Shown: one piece after another, positions 1 to 64,000 of the stretch
How positions within the stretch are numbered: the first letter of the stretch is position 1
How the letters are laid out: each line of letters begins with the position of its first letter
DNA from: Candidatus Woesebacteria bacterium UBA5941
GTDB lineage: Bacteria; Patescibacteriota; Microgenomatia; UBA8517
Length of the DNA: 64,000 nucleotides
Assembly: GCA_002430735.1 (NCBI GenBank)
Contig: DJCV01000012.1
Coordinates: 1,390 to 65,389, forward strand
Direction: 5' to 3'
Notes under the pieces: model-generated
What the model saw: the letters and a program-made list of their open reading frames with translations, nothing else
Told to the model about the DNA's origin: nothing
Databases searched by the model: none
Translations under genes and position numbers: made by a program

Positions 1-669
1 GATAGGATAGAAGAACGCTTCAGGGGTGATTCCCATAAATTCAAAACCATGAGTCGTAAGGAATGAATACATTTCTTTAAAGAGCGTTTCTCCTTTATAT
101 AACTCCTTGACTGCTAATTCAATATGAATAATATCAACCTTCTTCAGAGTTTCTTTGCCGTACTTTAAAATCTCACCTTCAGTTCCTTGTGTATCTATCT
201 TTAGAAATACTGGATGAACCAGAGTCTTTGATGCAAAGTAGTCGTCGATGTTTATCGTCTTCACCTTACGTTTTTTAGGTCTCTCTTTGTTAAAGCGAGT
301 GTCGCTATTAAGAAATGGGAGCAGTGATGATAATTCGGTTCGAGGATAGATTAAGAACTGGCTGTACCCGTTTTTTCGAGCAAGAGCAACGTTTTCTAAC
401 ACTACATTGCTATTCTGTATCCGACTTTTTATCTTTGTAATATTCTCCTTGATTGGTTCAAAAGCGTAGTACTTTACTGATGGGAAAACATGAAGTAATG
501 CGGCCATGACTTTTCCTTCATGTGCGCCAACATCAATAATGGTGTTAATTCTATAGTTCTTTAACCACTCGTATTGAACAAAAACCGGTATATATATTCT
601 CCGAAAAATTAGTGGAATTAGATTCGGATTCAGTATAATATACAAACCAAACGCTATCATGTTTTTCAT
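1..669 (-). CDS. FkbM-family SAM-dependent methyltransferase (partial; C-terminus runs off window start)
   Basis: Minus-strand open frame from ATG (plus 667-669) to position 1 with no stop; hand translation MKNMIAFGLYIILNPN...IIDVGAHEGKVMAALLHVFP... carries the IIDVGAxxG glycine-rich SAM motif typical of FkbM/Methyltransf_21 enzymes; not in ORF track because it has no in-window stop. Confidence 0.7.
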   Translation of the reverse strand, partial: MKNMIAFGLYIILNPNLIPLIFRRIYIPVFVQYEWLKNYRINTIIDVGAHEGKVMAALLHVFPSVKYYAFEPIKENITKIKSRIQNSNVVLENVALARKNGYSQFLIYPRTELSSLLPFLNSDTRFNKERPKKRKVKTINIDDYFASKTLVHPVFLKIDTQGTEGEILKYGKETLKKVDIIHIELAVKELYKGETLFKEMYSFLTTHGFEFMGITPEAFFYPI

Positions 670-685
670 AATGGGATAGTGTAAC

Positions 686-1432
686 ATGAGCGCTATGTTA
701 AAAGTAAAAAGATTTATATACGTTTGTGCATACTTAGTGCTTCGTATTGTCTCACCCAGGCATCGAAAGCAATGGGCAAGACTCACAGGAGAGATAAAGC
801 GATTAACTCCAAAAGAAAAACGTGCACTCTTACTGCTTGATCCTTCTCTAGCATATAACAATGAATACTTCCTGTCTGATCAGTTTGAAGATCAAAACGA
901 ATGGTCAAACAAAATCTCTCAAGTTATTGATAAACATCTTAAGCCCAAGAGCGTAGTTGATGTTGGTTGTGGTCGAGGTTTGTTTTTAAGACATTTTCAT
1001 GAGAAGTCCATTCGAATACTTGGCATTGAAGGATCTTCTAGTGCAATAAAAAATCTAGTGGTTCCGAAAAATAAGATTATTCAGACTGACCTTCGCAACG
1101 TGTTTCAGAAGACGAATGCGAGAAAGTATGATATCGCTATCAGTTTTGAAGTGGCGGAGCATCTTGAACGTGAGTTTGCAGGTGTTTTTGTATATAACTT
1201 AACCACCCTCTCTAATACGATTTTGTTTACAGCTGCACACCCAGGCTGGTCTATTCCACATCCTCACCATCCGAACGAACAACCATATGAGTATTGGGAT
1301 ACTCTGTTTGAATTCTATGGTTATAAAGAAGACACGAAAACAACAAATAGGTTGAGACGAGAACTTGCAAAATTACACCTGCCTCTAAACGTTTCTCATT
1401 ACTCAGATGTAAAGGTATACAAAAAAAGATAA
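686..1432 (+). CDS. Class I SAM-dependent methyltransferase
   Basis: ORF track; motif I VVDVGCGRGLF, acidic loop and ISFEVAEHLE typical of Methyltransf_11/12 fold. Confidence 0.7.
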   Translation: MSAMLKVKRFIYVCAYLVLRIVSPRHRKQWARLTGEIKRLTPKEKRALLLLDPSLAYNNEYFLSDQFEDQNEWSNKISQVIDKHLKPKSVVDVGCGRGLFLRHFHEKSIRILGIEGSSSAIKNLVVPKNKIIQTDLRNVFQKTNARKYDIAISFEVAEHLEREFAGVFVYNLTTLSNTILFTAAHPGWSIPHPHHPNEQPYEYWDTLFEFYGYKEDTKTTNRLRRELAKLHLPLNVSHYSDVKVYKKR

Positions 1433-3510
1433 TGAAAAATAGAATAGGAGTATTTTTATTTACACATAAATACCCTATTTTCCTCCTGCTTGTTTCCGGT
1501 TTTCTCACATGGACACACTTTAAGTATGGTCGTTTGATCGCAACCGCCGAGGAGGCACTTACCTTTTATAACCCCGAGAGAACGCTTCGGTTATTCAGCT
1601 CTCTTTGGGTTGAAGTATCATCCGGATTTCCAATCGCATTTTTAATTCCGCGTATTCCTGTTCTTTTTGCTTCAGCACTCCTCCAAGAAGCGCTGTTTCC
1701 GCACTATGTACAAGCTGTTCTCTTCTTCTTTATATTTTGTTCTGGTTTCATTGGATCATTCTACTGTTTCAAATCCTTAACAAAAATTAACTCAAATAGA
1801 ATCGCTTTTTTGGTTGCATTATTTTATGGATCTAATTTGTTTACACTCACACAGGTATGGCAACGTTTCTTGTACCCACTGTTTTTCTTGTGGGCATTTT
1901 TGCCTGTGTTTTTAGTTCTGTGGGATTTATTACTAGGAAGTAAAAAAAGGAAATATCTTGGTTGGCTCGTGGTGACTTCAATTGTTTATTCGTATACCTT
2001 TACCTTTCCCTCATCTATTTTGCTCCTCGGGTTGGTCATGGTATTTGTCTCCTTAAAGCACATTTTCTTTGCAGGTAACAAGGCAAGCCAATTGCGTTTT
2101 ACAGTAAAAACAGTTTCTTTTTGGGCAGTTTTCCAGCTCTGGTGGTTTATTCCACTGTTTTTCCTGAGAAACAGCGCTTTATCTGAAAGTGTGAGTACTG
2201 ATCAAAATATTTCGGCTTTACGGGAAGTAAGTCAATTCTTTAATAACAGTGATGTTCTCCTGTTGAAGCAACAATTCTTCTTTAGCGGTGGAGGATACTT
2301 CAGTGAGTACTATCAAAGCCATCTATTGCAAAGTCTTAGTGGAATTCTGCTCAGCATCGTCATTGTTGGCCTTGTTCTTTCCGCAAAAAGCCGTACATAT
2401 CGACTCGTTAGCATCTTTTTTCTATTCAGTTGGTTTCTTGTCAAAGGTAGTAACCCTCCATTCGGTGATCTTTTTTATACAACGCTCTTTGAGAAGATTC
2501 TTTTTGCACAAGTCCTGCGCAATCCTTATGAGAAGCTTGGCGTCTTATATACTTTGCTTTACTCACTCTTTTTGGGGGTAGGGGTATATTTTCTAACAAA
2601 TAAACTGCAGAGCTACGCTCGCAATGCACTACACATTCTTCTGCTTGTATCACTTCTTGCACTTTCTTGGCCTCTATGGAAAGGGTCTGTTTTTCCGTAC
2701 TTTTATTATGTTACCGTCCCACAACGGTATGAGGAGGTAAACAAAATTGTCTCAGAAAATCAGGGCAGAATACTTCAATTACCACTTTCACGCGGTTCTA
2801 CCGTTGAATACTCATGGTTTTATCGAGGAGAGGACCCGAGTGAATATTTGTATGACAGGCCATCAGTATCAAAATTCACAACACTTACCTCACTAGACCG
2901 TTTTTACTCAGGGCTGGTACAAAATATTTCACATAAAAATATGCCACATTTGTTAGCTGTCGCTAATATTGGGAGCGCGATCGTGAATTATGATCTAGTA
3001 AAGTCCCCGTATTTTTCAGAAACGGCTACTGACAGTAGCCTAATGGTGCAAAAATGGTTAAACGGGGCAAAGCCAATTAAAATCGAGACGTTAGAAGTAT
3101 ATCCTCAGTTAGAAGAATCAGCCGTTGGTGCGGTGTACCTCGTGAATCAGATAAAAAATGTAACAGGAGTTGATTCTGCGTTCCAGTTCATGCTTGAGGA
3201 CGCATTTAACCCAAAGACAATGGCGGTTGTCGAAGGCGCCAATGAAATAAAAATCGCAGAAGTGAAAGAACTACCCTCACATGCTGTGGAGAAAATACAA
3301 CCCCGGCATTACAAGGTAACCGTACATGAAAACTCAGGCACATTCTTACTGATCTTGACCCAAAGCTTCAATAAAAATTGGAGGGCCACAATTAATGGCA
3401 ATCGTGTACCAGAGCACGTATTAGCCAATGGATACGCGAACGGGTGGATTATCTCACATACAGGCACGTACGAAATTGATATAATCTTTCAGGTATTTCC
3501 ATGGGAATAA
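1432..3510 (+). CDS. Large polytopic membrane protein, putative GT-C-fold glycosyltransferase (paralog 1 of 4)
   Basis: 692 aa, about 12 predicted hydrophobic helices N-terminally plus soluble C-terminal domain; shares KGSNPPFGDLF...FAQVLRNPYEKLG motif and C-terminal NGYANGW motif with ORFs at 8187, 11033, 13598. Confidence 0.6.
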   Translation: MKNRIGVFLFTHKYPIFLLLVSGFLTWTHFKYGRLIATAEEALTFYNPERTLRLFSSLWVEVSSGFPIAFLIPRIPVLFASALLQEALFPHYVQAVLFFFIFCSGFIGSFYCFKSLTKINSNRIAFLVALFYGSNLFTLTQVWQRFLYPLFFLWAFLPVFLVLWDLLLGSKKRKYLGWLVVTSIVYSYTFTFPSSILLLGLVMVFVSLKHIFFAGNKASQLRFTVKTVSFWAVFQLWWFIPLFFLRNSALSESVSTDQNISALREVSQFFNNSDVLLLKQQFFFSGGGYFSEYYQSHLLQSLSGILLSIVIVGLVLSAKSRTYRLVSIFFLFSWFLVKGSNPPFGDLFYTTLFEKILFAQVLRNPYEKLGVLYTLLYSLFLGVGVYFLTNKLQSYARNALHILLLVSLLALSWPLWKGSVFPYFYYVTVPQRYEEVNKIVSENQGRILQLPLSRGSTVEYSWFYRGEDPSEYLYDRPSVSKFTTLTSLDRFYSGLVQNISHKNMPHLLAVANIGSAIVNYDLVKSPYFSETATDSSLMVQKWLNGAKPIKIETLEVYPQLEESAVGAVYLVNQIKNVTGVDSAFQFMLEDAFNPKTMAVVEGANEIKIAEVKELPSHAVEKIQPRHYKVTVHENSGTFLLILTQSFNKNWRATINGNRVPEHVLANGYANGWIISHTGTYEIDIIFQVFPWE

Positions 3511-4346
3511 ACAATCTAGACTCAAAAACGAATAAAAGGCTATCTGAATTACTCGCCAATACGGGTGATATGGCATTAAAGCGAAGAGCTCGTGAAATTG
3601 TCACTCACCTTGAGCTGAAGGATGGTCTTTCCGTGTTAGATATTGGGTGTGGTGACGGGTACTATCTCCATTTGTTGTCAAAATTGCCATATAAATTGAA
3701 GTTATCTGGTACAGATTATGATGAAAGTGGTTTGTCTCGTGCACGTAAGAATTTAGGAAAAGGAATCCCGCTCTATCAAGGGGATTTAATGGCAAAATTA
3801 CCTTTTAAATCAAACACCTGGGACAGAGTTGTCATGTCTGAGGTGGCGGAGCATTTGCCCAATGATGTGAAAGGGTTAAAAGAGGTGAATCGCGTTCTGA
3901 AAAAGGGTGGGAGTATTTGTCTAACCGTGCCATGCTGGGATTTCCCTCTTTTGTGGGATCCTCTAAGTTGGATACTTCAACGAGTCGGCACACCTATACG
4001 GCATGGATTTTTTGCAGGTATTTGGAATCAACATGAACGACTGTATAAGCCAGATCAGATTGTGAGTGTCTTAAAAAAAGCCGGGTTTGAAGTTGTGGAA
4101 TCAAAAACAGTGACCTTTTGGTGTTTGCCGTTTAATCATTACATTGTGAACATTACTGCACGGCTTCTTGCCGCAGGTTCTGTCTCAGGAGAGACAGCCA
4201 CAGCTTTAAGTAAGTATTCGGTAAAACCAAAGCGGTCCTTTTTATTAAATATGGCATTCAAATTCGCAAATGCGGTGGACTCATTAAATAATTGGTACCA
4301 ACCACGAAGTGGTGTCGCCGTCTTCGTACATGCAAGGAAAAAATGA
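3501..4346 (+). CDS. Class I SAM-dependent methyltransferase
   Basis: VLDIGCGDGYYLH motif I, EVAEHLPND, LKKGGSICLTVP motifs. Confidence 0.75.
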   Translation: MGINNLDSKTNKRLSELLANTGDMALKRRAREIVTHLELKDGLSVLDIGCGDGYYLHLLSKLPYKLKLSGTDYDESGLSRARKNLGKGIPLYQGDLMAKLPFKSNTWDRVVMSEVAEHLPNDVKGLKEVNRVLKKGGSICLTVPCWDFPLLWDPLSWILQRVGTPIRHGFFAGIWNQHERLYKPDQIVSVLKKAGFEVVESKTVTFWCLPFNHYIVNITARLLAAGSVSGETATALSKYSVKPKRSFLLNMAFKFANAVDSLNNWYQPRSGVAVFVHARKK

Positions 4347-5524
4347 AGCAAATATACATTTGGGCTGCAGGCGCGCGAGGAAACGGCATTTCTGGAAGTG
4401 ACCGTATTTTTATAGAATTTGCTCGACGCTGGCAAAATCCAAAAACTCATGTGGTAGTGACTACCGAGGGGCGAGAAATGTGCCTACGCAATAACTTGAA
4501 CGATACTCAGGTAAACTTCCTCATTGTTCCATCACCTCAAGAAAAACGATTTGGTTTTTTCATTAGTTATTTTTCGACGATCATATCATCAATCTGGTAT
4601 GCGTTTACAATACGGGTCGATGATCCATCTCAATCTGTTGTGTATTCCGCAAGCGAATTTTGGATGGACAGTATTCCAGCAGTTATTCTAAAGTTTCGAT
4701 ATCAAAAGATAACCTGGGCGGCAACCTGGTACCAAACTGCGCCGAACCCTTTAAAAGGGTTTACTGAATCTAAGAGACAGAACGCGTATCGACTCAGTGC
4801 TTTTTACTATTGGTTTATGCAGTTGCCAGTGAAACCACTCATTTCTGCTTTTGCAAATAAAATTCTTGTAAATAATGAACTTGAGAGAAAACAATTTCCA
4901 GCAGCAAACAAGCAAGGGAAAGTAGAGGTTGTCATAGGTGCTGTGGATACAAAAAAGATCATTGCATATAAAGAAAATCACAAGAAACCAACGAAGCCTA
5001 TATACGACGCAGTTTTTCAAGGACGCTTTCATCCTCAAAAAGGAGTCGTTGAGCTTATTCGCATATGGTCAAAGGTTTGTCTTTCCCACCCGACGGCGAA
5101 ACTCGCAATGATTGGTGACGGTCCACTTATGCAAACAGTTCGTAGCGAAATAGCAAAGTATCAGTTAGAGGAGAATATTACGCTGGCAGGGTACGTTTTG
5201 GACGGTGATAAAAAGTACTACACTTTTTTGAACTCAAAGATGGTAGTTCATCCAGCGAAATATGATAGTGGAGGTATGGCAGCTGCGGAAGCAATGTCAT
5301 TTGACATGCCCTGTATTGGGTTTAATTTACAAGCATATAAATCTTACTATCCAGTGGGTATGGTTACCTCAAAAAATGACGAAGACTTTGCTAGAAACAT
5401 TATAAAACTTATTAAGAACGAAACCTTGAGAAAACGATTAGGTCGAGAGGCTGGAATCTTTGTGCTTCGTAATTATTCTTGGGACATTCGCGCTGAAAGT
5501 GTGAGAATATTTATTACATCATGA
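4343..5524 (+). CDS. Glycosyltransferase family 4 (GT-B, retaining type)
   Basis: ORF track frame 4292..5524; likely start ATG 4343 overlapping upstream stop (ATGA); C-terminal GGMAAAEAMSFDMPCIGFN is the GT4 EX7E-region signature. Confidence 0.75.
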   Translation: MKQIYIWAAGARGNGISGSDRIFIEFARRWQNPKTHVVVTTEGREMCLRNNLNDTQVNFLIVPSPQEKRFGFFISYFSTIISSIWYAFTIRVDDPSQSVVYSASEFWMDSIPAVILKFRYQKITWAATWYQTAPNPLKGFTESKRQNAYRLSAFYYWFMQLPVKPLISAFANKILVNNELERKQFPAANKQGKVEVVIGAVDTKKIIAYKENHKKPTKPIYDAVFQGRFHPQKGVVELIRIWSKVCLSHPTAKLAMIGDGPLMQTVRSEIAKYQLEENITLAGYVLDGDKKYYTFLNSKMVVHPAKYDSGGMAAAEAMSFDMPCIGFNLQAYKSYYPVGMVTSKNDEDFARNIIKLIKNETLRKRLGREAGIFVLRNYSWDIRAESVRIFITS

Positions 5525-6354
5525 AAAAAACGCCATTAGTCTCAGTAATTATTCCATGCAAGAATTCTTCAAAGATGATTTCAAGTTGTTTACAAAGCAT
5601 TAAGGATCAAACTTACAAAAACTTAGAAATTATTGTCGTTGATAACTATTCTGTGGACGATACGTACGCGATTGCACGTACATTTACTAAAAATGTCTAC
5701 AAGAAAGGACCGGAAAGGAGTACTCAGCGGAACTGGGGAGTGATGAAAAGTCGTGGTGATTGGGTGCTTTTTGTCGACAGCGATATGGAGCTTTCTCCTA
5801 CAGTTGTCGAAAATTGCGTAAAAATAGTTCGAAAAAATTCAGCAGTAAAGGGCTTGATTATTCCTGAGGAGTCAATGGGGGAAGGGTTTTGGGCAAAATG
5901 CAAGAATCTAGAAAGGAGCTTTTATGTAGGTGTGGCTTATATGGAAGCAGCGAGGTTTTTTAACAAAAAATTGTTCCTTGAGGTTGGTGGGTATGATGAA
6001 ACAATGGTAAGCGGCGAAGACTGGTATCTCTCTCAAAAATTTGAAAAGGTAGGGAAAATAAAAAATGTTCCAGACCTTATATACCACAACGAAGGGCAGC
6101 TAACTTTGAGTGGAACTATTCGCAAAAAATTTTATTATGCAAAGCATTTCGTAAAGTATATGCATATCCGTGACAATAAATATATTAAGCATCAGACCAG
6201 CATTGTTTCTCGGTATAAACTCTTTTTCTCCCGACCAAGAAAATTATTTGCAAACCCATTCGTAGGGGTTGGAATGCTTATTATGAAGACAGGTGAGTTT
6301 GCTGCTGGTGGACTTGGATATTTAATGTCGATTACTTCAAAGACCATCTCATGA
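5521..6354 (+). CDS. Glycosyltransferase family 2 (GT-A)
   Basis: N-terminal VSVIIPCKNSSKMISSCLQSI...EIIVVDNYSVDDT (GT2 signature with DxD region DSDME). Confidence 0.8.
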   Translation: MKKTPLVSVIIPCKNSSKMISSCLQSIKDQTYKNLEIIVVDNYSVDDTYAIARTFTKNVYKKGPERSTQRNWGVMKSRGDWVLFVDSDMELSPTVVENCVKIVRKNSAVKGLIIPEESMGEGFWAKCKNLERSFYVGVAYMEAARFFNKKLFLEVGGYDETMVSGEDWYLSQKFEKVGKIKNVPDLIYHNEGQLTLSGTIRKKFYYAKHFVKYMHIRDNKYIKHQTSIVSRYKLFFSRPRKLFANPFVGVGMLIMKTGEFAAGGLGYLMSITSKTIS

Positions 6355-7379
6355 AAACGCCACTGGTTAGTGTAATCTTAGTAAACTTTAATGGACTGAA
6401 GTGGCTTGAAACTTGTTTGTCATCACTAACAAATCAGTCTTATAAAAACATAGAGGTTGTTTTCGTCGACAATGCTTCATCTGATGAGAGTATTTCCTTT
6501 GTAAAAAACAACTATAAAAAAGTAAAAATAGTTGCACTGAAAGAAAATGTTGGATTTGCAGGTGGGAATAATGCTGGCCTTCCATTTTGTCACGGAACAT
6601 ATCTCTGTTTGCTAAATACAGATACCACAATTGAAAAAGGCTACATAGAAAAGATGATACAGCCCTTTAAAACCGACAATAGTTTGGCGATCGCCCAAAG
6701 TAAAATCGTGCTGATGGACAAACCATCTATTATCGACACATGCGGTTCATACTGGACAGGAAGTACTTTTTTATATCACATGGGTAATGGAAAAAATGCC
6801 AATAAAGGTATGTATAACAAAAACCAGTTTGTTTTCAGTGTAAAAGCTGCGTCAGTCATGATACGCAAGAGTGTTGTTGATGAAATTGGATTATTTGATT
6901 CAAGATTTTGGAATTACTATGAAGAAACAGATTTCTGTCACAGGGCTATGATTTCTGGTTACTCATGCATGTACTATCCATCAGCTATTTGCTATCACGC
7001 AGGGGGCGGAACTACATTGTCTGAATTCAATTATGACTATATACAGTTCCATAATTTTAAGAATAAACTCGCAAGCTTTTTGAAGAATTTCGATCGACTG
7101 ACACTGGTATTTGTATTGCCCAAGTTTTTGTTTCTAAATTTTGTGATTAGCGCTTTGTGGCTTCTCACTGGAAAGTGGAGGTTTAGCGTAGCTCTGTATA
7201 AGGCGATTTGGTGGAATATCTCAAACCTGAAAGATACTTTTAAACTTCGTATGACAAATAACAGAAATCGTGTGAAGAGGGATAGCGAATATTTGCCAGC
7301 CGTTACAAGAAACCCACAGCTAAATTACTACGTTGCATTATTCACAGGAAATTTTAAGAATTACATTGATTATGAATAA
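6351..7379 (+). CDS. Glycosyltransferase family 2 with C-terminal membrane segments
   Basis: LVSVILVNFNGLKWLETCLSSL...EVVFVDNASSDES; hydrophobic C-terminal region. Confidence 0.8.
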   Translation: MKTPLVSVILVNFNGLKWLETCLSSLTNQSYKNIEVVFVDNASSDESISFVKNNYKKVKIVALKENVGFAGGNNAGLPFCHGTYLCLLNTDTTIEKGYIEKMIQPFKTDNSLAIAQSKIVLMDKPSIIDTCGSYWTGSTFLYHMGNGKNANKGMYNKNQFVFSVKAASVMIRKSVVDEIGLFDSRFWNYYEETDFCHRAMISGYSCMYYPSAICYHAGGGTTLSEFNYDYIQFHNFKNKLASFLKNFDRLTLVFVLPKFLFLNFVISALWLLTGKWRFSVALYKAIWWNISNLKDTFKLRMTNNRNRVKRDSEYLPAVTRNPQLNYYVALFTGNFKNYIDYE

Positions 7380-8217
7380 GCAATGTCCAGTCTGTCGTCA
7401 AAGAAATGGAGAACGAAATTTTTCTGCCTATGAGTCTCATGGGAGATTTCAAAAGAGTGGAGGGAAACGTTTTCAATATTATAAATGTACGAATTGTGGA
7501 TCGTTGTTTCATGCCGAAAAAATTACTAACAATTTTTATAAGGCTTATTATCCTGAGCAATACTATGATGATGAGCCTTCTGGATTATCAAAAGTATTAA
7601 CTCAATTTTCAAATTATAAAAAAAGAAAGTTAGTTGAAAGTAGTTCAAAGGACAGGCAGTTAAGCATTCTGGATGTTGGTTGTGGAAACGGGTTGTTTTT
7701 GAAATCTTTACCCAACAGATATAAGAAGCATGGCGTTGAAATTGATCGGAAAGCTGCTTCTGTAGCGCAAGCATCAGGTGCAGAGATTTTTGTGGGCGAT
7801 TTTACAAACATGCAGATCTCGAAAAAGTTTGATGTAATTGTCTCGTGGCATGTGATTGAACATATTGTGAATCCAAACGCTTTTATGAAGAAAGTTAGCG
7901 AGTTACTAAAACCTGAGGGAACCTTCCTTTGCTCAACACCAAACGCCCATTGTTTGGGAATGCACTTTGGCAAAACAGATTGGTTCCATCTTGACGCACC
8001 TCGACACATAACACTCTTTAACAAAAGATCACTGAAGTTAATTGCAGAAAATAACGGACTGGTGTGTGAAAGAATTATTTCTAATTATTGGGAATTTCCA
8101 CTGGACACTTTTTGGTCTCTCAAGAGCACTTTACTCTCAATACCAATGATACTCATGTACCCATTTATGAAGCGCGCTGATGAGGAATGTATAACTATCA
8201 TATGTCGGAAAAAGTAA
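7372..8217 (+). CDS. SAM-dependent methyltransferase with N-terminal C4 zinc ribbon
   Basis: ORF track 7333 (TTG); canonical ATG at 7372 gives MNKQCPVCRQ...YKCTNCGSLF (two CxxC pairs) followed by LDVGCGNGLFLKSL motif I. Confidence 0.7.
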   Translation: MNKQCPVCRQRNGERNFSAYESHGRFQKSGGKRFQYYKCTNCGSLFHAEKITNNFYKAYYPEQYYDDEPSGLSKVLTQFSNYKKRKLVESSSKDRQLSILDVGCGNGLFLKSLPNRYKKHGVEIDRKAASVAQASGAEIFVGDFTNMQISKKFDVIVSWHVIEHIVNPNAFMKKVSELLKPEGTFLCSTPNAHCLGMHFGKTDWFHLDAPRHITLFNKRSLKLIAENNGLVCERIISNYWEFPLDTFWSLKSTLLSIPMILMYPFMKRADEECITIICRKK

Positions 8218-10358
8218 AAACAATTATTCTCTCTTTTGTCTGCCTGGCTTTAATTGTCATTCCGGTCGTAAAAAACCAAAGTGGATATCTTGTAGGTGGT
8301 GATGACACAAAGCTCTATTATGTTTTTCCAGATAAGTTTTTATCAAATTACGCATTCAATCTTATCTCAGACAATACTTTAGCAGGAGCAAATTCTGGCT
8401 ACTATCCGGTGTCATATTTCGCGCCACTATTTATTGTCTTTTGGCTGCTCAAAGTAATCCCTTTAAACACGCAGTTTTTAAGCTTTGGAATAAACCTCGC
8501 TGTTGGGTTTCTCTTCACATACAAACTGCTCATCCTTCTCCGCCCTCAGAAAAGTGTAGCTTCATTTACAGGTTACGTTTTAAGTGCGCTCCTGTTTGTT
8601 TTCTCACCTTTTCTTACTGAGACGCTTTATAACCATCAGCTACTGTCAATGTATTTAGTCGCGACTTTTCCCCTGACGACATTTCTGTTTTTGAAAGGGG
8701 TTAAGGAACATAGATTCTCGTATACCCTGTTTGCAAGCATCGTATTCTCACTGTTTAGTACCACACTAAACGCACTTCCTTGGATCGCTGGTTTTTTACT
8801 CGCTTCGTTACCTGCAATATTGTTTCTCCTTATTGAAAAGAAACATGCAATAAAACACTTCATCGTTTTTACGACCAGCTCTGTATTGTTAAACTTTTAC
8901 TGGATCTTCTTTTTTATACACTCGCAGATTTACGGTTCTGGATTATCAACTACTACGGAAACATATTCTTCAAACAGCTTCGTTTTTGATAACTTACGCA
9001 TAATAGAAACAGTATCTCGAATGTTTAGCCCGCTCAGTCAAATTTTTCATAATGTCTTACCAAACGGATATGCCACATTTCAAACGATCGACGTATTGTC
9101 ATGCACAATTCTTGTGATGGTCATGTTGGCACTTGCAACAGCGCACAAAGAACATCGAAAAGCACTTCTTATATCAGGCCTGTGTTTACTGTTCAGTTGG
9201 TTTTTATTTTCTCCAAATATGGGCTCATGGGGTCCGAAGACATTTGTGTTTTTGAGCAGAAACATACCATTTTTTACCATGTTCAGAAATATGTTTGATA
9301 AGTTCTCACTTCCTTTAGCCTTTTATTATGCGCTTTGTTTTGGCTTTTCTATTCATGCCCTGCAAGGTGTTTTGAAAAAGCATGGTAGTGTCATTGTCCT
9401 GGGGATTTCCTTTACAGTAGTCATGTTTTTTGGCAAATCATTATTCGAATTAAAAGATACACAAGAGAATCGGTTCAGCGGTCGATTTAACTCTGATTAC
9501 ATGAATTTAGTGACTTATTTCGAAGGACAAACAGATCAATCGCGTATTCTATGGCTGCCTTTAAACGGACCCACATATGCAAACATTGAAGACGACACGA
9601 ATACCGGTTCATATTATTCAGGTTTGTCGCCACTGCATATTTTGTCAGGGAAACCTGATTACACTGGTCGCTTCAGTTTTATTATTCCAGAAGACATATT
9701 TTATGGAGACAAAATATTTAATTCGTTAAGGGCAGGAAACTATCAGGAGGTAGGGGAAGCGCTACAAAAGTTAAACGCAAGATATATTGTAATTGATAAG
9801 CAGAGGCTACCCGCTAATATCGCAGATTTTATGTATGGTGGGGAAGGCTATCCGCTGCTAACGGCTCAAAGCGAAGAATTTTATGAACATATCCTAGGGG
9901 AGAAACTAACAGACTTCGGTCAACGGTATTCCGTCTATAAAATAGCCGAGAAATATGACAGCGATAGAGTGTACGTAGCCAGCGACACCGCACGTTCGCT
10001 TGATAGTAATGCGAAGAGTTTAGTCCGGTATGAAAAGCTTTCCAGTGATCGGTATTCAATTACTTTTTCTCGGAGTGACATCTATAACAATCTTGTTTTT
10101 CTAGATCCCTATTACCGTGATTGGGAAGTAATTCATAATGATAATGAAGTATTCCTTGATCAATCTGTCGCATTTGGGTATGCAAACGCTTGGAATACCC
10201 TTCCACTCATTGAAAATAGCAATACGGAAGACGTTACGGTGCAACTCGTGTTCAGACCTCAGCAATATAGTCTTTTTGCGTATTCAGTGAGTATAATAAC
10301 CGTGCTACTGCTACTATCATACATTGCATATGACTACTCAAAACACAGAATTTTATAA
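8187..10358 (+). CDS. Large polytopic membrane protein, putative GT-C-fold glycosyltransferase (paralog 2 of 4)
   Basis: 723 aa; GGDDTKLYYVFPDKF loop motif shared with paralog 3 (GGDDTRVYFEYPFEYF); SPNMGSWGPKTF...IPFFTMFRNMFDKFSLP motif; C-terminal FGYANAW. Confidence 0.6.
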   Translation: MYNYHMSEKVKTIILSFVCLALIVIPVVKNQSGYLVGGDDTKLYYVFPDKFLSNYAFNLISDNTLAGANSGYYPVSYFAPLFIVFWLLKVIPLNTQFLSFGINLAVGFLFTYKLLILLRPQKSVASFTGYVLSALLFVFSPFLTETLYNHQLLSMYLVATFPLTTFLFLKGVKEHRFSYTLFASIVFSLFSTTLNALPWIAGFLLASLPAILFLLIEKKHAIKHFIVFTTSSVLLNFYWIFFFIHSQIYGSGLSTTTETYSSNSFVFDNLRIIETVSRMFSPLSQIFHNVLPNGYATFQTIDVLSCTILVMVMLALATAHKEHRKALLISGLCLLFSWFLFSPNMGSWGPKTFVFLSRNIPFFTMFRNMFDKFSLPLAFYYALCFGFSIHALQGVLKKHGSVIVLGISFTVVMFFGKSLFELKDTQENRFSGRFNSDYMNLVTYFEGQTDQSRILWLPLNGPTYANIEDDTNTGSYYSGLSPLHILSGKPDYTGRFSFIIPEDIFYGDKIFNSLRAGNYQEVGEALQKLNARYIVIDKQRLPANIADFMYGGEGYPLLTAQSEEFYEHILGEKLTDFGQRYSVYKIAEKYDSDRVYVASDTARSLDSNAKSLVRYEKLSSDRYSITFSRSDIYNNLVFLDPYYRDWEVIHNDNEVFLDQSVAFGYANAWNTLPLIENSNTEDVTVQLVFRPQQYSLFAYSVSIITVLLLLSYIAYDYSKHRIL

Positions 10359-11031
10359 CACGAACGAGATTGCTGAAGTATCACACCGCGGGTATTATCC
10401 TGAAAAAGCACGCTTCATAAAAGAGTATTTAGATACCAATATTCGAAGATTGAAGAAGAATGTAAGATCCCGAATACTAGATATTGCTTGTAATGACGGG
10501 GTCCTTACCCATTCGTATTTGAAGTATGGGGAAGTGATTGGAGTTGATATTAACAAAAGGGCGATCGCAGCGACAAAAAAGAAGGGGATTAAAGCGTTTT
10601 GTATGGATATTTCGGAACTAAGCGAGTCATACAACGAATCGTTTGACGTAATTATTGCTGGGGACATTATTGAGCATATTTTTGATTCTGATGCATTTCT
10701 CATGCACATAAATCGTTTATTAAAGCCAGGTGGCTCACTTTTACTGACAACACCGAACGTTGCGTCGTTCCCACGGAGAATACTTTTGTTATTGGGAATA
10801 AATCCGTACTTGGAATATTCGGTTGAGTTGCCTTCTCGGGAATATAACGTTGGGCACGTTCGATACTACACAGCAGCCGATTTACGAAAACAGCTTGAAC
10901 ACCATCACCTTACAGTTGAAGAAATAAGGGGTGACAAAGTAAATCTCGGGATTTTTAGCTTGACAGGAAAAATTGCGGCAATGATCCCTACATTGTCGAG
11001 AAATTTAATGGTGCGAGCAACAAAGCAGTGA
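10324..11031 (+). CDS. Class I SAM-dependent methyltransferase
   Basis: ILDIACNDGVLTH motif I, IIAGDIIEHIFD, LLKPGGSLLLTTPN. Confidence 0.75.
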   Translation: MHMTTQNTEFYNTNEIAEVSHRGYYPEKARFIKEYLDTNIRRLKKNVRSRILDIACNDGVLTHSYLKYGEVIGVDINKRAIAATKKKGIKAFCMDISELSESYNESFDVIIAGDIIEHIFDSDAFLMHINRLLKPGGSLLLTTPNVASFPRRILLLLGINPYLEYSVELPSREYNVGHVRYYTAADLRKQLEHHHLTVEEIRGDKVNLGIFSLTGKIAAMIPTLSRNLMVRATKQ

Positions 11032-11032
11032 A

Positions 11033-13444
11033 ATGAAAATCTTTTACGTTCCGCTCGCGCTTCTATCCGCCATTATCGTAGCGACGCTTTTTAATAATTT
11101 CTTGCTTGCTGAAAAGATAGCACCACTTTTTTGGTTGTCGTTCAGTGCCTCTCTCATTAGTTCACTGCTTTACGAAATGCGCAGTGAACTAATGCAGTCG
11201 TTTAACACGTACTCACTATTTGTATTGAAAAAGCTTGATATAATACTCTCCAAAACGCGTGCTTTATTTATTGCTTGTGGCATCATTGCACTGCTCTATG
11301 GATTTACCACCACTAAATTCATGGGAGGAGATGACACTCGAGTTTATTTCGAATATCCCTTTGAATATTTTACGAATTTTTCTTCTCATGTTGCAAGTAA
11401 CAATGCATTCAGCGGACTTATTGGCTTCTTACCACCTCCATCAATTAGCCCGTTTGTATTAATGCTTTCAGGCGTCAAGACAATACTTCCGTTTCTTAAT
11501 TTGCAGGCCGTGTATTTCGTTGGAAATATCACGTTTGGATTTTTCTTCTTCTTTCAACTGTTACTTCAACTCTTTCCGAAGAAGAGCGAATATCAGAATG
11601 TTGTCTTTGCCATTTGTTCGCTCCTCTATGTATTTTCGCAATTTAATATCTATACGCTTTACTCATCACAGACACTCGGGATGTTTGTCGTGAGTGTCTT
11701 ACCTTGCTCACTGTATTTATTTTCTCGTTCAATCAGAGAGCGAAAACTTTCCTTTTTGATTATTATCGCGCTTCTATTAACGCTTTTTAGCGTATTTGCT
11801 GTTGGACTACCGTGGTTTGCCGGGTCTGTACTCGTATTACTGCCAATCGCGATTTATATTTCTTTCTTTAATGTGAAGCGAAGCGTCTTTTATTTCACCA
11901 TTCTGTGCATATTGCTCGCTCTCTTTAATGCAAACTGGTTGGCATTTGTAACACATTCACCAGTTGTTCAAAACACGGTTGGTGTTCAAAGTAGTTTATC
12001 TTCAACGACGTTCAGAGAAATGAATGAGGTAGGTATTCGTTCAACGGCGGCTCACAACAATCCGTTATATGCGGTGTTAAACATTTTCCCAAAAGGACTG
12101 CAGACCGCATTTAATTGGCCATATCTTTCTGTGTATCGTGATTGGTATTCGAATATTCTTTTGGTAAATGGATTTTTTGTTGGAATCTTTGTCTCTGGGT
12201 TAGTTATTGCTTATAAAAAACGAAGAGAGAGAGTCGTGTATCTGGTAACGCTCGTATCGTTCTTAGTAGGATTGTATTTATTTATTGTAAATTTCGGTTC
12301 AATAGGTGTCGACTTATTTATACTTCTTACAGAACGCATTCCAGGGTTTGTAATGTTTCGAAATATGTACGACAAATTCGCACTTGGATTTTCTTTAGCA
12401 TATTCACTACTTCTTGCATCGAGTTTTTATATTGTCATGCAATCTAAGATATCCGACGTTGCTAAGAGAGTAGTTGTAGCACTGTTCTTTTTTGTAATGG
12501 TTCTCAACTTAAAACCAGTTCTCTTTAATGACTTTAGTCGAATTCCACTTTGGACAACTGAGGCATCATACGGAACGATTAAAGCGTTTAATAGCGATTT
12601 TGAATTACTGCTTCAGTACATGAAGTCGCATCCAACGGATGCACGATATCTGCTTGCACCACTTGCCAGTGGAAATATTTTCCCAATTGAGGATCGCTTC
12701 AATAGAAATAATTATTACGTTGGTGTCTCTCCTCTTTTCCTACTGACTGGTCAAAATGATTATTCGGGGATATTAAGTTTTGGTGCCTTAGGGGAAGAAG
12801 TGCGTACGTATCTACGAGAACGAGAATATGAAAAACTGCGCGGGTTTTTTAAAGAAATGAATGTAGGGTATATTATCAAAAACAATAGTGTTTCACCTGA
12901 TATTCAAAGAAGCTATATTTATTCTGATAATTTAATTGAGGACCAAGACAGTGAATTCTTTGACGAAATACTTGGTTCTAAGATTGCGGACTTTGGCAGC
13001 AGATATTCGTTGTACTCAGTGAAGGATGACTACATTCCACAAAAGGTATTTATTGCTGATAACCCTGGGGCAAATGTTACTTACGAAAAGACTGGCGACT
13101 ACCATTATGTAGTGCACATCACTAATGCGAAAGTAGATGATGTACTTGCATTCCTTGAGCCGCTCAGCGGGGATTGGATACTTGAATCAGTGTCAGGGAT
13201 TCCAATTACATCTGCAGCTACTGTCGTTTACAACGGATATGCAAATAGCTGGAAACTTACAGATACCTTGCTGTCACAGCTCCCACAAAGTGATGTAACC
13301 CGTGAGGGAGACGATGTTATTCAAGCCACCTTGTCACTATCGTATGTCCCACAGAAAATGTATACCCCTACCTTCTACCTATCATATGGAGCAATGATCG
13401 TTGCAGTGATCCTCTTAATAGTCTTACTATTACGAAATGAGTAA
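11033..13444 (+). CDS. Large polytopic membrane protein, putative GT-C-fold glycosyltransferase (paralog 3 of 4)
   Basis: 803 aa; ERIPGFVMFRNMYDKFALGF motif, C-terminal NGYANSW. Confidence 0.6.
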   Translation: MKIFYVPLALLSAIIVATLFNNFLLAEKIAPLFWLSFSASLISSLLYEMRSELMQSFNTYSLFVLKKLDIILSKTRALFIACGIIALLYGFTTTKFMGGDDTRVYFEYPFEYFTNFSSHVASNNAFSGLIGFLPPPSISPFVLMLSGVKTILPFLNLQAVYFVGNITFGFFFFFQLLLQLFPKKSEYQNVVFAICSLLYVFSQFNIYTLYSSQTLGMFVVSVLPCSLYLFSRSIRERKLSFLIIIALLLTLFSVFAVGLPWFAGSVLVLLPIAIYISFFNVKRSVFYFTILCILLALFNANWLAFVTHSPVVQNTVGVQSSLSSTTFREMNEVGIRSTAAHNNPLYAVLNIFPKGLQTAFNWPYLSVYRDWYSNILLVNGFFVGIFVSGLVIAYKKRRERVVYLVTLVSFLVGLYLFIVNFGSIGVDLFILLTERIPGFVMFRNMYDKFALGFSLAYSLLLASSFYIVMQSKISDVAKRVVVALFFFVMVLNLKPVLFNDFSRIPLWTTEASYGTIKAFNSDFELLLQYMKSHPTDARYLLAPLASGNIFPIEDRFNRNNYYVGVSPLFLLTGQNDYSGILSFGALGEEVRTYLREREYEKLRGFFKEMNVGYIIKNNSVSPDIQRSYIYSDNLIEDQDSEFFDEILGSKIADFGSRYSLYSVKDDYIPQKVFIADNPGANVTYEKTGDYHYVVHITNAKVDDVLAFLEPLSGDWILESVSGIPITSAATVVYNGYANSWKLTDTLLSQLPQSDVTREGDDVIQATLSLSYVPQKMYTPTFYLSYGAMIVAVILLIVLLLRNE

Positions 13445-13601
13445 ATACTTATTTGTTAGCATTCTCTTGATTACGCCTCTTTTAGCATTTACCACAGTAA
13501 TCGGAAGGTACGGGTTATTAAATAGGTTACCTTTATTTGTTGGAGTGGTTATCGCATTTGGCGTAGTAGTCTACTTGGCTGAGTTACTGCATAAAAAATG
13601 A
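13437..13601 (+). CDS. Small 54-aa two-helix membrane protein (unlisted small ORF)
   Basis: ATG 13437 overlapping stop of upstream gene; hand translation MSKYLFVSILLITPLLAFTTVIGRYGLLNRLPLFVGVVIAFGVVVYLAELLHKK; TGA 13599-13601 overlaps ATG 13598 of next gene (ATGA coupling). Confidence 0.35.
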   Translation: MSKYLFVSILLITPLLAFTTVIGRYGLLNRLPLFVGVVIAFGVVVYLAELLHKK

Positions 13602-16291
13602 TGAAACTAACGAAGTACTCCATTTTTATAATTCCAATCCTAATTGGAGTCTCGTTGTATTTTCGCACGGCAGTATCACCTCAAATTGGAGCACACGATC
13701 TACCGTTTATTTATTCCGCCCAATTACAAGAAGCCTTTGCGACACCACAGGCCTGGATCACCAGATATGGAAACAGCTTTGGAAGTGACAACGTTTCGAC
13801 GCTTTGGTTGTGGCCATACGATTTTCTCGGCGGAGCGTTATCTAAAATTGGATTCTCTTATAGCAGTTTTATAAAGGTATTTGGAATTCTGCCGTCAGTA
13901 CTTCTGGGATACTTCGGCATTTACACGATTCTTAAAAAAGCGAATTTGCACAAAAATGCTCGTGTGTTGGGAGGACTTTTGTATGTGACAAGCACGTACT
14001 TTTTACTACTTATCGATGGGGGACAAGTGCAGGTCGCTCTGGCATATGGCATGTTACCAATCGTCTTACAAGCATTCCTTGTAAGCCTTGAAAAGAAGAC
14101 TTTGATACCAAAAATGTATTTCGGAATAACACTCACCCTTTTGGGTTTTTGCGATTTCCGATTTGTGTACGTCGCGTTAATTGTACTTGCGCTATGGACA
14201 CTCGTGCATGTAAAGCAATTAAAATCTGCAGCAACAACAACGATTGTAGGATCTCTTGTTTTATTAATTGCGAATATCTACTGGATGTATCCAGTGCTCG
14301 TGTATCGATCAGTGTCACTTCCTTATAGCTATTCACAACCGGCAGAATTAGGTTTTTTAAGTTTTGCTACATTCTGGCATGGGTTTCAGTTTTTAGCACC
14401 GCATTGGTATGAAAATATATTCGGTACCATTGCTTTGATAAATCCACTCTTTTTCGTTGTTCCATTTATCTCATTTGCTGCGCCAGTCTTTGTGCGTCGA
14501 AACAAATCTGTCGCATTTTATTTACTTGTTTTGGCAGTTGGATTGCTACTGAGCAAAGGGTTAAATCCACCGCTTGAGTCAGTGAATTTATTTATATTTC
14601 AGAACATTCCAGGAATGTCGTTATTTAGAGACCCAACGAAATTTTACTTTCTCCTTGGGTTAGGATTTGCAGGACTCTCTGCATATACTCTCAACTATTT
14701 AATTGAGCAAAAACGCGTCTACTTAACCCGCGGAGTCTACACGCTTTTTTCTTTGTATCTAATCGGTGTGGTATCTCCAATTATTAGTGGGAAGATGACC
14801 GGAATTCTCAACTATCCTGATCAGGTTTCTGAATACAACACGTTTAAAGAAGTTATTACGAAGAAAGGACCTGGACGTACCCTCTGGATTCCTGATCGCG
14901 GTCAACTTGGGTTTTCTTCACCGCTTAATCCATCACTTGATATGACAATACTCAATCAAATTCGACCATTTGTAAGTCAATCTGTGGGGTCGTATGAAAT
15001 TAATAATTTCTTAAGGGAGGGATCTTTTGTCGGTGAGTTACTTTCTATGAGTGGCATTTCTCGAATTGTTTATCCTGGAGTTGATAAACGCAGAGTGAAG
15101 CTTTCAGACGAAGATCTGCCATATCATGATATATTCTTTGATCAAATTGCAAGGCGCCCGTGGGCAGAGCAAGGGGAAGTCGAGAATACCCTCTTAGTTG
15201 AAAATGCACAGGCAGAGATATATCCGTTATCAAGTATGAACTTTGTTCTCGGTCCTGATTCTTTCTATGATGAAATGGCTTCAAGTAGTGCCCGATTAGC
15301 AGGAACAGTATTGATAGAGCAGTTCCCTGGTCTAATGGAAGAAGTGTGGTCACAGAATTTTCCAGTACTCGCATTCCGAAAGACTGAAACTGATATTGTG
15401 GCCTCCCTCATACCATCACATTTCATGCATAGCATTGCGGATAGTCTGAAAAATGACCCTGATCAGTCTGGTTGGTGGAAAAGGGGAACAAACCAATTCA
15501 GGGAGGCGCGAGTATTCCTGCAAGAAAAATACGCGATTGATATGAGAGATTTTGATTATGGTCATGGATGGGCATTCTCTGAGGGAAATCTTACCCATGA
15601 AGTAAAAGAGCCGACAATTGATGGTCATCTCTACATTAGAGTGCTTACAACAACGTTAGGAGGCATGGTCAGTGCCGTAAATAACGGAAACGCTATCGGA
15701 ACAGTCTCAACTATTCCCGAAAACAAATCAGTACGTACAGTTTCGTTTAGTGGCGGCGGCGCTCCAAGTGTTACTGAATATGAAGAAGGTGTTTTCCACT
15801 GGTATTATCTTGGAAAAACAACAAAAGGAACCCTCTCACTCCAAACAAAGGGAGAATTAAATGCGGTTACTTCAATTGCAGTTATTCCTGATACTGTTCA
15901 AAACGAAATAACTCAAAAAAGGTCTCATTTGTCCGTGCGTTTTTGGGATGAGATGTCTGATGTCGATAAGCGCGCGCTGTTTCAAACTGGAACACCGACT
16001 ACGTTGTCCATCCTTGCCTCTACGCCAACAAGTAAAGAAATAGAGGTGAGTGGTACATCTGGTGGTGCTTTTATCGGTTTTTCTAATACATATAGTCCCC
16101 ACTGGAAAATTCAAAACGACGAAAATTCGCAAAGCTATCCCCTTTTCACATTTCTAAATGCATTTTATATACCTGCTGATGGGAGGTATACTCTACAATA
16201 TGAGCCACAGACCTCAGTTGCTATTGGGTCGATCGCTAGCGGTATTGGTATCATACTTATCACATTAGTTGTTTTATGCAAAAGAAAGTAA
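13598..16291 (+). CDS. Large polytopic membrane protein, putative GT-C-fold glycosyltransferase (paralog 4 of 4, largest)
   Basis: 897 aa; KGLNPPLESVNLFIFQNIPGMSLFRDPTKFYF motif aligned with other paralogs; C-terminal NTYSPHW; C-terminal TM. Confidence 0.6.
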   Translation: MMKLTKYSIFIIPILIGVSLYFRTAVSPQIGAHDLPFIYSAQLQEAFATPQAWITRYGNSFGSDNVSTLWLWPYDFLGGALSKIGFSYSSFIKVFGILPSVLLGYFGIYTILKKANLHKNARVLGGLLYVTSTYFLLLIDGGQVQVALAYGMLPIVLQAFLVSLEKKTLIPKMYFGITLTLLGFCDFRFVYVALIVLALWTLVHVKQLKSAATTTIVGSLVLLIANIYWMYPVLVYRSVSLPYSYSQPAELGFLSFATFWHGFQFLAPHWYENIFGTIALINPLFFVVPFISFAAPVFVRRNKSVAFYLLVLAVGLLLSKGLNPPLESVNLFIFQNIPGMSLFRDPTKFYFLLGLGFAGLSAYTLNYLIEQKRVYLTRGVYTLFSLYLIGVVSPIISGKMTGILNYPDQVSEYNTFKEVITKKGPGRTLWIPDRGQLGFSSPLNPSLDMTILNQIRPFVSQSVGSYEINNFLREGSFVGELLSMSGISRIVYPGVDKRRVKLSDEDLPYHDIFFDQIARRPWAEQGEVENTLLVENAQAEIYPLSSMNFVLGPDSFYDEMASSSARLAGTVLIEQFPGLMEEVWSQNFPVLAFRKTETDIVASLIPSHFMHSIADSLKNDPDQSGWWKRGTNQFREARVFLQEKYAIDMRDFDYGHGWAFSEGNLTHEVKEPTIDGHLYIRVLTTTLGGMVSAVNNGNAIGTVSTIPENKSVRTVSFSGGGAPSVTEYEEGVFHWYYLGKTTKGTLSLQTKGELNAVTSIAVIPDTVQNEITQKRSHLSVRFWDEMSDVDKRALFQTGTPTTLSILASTPTSKEIEVSGTSGGAFIGFSNTYSPHWKIQNDENSQSYPLFTFLNAFYIPADGRYTLQYEPQTSVAIGSIASGIGIILITLVVLCKRK

Positions 16292-17016
16292 TTATTGTAA
16301 TGCCGGCATATAACGCCGCAAAGACGCTACAAAAGACCTATTCTGACATCCCCAAAAAGTATAAGAAATCAATATTGCTTGTTGATGACGGGAGTCATGA
16401 CTCGACAGTCCGCAAAGCAAAACGATTAGGAATTAAAACCATTAGCCATCCGCAAAACAGAGGATACGGCGGTAATCAAAAAACCTGCTACACCGTTGCG
16501 GTGTCTGAAAAGGCAGATATTGTAGTAATGATCCATCCAGACTATCAGTACGATGCAACATTAACAGAAGAATTAATTAGACCGTTATTACAAGGGCGCG
16601 AAGATATTATGCTCGGCTCCCGGATCAGAACTCGTGAAGAGGTATTAAGTGGAGGAATGCCCTGGTGGAAATATGCTGGAAACCGCTTTCTCACTATATT
16701 TGAAAACACAGTACTCGGTCGGAACTTGTCTGAATACCACACAGGTCTTCGCGCATACACAAAAGAAACATTAAAGGTATTACCGTTCCACCGATTTTCT
16801 GATGATTTTGTTTTTGATCAGGAATTGTTAGTATCCGCAGTCTATTCAGGTTTGCGTATTGGAGAAATCCCCGTACCCGTGAGGTATTTCCCTGACGCAT
16901 CTTCGATCAGCTTTATGCGCTCAGTAAAATATGGACTCATGACACTCCTTACTCTCGCTAAATATATGATTGCAAAGACCGGAATTGTGGTACCTGCTAT
17001 TTTTATAAAAAAGTAA
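16276..17016 (+). CDS. GT2 polyprenyl-phosphate sugar synthase (DPM1/ArnC/CsbB-like)
   Basis: VIIVMPAYNAAKTL...LLVDDGSHDST; HPDYQYD; LSEYHTGLRAYTKETL region typical of dolichol-/undecaprenyl-phosphate glycosyltransferases. Confidence 0.7.
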   Translation: MQKKVIIVMPAYNAAKTLQKTYSDIPKKYKKSILLVDDGSHDSTVRKAKRLGIKTISHPQNRGYGGNQKTCYTVAVSEKADIVVMIHPDYQYDATLTEELIRPLLQGREDIMLGSRIRTREEVLSGGMPWWKYAGNRFLTIFENTVLGRNLSEYHTGLRAYTKETLKVLPFHRFSDDFVFDQELLVSAVYSGLRIGEIPVPVRYFPDASSISFMRSVKYGLMTLLTLAKYMIAKTGIVVPAIFIKK

Positions 17017-17017
17017 T

Positions 17018-17812
17018 ATGAAAATTAGTGCAAATGTCTTAGTTGAGAATGAAGAAAACTTTTTGTGGTTTGCAGTCACCAGTGTTATCGCGTATGTAGA
17101 TGAAGTGCTCATTTATAACGCGGGATCTGTTGATTACACAAGGCGAGTTATTTCAGAGTTAGTCACAAAATTTCCTGACAAAATTATTGTAAAACATTTA
17201 CCTAAATTAACGAAGGAAGAGTACCCTGCTGTTCGACAGGAAATGCTAGAAAAATCGTCAGGTGATTGGATCTTCATACTAGACGGAGATGAAGTGTGGT
17301 GGGAGAGTTCCATTGCCGAACTGACAAAACAAATACACGACAATGGCAATAGCCTTGATTCGATCGTGTCTTATTTCACAAATTGCATTGGGGACTTATT
17401 TCATTTCCAAGACGAGAAGAAACAGAACTATATTATTGATGGCAAAAAAGGTGCTCTTACCATACGTGCATTTAGTAAACACTTGCCAGGATTGCATGTG
17501 GATCGAGAATACGGACGTGAAGGGTTTTTCTCCGAGCAAACGCTTATTCAGGATCTGTCCTCGGAAAGAAGAATGCATTTAGTAAATACAGCCTTTCTTC
17601 ATATGACCCATTTATCACGAAGCGATGTCGGTTCTAAGAAAATGAAAAGCGAAGTGGGACATGCCTTTCCACTTGATTACTACTACCCTGAAGCATTGTT
17701 CAAAGAACGGCCTTCATTTGTTTCCTACCCGTTTTATGTAAGAGGCAAAGGATATTTATTGAAAAGCGCCGTTCGAAAAGCTGCAAAGTCGATATACTCT
17801 GTAGTTAGATGA
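17018..17812 (+). CDS. GT-A-fold glycosyltransferase-like protein (Glyco_tranf_2_4-like)
   Basis: N-terminal VLVENEENFLWFAVTSVIAYVDEVLIYNAGSVDYT and ILDGDEVWW (DxD-like). Confidence 0.45.
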   Translation: MKISANVLVENEENFLWFAVTSVIAYVDEVLIYNAGSVDYTRRVISELVTKFPDKIIVKHLPKLTKEEYPAVRQEMLEKSSGDWIFILDGDEVWWESSIAELTKQIHDNGNSLDSIVSYFTNCIGDLFHFQDEKKQNYIIDGKKGALTIRAFSKHLPGLHVDREYGREGFFSEQTLIQDLSSERRMHLVNTAFLHMTHLSRSDVGSKKMKSEVGHAFPLDYYYPEALFKERPSFVSYPFYVRGKGYLLKSAVRKAAKSIYSVVR

Positions 17813-17846
17813 TAGCTGCTGGATTTGAAAATTAGTAAAATACTCT

Positions 17847-18536
17847 ATGGACCATATTGGGGCAGAAACATTAAAGCGTATGGATACCGCTCGCTTTTAT
17901 AACGACGAGATTTTTCGACGAGCGAAACCGTTTATGCATGGTGATATTTTAGAAATCGGGTGTGGTATCGGGTCATTCACAAAAAAACTCACGAAACGAG
18001 GTGATGTATGGGCAATTGATATTGAAAAATATTATATTTCTAAAACAAAAAAGGCACTTGGTAAAAGCGCACATGTTGGGTTTGGAGATATAGAGGCGGG
18101 AAAGTATTTTTTTGATTCCAAAAAGAAATTCGACTCAATCATTTGCTTAAACGTCTTAGAACACATAAAGAATGACGATACAACTTTAAAAAACATTTCC
18201 AACTTATTAAAAAAAGGTGGAAGTGTTTTTCTGCTCACCCCTGCACACCAATTATTTTTTGGCTCACTTGATCAAGGATTGGGACATGAAAGACGATACA
18301 CAGTAAAAAAACTAGGCGATCAGTTCACTAAAGCTGGATTAACTGTTCAGCATACGTATTACTTTAATGCATTCGGCGGTATTGGGTGGTTTGTCAATTC
18401 TCGGATTTTTCGTCGTAAAATTATGCCAAGCAATCAACTCAGAATCTTTACCATGATTGGACGCATTCCATTGTTCTTTGAGAAATTTATACGCCCGCCA
18501 TTTGGATTGTCAGTTATTGTTGTAGCATCCAAATGA
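17847..18536 (+). CDS. Class I SAM-dependent methyltransferase
   Basis: ILEIGCGIGSFTKKL, DSIICLNVLEHIKND, LLKKGGSVFLLTP. Confidence 0.75.
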   Translation: MDHIGAETLKRMDTARFYNDEIFRRAKPFMHGDILEIGCGIGSFTKKLTKRGDVWAIDIEKYYISKTKKALGKSAHVGFGDIEAGKYFFDSKKKFDSIICLNVLEHIKNDDTTLKNISNLLKKGGSVFLLTPAHQLFFGSLDQGLGHERRYTVKKLGDQFTKAGLTVQHTYYFNAFGGIGWFVNSRIFRRKIMPSNQLRIFTMIGRIPLFFEKFIRPPFGLSVIVVASK

Positions 18537-19255
18537 AATTATCAGTTATTATCCCCGTCTATAATGAAGAGCGAACTATTCTGCAACTTCTAAAGAAAGT
18601 TGTTGCAGCACCACTCCCTAAAAATGTGAAGCTAGAGATTGTTGTTGTAGATGATGGATCAAGAGACAAATCCTGGAAAATAGCAACTTCATTTCAAAAG
18701 AAACACGCAAAGCTCGATATGGTTGTGTTAAGACAGCCTAAAAATAGAGGAAAAGGAGCTGCGATACGAACCGGGTTGTCAGCGGCTACTGGCAATGTAC
18801 TCATGATCCAAGATGCTGATTTAGAATACGATCCCGTGCAATACCTTGCACTTCTTGAACCCATATTGAAACGAAAGGCTCACGTTGTATATGGCACGCG
18901 ATTAAAAACATACCCCCTTCATTTAGTGGGAAAGCATAGAACGCCACTTTTTACTCACTATTTGGGAAATAAATTTCTCACGTTCATGACAAACATTTTG
19001 TATCACAGCAATTTGTCTGATATGGAAACATGTTACAAAGTCTTTACGAGACAGGCACTTCACGGCGTAACGATTGCCTCAAATCGCTTTGAGTTTGAAC
19101 CAGAAATTACTGCAAAACTATTGAAGAAAAAGATTTCTATAGTGGAAATACCAATCACGGTTTCACCTCGAGGGTATGATGATGGCAAAAAAATTAGTTG
19201 GAAAGACGGATTCAGTGCATTGTGGACATTGGTTAAATACCGCTTCAATGATTGA
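18533..19255 (+). CDS. GT2 polyprenyl-phosphate sugar synthase (DPM1-like)
   Basis: LSVIIPVYNEERTI...VVVDDGSRDKS, IQDADLEYDP. Confidence 0.7.
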   Translation: MKLSVIIPVYNEERTILQLLKKVVAAPLPKNVKLEIVVVDDGSRDKSWKIATSFQKKHAKLDMVVLRQPKNRGKGAAIRTGLSAATGNVLMIQDADLEYDPVQYLALLEPILKRKAHVVYGTRLKTYPLHLVGKHRTPLFTHYLGNKFLTFMTNILYHSNLSDMETCYKVFTRQALHGVTIASNRFEFEPEITAKLLKKKISIVEIPITVSPRGYDDGKKISWKDGFSALWTLVKYRFND

Positions 19256-19273
19256 TCTTGATATACTGCGTCA

Positions 19274-20302
19274 ATGAAAGTTGCAATTTTATCCTACTAC
19301 TCGACACACGTTGAACGTGGAGTTGAAGTATGGGCACTTTCTTTAAAAGAAGCCTTACAAGATGAATGCGAGGTCACTATTTTCCATGAGAAGCGGGAAA
19401 TAGACCGTAGTATTCCAGAAAGCGCTGGGGTTATTCGAAAATTATTTCTCGACCATTGGAGCCGTGCAATCTTTGGCTTTACCTGGCAAATTTTAAGTAC
19501 ACTCAGGAAAGACAACTTCGACATTATTATTCCGACTAATGGCGGGTGGCAGGTTGCCTTAATTCGCATATATACGTTTTTCTTTCGAAAGAAAATGATC
19601 ATAGTTGGGCATGCTGGCATCGGTTATGACGATGCCTGGAATGTATTGTGGTGCCCCGATTGTTTCGTCGCTTTAAGCACATTTGCAAAACAGTGGGCGC
19701 GAAGAATTAATCCACTCATACGAATTGAGATGATCCCAAACGGTATATGGCTTGAAAAATTTACGAAAGGAGGGCAAAAAGTCTCTCTAGAATTGAAGAA
19801 GCCAATCGTTCTTTCAGTCGGTTCTCTGCAAGCCGGGAAACGGCCAGCTCTGACCATTGAGGCAGTTGCACAAATGCAGAATACTTCACTATTAATGCTT
19901 GGCGATGGCCCACTAGTAACTTCACTGTCTGAACTTGGACATGAGCTACTGGGCGAACGGTTTTTGTTAAAGAAAGTCCCGCATGTAGAAATTGCAAAAT
20001 ACTTTCATGCTGCAGATGTCTTTACATTATCAACGTGGTCTCGTGAGGCTTTTGGAATTGTGTACTTGGAAGCAATGGCGTGTAACCTTCCGATCGTTAC
20101 AACGGATGATCCGATTAAGCGCGAGATAATAGGGGATGCTGGAATCTATGTTGATCCAAATAACTCTGGTGAATATGCACGCGCACTGAAAAAGGCACTA
20201 TCGAAAGATTGGGGTCGAACGCCAAGAATTCAGGCAGAGAAATATCGATGGGAACGGGTATCAGCTCAATACAGTACACTATTTCAGTCACTTATAAAAT
20301 AA
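19274..20302 (+). CDS. Glycosyltransferase family 4
   Basis: C-terminal SREAFGIVYLEAMACNLPIVTTDD. Confidence 0.7.
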   Translation: MKVAILSYYSTHVERGVEVWALSLKEALQDECEVTIFHEKREIDRSIPESAGVIRKLFLDHWSRAIFGFTWQILSTLRKDNFDIIIPTNGGWQVALIRIYTFFFRKKMIIVGHAGIGYDDAWNVLWCPDCFVALSTFAKQWARRINPLIRIEMIPNGIWLEKFTKGGQKVSLELKKPIVLSVGSLQAGKRPALTIEAVAQMQNTSLLMLGDGPLVTSLSELGHELLGERFLLKKVPHVEIAKYFHAADVFTLSTWSREAFGIVYLEAMACNLPIVTTDDPIKREIIGDAGIYVDPNNSGEYARALKKALSKDWGRTPRIQAEKYRWERVSAQYSTLFQSLIK

Positions 20303-20306
20303 TGCG

Positions 20307-21044
20307 ATGGTATCAATCATTATCCTCACCTATAACGAAGAAAAAAACATACAACGCGCGATTGATTCCGTAAAAAAAATAAGCGATGACATCGTGATCG
20401 TCGATTCGGGAAGTATAGACAAAACGCTCGCCATTGCCAGACAGTCTGGCTGTCGCATTATCAGCCATGCACTTGATGACTTTGCTTCACAACGTAATCG
20501 AGCTACCAAACACACAAAATACCAGTGGGTGCTTTCTATGGATGCTGATGAAGAAATCCCAAAAGATCTGCAAAATGAAATCGTTACCCGATTAAAAGAA
20601 CCGATCGAAGACGCCTTTTTAATTCCACGAAGAAATATCATCTTTGGGAAAGAGATCAAACACACGAGATGGAGTCCGGATGCACATGTCTGGCTGTATA
20701 ACAAAGAAAAAGGGAAGTGGGTTGGTACGATCCATGAAGAGTATGTGACAACAGGGAGTGTTGGAATCCTCATGCATGGAAAACTGCACTATTCACACAA
20801 ATCGGTAAGAGAGTTTATCGAAATGCTAAACCAATATACTGATGAAGAAGCAAGCCGGTTATATAAAGCAGGCAACAAAGGAGGGCTGATCCCTATGTTC
20901 TTTTATTCCGCTCGTTCGTTTATTGGACGGTTCATTATAAAGAAAGGATTCCTTGATGGATATCATGGACTAGTATTATCGCTCCTCATGGCTTTTTACA
21001 GATTCGTTACCTGGGCTAAAGTGTGGGAGAAAGGACTCAAATAA
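20307..21044 (+). CDS. Glycosyltransferase family 2
   Basis: VSIIILTYNEEKNIQRAIDSV...IVIVDSGSIDKT. Confidence 0.75.
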   Translation: MVSIIILTYNEEKNIQRAIDSVKKISDDIVIVDSGSIDKTLAIARQSGCRIISHALDDFASQRNRATKHTKYQWVLSMDADEEIPKDLQNEIVTRLKEPIEDAFLIPRRNIIFGKEIKHTRWSPDAHVWLYNKEKGKWVGTIHEEYVTTGSVGILMHGKLHYSHKSVREFIEMLNQYTDEEASRLYKAGNKGGLIPMFFYSARSFIGRFIIKKGFLDGYHGLVLSLLMAFYRFVTWAKVWEKGLK

Positions 21045-21045
21045 A

Positions 21046-22479
21046 ATGCTGTACTTTTTTGTGTTGGCGTTTGTCTTGCGGTTGGTTGCAATCAACCAAG
21101 GGCTTTGGCTCGATGAGGCTATTGGCGCAATTGCTGCGAAGCAATATTCATTTATAGACATAGTCACGGTCTTTCTCCGGAATGACAATCATCCACCGCT
21201 CTATTATTTACTGTTAAAAGCATGGGCGAGTGTCTTTGGATTTTCTGATATCGCCCTTAGACTTCCGACTGTGATCCTCGGCTCACTTTCAGTTGTGATG
21301 GTATATAAGCTTACAAAAAAATATGTACCAGGAGCTGCCGTTTTGGCTGCGCTCTTCACCGCTGCCTCACCATTTCTGATCTATTACTCTCAAGAAGTTC
21401 GTATGTATATGCCAACGGTGTTTCTAACGCTTAGTGCAGTGTTTTTCTTTTTGGATACATTTGAAGACAAACGCAACCGATATTCATGGTATCTATTCAG
21501 TCTAAGTGTATGTGCATTGCTGTTTACTGATTATGTTCCAGTATTCTTACTGCCTGTTTTTCCACTGTATGCGCTTCTGAAGAGAGCTCGTACCGTTTGG
21601 TGGAGATCGTTTGGATTGTCATTTGTACCATTAGTTGTCCTCGGAATAGCATGGCTCCCTATACTACAAGTTCAAATATCTGGTGGAGCAACAGTGCTAT
21701 CATTTCTTCCTGAGTGGAAAGGTTTAGCAGGTGGTGCAACACTAAAGCAACTGATTCTTGTATGGAATAAATTCCTCTTAGGCAGAATTTCAATTCGTCC
21801 ACAATCTGTGTATTTCGCATTGATCTTGCTCTTTTCCATTCCTGTAATATACGCACTCATACGGAGTTTTATCTCAAAACGGTCATCATTTATAACCTTC
21901 GTATGGCTGTGGCTCCTCGTTCCACCATCAGTGTGTTTCCTCGTATCATTTCTCTTTCCCGCATTCATATATTTTAGACTTTCGTTTGTGGTACCTGCAT
22001 TCTTCATTCTCATTGCACATGGCATTTCACAGATAAAAAATCAGGCAACATCATTTGCGATAACAATCTCTGTACTCGTCTGCTCGACTGTAGGGCTGTA
22101 TGTGTATGCAACGCAACCGCACCAACAGCGAGAACAGTGGCGTGAAGCAGTATCGTTTGTCGAATCTACGGCGCCATCGGGGGCGATCTCTCTTTTTGAG
22201 TTTCCGGACAGTTTTGCTCCTTACCGCTGGTATACGAACGGTATTGTACCCGGCGTTGGAGGTCTTTCTGAAATAAAATCCCAAGGCGAATCTGAAAAAG
22301 GCGTGCTTTTGTCAAAAATCGAAAAGCATAAAACCATTTATTACTTTAGTTACTTACAAGATTTAACAGACCCTGATAACATCGTTCGGAGTGTCTTAGT
22401 TGAAAATGGATACCTGGTAAAAAAGGAGGTTGGAGATTTTCAAGGAGTAGGTATTATAACTATATGGGAAAGACCATAA
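21046..22479 (+). CDS. GT-C glycosyltransferase, PMT/ArnT-like (GT39/GT83-type)
   Basis: Polytopic; first loop LWLDEAIGAIAAKQ (DE motif) and NDNHPPLYYLLLKAW, characteristic of dolichyl/undecaprenyl-phosphate-sugar dependent GT-C enzymes. Confidence 0.6.
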   Translation: MLYFFVLAFVLRLVAINQGLWLDEAIGAIAAKQYSFIDIVTVFLRNDNHPPLYYLLLKAWASVFGFSDIALRLPTVILGSLSVVMVYKLTKKYVPGAAVLAALFTAASPFLIYYSQEVRMYMPTVFLTLSAVFFFLDTFEDKRNRYSWYLFSLSVCALLFTDYVPVFLLPVFPLYALLKRARTVWWRSFGLSFVPLVVLGIAWLPILQVQISGGATVLSFLPEWKGLAGGATLKQLILVWNKFLLGRISIRPQSVYFALILLFSIPVIYALIRSFISKRSSFITFVWLWLLVPPSVCFLVSFLFPAFIYFRLSFVVPAFFILIAHGISQIKNQATSFAITISVLVCSTVGLYVYATQPHQQREQWREAVSFVESTAPSGAISLFEFPDSFAPYRWYTNGIVPGVGGLSEIKSQGESEKGVLLSKIEKHKTIYYFSYLQDLTDPDNIVRSVLVENGYLVKKEVGDFQGVGIITIWERP

Positions 22480-23852
22480 TTACGAATCGCCATTTTGGCA
22501 TTATATTATCGAGCATCATTGCTCTGCATGTGTTTTTGCTTCTGAGCATACATTTCTTCCCATACCCTGAACTGTTTGTCTATCCATATCTCACAAAAAT
22601 TGGACTGGTTCCGTATAAAGAGATTTTAGACCAACACTTCCCAGGACTTATGTTCTTCCCACTAAACCTTGCAACACTCGGATTCACAACGCCAGCATCC
22701 TTCCGGTTATTACAAATAGGATGTGTGCTCCTCAGTCACGTTGGAATTCTGCTTCTGACTCGAATGCTCACAAAAAATAAGTTAAAGATACTTACGGTAT
22801 CGCTCTTATATGTGATATGGCAATCATATTTTGAAGGATATACCGTGTGGATTGAAACGTTTATTACCCCCATACTCTTATTTGGATGTTACTTCCTTAT
22901 TAAAGGCATCGAATCAACATCTCGAAGACAGCTGGTCGGAAGCGGTATCTTGTTGGGGATAGCGCTCGTGATGAAACAGGTGGTCTTACCGCTCATTTTG
23001 TTATTAGGACTCATCTTATGGATCAAGAAAGTTAGATGGAGTCTCTTGCAGTGGATCGGTGTAGGCATCGGTATTCCATTAGTTGTTCTCGGTGTTTTTG
23101 TTTTGGCACGGGGAATTATTTTAGATTTTTGGTATTGGACCGTTATATTTAACGTAAGCGTATTCCGTGAAATGGGTCGTAAGTTTGCAACTCCCCGAGA
23201 GGCTCTAACGCTTCTTGCGTTTTGTTCCGTTGCATTGGGAAGTCTTCTCGTCCAGCTAAAATCAAAAAATGTCGCATTATCGCGGTTATTAATAGGCACA
23301 TTTTTCCTCGGTTCATTTGCCTTCGCGTATGCGCGCTTTGATTTTATTCACCTCCAACCATTAGTCCCATTTGCTCTTGTTTTAACGGCAACTATAGAAA
23401 TTAAGAGTAAACGGTTTATGCTTGGATTATTAATGGCATATGTGGTTGGGAGTGTTATTTTTGGGGCACGGTTCTTTACTCGATATTGGGGACCTTCAGT
23501 CAAGTTTTTCGATCAACAGGATTATGTAGTCTTTAATGAAGTGTCTGAGCGAGTATCTAAAGGTGACGCCGTTTTTGCGTTTGCCACATACCCACATGTA
23601 TACGCCATGACAGAAACACACCCTGCAGGAAACGTCTTTGTCTTTCATTTCCCTTGGTTTATGAAAGTTTCTGAAAAACGAATATTAGCTGGGCTCATGA
23701 TGGATAAGCCGAAAGTTGTACTGAGGGATATGAATGCAACCACAGATGGGTATAATCTAGTTACTTATATGCCTGAAATCAGTCGCTATATTGAGCGATA
23801 TTACAAAGTAGACGAAATTGTTGGTCAAACTGAAATTATGATTCCCCGATGA
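22464..23852 (+). CDS. Polytopic membrane protein, possible GT-C-like glycosyltransferase
   Basis: 462 aa, many hydrophobic helices; no specific motif recognised. Confidence 0.4.
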   Translation: MGKTIITNRHFGIILSSIIALHVFLLLSIHFFPYPELFVYPYLTKIGLVPYKEILDQHFPGLMFFPLNLATLGFTTPASFRLLQIGCVLLSHVGILLLTRMLTKNKLKILTVSLLYVIWQSYFEGYTVWIETFITPILLFGCYFLIKGIESTSRRQLVGSGILLGIALVMKQVVLPLILLLGLILWIKKVRWSLLQWIGVGIGIPLVVLGVFVLARGIILDFWYWTVIFNVSVFREMGRKFATPREALTLLAFCSVALGSLLVQLKSKNVALSRLLIGTFFLGSFAFAYARFDFIHLQPLVPFALVLTATIEIKSKRFMLGLLMAYVVGSVIFGARFFTRYWGPSVKFFDQQDYVVFNEVSERVSKGDAVFAFATYPHVYAMTETHPAGNVFVFHFPWFMKVSEKRILAGLMMDKPKVVLRDMNATTDGYNLVTYMPEISRYIERYYKVDEIVGQTEIMIPR

Positions 23853-24907
23853 ATATAGGTATAGACATTTCACAGGTAGTCTATGGGACTGGCGTTTCCG
23901 TTTATACAAAAGAGCTCGTTCGAGAACTGCTTCTTTTAAAAAGCGAACATCATTTCACCTTATTTGCAGGAGTGCTCCGTAGGTCACGGGATCTGGATGC
24001 ATATGTAAAAACCCTGAGTGGGAATTTCACTCTGGTCACAGCACCCATACCACCTCGTGTTGCAGATGTTCTGTGGAATTACATTCAAGTAATCCCTATC
24101 GAGTTCTTTGTGGGGAATGTGTCACTCTTTCATACCTCAGACTGGACCGAACCACGGGCTCGGTGTCCAAAAATATCTACCGTGCATGATCTCTCTCCTC
24201 TTTTGTACCCTGAGACTGCACATCCTCGAGTCAAACGGGTGTTTTTAAGAAAACTCCATTTACTTAAAGAATCACAAAACCATGTAATAGTGCCAAGCTT
24301 AACAATTGAAAACGAGCTCTTAAAACAGGGATTCCTTTCAACGCACATTCACACTATTTACGAAGCCCCACATCCAGCACTTATCAACGCTCCACAGCTT
24401 GATGTTTTTAAACGATTTTCACTGCCTAAACAGTATGCCTTGTGTGTGGGTACAAATGAGCGGAAAAATCTTGAACGTTCGATAGGGGCGTGCCGGAAGT
24501 TGGGCATACACTTAGTAGTTGTTGGAGAATCACAAAACAACATGCATGTCAGTAGTGAGGTGACATATACCGGATTTGTCTCCAACACCGAACTTGCAAA
24601 TCTCTATCGTCATGCAGTGGTTTTCTTGTATCCGTCGCTATATGAAGGTTTTGGGCTGCCCATTCTAGAAGCATTTGCGTTAGCTTGTCCTGTCGTGACG
24701 AGTAATCTTGGCAGCATGCAAGAAATTGCAGGGGATGCAGCAGTTCTCGTAAACCCTTACGACGAAGCATCTCTGGTATCTGGCGTGAAGCGTGCAATTA
24801 AGACAAGAACAACGCTTATTAAAAAAGGTGAAAAGCGTGTAAGGATGTTTAGTTGGCGGACTGCTGCAGAAAAAACGTTAGCGCTTTATGAATCACTCGA
24901 TCTATAA
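23849..24907 (+). CDS. Glycosyltransferase family 4
   Basis: YPSLYEGFGLPILEAFALACPVVTSN. Confidence 0.75.
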   Translation: MNIGIDISQVVYGTGVSVYTKELVRELLLLKSEHHFTLFAGVLRRSRDLDAYVKTLSGNFTLVTAPIPPRVADVLWNYIQVIPIEFFVGNVSLFHTSDWTEPRARCPKISTVHDLSPLLYPETAHPRVKRVFLRKLHLLKESQNHVIVPSLTIENELLKQGFLSTHIHTIYEAPHPALINAPQLDVFKRFSLPKQYALCVGTNERKNLERSIGACRKLGIHLVVVGESQNNMHVSSEVTYTGFVSNTELANLYRHAVVFLYPSLYEGFGLPILEAFALACPVVTSNLGSMQEIAGDAAVLVNPYDEASLVSGVKRAIKTRTTLIKKGEKRVRMFSWRTAAEKTLALYESLDL

Positions 24908-24916
24908 GAAAACCGT

Positions 24917-26062
24917 ATGAAAAACACCGTGAAACCAATTATCGGAATAGATGGTAATGAAGCCAATGTTGAAAACCGTGTTGGGGTGAATACCTACGCA
25001 TACGAAGTGCTCAATAGTATCGCGAAACTAGAGGATGACTGGAGCACACGCGCTCGGGTGGTTGTTTACTTGCGCTCAAAACCGCTGAACCATATGCCTC
25101 CAGAGACTCAGCACTTTTCATACAAGGTCTTACACGGAGGTGGCCAATGGATCCTCCGGACATTGACCCCTCATCTTTTCATGAGCTCTACTCGTCCGCG
25201 CGTTTTTTGGTCTCCGAGTCACTACATCCCTCCGGTTGCGCCGATGAGTCGAGTATGTTCAATAATGGACCTTGGTTACTTGGAGTTTTCGAGCCAATTT
25301 AAAAAATATGATTTCTGGCAGTTAAAGCTCTGGAGTGCTTGGTCTATAAAAAATGCCCGAAAGGTTTTGTCGATCTCTGAGGCAACGAGAAAAGACATTA
25401 TAAAACATTACCCCGGAAGTCGTGAAAAACTGACAACCACCCTTCTTGGCTATGATCATACCATCTATAACACACACATAAACCCAACCGCAATTGAAAC
25501 GGTAAAACGCACTTACTCTATAGGTCAACAATATCTTTTGTTCATGAGTACCTTAAAGCCGAGTAAGAATGTAGAAGGGCTACTTCGAGCATGGGCACGT
25601 ATTGAAAAGGATTATCCTAAGGTGACCCTTGTCATTGCAGGAAAGAAAGGTTGGCTCTTTGAACAAATCTTTTCTCTCACGGAAAAGCTTTCACTGGAGG
25701 AGCGTGTAGTCTTCACCGATTTTGTTCGTGAAAACGAAAAACCCCCGCTTATTGCAGGAGCTACTGCGTTCGTTCTGCCATCGTTCTGGGAAGGATTCGG
25801 GTTAGATGTTGTCTCTGCTATGGCATGTGGTGTGCCGGTTGTTATTTCGGATCGAGGAAGTCTCCCTGAAGTTGCAGGGAAGGCCGGCATTGTCGTTAAT
25901 CCTGATGATGATCGCTCGATCGCACAAGGAATTGAGAAGATACTTACTGCATCAAGCGGTGAATATAAGGAGAGGGTCAAAATGGGCCTCCATGAAGCAA
26001 AGCGCTTTAACTGGGACAACACTGCGCGAGAAACAATAAAAGTACTACTCTCTTTATTGTAA
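24917..26062 (+). CDS. Glycosyltransferase family 4
   Basis: PSFWEGFGLDVVSAMACGVPVVISD. Confidence 0.75.
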   Translation: MKNTVKPIIGIDGNEANVENRVGVNTYAYEVLNSIAKLEDDWSTRARVVVYLRSKPLNHMPPETQHFSYKVLHGGGQWILRTLTPHLFMSSTRPRVFWSPSHYIPPVAPMSRVCSIMDLGYLEFSSQFKKYDFWQLKLWSAWSIKNARKVLSISEATRKDIIKHYPGSREKLTTTLLGYDHTIYNTHINPTAIETVKRTYSIGQQYLLFMSTLKPSKNVEGLLRAWARIEKDYPKVTLVIAGKKGWLFEQIFSLTEKLSLEERVVFTDFVRENEKPPLIAGATAFVLPSFWEGFGLDVVSAMACGVPVVISDRGSLPEVAGKAGIVVNPDDDRSIAQGIEKILTASSGEYKERVKMGLHEAKRFNWDNTARETIKVLLSLL

Positions 26063-26107
26063 GGAAATGATCCTGTGTAAGCTCCACGATTTTGGTACAA
26101 TAAGCTC

Positions 26108-26749
26108 ATGTTGGTTTTACAGAACTTAGAAATTACTGGGAGTGGAATTTCTTTTCAGGATAAACACGGCAAGAAATTAACACTTGGAAATGCAGCATCG
26201 AAAATTTTAAACCGGTTTTATAACTACTATTTAGACTTCTCCTTATTTGTCATTCACCTAGTTACCCTTCATGTTCCTATTTGGACAATACGTAAAGCAG
26301 TCTTACAAAGTGCTGGCGTTACAATTGGTTCAGGAAGCGTAATTCACATGGGTGCAAAGTTCTTCGATCCTAAGGGTGTTACCGTTGGTGAAGATTCTAT
26401 GCTCGGCGATCGAATCTTTTTGGACGGTCGTGAAAAACTAACCATTGGAAGCCATGTTGATATTGCTTCAGAAGTTATGATTTATAACTCTGAGCACGAT
26501 TTAAGCGCCCAAGACTTTCATGCTGTAAATGGTGCGGTCACCATCGAAGATTATGTCTTTATCGGACCGCGAGCGATTATCTTGCCAGGAGTTACTATCT
26601 CTAAAGGTGCAGTCGTTGCTGCAGGTGCTGTGGTTACAAAGGATGTTCCGGCATTTACTATGGTCGGAGGCGTTCCTGCCAAAGTGATTGGTGAGCGCAA
26701 ATTGAAAAAGCTGTCATATCGATTGGGACGCGCACGATTATTTCAATGA
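26108..26749 (+). CDS. Sugar O-acetyltransferase, left-handed beta-helix (hexapeptide repeat)
   Basis: Repeated [LIV]G hexapeptide pattern: IGSGSVIHMGAKF, VGEDSMLGDRIFL, IGSHVDIASEVMI, IGPRAIILPGVTISKGAVVAAGAVV, VGGVPAKVIG. Confidence 0.7.
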   Translation: MLVLQNLEITGSGISFQDKHGKKLTLGNAASKILNRFYNYYLDFSLFVIHLVTLHVPIWTIRKAVLQSAGVTIGSGSVIHMGAKFFDPKGVTVGEDSMLGDRIFLDGREKLTIGSHVDIASEVMIYNSEHDLSAQDFHAVNGAVTIEDYVFIGPRAIILPGVTISKGAVVAAGAVVTKDVPAFTMVGGVPAKVIGERKLKKLSYRLGRARLFQ

Positions 26750-27270
26750 GAAAATCCACAATCCTAAAGCTTGCCTTCGGTATTCCATTTTTAGCACTGT
26801 ATTTTCGCTATTTTACAATTCCCAATTATCCATTCCCAGGGCCGCCACCTGATGCGCTGCAATCATATGAGCCAGCAGACACAGAAACTCCGCTTAGACG
26901 CGGATACTTCACACAGTACACGCGAGAGCAAGTAATTGCGCATTATCGCGGACAGCTCGATTATCTTCCGGTCATTCGTTTGAACTATCCACCAGAGGAG
27001 GCGGGGACCATTATTCGTGATCAGACCCGCAGCTGGTATCTTGAAGAATTAGCTCACCCACTGCGAGGTTCACTCTTCATTAATGGGTTTATTGCACAAA
27101 AAGCACAGGATAACATCGTCATTGATGGAAAACCGTTTCACCAAAAAATCACTATTAAGTACGTGCCAAGCAATGTATTTGTGAGACTTGCAATTTCAGG
27201 TCTTATATTGCTGGCCATTTACCTCCTCTATTTGGAATGGAAAAAAGCCCTACAGTCTCTATTGTCATAG
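26746..27270 (+). CDS. Hypothetical membrane protein (N- and C-terminal hydrophobic helices)
   Basis: ORF track; ATGA-coupled to upstream gene; no recognisable motif. Confidence 0.4.
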   Translation: MRKSTILKLAFGIPFLALYFRYFTIPNYPFPGPPPDALQSYEPADTETPLRRGYFTQYTREQVIAHYRGQLDYLPVIRLNYPPEEAGTIIRDQTRSWYLEELAHPLRGSLFINGFIAQKAQDNIVIDGKPFHQKITIKYVPSNVFVRLAISGLILLAIYLLYLEWKKALQSLLS

Positions 27271-28130
27271 TTAACTACAACACGAAGGATTTACTGAAAA
27301 ATTGTATTGAATCAATTACGCAGCAGATTCGCGTATCTTTTGAAATCATTGTTGTAGACAATGCATCAACTGATGGAAGTGTTGCGTTTGTTAAGTCCTT
27401 AAAAAACAGCGCAGTACGATTAATTGAATCAAAGGAGAACACCGGTTTTGCGAAAGGAAATAATTTGGGTTTAAAAAAAGCTCGCGGGGCCTATTTATTG
27501 CTTTTAAACTCAGATACGGTTTTAACCGAAGATTCAGTGTCTGCGTGCATCTCGTATCTCAAAAAAAACGAGGAAGCAGGGATTGTAAGTTGTTCTCTGA
27601 AAAACGCCGATGGTTCAATGCAACCAACTGGAGGGTACTTCCCAAACCCAGCGCGGCTCTTTTTATGGATGACCTTTCTTGATGATGTCCCACTTATTAA
27701 TAGTATCTGCAAACCGTTTCACCCGCCGGCGAGTTACTATACTCGGGACATGCCTCTCGATTGGGTAACCGGTGCATTTTTTATGTTTCCACACAAATTA
27801 TTGAAAACTGTTGGTTATTTGGATGAAGACTACTTCATGTACGTAGAGGAGATGGATTTTTGTTACCGCGCACGAGAGAAGGGCTATCGAGTTCAGTACC
27901 TACACAACAGTGCGATTACTCACTTAGGGCGTGCAAGCAGCACAAACGAGTTTGCAATTCTTTCAGAATACAAAAATATTATGCTGTTTTATCGGAAGCA
28001 TTTGTCATCGTTCACGCAATACTGTCGAGTTATGTTGAAGTTTGGAGCAGGACTTCGAGTATTGGTATTCGGTATACTAGGGAAATCAGCTCAAAGAGCA
28101 ATTTATGCAAAAGCTTTTAAATCTATTTGA
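27237..28130 (+). CDS. Glycosyltransferase family 2
   Basis: TVSIVIVNYNTKDLLKNCIESI...EIIVVDNASTDGS. Confidence 0.8.
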   Translation: MEKSPTVSIVIVNYNTKDLLKNCIESITQQIRVSFEIIVVDNASTDGSVAFVKSLKNSAVRLIESKENTGFAKGNNLGLKKARGAYLLLLNSDTVLTEDSVSACISYLKKNEEAGIVSCSLKNADGSMQPTGGYFPNPARLFLWMTFLDDVPLINSICKPFHPPASYYTRDMPLDWVTGAFFMFPHKLLKTVGYLDEDYFMYVEEMDFCYRAREKGYRVQYLHNSAITHLGRASSTNEFAILSEYKNIMLFYRKHLSSFTQYCRVMLKFGAGLRVLVFGILGKSAQRAIYAKAFKSI

Positions 28131-29448
28131 AACCGTTTGGAATAAGACAGGTAAGTATTTGATTGGGACGCTTATTTTAGCGATTCCTCTCTATCCAAAG
28201 TTCCCTTTTTTTGATATCCCAGGGATTTATGTATCTATTAGACTTGAAGATTTTGTTATTTTTGTGATTTGCCTCGTTTGGTTTCTCGCACATATCAGAA
28301 AAATTCCAACGATTCTTAAAACAAATAATATTTGGCGTGCATTTCTCCTTTTTTGGGCAATTGGACTCCTTTCAACGATTTCAGCAATCTTTTTGACTCA
28401 AACCGTTGACCCACTGATCGCATTATTAAGTTGGGCCCGAAGAATTGAGTATATGGTGATTTTTCTTCTCTGTCTTGATTTGAAAGTAACCAAGAAAGAA
28501 CTCCTTTTCTTTGTAGCTTGTTTCGCCGCGGTTGTTGTCTACGCTTTTGGTTATGGAGTAGGTCAAAAATACTTTAACTGGCCTATTATTACTACACAAA
28601 ACGAAGAGTACTCCAAGGGAATTGCACTCTTTTATATGCCAGGAGGACATTTGGTATCGACGTTTGCTGGGCATTATGACATGGCATCAGTTCTAATTTT
28701 AATAACACCATTGTTATTAGTGTTTGCGACACATCCGTCCATCTTTGAAAAAGGCAGACGAGGACTGCTTATTAGTGGATTATTGTCTGTAATTATCCTG
28801 CTTGGTATGTGGCTTGTTGCGAACGCGGCCTCACGTATTTCAATTGTTTCATATGTCGGGGTAGCCTCCCTTGCACTGCTTTTGGTGAGGCGCATGTATC
28901 TAATCCCTGTATTTGCCATTGTGGTATTTCTTGTTGCCGCTAGCTCAAGCAGCTTAATTGGCAGATATATGAATATCTTTGACGTACTGATCGACAAAGT
29001 AAGTGCAGCAGATGTCTCAACCATTATGACCCCTACTCCGGAGCCGACTCCGATCCCTCCGGTTGAAGATCGCTCGACAAATATTCGTCTTGCAGTTGAA
29101 TGGCCGCGTGCAATCAGAGCGTTAACAAAAAACTCTTTACTCGGAACAGGATATTCATCAATCACATTAGCAACAGATAACGAGTATTTGCGCAGTCTAG
29201 GAGAAGTGGGCATTATTGGATCACTCTCATTTTTACTGTGTTTCGTGTTGATTATCACGGAATTGGTGAAGCGATTTTGGAGAAACAAAACATTTAATAC
29301 CCAGAAATTACTCGTTGCTTCGGCGCTGGCACTTTTGCCAGGCGTCTTTTTAAATATGGTATTTATTGATATTTTGGAGGCATCTAAATTTGCCATTATG
29401 TTTTGGCTCTTTTTAGGGATAACATTGGCACACGCACGTACATCATGA
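28105..29448 (+). CDS. O-antigen ligase/polymerase-like membrane protein (Wzy_C-like)
   Basis: Polytopic; periplasmic-loop region with Pro/Thr linker TPTPEPTPIPP and WPRAIRALTKNSLLGTGYSS resembling the Wzy_C/O-antigen-ligase loop. Confidence 0.45.
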   Translation: MQKLLNLFETVWNKTGKYLIGTLILAIPLYPKFPFFDIPGIYVSIRLEDFVIFVICLVWFLAHIRKIPTILKTNNIWRAFLLFWAIGLLSTISAIFLTQTVDPLIALLSWARRIEYMVIFLLCLDLKVTKKELLFFVACFAAVVVYAFGYGVGQKYFNWPIITTQNEEYSKGIALFYMPGGHLVSTFAGHYDMASVLILITPLLLVFATHPSIFEKGRRGLLISGLLSVIILLGMWLVANAASRISIVSYVGVASLALLLVRRMYLIPVFAIVVFLVAASSSSLIGRYMNIFDVLIDKVSAADVSTIMTPTPEPTPIPPVEDRSTNIRLAVEWPRAIRALTKNSLLGTGYSSITLATDNEYLRSLGEVGIIGSLSFLLCFVLIITELVKRFWRNKTFNTQKLLVASALALLPGVFLNMVFIDILEASKFAIMFWLFLGITLAHARTS

Positions 29449-30890
29449 AAAATCGATTTCCACAGTCATTGTTTTATATATTTATAGGAGTTATTTTGTT
29501 GGGAGCAATTGGCGTGAGGCTCTACAAGATTTCGAGCCCCGTTGCGGATTGGCATTCATGGCGACAGGCTGACACTGCTTCCGTAAGTTATCTCTATGTT
29601 CGCGACGGAATCGATATTTTATATCCACGCTATTTTGACGTATCGAGTATTCAGACATCTTACATCAATTTAGAAGGGTGGAGGTTTGTAGAATTCCCTT
29701 TCTTCAATATTGCCCATGCAATAGGATATAAATACGTGGGTGCAGGTTATAGCTTTGATGAATGGGGGAGGCTAATTTCAATTGCTTCGTCCGTGGTAAC
29801 TACATTTGTGTTATTTCTACTTGGATGGCGGGTTATTGGGAGATTTGGTGGATTGGTCGCTGCATTTGTGTACGCATTCCTTCCTTATAATATCTTTTTT
29901 ACACGAGTCATTCTCCCTGAACCGATGGGTGTGATGTTTGCAGTGCTCGGCCTCTATTTTGGTGTTGTGTATTTTGACACATTTAAGAAGAAGTACTTGA
30001 TCCCAACAGTTATATTCTTTGCATGCGCGCTTCTCATGAAGCCCTTTTTTGCGTTCTTTGCGTTCCCGTTGGTATATATGGCTTGGAGGGAGTATGGCAT
30101 CATCGGAATTCTGAAGCAAAAAGTGCTCTTGCTCTCATTTAGCGGGGTACTGATTCCGTTTTTCGTCTGGCGAGGCTGGATGAATTATGAAACACGATTC
30201 ATTGGGATCCCATTCTTCGCTTGGGCATTTAATGGAGATGGAATTCGCTTTAGACCGTCATTTTGGAATTGGATTTTTGCTGAACGGATTGCAAAGATGA
30301 TTCTTGGTATGTGGGGAGTTGTCCCATTGAGCGTTGGTTTTCTCTATTCAATTAAGAAATATCCAGTTATTTTCTTCTCAGCGCTAGGGATGCTTTGTTA
30401 TCTCAGCTTAGTAGCAACGGCAAATGTACGGCATGATTATTATCAAACGATGATTGTGCCCGCAATTGCGCTCTGTGTTGCAGCTGGGGTTGATTGGTTT
30501 ATTTCTCATGCGCCGTTTCATAAATTTGCGACTACCGTTTTTGTCGCATTTTCAATGTGTATGATGATTCTTGTTGGATGGTACCAGATTCGAGATAATT
30601 ACCAAGTTAATCACGGTGAAATTATTGCAGCAGGCGAGGCAGTTCAGAAGTTAACCAGCGAAGATTCTCGGGTTATTGCACCATACAATGGTGATACTGC
30701 CTTTTTATATCAAACAAAACGGTTTGGATGGCCTGTCGTCGATCGAAGCATCGATGAAATGATTACTCTGGGCGCTGACTATTTCGTTTCTGTAAATTAT
30801 GATGCCGACACGAATAATTTTATGAAGCTCTTTAAGACTGTAGAGAAAACCAACCAATATATAATTCTTGACTTACATGAACGACTATGA
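29445..30890 (+). CDS. GT-C glycosyltransferase, PMT/ArnT-like
   Basis: ORF track frame 29403; ATG 29445 overlaps upstream stop (ATGA); polytopic, early loop ADWHSWRQADTASVSYLYVRDG; family assignment tentative. Confidence 0.45.
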   Translation: MKNRFPQSLFYIFIGVILLGAIGVRLYKISSPVADWHSWRQADTASVSYLYVRDGIDILYPRYFDVSSIQTSYINLEGWRFVEFPFFNIAHAIGYKYVGAGYSFDEWGRLISIASSVVTTFVLFLLGWRVIGRFGGLVAAFVYAFLPYNIFFTRVILPEPMGVMFAVLGLYFGVVYFDTFKKKYLIPTVIFFACALLMKPFFAFFAFPLVYMAWREYGIIGILKQKVLLLSFSGVLIPFFVWRGWMNYETRFIGIPFFAWAFNGDGIRFRPSFWNWIFAERIAKMILGMWGVVPLSVGFLYSIKKYPVIFFSALGMLCYLSLVATANVRHDYYQTMIVPAIALCVAAGVDWFISHAPFHKFATTVFVAFSMCMMILVGWYQIRDNYQVNHGEIIAAGEAVQKLTSEDSRVIAPYNGDTAFLYQTKRFGWPVVDRSIDEMITLGADYFVSVNYDADTNNFMKLFKTVEKTNQYIILDLHERL

Positions 30891-32089
30891 AGATTTTAAT
30901 GCTCGTTCCGTTTTTGCCTAATACTTCAATGTCTGGCGGCCAAACCCGCTGGTATAACATTATTAAAGGACTATCTAAAGAGCACGAAATTACGCTTTTT
31001 TCATTAATCAAAGACGAAAGCGAGAAAAAATTTATTCCAGAGCTTCAAAAATACTGCAAAAAAGTCAGAGTATTTAACCGCCCCAAGTCACCGTGGACGG
31101 TCAGAAACATTTTGCTTACAGCGTTTAGTTATTACCCACTCTTAGTTATTCGTAATTTCTCTCTCAAAGAACGTCGCGCAGTTGTAGCTGAGCTCAAGAA
31201 AGAAAAGTACGATCTCATTCATGCCGAGACGTTTTACGTTATGCCTCACGTTCCCAGTAATATCCCGCAGGTCCCATCGGTTTTAGTTGAACAAACGATT
31301 GAATACATGGTCTATAAGCATTATGTCGATCATGAAGTCCCTTGGTTTTTAAAGCCAATTTATTTACTCGATATTTTGAAGCTTCGATATTGGGAACTCT
31401 ATTTTTGGAAGAAGGCAAATAGGCTCGTTGCTGTATCCGATGAAGATCGTGAAGTAATGAGAAAGCTGATCCCAGATATTCAGGTCGATGTTATTCCAAA
31501 TGGGGTAGACGCAGCATATTTTGAAAAGTATCCGGTGAAGCGAAAGTCTCCTCCACGAGTTCTCTATGGAGCAGCTAACTTTAACTGGCTGCAAAATGTA
31601 GAGGCTGTAAATATTTTGCTTGAGGAAGTTTGGCCAGAAATTGTAACCAAAGTGAAGGATGCATATTTGTGGATTGTAGGTCGAAATATTCCTGAGTCGA
31701 TTTACACAAAAGCAAAAACACTCGATCGTGTCGAATTCACAGAATCGATTCCTGATGTACGTGATGCGTTAAAATCAGCTTCAATTATGGTGGTCCCTGT
31801 TGAGGGGCCTGGTGGAACAAGACTGAAAGTTCTTGAGGCAATGGCGTCAGGTCTCCCAGTTGTTTCTACATCAACAGGAGTTGCGGGACTTGGAATCGAT
31901 GAAGGAACTCATGCAATTGTAAGCCAATCCAGTGAAGGGATGGCTCGTGAAGTTGAGGCCCTCCTTAAGAACTCTAGTAGAGCAAAAAAGGTTGGTGAAG
32001 CAGGGAAGAAGTTTGTGGAGAAGTATTTTGACTGGTCTGTAATAGTGGGAATTCACAATAAAATCTATAAAGAACTTGTTCATGATTAA
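30887..32089 (+). CDS. Glycosyltransferase family 4
   Basis: GGTRLKVLEAMASGLPVVSTSTG. Confidence 0.75.
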   Translation: MKILMLVPFLPNTSMSGGQTRWYNIIKGLSKEHEITLFSLIKDESEKKFIPELQKYCKKVRVFNRPKSPWTVRNILLTAFSYYPLLVIRNFSLKERRAVVAELKKEKYDLIHAETFYVMPHVPSNIPQVPSVLVEQTIEYMVYKHYVDHEVPWFLKPIYLLDILKLRYWELYFWKKANRLVAVSDEDREVMRKLIPDIQVDVIPNGVDAAYFEKYPVKRKSPPRVLYGAANFNWLQNVEAVNILLEEVWPEIVTKVKDAYLWIVGRNIPESIYTKAKTLDRVEFTESIPDVRDALKSASIMVVPVEGPGGTRLKVLEAMASGLPVVSTSTGVAGLGIDEGTHAIVSQSSEGMAREVEALLKNSSRAKKVGEAGKKFVEKYFDWSVIVGIHNKIYKELVHD

Positions 32090-32951
32090 GCCGTTGGTCT
32101 CTATTATTATTGTGAGCTATAACACGAAGGAGTTATTGTTGAACTGCCTCGCTTCAATTAAAGAATATAAAGACGTTTCTTTAGAGATTATTATTTCTGA
32201 TAACGGATCAACAGATGGAACTTTGGAGGTCCTGCGGAAATACAAAGATCTTCCGATCACGCTCATTGAAAACCAGGAGAACCTTGGATTTTCTAAGGGT
32301 AATAATGTCGGGAGAAAGTATGCAAAGGGCGAGTATGTTTTATTTCTTAACCCAGATACGCTCCTTCAACGGCATGTACTTTCAGAAACGCTCTCATATA
32401 TGCAAAACAGGCCGGATGTCGGAGCTCTGACGTGTAAAGTTGTTCTTCCTGACGGTTCACTTGATCCTGATACAAGAAGGTCATTTCCCACACCATTGGT
32501 TGCAATTACTCATTTTAGTGGTCTTGATCGACTATTCCCAAAGTCTCCAATCGTTGGACGGTATTGGTATGGGTACAAAGATGAAGATGAAATTTCAGAA
32601 ATTGATTGCTTGCAAGGAGCCTACTTTTTAACACGAAAAAAAGTATTAAATAAGGTCTCATGGTTTGATGAAGACTACTTTCTGGATGGGGAGGATATCG
32701 ATTTATGTTGGAAAATTAGAGAGCAGGATTTAAAAATAATCTATTATCCACAAATTGCAATTACCCACATTAAAAAAGGGTCGAAAAAGAAGAATAAATC
32801 CCGACGGTCAGTTACTGGTGGGGTACAGGCTATGGAAATCTTCTATCGAAAGAGAATGTGGACGAAATATCCACTCCTCGTTAATTACATGGTAATAGCA
32901 GGCATTAAAGTCTTGTTGCTTATTAGGACGGCGAAGTTTTATTTATCATGA
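32076..32951 (+). CDS. Glycosyltransferase family 2
   Basis: LVSIIIVSYNTKELLLNCLASI...EIIISDNGSTDGT. Confidence 0.8.
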   Translation: MFMIKPLVSIIIVSYNTKELLLNCLASIKEYKDVSLEIIISDNGSTDGTLEVLRKYKDLPITLIENQENLGFSKGNNVGRKYAKGEYVLFLNPDTLLQRHVLSETLSYMQNRPDVGALTCKVVLPDGSLDPDTRRSFPTPLVAITHFSGLDRLFPKSPIVGRYWYGYKDEDEISEIDCLQGAYFLTRKKVLNKVSWFDEDYFLDGEDIDLCWKIREQDLKIIYYPQIAITHIKKGSKKKNKSRRSVTGGVQAMEIFYRKRMWTKYPLLVNYMVIAGIKVLLLIRTAKFYLS

Positions 32952-34060
32952 AAATTGCAATTGACGCTCGCTTTTACGGCCTTGAGAATGCAGGGCTTGG
33001 TCGATATACCATGAATCTTATTGCAGAACTGCAAAAAATCGACACTAAAAATGAGTACACACTGTTATTGAACGAAAAGTGGTGCAAGTCGCTTTCTCTC
33101 TCTCCTAACTTTACAAAGGTACTTGTGCGTGCACGCCACTACAGTGTTGCTGAACAGAGAGAGGTTCCTATGGTTTTAAAAAAAATTAATCCGGACCTCA
33201 CACATTTTCTACATTTAAATGTCCCTCTTTGGTATAACCGTCCATATGTTGTAACCATTCATGATTTACTTATGCACTCAGGTATTGGTAAAGAGGCAAC
33301 AACACTTCCGCTATGGAAATTTCTCATTAAGCGCTTAGGCTATAGAGCTGTATTTGATCACGCGGTGAAGAGTGCACAAAAAATAATTGTTCCCTCGAAA
33401 TTTGTGAAGTCGGAGCTTGAGAAAACGTATCCACAGGTACTCGATAGGATATCGGTTATTTATGAGGGAGTGAGCTTACAAGAGAACCATGCGAAGACAA
33501 GCGTCAGAATCTCTGACGAGTATTTCCTGTATGTCGGGAATGCATATCCGCATAAAAATCTAAAGACGTTGTTGTCAGCTATTTCATATTTAAATGTTAA
33601 AAGAGAACAATCAGTGAAGCTGGTTTTGGTTACCCCTCGTGATGTGTTTACTGAACGATTGAAAAAGGAAATTGAAAAAACGAAGACTAAACATCTGGTC
33701 ATCCTCAAAAGCGGTGTTGATGACGATGAATTACAATCGCTATACGCACATGCAAAAGCGTTTGTGTATCCAAGTTTCTCTGAGGGCTTTGGATTGCCTG
33801 GACTTGAAGCAATGCAAAGTAATACCAGGCTTGTCGTATCTGACATCCCGGTTTTCCATGAAGTATATGAAGATAACGCGCTGTACTTTAATCCCCATGA
33901 TGTTGAAAGTATGAGCTTAGTACTTTTACGAGTTCTCAATGAAAAAAACGAGAAGCGATTTGGTGCGCTCCGGAAAGCGTCCTCATTTGCAAAGCGCTAT
34001 TCATGGACTGCAATGGCAAAAGAAACAGTAAAGCAATATAAAAGCCTGTCACAAGTGTAA
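32948..34060 (+). CDS. Glycosyltransferase family 4
   Basis: YPSFSEGFGLPGLEAMQSNTRLVVSD. Confidence 0.75.
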   Translation: MKIAIDARFYGLENAGLGRYTMNLIAELQKIDTKNEYTLLLNEKWCKSLSLSPNFTKVLVRARHYSVAEQREVPMVLKKINPDLTHFLHLNVPLWYNRPYVVTIHDLLMHSGIGKEATTLPLWKFLIKRLGYRAVFDHAVKSAQKIIVPSKFVKSELEKTYPQVLDRISVIYEGVSLQENHAKTSVRISDEYFLYVGNAYPHKNLKTLLSAISYLNVKREQSVKLVLVTPRDVFTERLKKEIEKTKTKHLVILKSGVDDDELQSLYAHAKAFVYPSFSEGFGLPGLEAMQSNTRLVVSDIPVFHEVYEDNALYFNPHDVESMSLVLLRVLNEKNEKRFGALRKASSFAKRYSWTAMAKETVKQYKSLSQV

Positions 34061-34118
34061 CAGGCTTCCGTCGATATTGTGCTCCTTTTTCGATCGGTCG
34101 GTGTTATTATAGGCACAG

Positions 34119-35204
34119 ATGCATACAAAGGCAAAAAAGGTAGCGATCGTATATGACCGGGTTAATAAATGGGGTGGTGCAGAACGTGTTTTGTTATCCC
34201 TTCACGAATTGTTCCCAAATGCTGATTTGTTTACCTCCGTATATGACAAAAAAGGAGCGCCCTGGGCGTCTTCATTTAAGAATGTGAAAACGTCCTTTGT
34301 GCAGTACATCCCATTGGCAAAAAGAAACCATGAATACTTTGCACTTCTTATGCCAATGGCTTTTGAATCGTTTAATTTTTCCACGTATGACGTAGTTATT
34401 TCAGTAACGAGCGAAGCGGCAAAAGGGGTGATCACTGGACCAGACACACTGCACTTGTGTTATTGCTTAACTCCTACCCGATATTTGTGGAGTGGACGAA
34501 AAACATATTTTGATTCTGCTTTAAAACGGGCAATAACAAAGCCAGCCCTCACGTACTTGCGTAACTGGGACCGGACAGCCAGTGGACGGCCAGACAAAAT
34601 GATAGGAATTTCCACAGAAGTAAAAAAACGAATACAGAGATATTACGGGCGGGAAAGCGCTTTGATATTCCCACCTGTCGAGACTGAACTGTTTATAAAT
34701 ACGAAAAAGAGAAAAGGTGAGTACTTCCTGCTCGTTTCACGATTAGTTGGATATAAAAAGGTGTCTCTTGCGGTTAAGACGTTTAATCAAATCGGCGAAA
34801 AGTTAATTATTGTAGGAACTGGTAGACAGGAGCGTCATTTGAAATCCATTGCAAACCGTAATATTGAATTTCGTGGCACGGTAAGTGATCAAGAACTTGC
34901 GAAATTGTATGCAGGTGCAAAAGCTCTCATCTTTCCTCAGCATGAGGACTTTGGTTTAGTATCCCTCGAAGCACAAGCCGCGGGGACGCCCGTAATTGCC
35001 TACAAAAAAGGAGGTAGTCAAGATACGGTGAAAGATAAAAAAACTGGACTTTTGTTTAATAAACAAACAATTACCAGCTTAACCAGGGCAATACAGAGCT
35101 TCAATGAAAGAGATTTCAACCCAAAAGTATTGAAAAATCACGCCAAACAATTTGAAAAGAAGCGTTTCCTAGATGAATTTGCTACAATGCTTTCATCGTT
35201 ATGA
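34119..35204 (+). CDS. Glycosyltransferase family 4
   Basis: FPQHEDFGLVSLEAQAAGTPVIAYKKGG. Confidence 0.7.
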   Translation: MHTKAKKVAIVYDRVNKWGGAERVLLSLHELFPNADLFTSVYDKKGAPWASSFKNVKTSFVQYIPLAKRNHEYFALLMPMAFESFNFSTYDVVISVTSEAAKGVITGPDTLHLCYCLTPTRYLWSGRKTYFDSALKRAITKPALTYLRNWDRTASGRPDKMIGISTEVKKRIQRYYGRESALIFPPVETELFINTKKRKGEYFLLVSRLVGYKKVSLAVKTFNQIGEKLIIVGTGRQERHLKSIANRNIEFRGTVSDQELAKLYAGAKALIFPQHEDFGLVSLEAQAAGTPVIAYKKGGSQDTVKDKKTGLLFNKQTITSLTRAIQSFNERDFNPKVLKNHAKQFEKKRFLDEFATMLSSL

Positions 35205-36286
35205 AGATTGTTATTTTCTGTGGTGGCTACGGGACTCGAATGTGGCCAGCAAGCCGAAAAAGTTATCCAAAGCAATTCTTTCCGATTATAGGCGGAAAAT
35301 CCTTCTTTGAGCACACACTTCATCGATTTGAAAAAGCATATAAGCCAGAAGATATTTTAATTTCAACGGAAGCTACTTACGCTGACTTTATTTATAAACT
35401 GGCACCAGAAATCCCTGTAGAGAATGTGATTATTGAGCCCGAGAGACGCGATAACCTTGCTGCAATTGCATTAGTTACCGCGCTCTGCGAGAAACGTTTC
35501 CCAGGAGAAGTGATTTTCTTTAGTTGGTCTGATCACTTGATCAAAAAAGAAAAGGAATTTTTACAGTATGTGAAAGTTGCAGGCGATTATGCACATGAAA
35601 CAGGCACCCCTGTTTCAGTGAACGAATATCCAACATTTCCAAATATCTACGATGGATGGCTGCACTTCGGAAATAAGATTAATACCTATAACGGTGTGAA
35701 TCTGTATGAAATTGAAAAGTTTATAGAGAAACCGAATCTGCAAACTGCGAAGCGGCTCTTTAAATCAAAAGGATACTTAATCCATACCGGTTATGGTGCG
35801 TGGCGAATTGATCGCCTGGTTGGCTATTTCAAAGAATATGCAGGCGAAAGCTACGCCCACGTTGAAAAAATTGCACAGACCTGGGGTACCGATCAGTTTG
35901 AATCAACATTGAAAAGTGAATATGGAAAAATTGAAAAGAATTCAATTGATTATGGACTCTTTGAAAAAATCCCTGCAAATGAACGGCTTACGATGGCCGT
36001 AGATACTGGTTGGCAAGATGTCGGTACTTGGCAGCTTATGTTTGAATCACTCGCCTCTGATGCAGAGGCAAATCTCGTTGAAGGAGAAGGAAAAGCTCGA
36101 TTTATTGATGCTTCTGGAAATCTCGTTGTCGGGAGTAAAGGCAAAATGGTTGCCGTTATTGGATTATCAAATATTGCAGTAATAGATACTCCAACTGGCT
36201 TACTGGTAAGTTCACTTGAAAAAACTGCACGCGTGAAGGAATTATTTGGTATGCTTGAAAAAGATGATCCGGATTTCGTAAACTAG
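35201..36286 (+). CDS. manC: Mannose-1-phosphate guanylyltransferase (nucleotidyltransferase)
   Basis: N-terminal IVIFCGGYGTRMWPASRKSYPKQFFPI matches the GGxGTRLWPxSRxxxPKQF signature of GDP-mannose pyrophosphorylases. Confidence 0.65.
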   Translation: MKIVIFCGGYGTRMWPASRKSYPKQFFPIIGGKSFFEHTLHRFEKAYKPEDILISTEATYADFIYKLAPEIPVENVIIEPERRDNLAAIALVTALCEKRFPGEVIFFSWSDHLIKKEKEFLQYVKVAGDYAHETGTPVSVNEYPTFPNIYDGWLHFGNKINTYNGVNLYEIEKFIEKPNLQTAKRLFKSKGYLIHTGYGAWRIDRLVGYFKEYAGESYAHVEKIAQTWGTDQFESTLKSEYGKIEKNSIDYGLFEKIPANERLTMAVDTGWQDVGTWQLMFESLASDAEANLVEGEGKARFIDASGNLVVGSKGKMVAVIGLSNIAVIDTPTGLLVSSLEKTARVKELFGMLEKDDPDFVN

Positions 36287-36312
36287 TGGTTCGTCATATA
36301 GAATAGATACGT

Positions 36313-38355
36313 ATGGAAAAAAATGCCCATGACATTCCACAAATAAAACCTGCATCAGTGCTTGAACCAAACCTTGAGCACGACATACCGAAGATTACGC
36401 CTGAAGACATGCATGTACCCATGAAACAAGCAACTCATTCAACAGCTAAACCCAGAACGAAGCGAAACAAAAAGGCAATTCGTATTGCGGGTATTGTCTT
36501 AGTTGTACTACTCGTTGTAACGGGGATTTTTGGGGTGTTGCTTGGTATCCCTGCGTTTGCTGTATACAAAGAGTCTCAAATATTAGCTCAGAAGGGGCAA
36601 GCACTGAAAGCATCCATCGCAACAAATGACATTAGTGTTGTAAAGGCAGAGCTTCAAACATTTGAAGGTGCATTGGGCTCTTTCCAAGGAAAATTTAAAG
36701 GAATGGCTCTTATGAAACCACTGCCTATTTTGGGAGCCTATTACCAGGACGGTGAGCATGGTATTCAAGCGGGTCTTTACGGTATCCAAGCAGCCAAGTT
36801 ACTCCTTGAAACAGTAGAGCCATATGCTGATATCATTGGATTTAAAGGTGCAGCGAGCAAAGTAGCCACAAGCGGTGCTGAAAATGCCAATAATCGGCTC
36901 GAATTTTTAATTAATACTATTAAAGGCGTTACTCCAAAGATTGGTGAGATTTCTGAAAAAGCAGCTCTAGCAGAAAAGGAACTTGAAACAATTGACCCTT
37001 CACGATATCCAGAAAACTTTAGAGGGATTAAAGTACGCGAACAACTTACTCAGTATCTTGATCTTGCCAAACAAGGAACAACAGTACTTGCTCAAAGTAA
37101 GCCTCTTGTTGAACAAGCTCCATATTTATTAGGAGTTGATGAACCACGTAAGTATTTACTTATCTTCCAAAACGACAGCGAGTTGCGTCCAACCGGTGGG
37201 TTTTTAAGTGCATATTCAATTATTGAAATTTCTAAAGGAAAGTTTAGGTCAGTATCTTCGAATGACATCTATATGTTAGATGATAAATATAAGCCTTCTA
37301 TTCAAGCACCTGACATATTCCCTGAATATTTAGCAGGTATTTATGTCGCCAACAACAAGTTCCGTTTGCGCGACATGAATTGGTCCCCAGACTTTAGAAC
37401 CAGCATGGAAATGTTCCTTCCTGAAGCGCAAAAGGCAGGCCTAACTGGGTTTGATGGAGTTATCATGGTTGATACAAAGGTCCTTGGAAATTTGCTCGAA
37501 GTGATTGGACGAGTCGGAGTTCCTGGATTTGGTAATTTTGGAACACAAACTGATAAACGCTGTAACTGTCCAGAGTATATTTATGTGCTCCAAGACTATA
37601 CAAGCGTGGAAGGACCGGTTGTATGGAGTCAGGATGAACCTGGAAAAATTATCTTTGCACCTGCTAACTATGGTAAGAATCGAAAAGATATTTTGGGTGT
37701 ACTTATGAATTCAGTACTCTCCAATACCTTAGGACAACCAAAGGAGAAACTTCCAGCCTTATTCCAAGCGGCATGGGATTCTGTGATTGGAAAAGATGTT
37801 CAAATGTACATGTTTGATCCAGATGCTCAAGCTGCACTGGAGTCGTTTAATTTAGCTGGTCGCATTCAGGAAACAACGGGTGACTATCTCCATATTAATA
37901 ACGCGAACCTCGGAGGACGAAAGTCTAACCTTTATGCAACGAATGAAGTTGCACAGACATTTAAGAGAAATAGTGATGGGTCTGTTGAGAAAACCGTTGA
38001 GATTACCTATAAAAACCCTCAGAAGTACGATGGATGGTTAAATTCAGTGCTCCCAACATATACTCGCATTTATGTTCCAAAAGGAAGTACTTTAATTAAA
38101 GCTGATGGATTTGAGACACCTGGAGAAACATTTGAAGAACTTGGGAAGACCGTTTTTGCTGGAGGCTTTAAATTGAGACCTGAAGGTTCAAAGAAAATTA
38201 CAGTAACATACAAAATTCCTGGAACCTATGGTGGTACATTGCAAACGTTAATTCAAAAGCAACCTGGTGTTGAGTCTCTCTACACCGTAACCGGAAATAG
38301 ACAGGTTGAAGAGTTTATGCTCTTGCAAGACAAGGCAATGACTATTCGCTTGTAA
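36313..38355 (+). CDS. Membrane-anchored extracellular protein, DUF4012-like
   Basis: 680 aa; basic N-terminus then single TM (IAGIVLVVLLVVTGIFGVLLGI), large hydrophilic domain; family call from memory, tentative. Confidence 0.35.
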   Translation: MEKNAHDIPQIKPASVLEPNLEHDIPKITPEDMHVPMKQATHSTAKPRTKRNKKAIRIAGIVLVVLLVVTGIFGVLLGIPAFAVYKESQILAQKGQALKASIATNDISVVKAELQTFEGALGSFQGKFKGMALMKPLPILGAYYQDGEHGIQAGLYGIQAAKLLLETVEPYADIIGFKGAASKVATSGAENANNRLEFLINTIKGVTPKIGEISEKAALAEKELETIDPSRYPENFRGIKVREQLTQYLDLAKQGTTVLAQSKPLVEQAPYLLGVDEPRKYLLIFQNDSELRPTGGFLSAYSIIEISKGKFRSVSSNDIYMLDDKYKPSIQAPDIFPEYLAGIYVANNKFRLRDMNWSPDFRTSMEMFLPEAQKAGLTGFDGVIMVDTKVLGNLLEVIGRVGVPGFGNFGTQTDKRCNCPEYIYVLQDYTSVEGPVVWSQDEPGKIIFAPANYGKNRKDILGVLMNSVLSNTLGQPKEKLPALFQAAWDSVIGKDVQMYMFDPDAQAALESFNLAGRIQETTGDYLHINNANLGGRKSNLYATNEVAQTFKRNSDGSVEKTVEITYKNPQKYDGWLNSVLPTYTRIYVPKGSTLIKADGFETPGETFEELGKTVFAGGFKLRPEGSKKITVTYKIPGTYGGTLQTLIQKQPGVESLYTVTGNRQVEEFMLLQDKAMTIRL

Positions 38356-38897
38356 TGCGTGGAAGATCACGTTCTTCACTACTTCACGGAATTGTAATTG
38401 GAAGTACCCCTCAAGGAGAAGCTGACAATCTAATAACCTTTTATACGAAAGAAAAAGGACGGTTGTCTGCCATTGGGAAAGGTGCTCGAAAAATAGCAAG
38501 TAAAAAAAGAGGTGCGCTGCAAGTTTTTAATCAGGTGTCGTTTGAATATATTGATACTGGTGGTTTAGGTCTTGTGACTGAAGCGAAATTAATTCGTTCG
38601 TTCCAAAATATTCAGCTTGATTTAAAAAAGCTTTCCCTCGCATTCTTCTTTTGCGAAGTGACTCGTAAAATTACCCCAGAACACGTTCCACAACCTGAAA
38701 TATATGCACTGCTCGTTTCTGCAATGATGACGCTTGAAAAGGAGTCCAAACTTCGCATGGTTAAAAATACATTCATTAGAAAGATACTCGACTATACGGG
38801 GTTTTCTTCCGAGGAAATGGTGGACCCAATGAAACATTTACAGGATGTATTAGAGCGCGATTTGGGCAGCGTACGCATCGGACGGATGATACAATAG
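38355..38897 (+). CDS. recO: DNA repair protein RecO (short form)
   Basis: N-terminal LHGIVIGSTPQGEADNLITFYTKEKGRLSAIGKGARK matches RecO OB-fold start (GIVL..GESD.I..LFT.E.G.....KGARR); 180 aa, no Zn-finger cysteines. Confidence 0.55.
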   Translation: MRGRSRSSLLHGIVIGSTPQGEADNLITFYTKEKGRLSAIGKGARKIASKKRGALQVFNQVSFEYIDTGGLGLVTEAKLIRSFQNIQLDLKKLSLAFFFCEVTRKITPEHVPQPEIYALLVSAMMTLEKESKLRMVKNTFIRKILDYTGFSSEEMVDPMKHLQDVLERDLGSVRIGRMIQ

Positions 38898-38901
38898 CCC
38901 G

Positions 38902-39999
38902 ATGAATACTTTCTTGTGTCCTCATTGTGGTAAAGACGTTGAACTCTCTGAAGCAGTTAAACACCAGCTTGAAGAAACAGTTCGTGCTGAGACAGAGGCA
39001 CGAGTTCGAAAGGAAATAACAGAGCAAGCTTCAATTGAGTTAGAAGACTTAAAAAAAACCATTTCTGAGAAAGACAAGAAAATGGATGAAATGCGTAAAG
39101 CAGAAATGGACCTGCGCGAACAAAAGCGAAACCTTGAGGAGCGCGAAAAAAGTATGGAACTTGAAATGGCTCGACGTATCGACGAGCAAAAGAAAAACCT
39201 TTCACAAGAAATTCGAAAGCAGGCTGACGAGGAATATCGCTTCAAAGAAATGGAAAAGGAAAAAGTGATCTCACAACTGCGAGATGCACTGGACGACGCA
39301 CGGCGCAAAGCAAGCCAGGGCAGCCAGCAACTTCAAGGTGAGGTGTTAGAGCTGGACCTTGAAGAGAACTTGCGTGCAAGCTTTCCAGGGGATCTTATCG
39401 AACCAGTTGGAAAAGGGGTTCGAGGTGCTGACATTAGGCAAGTTGTAAAAACGCCGTTAGGAAACATTTGTGGAACAATTCTGTGGGAGAGTAAACGGAC
39501 CAAAGCGTGGAGCGATGAATGGGCTACGAAACTCAAAGAAGATTTACGAGCCGAGAAAGCTGATGTTCCTATTATTGTGACAATGGCTTTTCCGAAAGAC
39601 ATGAATCCTTCGATGGGTTTATATGACGGTGTGTGGGTTGTGAAGTATGACTTGGCGTTAATTCTGGCTCAACTCATTCGAAAAAATATTTTAGACGTTG
39701 CACGGCAAAAAGCAGTTTCAGCACAAAAGTCAGATAAGGCGAGTTTGCTCTACGACTATGTGATGGGGCATGAATTTAGGCAACAAATCGAATCCTTGAT
39801 TGAAGTGTATAAAGAGATGCATGATCAAGTTGATAAAGAGCGAGCAGCGTTTGAGCGCATTTGGAAAGCGCGAGAGGCGCAACAAAAACGTCTTATGCTT
39901 GCAACTGTTAACGTGTATGGAAGTATGCAAGGGTTAGTTGGGGGTAGTATGCCGCAAATCAAAGGCATTGAATTAGAATTAGGGGAAGGACAACAGTAG
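38902..39999 (+). CDS. Zinc-ribbon plus long charged coiled-coil protein (DUF2130-like)
   Basis: N-terminal CPHCGKDVELSEAVKHQLEE then about 150 aa of E/K/R-rich heptad-like sequence; DUF2130 assignment tentative. Confidence 0.4.
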   Translation: MNTFLCPHCGKDVELSEAVKHQLEETVRAETEARVRKEITEQASIELEDLKKTISEKDKKMDEMRKAEMDLREQKRNLEEREKSMELEMARRIDEQKKNLSQEIRKQADEEYRFKEMEKEKVISQLRDALDDARRKASQGSQQLQGEVLELDLEENLRASFPGDLIEPVGKGVRGADIRQVVKTPLGNICGTILWESKRTKAWSDEWATKLKEDLRAEKADVPIIVTMAFPKDMNPSMGLYDGVWVVKYDLALILAQLIRKNILDVARQKAVSAQKSDKASLLYDYVMGHEFRQQIESLIEVYKEMHDQVDKERAAFERIWKAREAQQKRLMLATVNVYGSMQGLVGGSMPQIKGIELELGEGQQ

Positions 40000-40022
40000 T
40001 TATCCTCCCCCTTGGTGCGACC

Positions 40023-40307
40023 TTACATCATCCTGTAAAAGATGCACCTGTAGAATAAGAGGGATTGCTCCCCCGTGCCGATTTGGGAATACTGATCATG
40101 TATTACTGGGCCAGGGATCCATCCATTCTCAATAAGCGCTGCCATCTCATCAAGACCCCAAGAATGCTTGTCACCCGACTCGGGTCCCAGCATATTTGTT
40201 AATTCGCTTCCAGTATGTTTGTTCAGGACTCCAGTGAACCATGAATCAACAAAGTCCTGACCACTTGCTGGTTGCCTTGTAACAAAAACTTGAATAACTT
40301 CAGCCAT
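40023..40307 (-). CDS. Hypothetical small protein (about 94 aa from internal ATG)
   Basis: ORF track 40023..40364; start trimmed to MAEVIQ so as not to overlap the glyQS start; no motif recognised. Confidence 0.3.
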   Translation of the reverse strand: MAEVIQVFVTRQPASGQDFVDSWFTGVLNKHTGSELTNMLGPESGDKHSWGLDEMAALIENGWIPGPVIHDQYSQIGTGEQSLLFYRCIFYRMM

Positions 40308-40389
40308 GTCAGATCTCCTAAATTGCGGACATAACATTATAAGGTGTATACGGTCGTTTTTCAAAAGTATTCATAGTACAATAGCGAAT

Positions 40390-41775
40390 ATGGATAAGAT
40401 GGAAAAAATAGTTGCTCTTGCGAAGCGACGCGGTTTTGTATTTCAAACCTCAGAAATCTATGGAGGGCTTTCAAACTCCTATGATTACGGTCCTATGGGA
40501 TCAGAATTATTAAGAAATATTCGAAACCTCTGGTGGAGTGAGTTTATTCACAAACGAGAGGACATGGTTGGACTCGATTCTTCAATTATCTTGCATCCGC
40601 AAACATGGGTAGCAAGTGGGCACGTAGGTTCGTTTTCTGATCCCCTAGTTGAGGATGTGAAAACCCACAAACGATATCGTGCTGATCATATTATTGAGGC
40701 GTTTTTGCCTGATGACTCAGGAGTTATTGTTGAAGATATGTCGATTGAAGAAATGGGGCAGTTTATTCAAGAGAATAAAGTGAAAAGTCCGGAAGGAAAT
40801 GATTTAACACCTCCAAAAGCATTTAACCTTCTGTTTGAAACTGAAATTGGTTCAGTCGCCAATGATAAATCAAAAGTATATTTAAGAGGGGAAACAGCTC
40901 AAGGGATATTTACAAATTTTAAACAGGTTCTTGATTCAACTCGAGTGCAATTGCCGTTTGGTATCGGTCAAATTGGAAAAAGCTTTAGAAACGAAATCAC
41001 CACAGGGCAGTTTATTTTTAGAACCCTAGAATTTGAGCAGGCTGAAATTGAATACTTCTTTAATCCTAATGAATCGAATTGGGAAGACATCCTTAGTAAC
41101 TGGAAAGATGGAATGTGGAACTTTGTCACCAAAGTGTTGGGTATTAACGAAGAACACGTTCGATGGAGACAGCATACTGATAAAGAACGAAGCCACTACA
41201 GTAAAGATACGTATGATCTTGATTACCAATTCCCGTTCGGATGGAAAGAACTGTGGGGAGTTGCATATAGAACGGATTACGATTTAAAACAGCACATTGA
41301 GCATAGTAAAACAAATTTAGAGTATTTAGATCCAAAAACAAACAAAAAGTTTGTGCCGCATGTTATTGAACCTGCCGTAGGTGTCAATAGATTATTCTTA
41401 ATGGTATTAGCTGATGCATATACTGAGGATCCCGAAACTGGGCGAGTCGTATTAAAGCTTGACCCAAAGCTTGCTCCATACACGGCATGTATCTCGCCAC
41501 TTTTAGCCAACAAAGAAGAGCTTGTCACAAAGGCGAAGGAACTCTTTAATTCTATGAAATCCAAATATCACTTGGTGTGGGATGCGAGAGGCAACATCGG
41601 AAAGCGATATGCTGCACAAGATGAGATTGGAACACCGTTTTGCGTCGTTGTAGATTTCCAAACGCTTACTGATAACACGGTTACTGTTCGGGACCGCGAT
41701 ACGGGAGAGCAGGAACGGGTCGCGATCTCAGAACTTTCTCAGTATATTAACGATAGAGTTGAGAAGTCCGCTTAA
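40390..41775 (+). CDS. glyQS: Glycine--tRNA ligase, dimeric alpha2 type
   Basis: MDKMEKIVALAKRRGFVFQTSEIYGGLSNSYDYGPMGSELLRNIRNLWW is the conserved GlyRS N-terminus; ATG 40390 in frame of ORF-track 40306 ORF. Confidence 0.8.
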   Translation: MDKMEKIVALAKRRGFVFQTSEIYGGLSNSYDYGPMGSELLRNIRNLWWSEFIHKREDMVGLDSSIILHPQTWVASGHVGSFSDPLVEDVKTHKRYRADHIIEAFLPDDSGVIVEDMSIEEMGQFIQENKVKSPEGNDLTPPKAFNLLFETEIGSVANDKSKVYLRGETAQGIFTNFKQVLDSTRVQLPFGIGQIGKSFRNEITTGQFIFRTLEFEQAEIEYFFNPNESNWEDILSNWKDGMWNFVTKVLGINEEHVRWRQHTDKERSHYSKDTYDLDYQFPFGWKELWGVAYRTDYDLKQHIEHSKTNLEYLDPKTNKKFVPHVIEPAVGVNRLFLMVLADAYTEDPETGRVVLKLDPKLAPYTACISPLLANKEELVTKAKELFNSMKSKYHLVWDARGNIGKRYAAQDEIGTPFCVVVDFQTLTDNTVTVRDRDTGEQERVAISELSQYINDRVEKSA

Positions 41776-41812
41776 TTTGACAAGTGGAACAAGCGAATGA
41801 AAGAATAGACTA

Positions 41813-42562
41813 ATGAAAAAGTATACTCCATTTATACTCCTCGCCTTAGGTGTCGTTTTGGTGGTTGGTGTGTTTGCCTATACCAATAGCGGAGGCTCAT
41901 CAGTTACTGAACCTACTCCTATTGCAGACGAAGTAGCACCAGAAATCCCTTTTGATCAAAGACCATTTGTTAGCTTAACTCCACGCACAGACGGTCATTG
42001 GCTCAAGTTAACGGTAATGGGGGTTAACAAAGTAACTGGTGCAGCGAGCGTTGATTATGTTCTTGAATACACAACTGAAGCAGGCTTAAACCAAGGAGTC
42101 CCAGGAACTGTTAAGTTAAGTGGTATCACAACCATTGACCGAGATTTGTTGTTAGGATCTGAATCTTCAGGAAAGTTTCGATACGATGAGGGCGTGAGTA
42201 AGGGAATGATCACTCTTAAGTTTAGAGATGATAAAGGGAAGCTCTTAGGAAAGCTTGCAACCGATTTTCATTTCCAAGGTCCTGATACTGAATTAACCTC
42301 AGGTGATGGCATGTTTACTTACAAACTCGATAAGGCAATCAAAAAAGGCTACTTCGTTACAATGATGACTTTTGGTGTTCAAGAAGGGGTGAAAGGAACC
42401 ATTAACAAAGGTCCTTATGGAGTATTCTCTTCAGAAACCACCAAGTTGCCTGGAAAAGTAACGCTTGAAGGATCCTCAATTATGCGATGGGGAGAATCAA
42501 AATGGAATGAAGTTAAAAACGGCGTATCTCCAGATCTAGGTATTTTCGTATCTCTCCAATAA
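41813..42562 (+). CDS. Hypothetical exported protein (N-terminal signal/TM)
   Basis: MKKYTPFILLALGVVLVVGVFAYT then hydrophilic domain. Confidence 0.5.
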   Translation: MKKYTPFILLALGVVLVVGVFAYTNSGGSSVTEPTPIADEVAPEIPFDQRPFVSLTPRTDGHWLKLTVMGVNKVTGAASVDYVLEYTTEAGLNQGVPGTVKLSGITTIDRDLLLGSESSGKFRYDEGVSKGMITLKFRDDKGKLLGKLATDFHFQGPDTELTSGDGMFTYKLDKAIKKGYFVTMMTFGVQEGVKGTINKGPYGVFSSETTKLPGKVTLEGSSIMRWGESKWNEVKNGVSPDLGIFVSLQ

Positions 42563-42565
42563 AAA

Positions 42566-42590
42566 GACCGGGGTATAAGCCCGGCTTTTG
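42566..42590. terminator. Short GC hairpin with flanking T-tracts (bidirectional intrinsic terminator candidate)
   Basis: CCGGG(42568-72) gtataag CCCGG(42580-84) followed by CTTTT; reverse complement followed by TCTTTTT. Confidence 0.4.
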
Positions 42591-42602
42591 CCACGATTTA
42601 CT

Positions 42603-42826
42603 CTATGGCAATAATATGTGTGCGGCGAGATTTACCGCCTCTTCAATATCTGTAGACTTCCACAGCTTAAACGGAGCGGCTTCTCGAACAAACAAATGAT
42701 TGTGAACATTGTTCGGCTCCATTAATAGAATTACCGGAGTTCTAGCTTCATATGCCCAGGCTAATTCAAAACATGTACCAAATATACCATTGGACGATGA
42801 ATGAGTCTCAGTGGTTGTGTCTCCAC
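42603..42826 (-). pseudogene. Gene remnant with nucleoside 2-deoxyribosyltransferase-like C-terminal motif, frameshifted/N-terminally truncated
   Basis: Minus strand has AGGAGG-N7-GTG then a 21-codon frame ending in TAG; the +1 frame continues a protein-like sequence ...NGIFGTCFELAWAYEARTPVILLMEPNN...AVNLAAHILLP (resembles DSGTxFELGxAxAxGKPVI of the Nuc_deoxyrib_tr fold) with no start codon. Confidence 0.3.
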
Positions 42827-42922
42827 AGTGTATCCTCCTTACATTATCGATACAGGGTTATACCTGAGGCGCGCGCAGTTTTCATAACCTCAAAGCCTGT
42901 AAGAAATACGTAAGATTTCCCC

Positions 42923-42951
42923 TTGACGTGTCCGTGAAAACACGTCAAAAT
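42923..42951 (+). promoter_or_regulatory. Candidate mraZ promoter (TTGACG-17-CAAAAT) overlapping a palindrome TTGACGTGT-N8-ACACGTCAA
   Basis: -35 TTGACG 42923-42928; weak -10 CAAAAT 42946-42951; perfect 9-bp inverted repeat 42923-42931/42940-42948. Confidence 0.35.
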
Positions 42952-42976
42952 GGTGAAGATTGGTGACAAATGGTGA
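42951..42976 (+). promoter_or_regulatory. Three direct repeats TGGTGA with exact 10-bp period immediately upstream of mraZ (MraZ-box-like operator)
   Basis: TGGTGAagatTGGTGAcaaaTGGTGA at 42951, 42961, 42971; MraZ proteins are known to bind triple direct repeats at 10-bp periodicity in their own promoter. Confidence 0.55.
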
Positions 42977-42979
42977 AAT

Positions 42980-43411
42980 ATGCTCTTAGGAAACTATTCA
43001 ACGAACTTAAGTCAGGGGAAGCGATTAGCAATTCCCAAGAAATTTCGGTCTCAACTGGGAGACTCATGTATTGTGGCCAAATGGTACGACAAATGTCTGG
43101 TAGTTCTCTCACCCGACAATTGGTCTGAACTTTTACAACGGTTAACAGTTACTGATTCTGTTCCAACAGCAGCAGTTCGAGACACGATGCGATTCGTAAT
43201 GGGATCAGCATATGAGGTTTCACCTGATGCTCAAGGAAGAGTGGTACTTCCTGATAGTTTATTAAATTATGCAGGGATTACTGGGGAAGTGGTCTTTTTA
43301 GGATTGGGTTCACGAGTTGAGGTTTGGGATAAGAAAGAATGGGAAACAAAGGAAAGCTTTATTGGTGAGAATGCCGCTGCCCTATTAGAACAGATGGCAG
43401 ATGGAAAATAA
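42980..43411 (+). CDS. mraZ: Transcriptional regulator MraZ
   Basis: MLLGNYSTNLSQGKRLAIPKKFR matches MraZ N-terminus (MFxGxxxxxLDxKGRxxIPxxFR); second half-domain present; first gene of dcw cluster. Confidence 0.85.
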   Translation: MLLGNYSTNLSQGKRLAIPKKFRSQLGDSCIVAKWYDKCLVVLSPDNWSELLQRLTVTDSVPTAAVRDTMRFVMGSAYEVSPDAQGRVVLPDSLLNYAGITGEVVFLGLGSRVEVWDKKEWETKESFIGENAAALLEQMADGK

Positions 43412-44249
43412 TTACACGCACATTCCAGTTTTACTTGAAGAGACGATTCACGAACTAAATGTTATTGAAGGTGGACGATACATCGACGGCACATTGGGTG
43501 CTGGCGGTCATTCTGAAGCCATTTTGAAAAAAGGAGGATTAGTTTTGGGAATCGAAGCTGACGAAACTATGCTCAAAATCGCGGAGGAGCGTCTATCCGT
43601 TTACTGTCCTACGCTTGTCCGAGGGAATTTTGGGTCAATGGAATTAATTGCAACTGCCCAGCAATTAATTCCAGTTGATGGTGTCGTTCTTGATTTAGGA
43701 ATTTCTAACTATCATTACGACACGCTTGAGCGGGGATTCAGCTTTAAAAGACCAAACCAACCCCTTGATTTACGGCTTTCGACTGAGCAAGGAGTTACCG
43801 GGAGCACTCTATTAAACATATTGTCTGAAGAGCAGTTAAGAGAGTTATTTGAACCCATCATTGGGAATCAAAAGGCTCGGACAATTGTAAGACGAGTTGT
43901 TGAACGGCGATTAACAAAGCCATTTCAAACAGTAGGTGATCTATCAAATATCGCGGGAAGCCTGAGTCCTGAGACATTCCTGGCACTACGGATCGCCGTT
44001 AATACCGAATTCGTTGTATTAGAAAAAGGAATAGTAGGAGCGGTGAACATTTTGAAGAGCAAAGGAAGACTCGCAATCATTTCCTTTCATTCATTAGAAG
44101 ATAAAATCGTTAGTCGTTTGTTCAAGAAACTAGAACGAGATGGAATAGTACGACAATTGCAAAAAAGCCCTATTATCCCAAGCGAGAAAGAAATAGAGCT
44201 GAATGCAAAAAGCAGATCAGCATTATTAAGAAGTATTGAAAAAATTTAA
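43401..44249 (+). CDS. rsmH: 16S rRNA (cytosine1402-N4)-methyltransferase RsmH
   Basis: HIPVLLEETIHEL...YIDGTLGAGGHSEAIL signature; position after mraZ. Confidence 0.85.
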   Translation: MENNYTHIPVLLEETIHELNVIEGGRYIDGTLGAGGHSEAILKKGGLVLGIEADETMLKIAEERLSVYCPTLVRGNFGSMELIATAQQLIPVDGVVLDLGISNYHYDTLERGFSFKRPNQPLDLRLSTEQGVTGSTLLNILSEEQLRELFEPIIGNQKARTIVRRVVERRLTKPFQTVGDLSNIAGSLSPETFLALRIAVNTEFVVLEKGIVGAVNILKSKGRLAIISFHSLEDKIVSRLFKKLERDGIVRQLQKSPIIPSEKEIELNAKSRSALLRSIEKI

Positions 44250-44532
44250 TATGAATAATCATTCAAAAGTTACTAAAAAGTTCGTCATCCTTCCAGTTCT
44301 CCTGATCACTGGAATTGTAATCACCTCAGTGTTTACAACCGCAACAGGGGCTGTGCTTCAATCAGTGAAGTCAGACATCTCAACCCTTTCGACTGATACG
44401 GAACAAGTCCAAGAAGAACTTCATACCAAAACTTCATTAACGAACTTGTCTGAGAAAATCGCAGCTCTTGGATTTAGCAAGAGTACTGTGAAGTACGTAA
44501 AGGACACTGCAGGAGCATTGGCCTCAAAGTAA
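44236..44532 (+). CDS. ftsL: Cell division protein FtsL-like (small bitopic membrane protein)
   Basis: 98 aa, single TM (VILPVLLITGIVITSVF) then coiled-coil-like tail; syntenic position between rsmH and ftsI. Confidence 0.5.
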   Translation: MKKFNMNNHSKVTKKFVILPVLLITGIVITSVFTTATGAVLQSVKSDISTLSTDTEQVQEELHTKTSLTNLSEKIAALGFSKSTVKYVKDTAGALASK

Positions 44533-44533
44533 T

Positions 44534-46252
44534 ATGCAAGATCGAAGTAGAATTCTCGCAGGTTCATTCATGATCGGTGTCGTCGCACTTATTATACGAC
44601 TCTTCTATTGGCAAATTATCGAAGGCGCACGACTCTCGGATGTTGCTGCTGCACAACAAACAAACAGACAAACCTTAAATGCAAAACGAGGTCGTATTCT
44701 CGCGTCTGATGGTTCTGTGTTAACAGCCTCAGCACCGACTTGGAACATGTTTTTATATAGACCAGAGAGCGAAACAAAAGAGCCAGAAATTATAACCCGG
44801 GTCACACCGCTCCTTGTGCCAAATAGTACTGATATGCTTGCAATCTCCAGTGAAAGCGCTCGATTACAGTCCATCCTTTCTAACGCTTCAGCACAATGGC
44901 TTCCTCTTAAAAATCACATGAGTCGCGAACAAAAGTCTGCCATTGAGTCATTGAAAATAAAAGGCATTGGATTTGATCAAACAGAAGCGCGTATGTATCC
45001 AGAAGCTTCCATGAGCGCACACATTTTGGGGTTTGTAGGGAAGGCAGATAATGGTGAGGACATCGGGTACTTTGGGTTAGAAGGAAATTATGATCTATTG
45101 CTCTCTGGAAAAAGCGGAGTATACGAGACGGAGGCAAACGCATTAGGTGCCCCAATTGTGACGGAGGATGATGTGAAGCTCAGTTCATTTTCAGGAGTAG
45201 ACTTGCGTACGAGTATTGAGAAGCGGATTCAACTCAGCGTGGAAAAACACCTGAGAGACGGGCTCGCGAAATATGAGGCTGACGCGGGGACTATTACCGT
45301 AATGGATCCTAAAACCGGTGAGATATTAGCTATGGCGGCATTCCCATCCTATGATCCAGGGAAATATTTCGAGAGTGATGACAGTTTATTTAGAAATCCA
45401 ATTATCTCCGACTCTTTTGAGCCCGGTTCGATTATGAAACCGATTGTTATGGCATCTGCTTTTGATGCTGGGCTTATTAACCCAGCTACCGAGTGTGATA
45501 TCTGTTCCGGACCATACCACACAGGTCCGTATGTGATTCGCACTTGGAATAATCAATATTATGCAAACACAACGATGGCTGATGTAATAAAACATTCAGA
45601 TAACGTTGGGATGGTGTTCATTGGCAATAAACTGGGGACACCACGTCTCTATGAGTATCTTTCAAAGTTTGGTTTTGGGACATACACAGGAATTGATTTG
45701 CAAGGTGAGTTCGATGCGCCAATGAGAAAAAAGGAGGAGTGGGGAGAGGTCGAACGACATACTGCGTCTTTCGGTCAAGGAATTGCCGTGACCCCGATAC
45801 AAATGCTTTCAGCAATCTCAGTTATTGCTAACAAAGGCATTTCCACAACCCCACATGTGGTAAAAGCAGTGGAACTGGGTTCGTGGAAAAAGGAGAAGCG
45901 ATATCCGCAAGGTAAACGTGTCATTAGCGAGGAAGCAAGTAATCAAATAACGTCTATTATGGTAAACGCGGTTTCTCAAGGTGAAGCCAAATGGGCAGTA
46001 CCAAAAGGATACGAGCATACGTTTGCAGGGAAAACAGGAACCGCCCAGATTGCAGTTGAAGGTAAGTACGATGAGGAAAAAACGAACGCAAGCTTTATTG
46101 GGTTTGCCCCAGCGAACGATCCTCGGTTTGCAATGCTTATTACGCTCAAGCAACCAAAGACTTCCCCCTGGGCATCAGAAACCGCAGCTCCATTGTGGTT
46201 CCAAACAGCAGCTGATCTTATGAGATATTTAGGCATTCCGCCAAAACAGTAG
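44534..46252 (+). CDS. ftsI: Penicillin-binding protein 2/3 family transpeptidase (FtsI)
   Basis: N-terminal TM; RGRILASDGSVLTAS; active-site motifs SIMK (SxxK), HSDN (SxN), KTGT. Confidence 0.85.
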   Translation: MQDRSRILAGSFMIGVVALIIRLFYWQIIEGARLSDVAAAQQTNRQTLNAKRGRILASDGSVLTASAPTWNMFLYRPESETKEPEIITRVTPLLVPNSTDMLAISSESARLQSILSNASAQWLPLKNHMSREQKSAIESLKIKGIGFDQTEARMYPEASMSAHILGFVGKADNGEDIGYFGLEGNYDLLLSGKSGVYETEANALGAPIVTEDDVKLSSFSGVDLRTSIEKRIQLSVEKHLRDGLAKYEADAGTITVMDPKTGEILAMAAFPSYDPGKYFESDDSLFRNPIISDSFEPGSIMKPIVMASAFDAGLINPATECDICSGPYHTGPYVIRTWNNQYYANTTMADVIKHSDNVGMVFIGNKLGTPRLYEYLSKFGFGTYTGIDLQGEFDAPMRKKEEWGEVERHTASFGQGIAVTPIQMLSAISVIANKGISTTPHVVKAVELGSWKKEKRYPQGKRVISEEASNQITSIMVNAVSQGEAKWAVPKGYEHTFAGKTGTAQIAVEGKYDEEKTNASFIGFAPANDPRFAMLITLKQPKTSPWASETAAPLWFQTAADLMRYLGIPPKQ

Positions 46253-46266
46253 TACAATAACCACTC

Positions 46267-47400
46267 ATGAAACACGTCGCAATTTGCTTTGGAGGAATTT
46301 CACCTGAACATGAAGTATCAGTCATTACTGGACTGCAAGTGATCGAGAATATTGAGACAAGTGAATTTATCCCCTACGCCCTTTATGTTGCCCCATCGGG
46401 TGAATTTTCCTTGTTAAGGAATCTTACTGACCGTTCTGATTTCTTAAAAACCGCACGAACCCAGATTCGATTCGGACGAGATGACAAAGGTGGATATTTT
46501 GAAACGGTGGGGCTCTTCGGAAAGAAAACGTATCTTGATTGTGCGTATTTTGCATTCCACGGAGGCACTGGTGAATCTGGCCAACTGCAAGGTATGTTTG
46601 AGTCGCTTGGGATCCCACACACAGGAGCAACGGTACTCGGGGCGGCACTAAGTATGAACAAAGCAGCGACAAAGGAAATGCTCACCGCATATGAAATCCC
46701 TTCAATTCCTGGAGTATCTGTTGATAGCGATGCTGCGCGATTACAAACGAAAGATGTCGTTTCACATGTACTGGAGGAATTAAAGTTGCCCGTAATTGTG
46801 AAGCCATCACATCTTGGTTCAAGTATTGGAGTCACCATTGCGAAGACCTCAGGAGCGTTAACAAAAGCACTTCTTGCTGCGTCTCAGATCGACTCTGAGA
46901 TCGTTATCGAAAAGCTCATGGAAGATTTTATTGAATACAATTGTGCAGTAAAACGCGTCAACGGGGAGCTCCTTGTAAGTGAAGTAGAGCGACCTATTAA
47001 AAAGGATCTGATTTTATCGTTTGCTGATAAGTATGAGCGTGGTGGTGGTAAGAAAACCGGAGGTATGGCTTCTCTCTCACGAGAGTTACCAGCAAAAATC
47101 TCTCCACGCTTGAAAGATGAAATCCAAGAGCTCGCAAAAACGATGTATGAAGCTGTGAGGGCAGAGGGAATGTTACGATGCGACTTTATGCTTGTTGGAA
47201 AACGACTCTATCCAATCGAAATAAATCCGATCCCGGGTTCAATGGCCTTTTATTTGTGGGAAGCAAGTGGAATGAGTTTTACAGACCAAATAACCGAAGC
47301 GATTACTGAAGCTATTCGAACATTTGAAAATGCCAAGGAGAAAAATTTAAAATACGACTCCGATATTATTAAAAACTTCGTTAATAGTACAGATCATTAA
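46267..47400 (+). CDS. ddl: D-alanine--D-alanine ligase
   Basis: VAICFGGISPEHEVSVITGLQV N-terminus and ATP-grasp C-terminal region. Confidence 0.8.
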   Translation: MKHVAICFGGISPEHEVSVITGLQVIENIETSEFIPYALYVAPSGEFSLLRNLTDRSDFLKTARTQIRFGRDDKGGYFETVGLFGKKTYLDCAYFAFHGGTGESGQLQGMFESLGIPHTGATVLGAALSMNKAATKEMLTAYEIPSIPGVSVDSDAARLQTKDVVSHVLEELKLPVIVKPSHLGSSIGVTIAKTSGALTKALLAASQIDSEIVIEKLMEDFIEYNCAVKRVNGELLVSEVERPIKKDLILSFADKYERGGGKKTGGMASLSRELPAKISPRLKDEIQELAKTMYEAVRAEGMLRCDFMLVGKRLYPIEINPIPGSMAFYLWEASGMSFTDQITEAITEAIRTFENAKEKNLKYDSDIIKNFVNSTDH

Positions 47401-48727
47401 GTTCTGGCTGTATAAGAAGGATATATTTTTTAGGACTGTATTTGTCAGAAATAATGTTCCACGCTTCACTCAATGTCTGTGCTCTATGAAACCGGCTCCG
47501 AATCATGTCTTTAGAGAGTATTGTGTTTAAAAGGACAACTTCATCAACATGCTTCTCCAAGTAATCTGCGTATTTTTTGTTGGCATCTAGATTGTCTGGA
47601 CCGAGTTCGGGTATTCCACCTGTCACAACAATTGTCTTCTTTTTCTCTTTGTCTCCGAGCTTTTTTAGTTCAGAAACCGCTGCTAAGGCTGTAGTAAAAC
47701 TTATGTTGTATGAATCATCAATTACACGATATCCATTCATATAAGAAAGTTTCTGTCGTCTGTCAGGCAGTGTTAGATTTTGCAATGTGTCTTTAATAAT
47801 TTCTTTGGGAATATCAAACTCTTCTGAAATCTTTTTTGCCATGAGTAAATCCTTTTGGGCGCTCTCGCTTCTGATGTTTGATTTTATGTAAATACTACTA
47901 TCAATTTTTGTTACTGCTTTTGTAAAAGCGATACCAAGCTGTTTTAATTTTTTATATTCCTCGTTGAACATGAATAATTTGGCATGAGGTTTAGCATACT
48001 CAAATATCTCAAGTATTGCCTGCGCCATCTTTTTGCGATTGCCAAATCGTTCAACGTGTTGATCTCCAATTGATGTAATTACAGCCATGTCAGGTGGCGT
48101 TATCATACAACTGCGTCTAATTTCTCCCTGAAAATAAGTATCCATCTCCACGATAAGGAGTTCTGTATTGTCTTTCAATTCTTTTATAACCCATGCTGCA
48201 ATGCCTGTTGGAGTATTTATATTTCCAGGCACCATCTGAGTGCGTTTCGTAAAACGAATCAACTCGTAGAAGAAATTTTTTGTTGTCGTTTTTCCATATG
48301 AGCCCGCAACACCAACTATTAATAAGTCAGAACGCATTGCAACAATTCCAGCAGCTTTTCGTTGTAAACGATATTTCATGAACGAATAAAACGGAGTTAG
48401 TAAGACGTTTGATAACAACACAAAAAAAGGTATAAGGAGCACAGTCCCTAATATGCTTACTGGTGATATAACCATAAAAACGAGAGAAAGAACTGTGATT
48501 GATACGGATAAGAGACATGTTGTTTGTATTCGAGAAGTGAATTTTAAAGTATCGCGCTTTTGCAGTTTGCGCTTGAAATAAAACTGAGGCAATCGATTCA
48601 GATATCGTTGTGAATCGTATTCTTCTAATTGCAAGATATACAAAAAGTCCTCAAAAGGAAAAATGTATTTATAACTGTTCAATAAATTCTTTAACATATC
48701 CGAAAAATAAATATGGATGTGAGACAA
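47381..48727 (-). CDS. MurF-like Mur ligase with N-terminal transmembrane hairpin replacing the usual N-terminal domain
   Basis: P-loop LLIVGVAGSYGKTTTKNF; IDDSYNISF (MurF DDSYNANP-like); VVTGGIPELG (MurF GDMLELG-like); N-terminal 130 aa contain two long hydrophobic segments (TTCLLSVSITVLSLVFMVI..., VLLIPFFVLLSNVLLTPFYSF). Confidence 0.6.
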   Translation of the reverse strand: MSHIHIYFSDMLKNLLNSYKYIFPFEDFLYILQLEEYDSQRYLNRLPQFYFKRKLQKRDTLKFTSRIQTTCLLSVSITVLSLVFMVISPVSILGTVLLIPFFVLLSNVLLTPFYSFMKYRLQRKAAGIVAMRSDLLIVGVAGSYGKTTTKNFFYELIRFTKRTQMVPGNINTPTGIAAWVIKELKDNTELLIVEMDTYFQGEIRRSCMITPPDMAVITSIGDQHVERFGNRKKMAQAILEIFEYAKPHAKLFMFNEEYKKLKQLGIAFTKAVTKIDSSIYIKSNIRSESAQKDLLMAKKISEEFDIPKEIIKDTLQNLTLPDRRQKLSYMNGYRVIDDSYNISFTTALAAVSELKKLGDKEKKKTIVVTGGIPELGPDNLDANKKYADYLEKHVDEVVLLNTILSKDMIRSRFHRAQTLSEAWNIISDKYSPKKYILLIQPELNDLYY

Positions 48728-49352
48728 ACGTATTATGTTTTGCCTTTTTTATTACTTTCAACTGAGACTTGGGAATGAGTGTATTGGTTTTATGTGCAAT
48801 TTGCAAAGGTGCGCTGTCATCATTTTCTCCCCAAATAAGAAGCGTTGGAACTTTGATTCGTGGCAGAAACGAGGTTTGGTCAAATGGAACAACATTTCGT
48901 AAAATACCGCCAAGGCCTTTAGTAGACGCTACCTTTAAATCATCTGAGTAAAACTGAGATTTCACTATGTCAGGTGTTACCGACTTAAACGTTTTAGAGA
49001 AGAGTTTTTTTATTTTCACTGAGGTAGATGGGCTATAGATCGTTGGGGTACCGGACAATATAAGTGCCTTTACATATGCTGGATCCTGTGATGCAAGGTA
49101 TGCCGCGATTCTTCCGCCGAAGGAATGGCCTAATAGTATGACATCTGAAAGCTTCTGTCGTTTTATATAGAGAGACACCCATTCTGCATATTCAGGTATC
49201 CCCCAATTAGTCGGAGGTAATGGCTCCTCACCAAAACCCGGCAAATCAATGATGTGGACAGAACGAATTGCTTGTATTCCTCTTAATTGCGATTCAAGAT
49301 TCATCCATTCTTTTTTGGTATGCCCCCACCCATGAAGAACAAGTAAATCCAT
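48669..49352 (-). CDS. Alpha/beta hydrolase-fold protein
   Basis: LVLHGWGHTKKEW and nucleophile elbow ILLGHSFGGRIAAYL (GxSxG); 59-nt out-of-frame overlap with murF-like gene start. Confidence 0.7.
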   Translation of the reverse strand: MDLLVLHGWGHTKKEWMNLESQLRGIQAIRSVHIIDLPGFGEEPLPPTNWGIPEYAEWVSLYIKRQKLSDVILLGHSFGGRIAAYLASQDPAYVKALILSGTPTIYSPSTSVKIKKLFSKTFKSVTPDIVKSQFYSDDLKVASTKGLGGILRNVVPFDQTSFLPRIKVPTLLIWGENDDSAPLQIAHKTNTLIPKSQLKVIKKAKHNTFVSHPYLFFGYVKEFIEQL

Positions 49353-49398
49353 TTCTCTATTATATATGGTATTTTGAACTGGATGTTATAATTATCTA

Positions 49399-50907
49399 TT
49401 GGGAACAATGAATAAAACCCTCGATGAGCTTCTCGAAAACGTTCTCGTAACAAATTCCATACATTATAAGAATCACACAATTACTGGTGTGACTGCGAAT
49501 TCTAAACATGCAAAACCAGGAGATCTATTTGTCGCAGTAGTTGGCTTAACAAATGATGCTCATCAATATATTCCACAGGTCATTAATCAAGGCGTTACCG
49601 TGGTCGTTGGACAGCACGAACTATCAAATCTCCCATTTTCTATCCCAGAAAGTGTTACCTACATTACAGTCCCTGATTCCCGTAAAGCACTCGGACTTAT
49701 TGTTGCAAATTATTATGACAATCCCTCCGATTCACTCACTGTTATAGGCGTAACGGGAACTGATGGAAAGACCACAACATGTCACATGATTTATGCAGTA
49801 TTAAGAAAGACATATTCAGTGGGAATGATCACAACATTGGGTGCGTATATTAATGGCGTCTTAATCGATACTGGTCTCCATGTAACAAGTCCAGACGCAC
49901 CTGTTGTACAAGCCCTTCTTCATAAAATGAAAGAGGGTGGAGTTACTCACGTCGTTCTTGAAGTTACATCACACGGGTTACACCAAGATCGTTTTAGCGG
50001 CGTGAAGTTTGATGTGGGAGTGCTGACGAATATTACGCATGAACACCTCGACTACCATAAGACATTCGACAATTATTTACAGGCTAAGATGATTCTTCTT
50101 AGAAATGCCAAGCATGTGGTATTAAATGCAGATGATCCTTCATTTAAGAACGTTCGATCCGAGATAAAAAACAAATCGATGACTACTTATGCAATAAAAG
50201 CGCAGGCAGATTTTGTGGCATTTAACATTTCATTTGATACTGGAATTTCATTTTCAGTTAAGAACAACGCAGTGACGTATACCGTTTCTTCCAAAGCTGT
50301 GGGCCAATTTAATGTCTTTAATGCACTTGCCGCAATTGCAGTTGCGCGAACCTTTTCGGTTCCGTGGAAGAATATCGTGTCTTCTCTAAAGTCATTTAAA
50401 TCTCCAAAAGGACGCGTGGAAGAAATAAAAAATGAGAAAGGGCTACGGATCTTTGTGGACTTCGCACACACCCCAAATGGATTGCAACATATTTTGCAAG
50501 CACTCCGAGTTAAAACTCCCAAGGAACATAAGTTGATCGTTGTGTTTGGTTCAGCAGGAGAGCGGGATCGTGAAAAACGACTGCTCATGGGAGAAGTCGC
50601 AGGAACGTATGCTGATTTGTCTGTGATTACCACTGAAGATCCCCGAAGCGAGAGTATTCATGAAATCGCACAATCAATTCAAAAAGGTATTGAAAAAGTA
50701 AACGGGAAATATGTTGTTCAATTAGATCGCGGTCAAGCGATTTATGATTCGATACATAAACATGCAGATCGTGGAGATACCATCGTTATCTGTGGAAAAG
50801 GACATGAAAAATCGATGGCATTTGGTAAAACGGAAATCCCATGGTCCGACCAGAGAGCTATTAAGTCAGCACTCAAGATGAAGGCGTTGCATACCCCAGT
50901 TAACTAA
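49399..50907 (+). CDS. murE: UDP-N-acetylmuramoyl-L-alanyl-D-glutamate--2,6-diaminopimelate ligase MurE
   Basis: ITGVTANSKHAKPGDLFVAVVGLTNDAH, VIGVTGTDGKTTT, VDFAHTPNGL (MurE DYAHTPDAL-like); C-terminal EDPR at the DNPR specificity position. Confidence 0.85.
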   Translation: MGTMNKTLDELLENVLVTNSIHYKNHTITGVTANSKHAKPGDLFVAVVGLTNDAHQYIPQVINQGVTVVVGQHELSNLPFSIPESVTYITVPDSRKALGLIVANYYDNPSDSLTVIGVTGTDGKTTTCHMIYAVLRKTYSVGMITTLGAYINGVLIDTGLHVTSPDAPVVQALLHKMKEGGVTHVVLEVTSHGLHQDRFSGVKFDVGVLTNITHEHLDYHKTFDNYLQAKMILLRNAKHVVLNADDPSFKNVRSEIKNKSMTTYAIKAQADFVAFNISFDTGISFSVKNNAVTYTVSSKAVGQFNVFNALAAIAVARTFSVPWKNIVSSLKSFKSPKGRVEEIKNEKGLRIFVDFAHTPNGLQHILQALRVKTPKEHKLIVVFGSAGERDREKRLLMGEVAGTYADLSVITTEDPRSESIHEIAQSIQKGIEKVNGKYVVQLDRGQAIYDSIHKHADRGDTIVICGKGHEKSMAFGKTEIPWSDQRAIKSALKMKALHTPVN

Positions 50908-50908
50908 T

Positions 50909-52252
50909 TTATTTCTTTTTCGGTGAAACCGATTTTAAATACTCTTTCTGATGTTTCTCCATCTCAGTCTTTTTCATTTGGAGTAACAATTGTTCATTTC
51001 GCATTGATGATTCTTGAAACTCAATATCTTTTTGTAATACATCTTCGTTTACTTTGAGTGCCATTTCATTAAAGCCGGTAAGCTTCATACCAGATAATGA
51101 TCGCACTCGTGAAAGGGCAACATATCCCATGCCTGGAACGAATGAACGGGAAAGGTCAATCTCAGCGGCATCTAGACTCATCCCTTGGCTTTTGTGAATA
51201 GTGATTGCCCATGCCAAGCGAAGGGGAACTTGAGTGATCTGCGCCTTCGTCATGTTATCATCTTGGATCATCCAGACTTCAGGTGTTGCAACTATTTGCT
51301 CTCCGCTTTTTGTCGTAACAATTGGATAATTTGTTTTCGGTTCAAAACCAGTAACGATTCCCACCGTGCCGTTAACATATCCTTTGTCATAATTGTTTTT
51401 TACAAACATAACAATGGCACCTTTTTTTATGATGAGTTCACTCGGAGCGAGACAGCTTTTTTTCAATAGTTCACAGAGTTCTGGGATACCCTTACTCTCG
51501 GTTTTATAGATATGTGCTTTCTCATCCATTGTTTCAAGCGCCTTTAAATTAATCGAATCAACATCGATGTTATGTGTATACAACCGAGTTGGTTCACTAA
51601 ACCCGTCTATCTCTTGCCGATATCTACTTTGGAGTGCCTCTAATGTATCTTCACTGGTTGATCCACTGCGGATATCATTTAGTACTTTTAGAATCCCATC
51701 ATCCTCTTGCCGATGTTGTTCTGATAGATAACAGATCTTTAGATCCATCTCATTCCAAACATTGGATTCGTATGCAAACCGTCCATCTTCTGAAGAACTT
51801 CTGGTAACCGGTGGGAGTTGAAAAAAGTCGCCACACATAACAAGCTGAAGCCCGCCAAACGGCACATCTTTATACATAAACGCCCGACAGACCTGATCAA
51901 CCATGTCTAGACGGTATGCATGAAGCATTGAAATTTCGTCGATAATTAACACCTTTGTTCCTTGGAATTTTGTTTGCAGATGATGTTTGTCTAACATGTT
52001 GTCGATATCTCGATCTGTTAACGCATCTTTAATTCCCAGGCCACTCCAGCTATGAATAGTCATCCCGTTTAAATGTGTCGCAGCGATTCCTGTTGAAGCG
52101 GTAACCCCAACATGGACGTTACTCCATTTCAGGTAACTAATGTATTGGTTCAATACATATGTTTTTCCAGCACCAGCTGCACCAGTGAGATACACGTTAT
52201 GACCCAATTTCAAAATATCGAGAGCGTCGGATTGAGTCATGAGGAGTTTCAT
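50909..52252 (-). CDS. PIF1/RecD-like SF1 DNA helicase (standalone, about 445 aa)
   Basis: Walker A VYLTGAAGAGKTYVL; ILIIDEISML (Walker B); GGLQLVMCGDFFQLPPV; C-terminal ITIHKSQGMSLD; all typical of AAA_30/UvrD_C_2 Pif1-family helicases. Confidence 0.75.
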   Translation of the reverse strand: MKLLMTQSDALDILKLGHNVYLTGAAGAGKTYVLNQYISYLKWSNVHVGVTASTGIAATHLNGMTIHSWSGLGIKDALTDRDIDNMLDKHHLQTKFQGTKVLIIDEISMLHAYRLDMVDQVCRAFMYKDVPFGGLQLVMCGDFFQLPPVTRSSSEDGRFAYESNVWNEMDLKICYLSEQHRQEDDGILKVLNDIRSGSTSEDTLEALQSRYRQEIDGFSEPTRLYTHNIDVDSINLKALETMDEKAHIYKTESKGIPELCELLKKSCLAPSELIIKKGAIVMFVKNNYDKGYVNGTVGIVTGFEPKTNYPIVTTKSGEQIVATPEVWMIQDDNMTKAQITQVPLRLAWAITIHKSQGMSLDAAEIDLSRSFVPGMGYVALSRVRSLSGMKLTGFNEMALKVNEDVLQKDIEFQESSMRNEQLLLQMKKTEMEKHQKEYLKSVSPKKK

Positions 52253-52323
52253 TCTAACAGGTAATCGGAATTTCTGGACAGAGAAAACCCCCGCAGTTGT
52301 TACCGCAGGGGTTTAGTGACTAT

Positions 52324-52998
52324 TTAGAGAGAAAGCTCCATATTAGTCATTGAAAGTTCGTGAACCTCGTACTCTTCAAAGTTCACTTCATCAAATGCTT
52401 TTTTGACCTCCGCACGTGGGTCAAAGTAGAAATATTGATGGCTTATACGCCAACCGTAAAAGTAATACCCATGTTCAATATGTATTACGATCCGGTTTCC
52501 ATCATCAAATTCTACATTTAAACTTATAAGCGGGTCTTTCTGATCCACGCTTTCGTTCATTGCATGTTCGATTGCTACCTGCCGGGATTCAAATTGTTTC
52601 ACATCGTTTGAGTTAAAACCGTTCCAGTTCCAGGGTGACAGCATGACGTTCATTGTTGCATTCGGATCAGACATGATTTTTCTCACTTTTTTGTCTATGG
52701 CTCGATCCTTTAATATTTGGATTCGAACCGTTAAATGAATATTGCCGTACGCCATAACGAGCTTTGAATGGTCGTTGCCCCAATCCTGTTTCTCAGGGTC
52801 GGAACTTTGCCATGAAACCTGAACTTCATTCAGGTGATTCAAGACAACTAGCTCTACAGCGTCTGCAAATGGTTTTAATGCAAGGGTTGTATCGATCTCT
52901 TGACCGTAACCCGAGCTTGCAACCAGCTTCGCAGCTTGTTGATAATTCCATGCTATTTGCATGAGGGTACCAACACCCTGTTTTGCTTTGTTAGCCAT
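52324..52998 (-). CDS. Hypothetical protein (224 aa), operon partner of PIF1-like helicase
   Basis: ORF track; strong SD AAGGAG 8 nt upstream of ATG on minus strand; no recognisable motif. Confidence 0.6.
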   Translation of the reverse strand: MANKAKQGVGTLMQIAWNYQQAAKLVASSGYGQEIDTTLALKPFADAVELVVLNHLNEVQVSWQSSDPEKQDWGNDHSKLVMAYGNIHLTVRIQILKDRAIDKKVRKIMSDPNATMNVMLSPWNWNGFNSNDVKQFESRQVAIEHAMNESVDQKDPLISLNVEFDDGNRIVIHIEHGYYFYGWRISHQYFYFDPRAEVKKAFDEVNFEEYEVHELSMTNMELSL

Positions 52999-53066
52999 TA
53001 TTAGCTCCTTTGGATACTATTGGCGTAACATAAACGAATCGTGCAAGCTGAGCTCAACACGAGTCA

Positions 53067-53121
53067 CTTAATAGCGACAGTCTAGCTATTTTAAGTAAAC
53101 AACCAGAAGGTCGCTATTAAG
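53067..53121. repeat. 12-bp perfect inverted repeat CTTAATAGCGAC-N31-GTCGCTATTAAG in leader of hypothetical/helicase operon
   Basis: Read directly: 53067-53078 and 53110-53121 are exact reverse complements. Confidence 0.8.
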
Positions 53122-53267
53122 ATTAAGTGAGAATGTGCTGTCTGTGTAAACGTGCGAATCTTTCTAAGCGTAGGTACGAGAGCATTGTTTGTGCGCTTGT
53201 ATCTAGGCTCAAAATTCACTTAATTACGGGAGATTTTCCGAGGTATTAGTTCTTTACTAATATGAAT

Positions 53268-53296
53268 ACTATAGCATTAAAAAGACACTTTGTCAA
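53268..53296 (-). promoter_or_regulatory. Near-consensus sigma70-type promoter on minus strand (TTGACA-17-TATAGT)
   Basis: Plus TGTCAA 53291-53296 is minus-strand TTGACA; plus ACTATA 53268-53273 is minus-strand TATAGT; 17-nt spacer; drives hypothetical+helicase genes with about 260-nt leader. Confidence 0.5.
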
Positions 53297-53319
53297 TACT
53301 ATAAGACTATCAATTGGAG

Positions 53320-54675
53320 CTAAAACGAGGCTACAATTTGATTAAATTGCTCGCCACGGTCGTACTCGTTTTTAAATAGTCCGAATGAGGCAAATGCTGG
53401 ACTGAGTAAAATGACATCGCCGGACTGAGTGTTTTTAAATGCAGTTTGAACAGCATTTTTGAGTGACTCTTCAAAAAAAACAGGGAGCGTGAGAGTCAGT
53501 ATCTGTTCCCGAATTTTGTCGGTACCAGACCCGGGGAGCATGACGACTGCTTTGCAGTAAGATGGAATTGCTTGGATGAGCGCTCCCATTTCTATCTCCT
53601 TATCGGCCCCTCCCATGATTAATACGACGTTATTGTTTCTAGAGACTGCTTTTAATCCTACGATTGTCGCGTCAGGCATTGTTGCAGTTGTGTCGTTATA
53701 AATCTTCACACCATTGACCTGTTTAATTAATTGAAGTCTTCCTTCAACGCCGGTAAAGGATTGCAGTACTTCTCGTATCGTTATGTCTGATATTTTCATT
53801 GCGCGACATGCTGCAATTGCGAGTGCTGCGTTATATTTATTATGTTCCCCGGGAATTGACAGTGACCATCCACTTGGAAAATCTGAGACATCACGGATTT
53901 CATGAGGCGCATTAAACGAATATTTTTTCGTGATGAATGGCGCAGCTTGAGCACCCATGATGACAAAATCATTTCTCGTTTGGTATTTAAAAATGTTTGC
54001 CTTGTCGTCTAAGTACTTAGCCATATCACCTTTGTAATAATTCATATGATCCGCGAGGAATGTAGTGAAAACGGCAATATGTGGTGATATTTGATCGGCA
54101 CCAAACCCTTGCAATTGCCACGAGTCCAGTTCTAAAACAGCAATGTCTTCACCTTCAACTTCATCAAGGAAGGGAAGAGTTGCTACACCCTTTACATTTC
54201 CCCCCAAAAAAACATGCCGTGCTTCGATCTCTTTCTTTTTCTGCGCTGCTTTAAGGATTTGATAGATCATGTGGGTAACAGTGGACTTCCCACGGGTTCC
54301 GGTTACGCCGATAATTCGCACGTCTCTTTTTTGGCTTAGTCGAGCAAAAAGAGCAGAACTCATTTCAACAGGAATGCCATTCTTTTTTGCTTCAGCAATA
54401 TAAATGTTATCGAGTGGGACTCCCGCTGCCTTGAGAACGAGATCTCGATCCTTGAAGTCTTCAAGTCTATGTTCACCTAGTACATAGGTTATATTTGTAA
54501 ATCCTTTTAATTGATCCAAGCTTGTTTGCAAGTCTTCAGCCTTTTTTAAATCAGTGACAATAATCTCTGCTCCGGACTCAGCTAAGTATTTAACATCGCC
54601 CACACCACGTCCTAAAACCCCGAGACCCATTACAGTAATTTTCATTTCACTGAAGTACTTGGAAAAACTTTTCAC
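53320..54675 (-). CDS. murD: UDP-N-acetylmuramoylalanine--D-glutamate ligase MurD
   Basis: KITVMGLGVLGRGVGDVKYLAESGAEIIVTD N-terminus, IIGVTGTRGKSTVT P-loop, NDTTATM (NDSKATN-like), LLSPAFASFGLFKNEYDRGEQF C-terminus; probable true start MKITV (54645). Confidence 0.8.
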   Translation of the reverse strand: MKSFSKYFSEMKITVMGLGVLGRGVGDVKYLAESGAEIIVTDLKKAEDLQTSLDQLKGFTNITYVLGEHRLEDFKDRDLVLKAAGVPLDNIYIAEAKKNGIPVEMSSALFARLSQKRDVRIIGVTGTRGKSTVTHMIYQILKAAQKKKEIEARHVFLGGNVKGVATLPFLDEVEGEDIAVLELDSWQLQGFGADQISPHIAVFTTFLADHMNYYKGDMAKYLDDKANIFKYQTRNDFVIMGAQAAPFITKKYSFNAPHEIRDVSDFPSGWSLSIPGEHNKYNAALAIAACRAMKISDITIREVLQSFTGVEGRLQLIKQVNGVKIYNDTTATMPDATIVGLKAVSRNNNVVLIMGGADKEIEMGALIQAIPSYCKAVVMLPGSGTDKIREQILTLTLPVFFEESLKNAVQTAFKNTQSGDVILLSPAFASFGLFKNEYDRGEQFNQIVASF

Positions 54676-54793
54676 ATATCATTGTAACCTGAAACGTGCC
54701 AAAAGCTAAATATTTGGTCGCGCTTGAGCTGAGGAGATTGGAAAGAGACTAGTATGCGCTTGTGAAAAGATGGTACACTAAAGACTACATTTT

Positions 54794-55846
54794 ATGGGTA
54801 ACCAAAGCGTCCTCACCTTGGCACTCGGTTTAATTATCTTCTCCTTTTTAATTACTTCTATCCTTGTGGTGCCTTTTATTGACTTCCTTTTTAAGATGAA
54901 ATTGACGCGTCAGGTGCAGGGAGGGAAAAACAGTAAATCTCTTTTTGATAAATTGCATGACAAAAAAGCAGGCACTCCAATTGGAGGCGGCATTTTAGTA
55001 ATTGCAGTTGTTACCATTCTTTTTTTAATTCTCATGCCTTTCATGAATTATGTGGGGATTGCGATCCAGTCCTCCTTTGATTTTAATCAAGAGCGATTTA
55101 TTATCCTTTTTACTTTTATATCCTTTGGATTACTGGGATTACTCGATGATTACGTCAAAATCTTTGGCAAACCACGGCCGGGAAAACTGGGTTCTGTATT
55201 TGGGCTTACAAAAATGCAAAAGTTTTCACTCCAATGGGCTCTTGGTCTTTTTGTTGCGTTTTATCTCTATAATTTTTTAGGTATTCAGATCCTTCATATC
55301 CCACTGTTTAACGTAACAATTCATTTAGGGCTTCTGTATGTCCCGTTTGCAGCTTTTGTTATCGTCTTTTTCACCAATGCCTTTAATATCACAGACGGTT
55401 TAGATGGACTCGCTTCAGGGTTACTCATGATTTATTTGTTCGCGTATGTGATTATTGCTGCAGGAAACCTGGACACACCACTGTTTATGTTTATTTCAGT
55501 GTGGCTCGGTTCGCTCATTGCCTTTTTGTACTTTAATACCTGGCCAGCACGTATCTGGATGGGGGATGCGGGTGCATTAAGTTTTGGTGCCATGATTGCA
55601 GTAATGGGGCTTATTACCGGAAATGTTGCAACTACATTTGTAATCGGAGCTATTTTTGTTATGGAAGCACTTTCTTCTCTGCTTCAAATGTTTGGATATA
55701 AAGTATTGAAGAGAAAAATCCTCCCTCTTGCGCCGCTGCATCACGCCTTTGAACTGGGAGGATGGGAAGAACCGAAAATTGTCATTCGTGCATGGCTTGC
55801 TGGAATAATGCTTGCCATTCTCGGACTATGGCTTGCTACAATCTAA
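54794..55846 (+). CDS. mraY: Phospho-N-acetylmuramoyl-pentapeptide transferase MraY
   Basis: FNITDGLDGLASG and DAGALSFG motifs, 10-TM architecture. Confidence 0.85.
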   Translation: MGNQSVLTLALGLIIFSFLITSILVVPFIDFLFKMKLTRQVQGGKNSKSLFDKLHDKKAGTPIGGGILVIAVVTILFLILMPFMNYVGIAIQSSFDFNQERFIILFTFISFGLLGLLDDYVKIFGKPRPGKLGSVFGLTKMQKFSLQWALGLFVAFYLYNFLGIQILHIPLFNVTIHLGLLYVPFAAFVIVFFTNAFNITDGLDGLASGLLMIYLFAYVIIAAGNLDTPLFMFISVWLGSLIAFLYFNTWPARIWMGDAGALSFGAMIAVMGLITGNVATTFVIGAIFVMEALSSLLQMFGYKVLKRKILPLAPLHHAFELGGWEEPKIVIRAWLAGIMLAILGLWLATI

Positions 55847-55847
55847 C

Positions 55848-57005
55848 GTGTACAAAACATCTTCAAGTGGAGACCGAGTTTTTTTTGGCTTAACAATATT
55901 ACTCACAATTCTGGGACTCTTAAGTGTTGCCAATACTTCAGCTCCTCTCGCGGTTACTGTATTTAATGACCCGCTTTTCTTTGTAAAGCAACAAGTCGTA
56001 TGGGCAATTCTTGGTTTTATTGCGTTGATTGCTGCATACATGACGCCATATACCTTGTGGAAAAAGTTTGCCCCGCACATCTTTGTTGGTACGGTGATTC
56101 TGCTAATACTCGTTCTTATTCCAGGATTTGGTTCAAAGCTCTTGGGTGCACGACGTTGGCTCTCAATTGGCCCGGCATCGTTTCAACCCTCAGAATTCAT
56201 TAAACTCGCACTCGCACTCTTCTTTGCATGGCTCTCTGAGCGAAATGCTCCGATTAAATATTATGCATGGACCTTAGCAGTTGTGTCTGGCCTTGTGATG
56301 TTACAACCAGACTTGGGAACGACGATTACGATTGTTACGATGGGTTTTATTCAAATGTTTATAACCGGCTTCCCACTGCTCACACTAGGGATTTTTGGCG
56401 GAGCAGGCGCAATTTCAGCATTGGTGTTAATTTTAACTTCCGGATATAGACGAGCACGCCTTATCTCGTTCTTCTCGCATGAAACTGATCCAAATGGGAC
56501 GAGCTATCACGTTCGCCAAATTGTGCTTGCATTAGGTTCAGGTGGCTTATTTGGAGTGGGTTTGGGGCAATCTAAACAAAAGCAACTTTTTTTGCCTGAG
56601 ACCGCGACTGACTCAGTCTTTGCAGTTATAGCTGAAGAGCTCGGCTTTATTGGGGCATTAGCATTAATTCTACTTCTAAGCTATTTCTGCTTGCGGGCGC
56701 TTAAAATATCGAAAAACGCGCCTGATAAATTCTCTCAAATTTTAAGTGCTGGTATTGCAGTGTGGTTAGGTGGGCAGATGTTTTTAAATATTGCATCCAT
56801 GGTGTCACTAACGCCACTCACGGGAATACCTCTCCCATTTTTTAGTTATGGGGGAAGCTCCCTTACCATGATTCTGCTTTCGGTTGGTATACTATTACAG
56901 ATTTCACGACATGGAGCATATCAAGAACCCAGTTCACATCTTGCTGACCGGAGGGCACGCCGCCACCACAGCCCTCGCTACCATCCAAGCATTAAAAAAA
57001 GATAA
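55848..57005 (+). CDS. ftsW: SEDS-family peptidoglycan glycosyltransferase FtsW
   Basis: ORF track frame 55812 (TTG); GTG 55848 follows the mraY stop; TDSVFAVIAEELGFIGA and polytopic SEDS architecture. Confidence 0.75.
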   Translation: MYKTSSSGDRVFFGLTILLTILGLLSVANTSAPLAVTVFNDPLFFVKQQVVWAILGFIALIAAYMTPYTLWKKFAPHIFVGTVILLILVLIPGFGSKLLGARRWLSIGPASFQPSEFIKLALALFFAWLSERNAPIKYYAWTLAVVSGLVMLQPDLGTTITIVTMGFIQMFITGFPLLTLGIFGGAGAISALVLILTSGYRRARLISFFSHETDPNGTSYHVRQIVLALGSGGLFGVGLGQSKQKQLFLPETATDSVFAVIAEELGFIGALALILLLSYFCLRALKISKNAPDKFSQILSAGIAVWLGGQMFLNIASMVSLTPLTGIPLPFFSYGGSSLTMILLSVGILLQISRHGAYQEPSSHLADRRARRHHSPRYHPSIKKR

Positions 57006-58026
57006 AGATCATAACTGGTCAATTAGTTGGGTTGGTCCTAAAAAGGCCGTAGAAAGTAGTGGTATCGCGCCTTTTGAATTAAAACTGTTTCCTACACTCA
57101 ATGTATCTGTCTACTCAATTATCTCAGGAAAATTGCAGAGTAAATTCACAAGACACACAATCCCTGCACTCTTTAAGATACCCATTAGCTTTGTGCAGGC
57201 ATTCTATTACATATTGAAAATCCGTCCACAGATCGTTGTTTCCTTTGGAGGATCTGTGGCTCTTCCCATTGTGATTGTCTCATGGCTTTTAAGGATTCCT
57301 GTTATTGTTCATGAACAAACGGTTGCGGCAGGGCTTTCAAACACGGTTGCGAGTTACTTTGCTCGAAAAGTGACGCTTGCGCGCGCTGATAGTCTGTCTT
57401 ACTTTAACCCACAGAAAACAATTGTTGTGGGAAATCCTCTTATCGACGAAGTGTTAACCGTTAAGAGGCAGAATGTGCTTAAAAAGCCGACTGTGTATGT
57501 AACAGGCGGATCTCGCGGTGCACAGCGAGTGAATACGGTTATCTTTGCTGCATTACCTGAGCTTTTGAAGCATTTTCGAGTCATTCACCAAACCGGGGTA
57601 TTTGATTTTGAAAAAGCAAAATCGCTTAAATCACTGTTGTCTCTCGAAGAGCAAGAACGCTATGAAATCCATTCATTTATTAATCCGTTAGAAATCGGAA
57701 CTATTTTTCAGAAGACGACTATATTAATAGGACGCGCAGGGGCAAATACCGTAGGCGAGACAATCGCTTTGGCAATACCGAGCATTTTTATTCCAATCCC
57801 GTGGAGTAGACATGATGAGCAAACCAAAAATGCGCGCTTTGCAGAAAAGTTGGGAATTGCAACGGTTCTTCCTGAGTCGCAATTGTCGGTCGAATCATTG
57901 GTAAAGGCAGTCAGTGAGACAATGAAGAAGTGGAATGTGATGACTGCACATGGAAAACAGTCGGCACATATTGATCGAGATGCGAGTAAACTGCTCGTTT
58001 CTGTAATCGTTCAAGAACTCTCATGA
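56911..58026 (+). CDS. murG: Undecaprenyldiphospho-muramoylpentapeptide beta-N-acetylglucosaminyltransferase MurG
   Basis: ATG 56911 in ORF-track frame 56884; HILLTGGHAATT glycine loop; C-terminal GRAGANTVGETIALAIPSIFIPIPW...DEQTKNARF (GT28). Confidence 0.7.
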   Translation: MEHIKNPVHILLTGGHAATTALATIQALKKDKDHNWSISWVGPKKAVESSGIAPFELKLFPTLNVSVYSIISGKLQSKFTRHTIPALFKIPISFVQAFYYILKIRPQIVVSFGGSVALPIVIVSWLLRIPVIVHEQTVAAGLSNTVASYFARKVTLARADSLSYFNPQKTIVVGNPLIDEVLTVKRQNVLKKPTVYVTGGSRGAQRVNTVIFAALPELLKHFRVIHQTGVFDFEKAKSLKSLLSLEEQERYEIHSFINPLEIGTIFQKTTILIGRAGANTVGETIALAIPSIFIPIPWSRHDEQTKNARFAEKLGIATVLPESQLSVESLVKAVSETMKKWNVMTAHGKQSAHIDRDASKLLVSVIVQELS

Positions 58027-58700
58027 AGCGGAAGAAAATATTTGTAGCGATTGGAATTCTTGGGACAATACTTCTTATTGGATCTCTCTTTTTACTCAAA
58101 GTGAGAAGCGTGAGCTGCAGCACAACAACAAACGTTCCATGTCCTTCTGTCATTGAAACTGATTTACTTCGATTAGAAGGAATGCCACTATTACGATATG
58201 CTCCATCACTAAAGCAGATAGTCACACGCTCCGAAGTAAAAAAGTATACAACGCGCATTAGTCCACTGGGATCGCTTGCAGTAACGCTCACCCTCAGAGA
58301 TCCCGTTATTGCATTTAAAGCAAGTGGAGCAGAAGTTTCGACACTGTACACTGAGGATGGTACTGTTGTTGGCGAGTCGACGGCAACGGACCTCCCCACT
58401 ATTGCGATTGTTGAGCAAGTCGAAAAGGAAAATATTCCGTTTTTGGCACAATTTGGATATGAACTTTCGAGAACGTTTTCAGTGAATACCTTTATAGTGA
58501 CCGGTACTGCCCTTGAAGTGAATCTTTCTGATGGGCGAAAGTTGTTTTATCCCCTCTCAGGGGATATCGATGTTCTGCTTGGCGCATCACTCTTAACGTT
58601 TTCACAGTTGAACCGCGACGAAGGAAAACTTATGATAAATGGTGAACCGACAGCGGTGAAGGAAATCGACTTCCGATTTAAAAATCCGGTTTTGCGATAG
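58023..58700 (+). CDS. ftsQ: Cell division protein FtsQ/DivIB-like
   Basis: Single N-terminal TM (IFVAIGILGTILLIGSLFLL) then periplasmic domain; syntenic position before ftsA. Confidence 0.5.
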   Translation: MKRKKIFVAIGILGTILLIGSLFLLKVRSVSCSTTTNVPCPSVIETDLLRLEGMPLLRYAPSLKQIVTRSEVKKYTTRISPLGSLAVTLTLRDPVIAFKASGAEVSTLYTEDGTVVGESTATDLPTIAIVEQVEKENIPFLAQFGYELSRTFSVNTFIVTGTALEVNLSDGRKLFYPLSGDIDVLLGASLLTFSQLNRDEGKLMINGEPTAVKEIDFRFKNPVLR

Positions 58701-58717
58701 TGTGATACATTAAACTC

Positions 58718-60007
58718 ATGGCTAAACAGAAAATTGTTGCAGGAATTGATATAGGATCAAGTAAAATTACGACACTTATTTCTCAAGTGTCTATTGAACC
58801 ATTGACGTACGAAACTTCAGTGTCCATTGTTGGTGTCTCAAATACACCAAGCAGAGGCGTAAAAAAGGGACAAATCGTAAACATTGAGGAGGCTGTTGAG
58901 TCTATTATCGCTTCAGTTGAAGCAGCCGAACGTATGGCTGGATACAATTTAGATTCAGCTTTTATTTCAGTAGGTGGTGCGCATGTGGCATCTCAAAATT
59001 CAACAGGAGTTGTAGCTGTTTCCGATCCAAGTGGGGAAGTAAATGCAGCTGATGTTACTCGAGTCATTTCAGCCGCTCGTGCGATCTCTGTTCCTGCGGC
59101 ACGACAGGTAGTTCATGTGTTACCACGCGAATTTATGGTAGATGGTGAGCGGGGAGTTCGGGATCCCGTTGGAATGAGTGGGGTTAGATTAGAAGTTGAT
59201 ACTCATTTAATTACAGTTAGTACTGCTGCGCTTAAAAATGTATCAAAAGCAGTGAACGAGGTTGGGGTTAAGATTAATGACACGGTCTTTAGCGCATTAG
59301 CCTCAGCATATGCAACGCTCTCTGATACTGAAAAAGAATTAGGGTGTGTTTTAATTGATATTGGCGCAGGCACTACATCTATTGCTGCATATGTCGACGG
59401 TGCGCTCGCGTATTCAGGAGCTCTTCCTGTTGGTGCTCGAAACGTGACAAACGATTTGGCAATTGGACTCCGCGTTTCATTGGATACTGCAGAAAACATA
59501 AAGCTCATGCTTTCTGATCGAAATAATATTGAACGTCCGCGTATTGCAGGGAAAGATTCAAAGCATGAGCAGATTGAAATTTCAGAGACAGGATCCTCTG
59601 AAGTGAAGAAAGTGGCCAAGAGAACACTAACGGAAGGGATCATAAAACCACGCTTGAATGAAATATTTAGTATGGTTCGCGCAGAACTTGAACGGGCAGG
59701 GATTGTTCATAAAATTCCGTCCGGTGCCATTTTAACAGGCGGTGGTGCGTTGACTGTGGGAGCAGAAGATGCGGCACGAAAAGTACTTTCAGTTCCAGTT
59801 CGGGTTGCTTCTCCTGGCGGCGTTTCTGGTCTTATTGATGATATTTTGAGCCCACAGTATGCAACAGCTGTCGGATTAATCTTGTACGGAGTGCGCATGT
59901 CTCCAGAAAGTGCTCAGACCAATTCTTTCTCAGCTTCAAAGATGAAGTTGCCAAATACAAAAATATTTACTAGACTGGTAGAATCAATCCGAGATTTACT
60001 GCCGTAA
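58718..60007 (+). CDS. ftsA: Cell division protein FtsA
   Basis: VAGIDIGSSKITTLI actin-fold phosphate-1 motif, LIDIGAGTTSIA phosphate-2. Confidence 0.85.
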   Translation: MAKQKIVAGIDIGSSKITTLISQVSIEPLTYETSVSIVGVSNTPSRGVKKGQIVNIEEAVESIIASVEAAERMAGYNLDSAFISVGGAHVASQNSTGVVAVSDPSGEVNAADVTRVISAARAISVPAARQVVHVLPREFMVDGERGVRDPVGMSGVRLEVDTHLITVSTAALKNVSKAVNEVGVKINDTVFSALASAYATLSDTEKELGCVLIDIGAGTTSIAAYVDGALAYSGALPVGARNVTNDLAIGLRVSLDTAENIKLMLSDRNNIERPRIAGKDSKHEQIEISETGSSEVKKVAKRTLTEGIIKPRLNEIFSMVRAELERAGIVHKIPSGAILTGGGALTVGAEDAARKVLSVPVRVASPGGVSGLIDDILSPQYATAVGLILYGVRMSPESAQTNSFSASKMKLPNTKIFTRLVESIRDLLP

Positions 60008-60046
60008 ATCTTTCTGCTACACTGCCCGTAGTGATACGTACACACT

Positions 60047-61237
60047 ATGGCGCTTGTTAAACCTGACGCAAGTCGAATTGCAAAAATCAAAGTTATTGGA
60101 GTTGGTGGTGGTGGTGGAAATGCCGTCGCTTCAATGGTTGAAGGAAACACTATTGCTGGTGTTGAATTTATCGTCGTCAATACTGACGCACAAGTACTTC
60201 TTGATAATACAGCTACTACAAAACTTCAAATTGGTGAAAAGCTAACTCGTGGACTCGGTGTCGGGGGAAATCCAGAAGTTGGATCTCAAGCAGCAGAAGA
60301 ATCCCAAGAAAAAATCAAAGAACTCCTTCAAGACTCAGATATGGTCTTTATCACTGCAGGTATGGGTGGTGGAACCGGAACCGGTGCGTCTCCAATTGTT
60401 GCGCGCTTAGCGAAAGAGGTAGGTGCATTGACTGTTGGTATTGTCACAAAGCCATTTGCATTTGAAGGTGCACGACGTGCTAACAATGCGGAAGATGGAA
60501 TCGATCGATTACGCGATGAAGTTGACACGTTGATTGTTATTCCAAATCAACGACTTATGGATGTGGTTGATCGAAAGATGACCTTAGTTGAAGCATTCAA
60601 GATTGTTGATGGCGTTTTGGGTCAAGCAGTGACAGGTATCGCTGAAATTATCACAACTCCTGGACTTGTGAACGTTGACTTTGCTGACGTAAAGACCATC
60701 ATGAAAGACGCTGGAACGGCTTTATTGGGTATTGGAGTTGGTGTTGGAGAAAACAGAGCTCAAATGGCTGCTCGAGCTGCTATCAGTTCACCACTTCTTG
60801 ACCTTTCAATCGATGGAGCTCGTGGAGTGCTCTTTAATGTAACCGGTGGATCTGACTTAACGATGTATGAACTTGATGAGGCTGCACGCATCATTAGTAG
60901 TGCAGCAGACCCAGATGCAAACGTTATTTTTGGATCTGTTATTAAGACCGATATGTCAGATCAGGTGAGAATTACCGTTGTTGCAACTGGATTTGATGAA
61001 ACACAAGCTCGATTGACTAAGTTTGGTCGCCCTGTTGAGCCACAACGAATGGAAGGCATGGTCGGGGATCCTCGCCCAACGGTGAGCGCAAGCGAACCAC
61101 AGGAAGAACGACAACAAGAAGAGCAACCACGCTCAGTTTTCAGTAACCAACAGCCAGTAAATCAAGCTCAGCCTGAAGAAAAGGATGAATTTGGGGATGA
61201 TTTTGAAATCCCAGCCTTCTTACGCAAGGTGCATTAA
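60047..61237 (+). CDS. ftsZ: Cell division GTPase FtsZ
   Basis: [14 protein letters not shown], tubulin signature [10 protein letters not shown], conserved C-terminal peptide [11 protein letters not shown]. Confidence 0.9.
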
Positions 61238-61250
61238 CACCTATAATACT

Positions 61251-61278
61251 TGACAAACAGAGTAGTTCTGCTATACTG
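61251..61278 (+). promoter_or_regulatory. Near-consensus sigma70-type promoter TTGACA-16-TATACT
   Basis: TTGACA 61251-61256, TATACT 61273-61278, 16-nt spacer, 14 bp after ftsZ stop. Confidence 0.55.
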
Positions 61279-61284
61279 CTTTCA

Positions 61285-61851
61285 ACTCGTTACACATTAA
61301 CGAGCTTGATGCGTCCCGCTCTGTGGGATGCCTGCTTGAAAGACAATTTGCGTTTTTACCTAGCGAGCACTGTGTTTAAGTACACACCACTTGCGGGACG
61401 CTATCATTTTGCTCATTACACAATCATTCGTTGTGGCAACCTAAAAGGATATACCTTTTTGTATCTTTCTAGTTTGCCATTCAACACGGTCATCCGTTAA
61501 TCTGGTCCCCCTCAGGGACCCCCACCAGATTATCCGGAACCCTGAAAACTCATCCTTTAGCGCTGAGGTGTAGGCTACCATGGATGGATGAGTGAGACTT
61601 GATACCGCGGCGATGGATCATACCAGTGCACAATGTGTACGTATGGGGTCCGTCTAGGTGCGGGCGGTATTCCCAGAGCACTGGTACTAGTCTCATGTTG
61701 ATGGCGGGCCCACGTTGGATGGGAGTAGCGTAAGCGACCCTGCTCCCAAACACGGGGTGTTCTTTTAAATAGGTCCAAGGAGGTGACTCATTGGACAATG
61801 AATATTAAAAGGGGTGAAGCGTTAAAAACTTCACCCCTTATTTACCCTTTT
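61285..61851 (+). ncRNA. Candidate structured non-coding RNA of about 560 nt with GC-rich 3' half, ending at intrinsic terminator
   Basis: Follows promoter; 5' hairpin CTCGTTA-cacat-TAACGAG; long-range perfect 9-bp pairing GCGTCCCGC (61311) with GCGGGACGC (61394); 61501-61680 is 55-57% GC by hand count against a visibly AT-rich background; ends at hairpin GGGGTGAAG-N9-CTTCACCCC plus TTATTT; no convincing ORF. Confidence 0.4.
61811..61851 (+). terminator. Intrinsic terminator (9-bp GC-rich stem plus interrupted T-tract)
   Basis: GGGGTGAAG 61811-61819, loop cgttaaaaa, CTTCACCCC 61829-61837, then TTATTTACCCTTTT. Confidence 0.55.
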
Positions 61852-62182
61852 GACCTTCGTAAACAGGGCACCTATCTGGTGCCCTCTTTAAGGAGGCCAA
61901 TCCGTTCAAAAGCACATCTAAATTGTTAGAAAAGAACTTTTGAAAGAGACAGGCATTGTGCCAACAGATTGTTGCCTCCTTTCCTTAAATAATTACTCGC
62001 ACATAGTTGCGAATAAAAGAGACAGTAAGACATTTGGGATGTCAGAGCGGTACCAATACCGCGCGCGCGTGTCTTACCGGTCGGTATGTGAATGGGAGAA
62101 ATCCCCCCTTTACGAGGCGACAGACCCAGTCGCCTCTTTTTTATGGCCAAAAAATAAGAAACAGTGTAAAATACGCTCACAG
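61852..62182 (+). promoter_or_regulatory. ileS 5' leader of about 330 nt, riboswitch/attenuator-like (possibly a divergent T-box)
   Basis: Second hairpin GGGCACC-tatct-GGTGCCC; AGAGA-containing helix GAAAGAGACAGGCA...TGCCTCCTTTCC; CGGTACC...TACCGCGCG resembling T-box core GGGUGGUACCGCG; alternative pairings CGGTACC/TACCGGTCGGTA; terminator immediately before ileS. Confidence 0.35.
62115..62142 (+). terminator. Strong intrinsic terminator/attenuator 41 nt upstream of ileS start
   Basis: GAGGCGAC 62115-62122, loop agaccca, GTCGCCTC 62129-62136, then TTTTTT 62137-62142. Confidence 0.7.
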
Positions 62183-64000
62183 ATGTCTACTAAATCTTCA
62201 TTTAAGCCTGTTGACCTGCAAGTGAATTTTCCTGAAATGGAAAAAACGCTCTTGTCCCATTGGTATGACTCAGGAATTGTGAATAAATATCTTCATAAAA
62301 ACGACGAATCAGAGAAGTATTTCTCATTTCTCGATGGACCGATCACTGCAAATAACCCAATGGGTGTACACCATGCGTGGGGGAGGACGTATAAGGACTT
62401 ATGGCAAAAGTACCACAACATGAAAGGATACAAACAGAGATTTCAAAATGGATTCGACTGCCAAGGTCTCTGGGTTGAAGTAGAAGTTGAGAAAGAATTG
62501 GGTCTTCATAACAAAAAAGATATTGAAAACTTGGTTCCAAATGACAAAAAGGAAAGTATCGCTAAATTTATTACTCTCTGCAAAGAGCGAGTCTTAAAGT
62601 TTTCTGGTATTCAAACTGAACAAACGAAACGTCTTGGTAACTTCATGGATTGGGAAAATTCATACTTCACGATGTCCGCTGAAAACAATTACATGATTTG
62701 GCATTTCTTGAAAAAATGTCATGAACGTGGGCTTATTTACAAAGGCCATGACTCAGTTCCGTGGTGCCCACGCTGTGGTACTGCAATTTCTCAACATGAA
62801 ATGCTCACTGAAGATTACAAAGAGGCGGTTCACGAATCAGCATTCTTGGCGCTTCCTGTAACGAATGAAAACTATTCATTACTTGTGTGGACCACAACTC
62901 CATGGACAATTCCTGCAAACGTCGCTGTCGCGGTGCACCCTAATTGGACATATCAGGTGTGGGAAAACACAGAAACGAAAGCAAGAATTGTTTTACTCGA
63001 TAGTGGTGATTGGGAAGGGTCAGTGGATATTGCAAAACGTGTGTTTGGCTTCGTAAAAGGGGACTGGACCAAAGGAGAGACGATAAAAGGTTCAGAGTTA
63101 CTCGGAAAGAAGTACCGAGGTCCGTATGACCATGTAGACGCTGTAGCGAAAGCACAAAAGGAACATCCAGAGACATTTCATACTGTTATTGCGGCCAAAG
63201 ATTTAGTGACTCCTCATGAAGGAACAGGCTTAGTTCATATAGCTCCTGGTGCAGGAACAGAAGATTTTGCGTTAGGAAAAGAATTTAATCTGCCAGTTGT
63301 TGCACCAATTGATGAAGAAGCGAGCTATGTGGATGGATTTGGAGAGCTTTCAGGACAAAATGCAAAAAAACATCCTGAAATTATCCTCGATTACTTGAAA
63401 ACGACTGAATTTTTCGTTGCATCTCACCAATACAAACACCGCTATCCAGCATGTTGGCGATGTAAGACTGAGCTTGTGTGGCGCGTTGTTGACGAATGGT
63501 ACATCGGAATGGACATCGGAACCCCGTCGCTTCGAGAAGACATGATTGAGGTTGCAAAGAAAATCACTTGGATGCCAGAATTTGGACTGAAACGAGAGCT
63601 TGATTGGCTTGCAAATATGCACGATTGGCTCATTTCGAAAAAACGGTATTGGGGACTTGCCCTTCCAATTTGGGTATGTGGATCCTGCGATCACTTCGAA
63701 GTTATAAGCGGCAAAGAAGAGTTAAAAGAAAAAGCGATGAGTGGATGGGAAGAATTCGAAGGGAATACGCCTCATAGGCCATGGATCGATCAGGTAACTA
63801 TCAAATGTAGCAAGTGTGGAGGGGAAGCGCACCGTATTCCTGACGTTGGAAATCCGTGGCTTGATGCAGGGATTGTTCCCTACTCAACTATTATGAAAGA
63901 AAACACGGGAGATCCGTTATATCTCACTAATAGAGCAGAATGGGAAAAGTGGTTCCCGATTGATTTCATCACAGAAAGTTTCCCTGGACAGTTTAAAAAC
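62183..64000 (+). CDS. ileS: Isoleucine--tRNA ligase (N-terminal about 600 aa; runs off window end)
   Basis: Hand translation from ATG 62183: MSTKSSFKPVDLQVNFPEMEKTLLSHWYDSG...FLDGPITANNPMGVHHAWGRTYKD...WTTTPWTIPANVAVAVHP...PIDFITES; open to window end; not in ORF track because it has no stop in window. Confidence 0.75.
   Translation, partial: MSTKSSFKPVDLQVNFPEMEKTLLSHWYDSGIVNKYLHKNDESEKYFSFLDGPITANNPMGVHHAWGRTYKDLWQKYHNMKGYKQRFQNGFDCQGLWVEVEVEKELGLHNKKDIENLVPNDKKESIAKFITLCKERVLKFSGIQTEQTKRLGNFMDWENSYFTMSAENNYMIWHFLKKCHERGLIYKGHDSVPWCPRCGTAISQHEMLTEDYKEAVHESAFLALPVTNENYSLLVWTTTPWTIPANVAVAVHPNWTYQVWENTETKARIVLLDSGDWEGSVDIAKRVFGFVKGDWTKGETIKGSELLGKKYRGPYDHVDAVAKAQKEHPETFHTVIAAKDLVTPHEGTGLVHIAPGAGTEDFALGKEFNLPVVAPIDEEASYVDGFGELSGQNAKKHPEIILDYLKTTEFFVASHQYKHRYPACWRCKTELVWRVVDEWYIGMDIGTPSLREDMIEVAKKITWMPEFGLKRELDWLANMHDWLISKKRYWGLALPIWVCGSCDHFEVISGKEELKEKAMSGWEEFEGNTPHRPWIDQVTIKCSKCGGEAHRIPDVGNPWLDAGIVPYSTIMKENTGDPLYLTNRAEWEKWFPIDFITESFPGQFKN

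Follow-up and report, generated by a model that had tools for sequence, protein, structure and literature searches.

A MurF-clade Mur ligase with a predicted membrane hairpin in place of domain 1, encoded with an α/β-hydrolase and a D-Ala-D-Ala ligase in a Candidatus Woesebacteria bacterium

MurF (EC 6.3.2.10) is, in its textbook form, a soluble three-domain enzyme and an antibiotic target. Some characterised Mur-ligase relatives do without domain 1, namely MurT, FolC, PgsB and CphA, and none of them is known to use a UDP-linked acceptor. PgsB/CapB is membrane-associated and has PgsC and PgsA as partners. MurT, which with GatD forms the lipid II isoglutaminyl synthase of Gram-positive bacteria, is a soluble protein whose C-terminal domain is of the DUF1727 type; it amidates D-Glu and is partnered by a glutaminase. 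A D-Ala-D-X ligase encoded beside the enzyme that adds its product is found in the ddl-murF operons of Firmicutes and in the Ddl/MurF paralogue pairs of van clusters, where the same unit includes a hydrolase, VanX or VanY. These MurFs are soluble three-domain proteins, and VanX and VanY are zinc peptidases.

The window, that is, the whole 64-kb stretch of DNA analysed, comes from the small, 942-kb genome of a Candidatus Woesebacteria bacterium, a member of the CPR. It holds a dcw cluster in the order mraZ-rsmH-ftsL-ftsI-ddl-[ligase-hydrolase]-murE-...-murD-mraY-ftsW-murG-ftsA-ftsZ, so that the module formed by ddl and the bracketed pair lies inside the cluster. The genes concerned are the following.

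46267..47400, forward strand: long D-Ala-D-Ala ligase (Ddl), 377 aa, Pfam Dala_Dala_lig_N/C, third member of the module
47381..48697, reverse strand: MurF-clade, membrane-anchored (TM) ligase, 438 aa from the ATG at 48697
48669..49352, reverse strand: α/β-fold serine hydrolase, 227 aa, Pfam Abhydrolase_1/6
49399..50907, forward strand: murE, given for context (NF001126, 462.6 bits against a cut-off of 373)

The mechanical open reading frame of the ligase (47381..48727, reverse strand) has a TTG start and 448 codons for amino acids. Public gene calls, like the N-terminal ends of homologous proteins, point to the ATG at 48697 as the start and not to the TTG at 48727. With this start, the overlap with the hydrolase gene shrinks from the 59 nt reported by an earlier, sequence-only reading of this DNA to 29 nt (48669-48697), out of frame. 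The gene arrangement that it had described is otherwise borne out: the ligase is translationally coupled to an active-looking α/β-hydrolase, and both genes are antisense to the flanking cell-wall genes ddl and murE. The 3' end of the ligase gene overlaps the convergent ddl by 20 nt, and murE diverges from the pair across a spacer of 46 nt. More than 1330 homologues were retrieved at E ≤ 1e-5, which shows that the ligase is no chance reading frame. All eight contigs that were read carry a 100% identical copy of the 438-aa protein.

Although a Mur ligase of the MurF clade, the protein has no domain 1; two transmembrane helices occupy that position. Its parts are arranged as follows.

48536..48697, reverse strand: conserved N-terminal segment, residues 1-54, predicted to be cytosolic, with three short helices and a basic loop
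48389..48535, reverse strand: transmembrane hairpin, residues 55-74 and 79 to about 103, from hydropathy, AlphaFold and charge distribution
47849..48310, reverse strand: central ATP-binding domain, Pfam PF08245 (Mur_ligase_M), aligned with E. coli MurF
47456..47755, reverse strand: C-terminal Mur ligase domain, Pfam PF02875 (Mur_ligase_C), with R314, DDSYN and GGIPELG
47384..47410, reverse strand: C-terminal tail motif QPELNDLYY, from an alignment of 120 sequences

Pfam matched Mur_ligase_M and Mur_ligase_C in the protein and no N-terminal Mur domain. The match to the murF model TIGR01143 does not begin before profile position 63, and the alignments of five canonical MurF queries do not begin before residues 87-119 of the queries. 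In the AlphaFold model (pLDDT 96.3, pTM 0.92), helices and a transmembrane hairpin stand where MurF has its UDP-MurNAc-binding domain 1 with the D-S/T-R motif. The closest PDB sequence is Thermotoga MurF (E 1e-22), and the ten best Foldseek hits are all MurF (best 3zl8, E 8e-19). The central and C-terminal folds are those of MurF from E. coli (1GG4) and T. maritima (3ZL8), with E from 1e-13 to 1e-19 over about 360 aligned columns. In a neighbour-joining tree of the catalytic domains (337 columns, 200 bootstraps), membrane-type and canonical MurF group together against MurC, MurD and MurE with 96% bootstrap; canonical MurF alone is recovered at 86% and the membrane type alone at 54%. The earlier proposal of a membrane-anchored, MurF-like ligase without the N-terminal domain is thus borne out by Pfam, TIGR01143, AlphaFold and the tree together. 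The TIGR01143 score is 139.1 bits, under the cut-off of 288.6, while the murD and murC models give the protein 58 and 35 bits; non-CPR relatives of the membrane type reach 198-228 bits on this model.

A layout of N-terminal membrane anchor followed by Mur_ligase_M is also that of PgsB, and the sequence-only reading had pointed to CapB/PgsB for comparison. The protein could then be a non-peptidoglycan amide ligase of poly-gamma-glutamate, folate or cyanophycin type that merely resembles MurF. The comparison fails, however, on several counts. The models for PgsB (TIGR04012), FolC and cyanophycin synthesis are unmatched at E ≤ 0.01, against 139 bits for murF; the tree places the protein in the MurF clade; and its neighbours are Ddl and dcw genes, with neither pgsC/pgsA-like partners nor a conserved extra gene. 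We regard such an activity as the least probable of all those considered.

The N-terminus had been described earlier as two hydrophobic helices in place of domain 1. The hairpin is confirmed, but the helices are not all there is, as they are preceded by the conserved segment of residues 1-54. This segment has the motif FPFxDFLYILQLEEYxSxRY...RRNxQKRDxLxYTxR and is modelled with helices at 2-12, 15-24 and 29-39. Over 120 sequences, Q23, Y27 and T54 are invariant, and D17, Y20, R43, R48 and R56 nearly so. A profile of residues 1 to about 125, restricted to the window's CPR type of N-terminal membrane module, retrieves 370 representatives of clusters at 50% identity. In almost all full-length matches, it lies at the N-terminus of a Mur ligase of 430-490 aa. 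For the broader membrane-anchored type, more than 500 stretches were matched in each of two scans, among the matches listed.

The two hairpin helices have Kyte-Doolittle means over 19 residues of 2.3-3.1 across the family and are modelled with pLDDT above 88. The loop before the hairpin (residues 40-54) contains six Lys or Arg, the outer loop none and the stretch after the hairpin five, a positive-inside distribution consistent with an N-in/C-in topology. The ATP-dependent catalytic domains are accordingly predicted on the cytoplasmic side. The second helix contains the motif LIPxFVLxxN, in which P90 is invariant and N97 nearly invariant. A simple tether would require neither this Pro and Asn nor the conserved hydrolase partner, which counts against the MurF step proposed below.

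The catalytic residues of MurF are largely retained. The central domain has the P-loop of the type GxxGKT(T/S), G132-S-Y-G-K-T-T-T-K140 in the 438-aa numbering (48278-48304), as well as the Mg-binding Glu and the His: G132-K140, E184 and H214 align with G107-K115, E158 and H188 of E. coli MurF. In the C-terminal domain, R314, the equivalent of R316, and D327-D-S-Y-N331 are kept, and G360-G-I-P-E-L-G366 is present; the MurF-type motifs noted before (P-loop, DDSYN and GGIPELG) are all there. Over the 120 sequences, G132, K136, T137, E184, R314, D327 and N331 are invariant, and H214 and Y330 nearly so. There are also departures from canonical MurF, some of them within these C-terminal motifs. DDSYNISF stands in place of DDxYNxNP, with ISF for ANP, and GGIPELG, or (T/G)(P/G)GxxELG in the membrane type in general, in place of GDMxELG. 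The canonical KGSR..ME ending, seen in E. coli MurF, is replaced by the tail motif, (E/Q)(N/P)(D/E)LxDxY in the membrane type, with D435 and Y438 invariant and P431, E432, L433 and Y437 nearly invariant over the 120 sequences; relatives outside the window's CPR subfamily end in ENDLPDxY. At the position of the carbamyl-lysine (K202 in E. coli MurF) the window's ligase has Ile228, and other members of its CPR subfamily have Leu or Ile.

The loss of this lysine, together with the altered motifs of the C-terminal domain and the co-occurrence of a soluble MurF in some relatives, could indicate a catalytically dead scaffold, no more than a membrane tether for the hydrolase or for another Mur enzyme. 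Yet the P-loop, E184, R314, DDSYN and H214 are invariant or nearly so over the 120 sequences, MurC is active without a carbamyl-lysine, and more distant membrane-type relatives keep the lysine. A dead scaffold is thus very improbable.

The Ddl keeps all the residues E15, S150, Y216, R255, D257, E270 and L282 of E. coli DdlB in the alignment and has the ATP-grasp fold, as a D-Ala-D-Ala ligase should. An insertion of 10-20 aa follows Y216. Unlike the D-Ala-D-X ligases of van clusters, it has residues of the D-Ala-D-Ala type, Y216 included. It scores 209 bits on TIGR01205, under the cut-off of 245.65; the Ddl of a Eubacteriales module is above its cut-off (307 against 262 bits). The ddl gene is convergent and overlapping with the ligase gene in 16/16 loci of the window's subfamily; in 44 of 57 non-CPR loci it follows immediately downstream.

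From the observed architecture, clade, module and dcw context and the predicted topology, we infer substrates for the ligase, a role at the MurF step in this genome and a role for the hydrolase. The most likely function of the ligase, to which we give about an even chance, is to add D-Ala-D-Ala to the muramyl-tripeptide precursor at the membrane. The two-helix hairpin would anchor the enzyme in the cytoplasmic membrane, leaving the two termini and the entire catalytic body on the cytoplasmic side. D-Ala-D-Ala would be supplied by the Ddl encoded tail-to-tail with it, and the dipeptide would be joined, at the expense of ATP, to the free carboxylate of the MurNAc-tripeptide precursor, at the membrane site where MraY works. 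The segment with Q23, Y27, T54 and R56, which takes the place of the UDP-binding domain 1, may help to hold the carrier end of the acceptor, the carrier being either UDP or undecaprenyl-pyrophosphate. The hydrolase, made together with the ligase, would probably act on the same pool of substrates, where it might trim or proofread stem peptides.

The MurF-clade placement, the catalytic residues, the Ddl and dcw linkage, which canonical MurF shares, the synteny in relatives and the topology count in favour of the MurF step. The genome also encodes a PBP transpeptidase, MraY, MurG and FtsW, so that a pentapeptide donor is needed. Among all open reading frames of the window, no canonical murF or murC was found; queries with MurF, MurC and MurE match only murE, the ligase and murD, in line with the earlier remark that the cluster lacks a canonical murF. 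This search covered 64 kb of the 942-kb genome, which counts against the MurF step, as do Ile228, the altered C-terminal motifs and the 139 bits on the murF model.

The hydrolase, the membrane ligase and the long Ddl form a conserved three-gene module. Nearly every ligase gene has a serine-hydrolase gene upstream of it and Ddl as a neighbour. The module was found in CPR bacteria, Chloroflexota, Acidimicrobiia, Clostridia, Hyphomonadaceae and others; it spans many CPR groups and at least five other phyla, so that the earlier attribution of a membrane-tethered MurF to "this lineage" was too narrow. No description of the architecture or of the three-gene unit was found in the literature. On contig L177 the synteny is as in the window. 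Contig L118 has murE-murD-murC-ddl adjoining the module, and L097 has murG-ftsW-mraY, then the module, then ddl-murE-murC-ftsI-rsmH. In L060, from a Clostridia MAG, the order is murC-hydrolase-ligase-ddl...murE-mraY-murD, and murE overlaps mraY at the usual position of murF. On L095, murA adjoins ddl.

Other settings are less simple. A MurF encoded elsewhere had been named beforehand as evidence against a membrane MurF, and a gene of this kind was seen in relatives: on five related CPR contigs (L103, L108, L130, L138 and L176), the ddl of the module is immediately flanked by a second, soluble MurF-type gene, whose TIGR01143 scores are 261-272 bits. In some genomes, the membrane ligase thus co-exists with another candidate MurF; it may by orthology have a different job, and may not be the sole MurF of the cell in the window's genome. 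In the cultured Hyphomonas sp. Mor2, the module is far from the dcw genes, has a beta-lactamase and ECF sigma factors as neighbours, and is probably accessory; in Alphaproteobacteria, murF normally lies in the dcw cluster. Both observations weigh against the MurF step and point to an accessory system, in which another ligase performs that step and the hydrolase and membrane ligase put D-Ala-D-Ala on a membrane-bound acceptor. Possibly, the hydrolase trims a damaged tetrapeptide stem on a lipid-linked precursor and the ligase re-adds D-Ala-D-Ala; the acceptor could also be another envelope polymer. The conserved polar residues and Pro in the membrane helices, the invariant residues at the membrane interface and the non-UDP acceptors of the characterised relatives without domain 1 agree with this. 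The soluble CPR MurF also lacks domain 1, however, and the loss of domain 1 alone is hence no sign of a non-UDP acceptor. Furthermore, the dcw-type clusters of the window, L177, L097, L118 and L060 are counted as combining a full MurC/D/E set with this ligase, any other MurF being absent within 10 kb, no conserved fourth gene in the module neighbourhoods points to another pathway, and genomes of about 1 Mb rarely hold redundant systems, yet the family is widespread in CPR groups. An accessory role is a serious possibility, to which we give somewhat less weight than to the MurF step.

The hydrolase, an obligate-looking partner that canonical MurF does not have, also bears on this choice. It has the nucleophile elbow GHSFGG, the acid, the His, the oxyanion-hole motif and the fold of an α/β-hydrolase (AlphaFold pLDDT 95.5). 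The triad Ser77-Asp178-His206 is invariant in 69 module partners, where the HGWG motif is 91-99% conserved, and likewise in 86 CPR homologues. Neither a signal peptide nor a hydrophobic N-terminus was found in its sequence. In fold it is most similar to esterases of small molecules, such as aryl esterase, BioH and MenH; no specific subfamily cut-off was reached, the best being EstV with 103 against 300 bits. In one lineage, a fused transglutaminase-like Cys-His-Asp domain replaces the hydrolase, which suggests that hydrolysis through an acyl-enzyme belongs to the core of the system. The invariant triad and this substitute favour an accessory role. In a more speculative scheme, which we think rather unlikely, hydrolase and ligase are an inner-face machine acting on undecaprenyl-PP-MurNAc-peptides and not on nucleotide-linked precursors: the hydrolase would remove a wrong or truncated C-terminal residue and the ligase would add D-Ala-D-Ala. 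Stem peptides would thereby be completed or repaired at the membrane stage, the MurF step having been taken over altogether in many CPR bacteria.

The ligase belongs to a large conserved family in which the catalytic core of MurF is kept and the nucleotide-binding domain is swapped for a membrane module. Because pipelines name such proteins "MurF" or "Mur ligase family protein", ordinary MurF chemistry is tacitly taken for granted when the metabolism of CPR bacteria is reconstructed. Were the enzyme a working MurF, these organisms would carry out the last cytoplasmic precursor step bound to the membrane and perhaps to MraY. Otherwise, an unrecognised envelope pathway would use D-Ala-D-Ala. Either outcome bears on the cell-wall biology of uncultivated bacteria and on the generality of MurF inhibitors. 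Should the lipid-linked machine exist, a large part of bacterial diversity would depart from the textbook picture, in which every Mur ligase step is soluble and UDP-linked.

MurT is among the fold matches of the ligase at E of about 1e-11, with a PDB sequence match at only E 4.6e-4. An assignment as MurT/GatD was tried and rejected, as MurT models are unmatched and the partner is an α/β-hydrolase. The resemblance is one of logic and not of family membership: both pair a Mur homologue lacking domain 1 with a nucleophile-triad enzyme, at the membrane stage.

The open reading frame proposed in the sequence-only reading, at 47381..48727 on the minus strand, is real. Its start was moved from TTG 48727 to ATG 48697, since the N-termini of homologues and public gene calls both favour the ATG; the TTG was thereby ruled out. 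The resulting protein of 438 residues (P0001), whose numbering is used here, is called with this start in identical form on public contigs, one of them the JGI contig Ga0119928_1000002 of 941,966 bp. The out-of-frame overlap with the hydrolase gene stands, with a size of 29 nt instead of the 59 nt first given. Both genes are indeed antisense to their surroundings, the neighbouring ddl and murE being on the opposite strand. The arrangement is as follows:

46267..47400, plus strand, ddl, convergent with the ligase gene and overlapping its 3' end by 20 nt
47381..48697, minus strand, membrane ligase
48669..49352, minus strand, alpha/beta hydrolase, upstream of the ligase gene in another frame, with the 29-nt overlap

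The composition of the window is uniform (about 40% GC). No Rfam family matched anywhere in it, and scan counts for promoters and terminators at 46.9–49.7 kb were not above those of shuffled sequences.

The main new finding, established by context look-ups and two collection scans, is a conserved hydrolase-ligase-ddl module to which the ligase gene belongs. In the CPR subfamily that contains the window ligase, the hydrolase gene is directly upstream of the ligase gene in 15 of the 16 loci, with overlaps of 29–35 nt where public gene calls exist, and ddl is convergent in all 16, mostly overlapping or at most 42 nt away. One locus, L178 (JGI Ga0613812_000001, protein P0008), is an exception to the module, with the ligase gene and a convergent ddl preceded by a Zip-family transporter gene, not a hydrolase gene.

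More distant relatives, with 25–30% identity, occur in other CPR groups, Anaerolineae and other Chloroflexota, Acidimicrobiia, Clostridia, Erysipelotrichaceae, and Hyphomonadaceae, including the cultured Hyphomonas sp. Mor2. Single occurrences were found in one gammaproteobacterial and one Porphyromonadaceae MAG. Two complete CPR chromosomes, OY970175.1 and CP055307.1, also carry the module. In the more distant relatives the three genes share a strand in the order hydrolase, ligase, ddl, the hydrolase being present in 50 and ddl in 44 of 57. At the N-terminus, their ligases show three to five hydropathy peaks, corresponding to several hydrophobic helices; they carry the QxxxY and TxR motifs of the window type, retain the carbamyl-lysine and DDxYNSNP, and have ENDLPDxY as their tail. 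Clustering of all neighbours yielded no fourth conserved module gene; the synteny that it gave was lineage-specific and concerned housekeeping genes alone (radical SAM, RecG, FabI, pseudouridine synthase). No membrane-type ligase was found in PLSDB, where the matches are canonical MurFs only (25–34% identity). Several PLSDB records labelled "plasmid" (NZ_CP154629.1, NZ_CP030101.1, NZ_LT559118.1 and others) are yet whole chromosomes of 2.6–11.9 Mb, and the murF matches in them are chromosomal, not plasmid-borne. In the part of the literature that is searchable as full text, no description of a transmembrane MurF or of the module was found.

As the sequence-only reading had proposed, the protein is a Mur ligase without the N-terminal domain: Pfam detects the central and C-terminal Mur ligase domains only. 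Among curated families, murF (TIGR01143) fits best: the score is 139 bits where the cut-off is 288.6, and the match begins at profile position 63. The murD and murC models score far below. The closest solved structures are MurF enzymes, by sequence and by fold alike. The suggested comparison with CapB/PgsB ligases did not hold up, as neither the PgsB nor the FolC model matches the protein at E<=0.01 and the conserved neighbours are the hydrolase and ddl genes, not pgsC/pgsA; a CapB/PgsB identity was rejected on these grounds.

The AlphaFold model, built on 120 homologues (pLDDT 96.3, pTM 0.92), predicts three short helices in residues 2–39 followed by a basic loop, a helix 55–74, a four-residue turn, and a long helix 79–120 that exits the membrane and continues directly into the strand preceding the P-loop. 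The hydropathy peaks of this region (2.3–3.1) are kept across the family. The charges obey the positive-inside rule (K+R = 6, 0 and 5), so the N-terminus and the body of the ligase lie in the cytoplasm. Conservation is strong in a motif within residues 1–54, where Q23, Y27 and T54 are invariant and R56 is nearly invariant; the second membrane helix retains P90 and N97. When 1.84 billion proteins were searched with a profile of the N-terminal module alone, 370 cluster representatives matched; nearly all of the full-length ones are Mur ligases of 430–490 residues that begin with the module.

The window ligase shares with E. coli MurF the P-loop, E158, H188, R316 and DDxYN (E. coli numbering). 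In contrast, the carbamyl-lysine K202 is replaced by Ile228, GDMxELG by GGIPELG, and the canonical KGSR..ME ending by an invariant C-terminal QPELxDLYY. In a neighbour-joining tree of the catalytic domains, membrane-type and canonical MurF sequences group together (96%) and the window's CPR subfamily forms a long branch with 100% support; all membrane-type sequences group together with only 54%. The comparison supports a MurF-family assignment for the catalytic core. Since the enzyme lacks domain 1 and the carbamyl-lysine and stays under the curated cut-off, it is best regarded as a MurF-clade variant, not a MurF.

The hydrolase has an invariant Ser77-Asp178-His206 triad and an HGWG motif that is 91–99% conserved; its sequence has no signal peptide or hydrophobic N-terminus. 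The fold search returned a generic small-substrate esterase fold and gave no clue to the substrate, the nearest folds being generic esterases. In one lineage without the hydrolase gene, found in two samples, a transglutaminase-like domain (Pfam Transglut_core) is fused to the N-terminus of the ligase. This natural fusion (P0396, 738 residues; L095:179-2395 and L096:83-2299) has candidate Cys-His-Asp residues, read by eye, in the added domain, and its loci continue with a convergent ddl overlapping by 20 nt and then murA.

The module Ddl retains every catalytic residue of DdlB, including Y216, and is therefore of the D-Ala-D-Ala type. It differs from E. coli DdlB by a Gly/Lys-rich insertion of 10–20 residues directly after the omega-loop Tyr (Y216), with the pattern KYxxGG...GMxSLxRxxPA (window 46267-47400 and loci L004, L086, L019, L079 and L056). 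An additional ddl occurs in some CPR loci, either as a short DdlB-like gene (318 residues) immediately upstream of the hydrolase gene (L016:7575-8531, L121:3727-4683) or as two tandem ddl genes (L159:13497-15700), so that some module-bearing genomes have two D-Ala-D-X ligases.

The observation as a whole was confirmed, including the lack of a canonical murF in the cluster: within the 64-kb window (the other ~878 kb of the genome are outside), an almost complete dcw cluster is accompanied by no other MurF or MurC. The most likely activity, held with middling confidence, would be the addition of D-Ala-D-Ala to the muramyl-tripeptide precursor at the membrane. In L177, a close relative, the layout of the cluster is the same. 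In the contigs L118 and L097, murC, murD, murE and ddl cluster with the membrane ligase gene and no other MurF lies within 10 kb. In a Clostridia MAG (L060), the ligase gene lies between murC and ddl, and murE overlaps mraY at the usual murF position. The lack of another MurF nearby in the window, L177, L118, L097 and L060 speaks against the main rival, a somewhat less probable reading, in which an accessory hydrolase and ligase system acts on a membrane-bound, possibly lipid-linked, acceptor. This rival gains from five CPR contigs in which a second MurF-type gene (428–439 residues, the fifth copy partial), encoding a short soluble MurF, lies directly beside the module ddl:

L103:6242-7561, minus strand
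L108:2726-4045, minus strand
L130:4077-5363, plus strand
L138:12559-13854, plus strand
L176:4285-4720, plus strand, partial copy

The membrane ligase can thus co-exist with another plausible MurF. The short soluble MurF retains the canonical MurF motifs and scores 261–272 bits on TIGR01143, just below the cut-off. It lacks a membrane helix, its P-loop is at residue 25–35, and its central domain has an insertion of about 45 residues with an amphipathic hydrophobic stretch. Its domain 1 is wholly absent. The UDP-binding domain therefore seems to be missing from both MurF-type enzymes of CPR, which weakens the argument that an enzyme without domain 1 must have a non-UDP acceptor. The accessory reading is also favoured by Hyphomonas sp. 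Mor2 (L085, CP017718.1 2236099-2257688), where the module is far from the dcw genes and adjoins a class A beta-lactamase gene and two ECF/PhyR-type sigma factor genes, a setting that may point to a role related to stress or antibiotics in this organism.

A metagenome contig (L173:2-12259) has the order rsmH-ftsI-mraY-murD-ftsW-murG-hydrolase-ligase-ddl on one strand; the module occupies the usual murC-murB-ddl place, and neither murE nor murF lies between ftsI and mraY. Three genes on the minus strand (50909-54675) separate murE from mraY and so interrupt the dcw cluster of the window:

50909-52252, minus strand, PIF1-type helicase
52324-52998, minus strand, ORF of 224 residues without Pfam match
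53320-54675, minus strand, inverted murD

The inserts in L177 are different (Peptidase_C39_2, DUF5715) and lie between the hydrolase gene and murE, not where those of the window are. At 61400-64000, no long ORF is listed because a class I aminoacyl-tRNA synthetase ORF, probably IleRS, runs past the right end of the window. A single-strand cluster of about 35 kb (686-36286) contains many GT2/GT4 glycosyltransferases, at least six SAM methyltransferases, three PMT_2-type membrane glycosyltransferases, a Wzy_C protein, a nucleotidyl transferase, and four large ORFs without Pfam match:

1432-3510
8187-10358
11033-13444
13598-16291

Follow-up and report, generated by a model that had tools for sequence, protein, structure and literature searches.

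A candidate island of tandem structured RNA genes between ftsZ and ileS in a narrow clade of Candidatus Woesebacteria

Introduction

Genomes of the CPR/Patescibacteria are extremely compact, and very few noncoding RNAs (ncRNAs) are known from them. Comparative genomics of long GC-rich intergenic regions has brought to light a number of orphan structured bacterial ncRNAs, such as raiA, ROOL, OLE and the members of the Weinberg and Breaker catalogues. The 6S RNA family is often missed by sequence searches. Precursors that carry several RNAs are cut at long hairpins, as at the RNase III sites of rRNA operons and of phage T7 early transcripts, and ncRNAs controlled by riboswitches also exist, for example with the B12 riboswitch upstream of EutX/Rli55.

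The locus considered here lies directly downstream of ftsZ in Candidatus Woesebacteria (Patescibacteria/CPR; genome ~942 kb), in a stretch of 64,000 nucleotides that was analysed as a whole and is referred to as the window. Like the orphan ncRNAs, it occupies a long intergenic region whose GC exceeds the genome background, and it has its own promoter and terminator and a fold supported by covariation. A sequence-only reading had flagged the region as one structured ncRNA of ~560 nt. Its noncoding nature, strong promoter, structured character and restriction to a lineage have held up, but not its unity, as the second part has its own promoter in three related loci (L173, L086 and L009). The reading best supported by the compared sequences is an island, specific to the clade, of three strongly promoted putative structured RNA genes in tandem, here called RNA1, RNA2 and RNA3; the flagged interval would comprise the first two. 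No published description of the post-ftsZ locus was found in the literature; related ncRNA-discovery pipelines are presented in PMC8723152 and PMC11109978.

The Spacer between ftsZ and ileS

The window is densely coding, mostly on the + strand, and has a GC content of 41%. Its ftsZ-ileS gap of 945 nt is more than twice as long as the next-largest gap, and is framed by the following elements.

60047-61237, + strand: ftsZ, confirmed by NCBIfam.
61250-61277, + strand: promoter P1, TTGACA-16-TATACT with a TG extended -10, matching the consensus at 11/12 positions.
61809-61851, + strand: terminator T1, a 12-bp hairpin (61809-61839) followed by AUUUACCCUUUU, from the terminator scan and the sequence.
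62144-62185, + strand: ileS promoter with the conserved -10 box GTGTAAAAT, reaching to the ATG; a block conserved in all relatives.
62183, + strand: ATG of ileS, the gene being confirmed by NCBIfam.

Promoter P1 predicts a transcription start at ~61284, and only three promoters as near to the consensus exist on both strands of the window (128 kb of strand). It had been placed 14 nt after ftsZ; the promoter itself stands, at 12 nt past the stop codon. All relatives likewise have a TTGACA/TAnnnT pair ahead of RNA1. At the other end of the flagged interval, the reported intrinsic terminator is confirmed as far as its hairpin is concerned, while its + strand U-tract is imperfect, and in the scan it counted as a terminator only for the - strand; L006, L007, L166 and L173 have canonical + strand terminators at the position of T1. 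A replication origin was rejected, as there is no GC-skew switch. The reading as a dispersed repeat or MITE was likewise rejected, since the spacer has no repeat copies within the 64-kb window and the C-hairpin described below is single-copy.

Synteny of ftsZ and ileS is widespread in Woesebacteria and Microgenomates. In more distant Woesebacteria the gap is mostly 20–100 nt long or is occupied by protein genes, and the long, ORF-free, promoter-rich spacer is found only in a clade whose FtsZ is at least ~80% identical to that of the window, in agreement with the earlier suggestion of a lineage-specific RNA. The clade comprises the window, L006, L007 (identical to L167 and L168), L166, L173, L086 (identical to L171), L009, and a group formed by L008, L087, L174 and L175.

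RNA1, a Three-Way-Junction RNA

The first unit has its predicted start just after promoter P1, and its parts are as follows.

61284-61410, + strand: RNA1, a three-way-junction RNA with covariation in 9 sequences.
61286-61304, + strand: 5'-terminal hairpin CTCGTTA-CACAT-TAACGAG (arms 61286-61292 and 61298-61304), from sequence and fold.
61311-61401, + strand: core, the three-way junction of the RNAalifold consensus.
61311-61319 with 61393-61401, + strand: helix P1, perfect 9 bp GCGTCCCGC/GCGGGACGC, the closing helix.
61329-61336 with 61362-61369, + strand: helix P2, of the UGAUUUCU/AGCGGUCA type, with two conserved tandem U.G pairs.
61344-61352, + strand: conserved loop CAAUUUGCG, carried by the apical hairpin P2b.
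61371-61375 with 61382-61386, + strand: P3 hairpin.
61402-61420, + strand: conserved U-rich tail UAUCAUUUU...GCUCAUUACAC after helix P1, from the alignments.

RNA1 is ~125 nt long, of which ~90 nt make up the three-way junction. Both the 5' hairpin and the perfect long-range 9-bp helix that had been picked out by eye are present, the latter being the closing helix of an RNA whose fold is supported by covariation. Relatives also have a 5' hairpin in this position, but it differs in sequence and its loop is of the CCAAA type. The conserved apical loop reads AAUUUGC, and a UWUCA tail stands 3' of helix P1 in all lineages; the U-rich tail may act as a weak stop or as a processing region.

The consensus was obtained with RNAalifold on four close sequences, and a covariance model built from these four recovered the RNA1 of L173 at E = 1e-8. 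A second model, searched with filters off, recovered L009 (5.5e-5), L086 (8e-4) and L008, L174 and L175 (~3e-3). All recovered members were absent from the building sets of the models, and all matches sit where the consensus promoter predicts the start of the RNA. Neither a match in 148 ftsZ loci of more distant relatives nor a second copy in the window was found with the model.

In the alignment of 9 sequences, which are few and related and were fitted to the covariance model, 88% of the cells are paired, as against 36–46% (~42%) when the partners are slid, and double-sided, compensatory changes occur in 21 of 31 pairs, including all 12 helix-P1 pairs. These values were reached by none of 500 shuffles. 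The alignment of the spacer among relatives that had been proposed as a check thus yields compensatory base-pair changes, the generic mark of a structured ncRNA, for RNA1 as well as for the H0 and C hairpins treated below, and the conserved G.U pairs of all three fit the + strand only. Within RNA1, the P3 hairpin is missing in three lineages and its sequence is not conserved, and an outer 3-bp helix is without covariation support. The alignments carry indels whose length is not divisible by three. Readings of RNA1 as a hammerhead, as 5S or as SRP-like were rejected by eye, since their core motifs are not conserved, and the complement of the loop, CGCAAATTG, was not enriched in a target search. 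On this comparative evidence we take RNA1 to be a genuine structured RNA belonging to a family absent from Rfam, and its conserved loop and junction suggest the specific recognition of a protein, an RNA or a ligand.

RNA2 and Its GC-Rich Body

The second unit, of ~400 nt, consists of the hairpin H0, a GC-rich body, and the hairpin Hx with the terminator.

61435-61478, + strand: H0, the conserved 5' module of RNA2, a covariation-supported hairpin of 20 bp whose 5' arm is rich in purines and whose 3' arm is rich in U.
61479-61772, + strand: GC-rich, lineage-specific body, from GC content and stem excess.
61498-61506 with 61524-61532, + strand: H1, perfect stem.
61548-61555 with 61586-61593, + strand: H2, perfect stem.
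61593-61599 with 61689-61695, + strand: H3, perfect stem.
61602-61608 with 61664-61670, + strand: H4, perfect stem.
61621-61629 with 61678-61686, + strand: H5, perfect stem.
61721-61747, + strand: H6, a GUAA-capped hairpin.
61773-61796, + strand: Hx, hairpin GUCCAA/UUGGAC whose loop holds a perfect Shine-Dalgarno-like AAGGAGGUGA at 61777-61786, from sequence.

The body had been taken for the core of the RNA. Its GC content, counted by hand as 55–57% for 61501-61800, is indeed well above that of its surroundings: over 61500-61800 we compute 51–60% per 100-nt window and ~54% overall, against 41% for the window. The complementary pairs listed for it (ACTCATCC/GGATGAGT, ATACCGC/GCGGTAT and GGTCCC/GGGACC) are all present, and two further 9-bp pairs were found, TAATCTGGT/ACCAGATTA and TACCAGTGC/GCACTGGTA. 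Perfect inverted 7-mers number 10 against 1.7 expected, a count reached by none of 300 shuffles. H1 to H5 are five perfect stems of 7–9 bp, and H4 and H5 cross inside H3, so that the model allows a possible pseudoknot. The stems consist of perfect Watson–Crick pairs, which are also compatible with young palindromic DNA.

As a core, the body has not fared well. No homolog was obtained by blastn or nhmmer among 175 loci, and the body could not be aligned even to genomes whose FtsZ is 90–92% identical to that of the window; in the protein collection searched, the only FtsZ in the range of 90–100% identity was the identical sequence. Stretches of 10–14 nt shared with L086 and L173 are not collinear and were put down to chance. 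Between genomes with such non-homologous bodies, RNA1 is still ~70–76% identical. The most eye-catching part of the region is, in these comparisons, its least conserved part.

This bears on a possible alternative, towards which we incline less, namely that only RNA1 and the junction hairpins are functional, and that the body is filler, for example recently acquired or palindrome-rich DNA with a fast turnover. Such an origin would suit the missing sequence conservation, which extends to lineages with 90–96% identical FtsZ, the body length of 150 to 400 nt across lineages, the stems free of G.U pairs, and the folding energy: for 61284-61850 as a whole z is -5.85 (+ strand) and -4.71 (- strand), but this signal comes mostly from the 5' part and the terminal hairpins, and the GC-rich core alone gives an MFE z of only -1.6 to -2.3 for the + strand, the - strand being at -0.5 to -0.6. 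It accounts poorly for the behavior of the bodies across lineages, since in all seven the + strand of the body folds better than its shuffles (z of -1.5 to -4.4) and better than the - strand, in six of the seven it exceeds the local GC average, and those of L006 and L007 are conserved with compensatory changes, which together lend indirect support to a structured body. Intergenic gaps are otherwise very short in these genomes; within the window the body does not recur as a dispersed repeat, and neither a search of phage and plasmid collections nor one for two exact 22–23-mers in viral contigs gave a match. The body seems to be under constraint in its structure or GC and not in its sequence.

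The two ends of RNA2 behave differently from its body. H0 is conserved in L166 and L173; over 3 sequences, with that of the window, 93% of the positions are paired, with 5 compensatory pairs, and invariant G.U and U.G pairs support the + strand. A conserved GCCAUWCRA follows H0 on its 3' side, and hairpins analogous to H0 were recognized by eye in L086, L009, L174 and L175. The 3' end is also recognizably conserved as Hx, an AU-rich linker and the terminator, with a hairpin at the place of Hx in L006, L007 and L173.

Whether the flagged stretch works whole, as a single ~560-nt RNA with RNA1, H0, the GC-rich core and the 3' hairpin as its domains, depends on what separates RNA1 from H0. In the window, L006, L007 and L166 promoter P1 is the only promoter ahead of the stretch and would serve RNA1 and RNA2 together, no clear terminator stands between the two, and the order of RNA1, long hairpin, body and terminator is kept in all lineages. 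We nevertheless consider a single RNA rather unlikely. L173, L086 and L009 have an 11/12 consensus promoter in the stretch from RNA1 to the H0-type hairpin; in L173 this hairpin is just 3' of that promoter, and L173 also has terminator-like hairpins after RNA1. The body, moreover, is non-homologous even where RNA1 retains ~70–76% identity. Because of this separate promoter, H0 and what follows are treated as a gene of their own, RNA2, and the flagged unit as two adjacent RNA genes that share one promoter in the window.

RNA3

A third unit lies outside the flagged interval and is part of the same locus.

61846-61904, + strand: C-hairpin UUGACCUUCGUAA...UUAAGGAGGCCAA, 22 bp, opening RNA3 just outside the flagged interval, supported by covariation.
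61905-62142, + strand: RNA3 body with several hairpins, from sequence and partial conservation with L007 and L166.
62114-62142, + strand: terminator T2, from the terminator scan.

The C-hairpin is represented by 9 instances, in which 89% of the positions are paired and 13 pairs show compensatory changes; it scores 69 bits on the + strand and 36 on the - strand. The RNA3 unit has its own consensus promoter in L173 and L086, which each carry three promoters of 10–11/12 within ~1.1–1.4 kb, all on the + strand.

Evolution of the Locus

The gene 3' of the spacer varies, being a class I synthetase paralog with 31% identity to IleS in L007 and a gene for a 355-aa protein in L006. One body and a C-type 5' hairpin are common to L006 and L007, whereas the equally related L166 (FtsZ 95–96% identical to theirs) has an H0-type hairpin and an unrelated body, which implies at least one replacement event. 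Most other blocks that cannot be aligned call for no special mechanism, since coding DNA in these pairs is only 77–85% identical. The swapping of cassettes between identical strains, considered for L174 and L175, was rejected: these share their FtsZ protein, but their DNA is only ~85% identical, and ordinary divergence accounts for most of what cannot be aligned.

A bolder interpretation, to which we give little credence, is that of a modular RNA system in which conserved handles (the RNA1 junction, H0 and C) flank structured bodies that diversify fast and are swapped or replaced between close lineages, with RNA1, as a sensor or as an element that binds protein, acting as a gate for the variable RNAs or as their partner. 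If this were true, such a pattern of handles and variable bodies would be expected for conflict or recognition, as with phages or between episymbiont and host, and not for housekeeping.

Known RNA Families, Leaders and Coding Potential

Rfam 15 (4227 families) was searched at the gathering score on the whole window and at E <= 10 on 61100-62300. No family was found in the former search, and the latter returned only chance sRNA matches on terminators. The scan that had been proposed thus gave no match to a known family, and the same was true of 26 related loci with one exception, a sub-threshold alpha_tmRNA match in the RNA3 region of L173, which lies on the unpaired flanking columns of the model only, skips 237 structured positions, and was judged spurious. 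ARAGORN found no tRNA or tmRNA in the window or in 10 loci.

These searches leave a highly divergent universal RNA (6S, RNase P, tmRNA or SRP RNA), missed in CPR by the Rfam models, as a very improbable explanation, even though the lengths of RNA1 and RNA2 fit roughly, the promoter is strong and the alpha_tmRNA match exists. Such RNAs keep conserved cores, whereas RNA2 cannot be aligned between near relatives, and RNA1 is absent from the ftsZ neighborhoods of more distant relatives. The earlier reading, in which signature motifs of RNase P, tmRNA and SRP RNA were looked for and not found, agrees with this. RNase P RNA has no Rfam match and its P4 core (GGAAAGUCC ... ACAGAA/GGCUUA) is lacking; tmRNA, with its tRNA-like domain and tag reading frame, is opposed by the ARAGORN result; and for SRP RNA (4.5S, with the domain IV hairpin and its GNAR tetraloop) there is no Rfam match, while the sequence of the P3 hairpin is not conserved. 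The accompanying suggestion of a 6S-like RNA did not survive, as no 6S covariance model matched at the gathering score or, over 61100-62300, at E = 10, nor in the relatives, and in place of a rod with a central bubble the RNA1 consensus is a three-way junction and RNA2 a set of separate hairpins.

A cis-regulatory leader of ileS (T-box, riboswitch or attenuator) is scarcely credible and largely refuted: its position directly upstream of an aminoacyl-tRNA synthetase gene and its terminator hairpins would suit this role, but T1, T2 and a conserved promoter of its own stand ahead of ileS, L006 and L007 have another gene downstream, and no T-box or riboswitch of Rfam matched up to E = 10. The -10 box of ileS stands ~10 nt ahead of the ATG without a Shine-Dalgarno sequence, so that the mRNA is apparently leaderless, and the gene downstream of the spacer in relatives likewise has its own conserved -10 box ~10 nt ahead of the ATG and no Shine-Dalgarno sequence; for this reason the spacer is not taken for a leader.

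Equally hard to credit is a small protein from an 82-aa ORF at 61550-61798 on the - strand, predicted by a gene caller (JGI), or from a 43-aa ORF after a AAGGAGGTGA motif, with a perfect Shine-Dalgarno-like motif 11 nt ahead of the ATG at 61798, since none of 8 spacer ORFs matched Pfam, an all-against-all comparison of spacer ORFs found none conserved in frame between lineages (only scattered similarities of 11–29 aa in several frames and on both strands), and the 43-aa ORF crosses the terminator and is broken in L006 by a stop codon and a 1-nt indel. The earlier statement that the interval holds no credible ORF is upheld, and a protein-coding gene was rejected. The divergent universal RNA, the ileS leader and the small proteins are thus largely excluded.

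A Proposed Transcription Unit and Its Comparison with Known Systems

The explanation that we hold to be probable, though well short of certain, is that of a genuine noncoding transcription unit, in which promoter P1 drives the adjacent RNA genes RNA1 and RNA2, and RNA3 follows before ileS. It builds on what the comparison of sequences brought out, that is, a predicted promoter, the lack of any ORF conserved across lineages, folds of RNA1, H0 and C that have covariation support, + strand polarity, restriction to a narrow clade, and separate predicted promoters for RNA2 and RNA3 in sister lineages. In the proposed mechanism, a very strong sigma-70-type promoter would drive RNA1 and RNA2, co-transcribed in the window. 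RNA1 would be the sequence-constrained functional core, acting through its conserved loop and junction. H0 and C may be RNase III-type processing sites, or elements protecting 5' ends, that separate or stabilize the RNAs, and the GC-rich body may be selected for stable structure and not for sequence. The RNAs would work in trans, as stable RNAs or as components of ribonucleoproteins; no partner protein or target was found.

That a ~1-kb promoter-rich noncoding locus is kept beside division genes implies a function that repays the room it takes up in the genome. The RNA1 covariance model lends itself to searches of CPR genomes and metatranscriptomes. The combination of conserved ends with non-homologous, structured, GC-rich bodies is an unusual evolutionary pattern that could indicate a modular or diversifying RNA function, and the locus teaches that in regions of this kind conservation can be lowest in the very GC-rich core that catches the eye.

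Compared with the orphan ncRNAs raiA, ROOL and OLE, the post-ftsZ locus differs in that it matches 0 of the 4227 Rfam families, in that it belongs to one genus-level clade of Woesebacteria and comprises three tandem RNA genes, and in that its large GC-rich part is the non-conserved one. With 6S RNA (ssrS) it shares a sigma-70-driven noncoding RNA that looks, from its promoter, strongly expressed; unlike 6S RNA, a rod of ~180 nt with a central bubble, RNA1 is a ~90-nt three-way junction and RNA2 a string of hairpins, without a 6S match and without conservation beyond the narrow clade. Like the precursors cut by RNase III, the locus has hairpins of 20–22 bp (H0 and C), with conserved mismatches or wobbles, at the boundaries of consecutive RNAs; unlike in those precursors, H0- or C-type hairpins are in some relatives the 5' ends of separately promoted RNAs, and cleavage here is a conjecture. 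As in riboswitch-controlled ncRNAs, a conserved junction, RNA1, directly follows the promoter and is itself followed by noncoding RNA and not by an ORF, and in L086 a run of U7 comes after the next hairpin. RNA1 departs from them in having no identified ligand, alternative pairing, expression platform or match to a riboswitch family, and in having its own downstream terminators in L173. What is new is the RNA1 family and the ncRNA locus itself, which is of a known general kind and of narrow phylogenetic range.

A probable third RNA gene before ileS

Within the ftsZ-ileS spacer, the interval 61251-61851 is followed by a third noncoding unit, RNA3, which opens with the C-hairpin, a helix of 22 bp that is supported by covariation, continues through further hairpins and closes with the terminator T2. 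The promoter-like sequence TTGACC...TATCTG is found within the C-hairpin itself.

Noncoding unit and lineage-specific block, one per line:
window 61846-62142, RNA3: C-hairpin, more hairpins, terminator T2
L008 3068-3260; L174 and L175 3686-3860: extra hairpin-rich block in relatives of the L008 type

In one relative (L173), the RNA3 region (4666-4804) gave a sub-threshold match to alpha_tmRNA, which scored 26.7 bits (E 2e-4) where the gathering score is 50. This match covers only unpaired flanking columns of the model, ARAGORN was negative, and the match is judged spurious.

Two perfect Shine-Dalgarno-like motifs (AAGGAGGTGA and TTAAGGAGGCC, at 61777-61786 and 61888-61897 of the window) are each enclosed in a hairpin; neither is followed by a conserved ORF, and similar purine-rich hairpin arms are seen again in relatives.

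Boundaries of the locus in relatives

The extra block of the L008-type relatives, about 190 nt long, comes after the ftsZ stop codon and ahead of the promoter of RNA1, the three-way-junction RNA, and is absent from the other lineages. In two further relatives, a small hydrophobic ORF (e.g., MKIFAKFLTIISLLVLVLSVIFGVYLLLSSVN) immediately follows ftsZ (L009 4187-4285; L170 3730-3906), and either precedes the RNA locus or stands in its place.

At the other end, a -10 box (GTGTAAAAT/GTGTACAAT) is conserved before ileS (window 62164-62185), as well as at the equivalent sites in L006, L007, L009, L086 and L166. Both for ileS and for the genes replacing it in these relatives, the box lies only about 10 nt from the ATG, and no Shine-Dalgarno sequence precedes that codon. 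The mRNAs of ileS and of its replacements appear to be leaderless.

Other noncoding stretches of the window

The second-largest intergenic gap of the window (42563-42979, 418 nt) has a terminator, GACCGGGGTATAAGCCCGGCTTTT, at its start and a hairpin, GACGTGTCCGTGAAAACACGTC, within it. A second near-consensus promoter, TTGACA-17-TATAGT, is located on the minus strand at 53260-53296. Between it and a 224-aa gene (52998..52324) runs an untranslated leader, about 270 nt long and reaching down to 52999, which is possibly a further RNA that is noncoding or regulates in cis.
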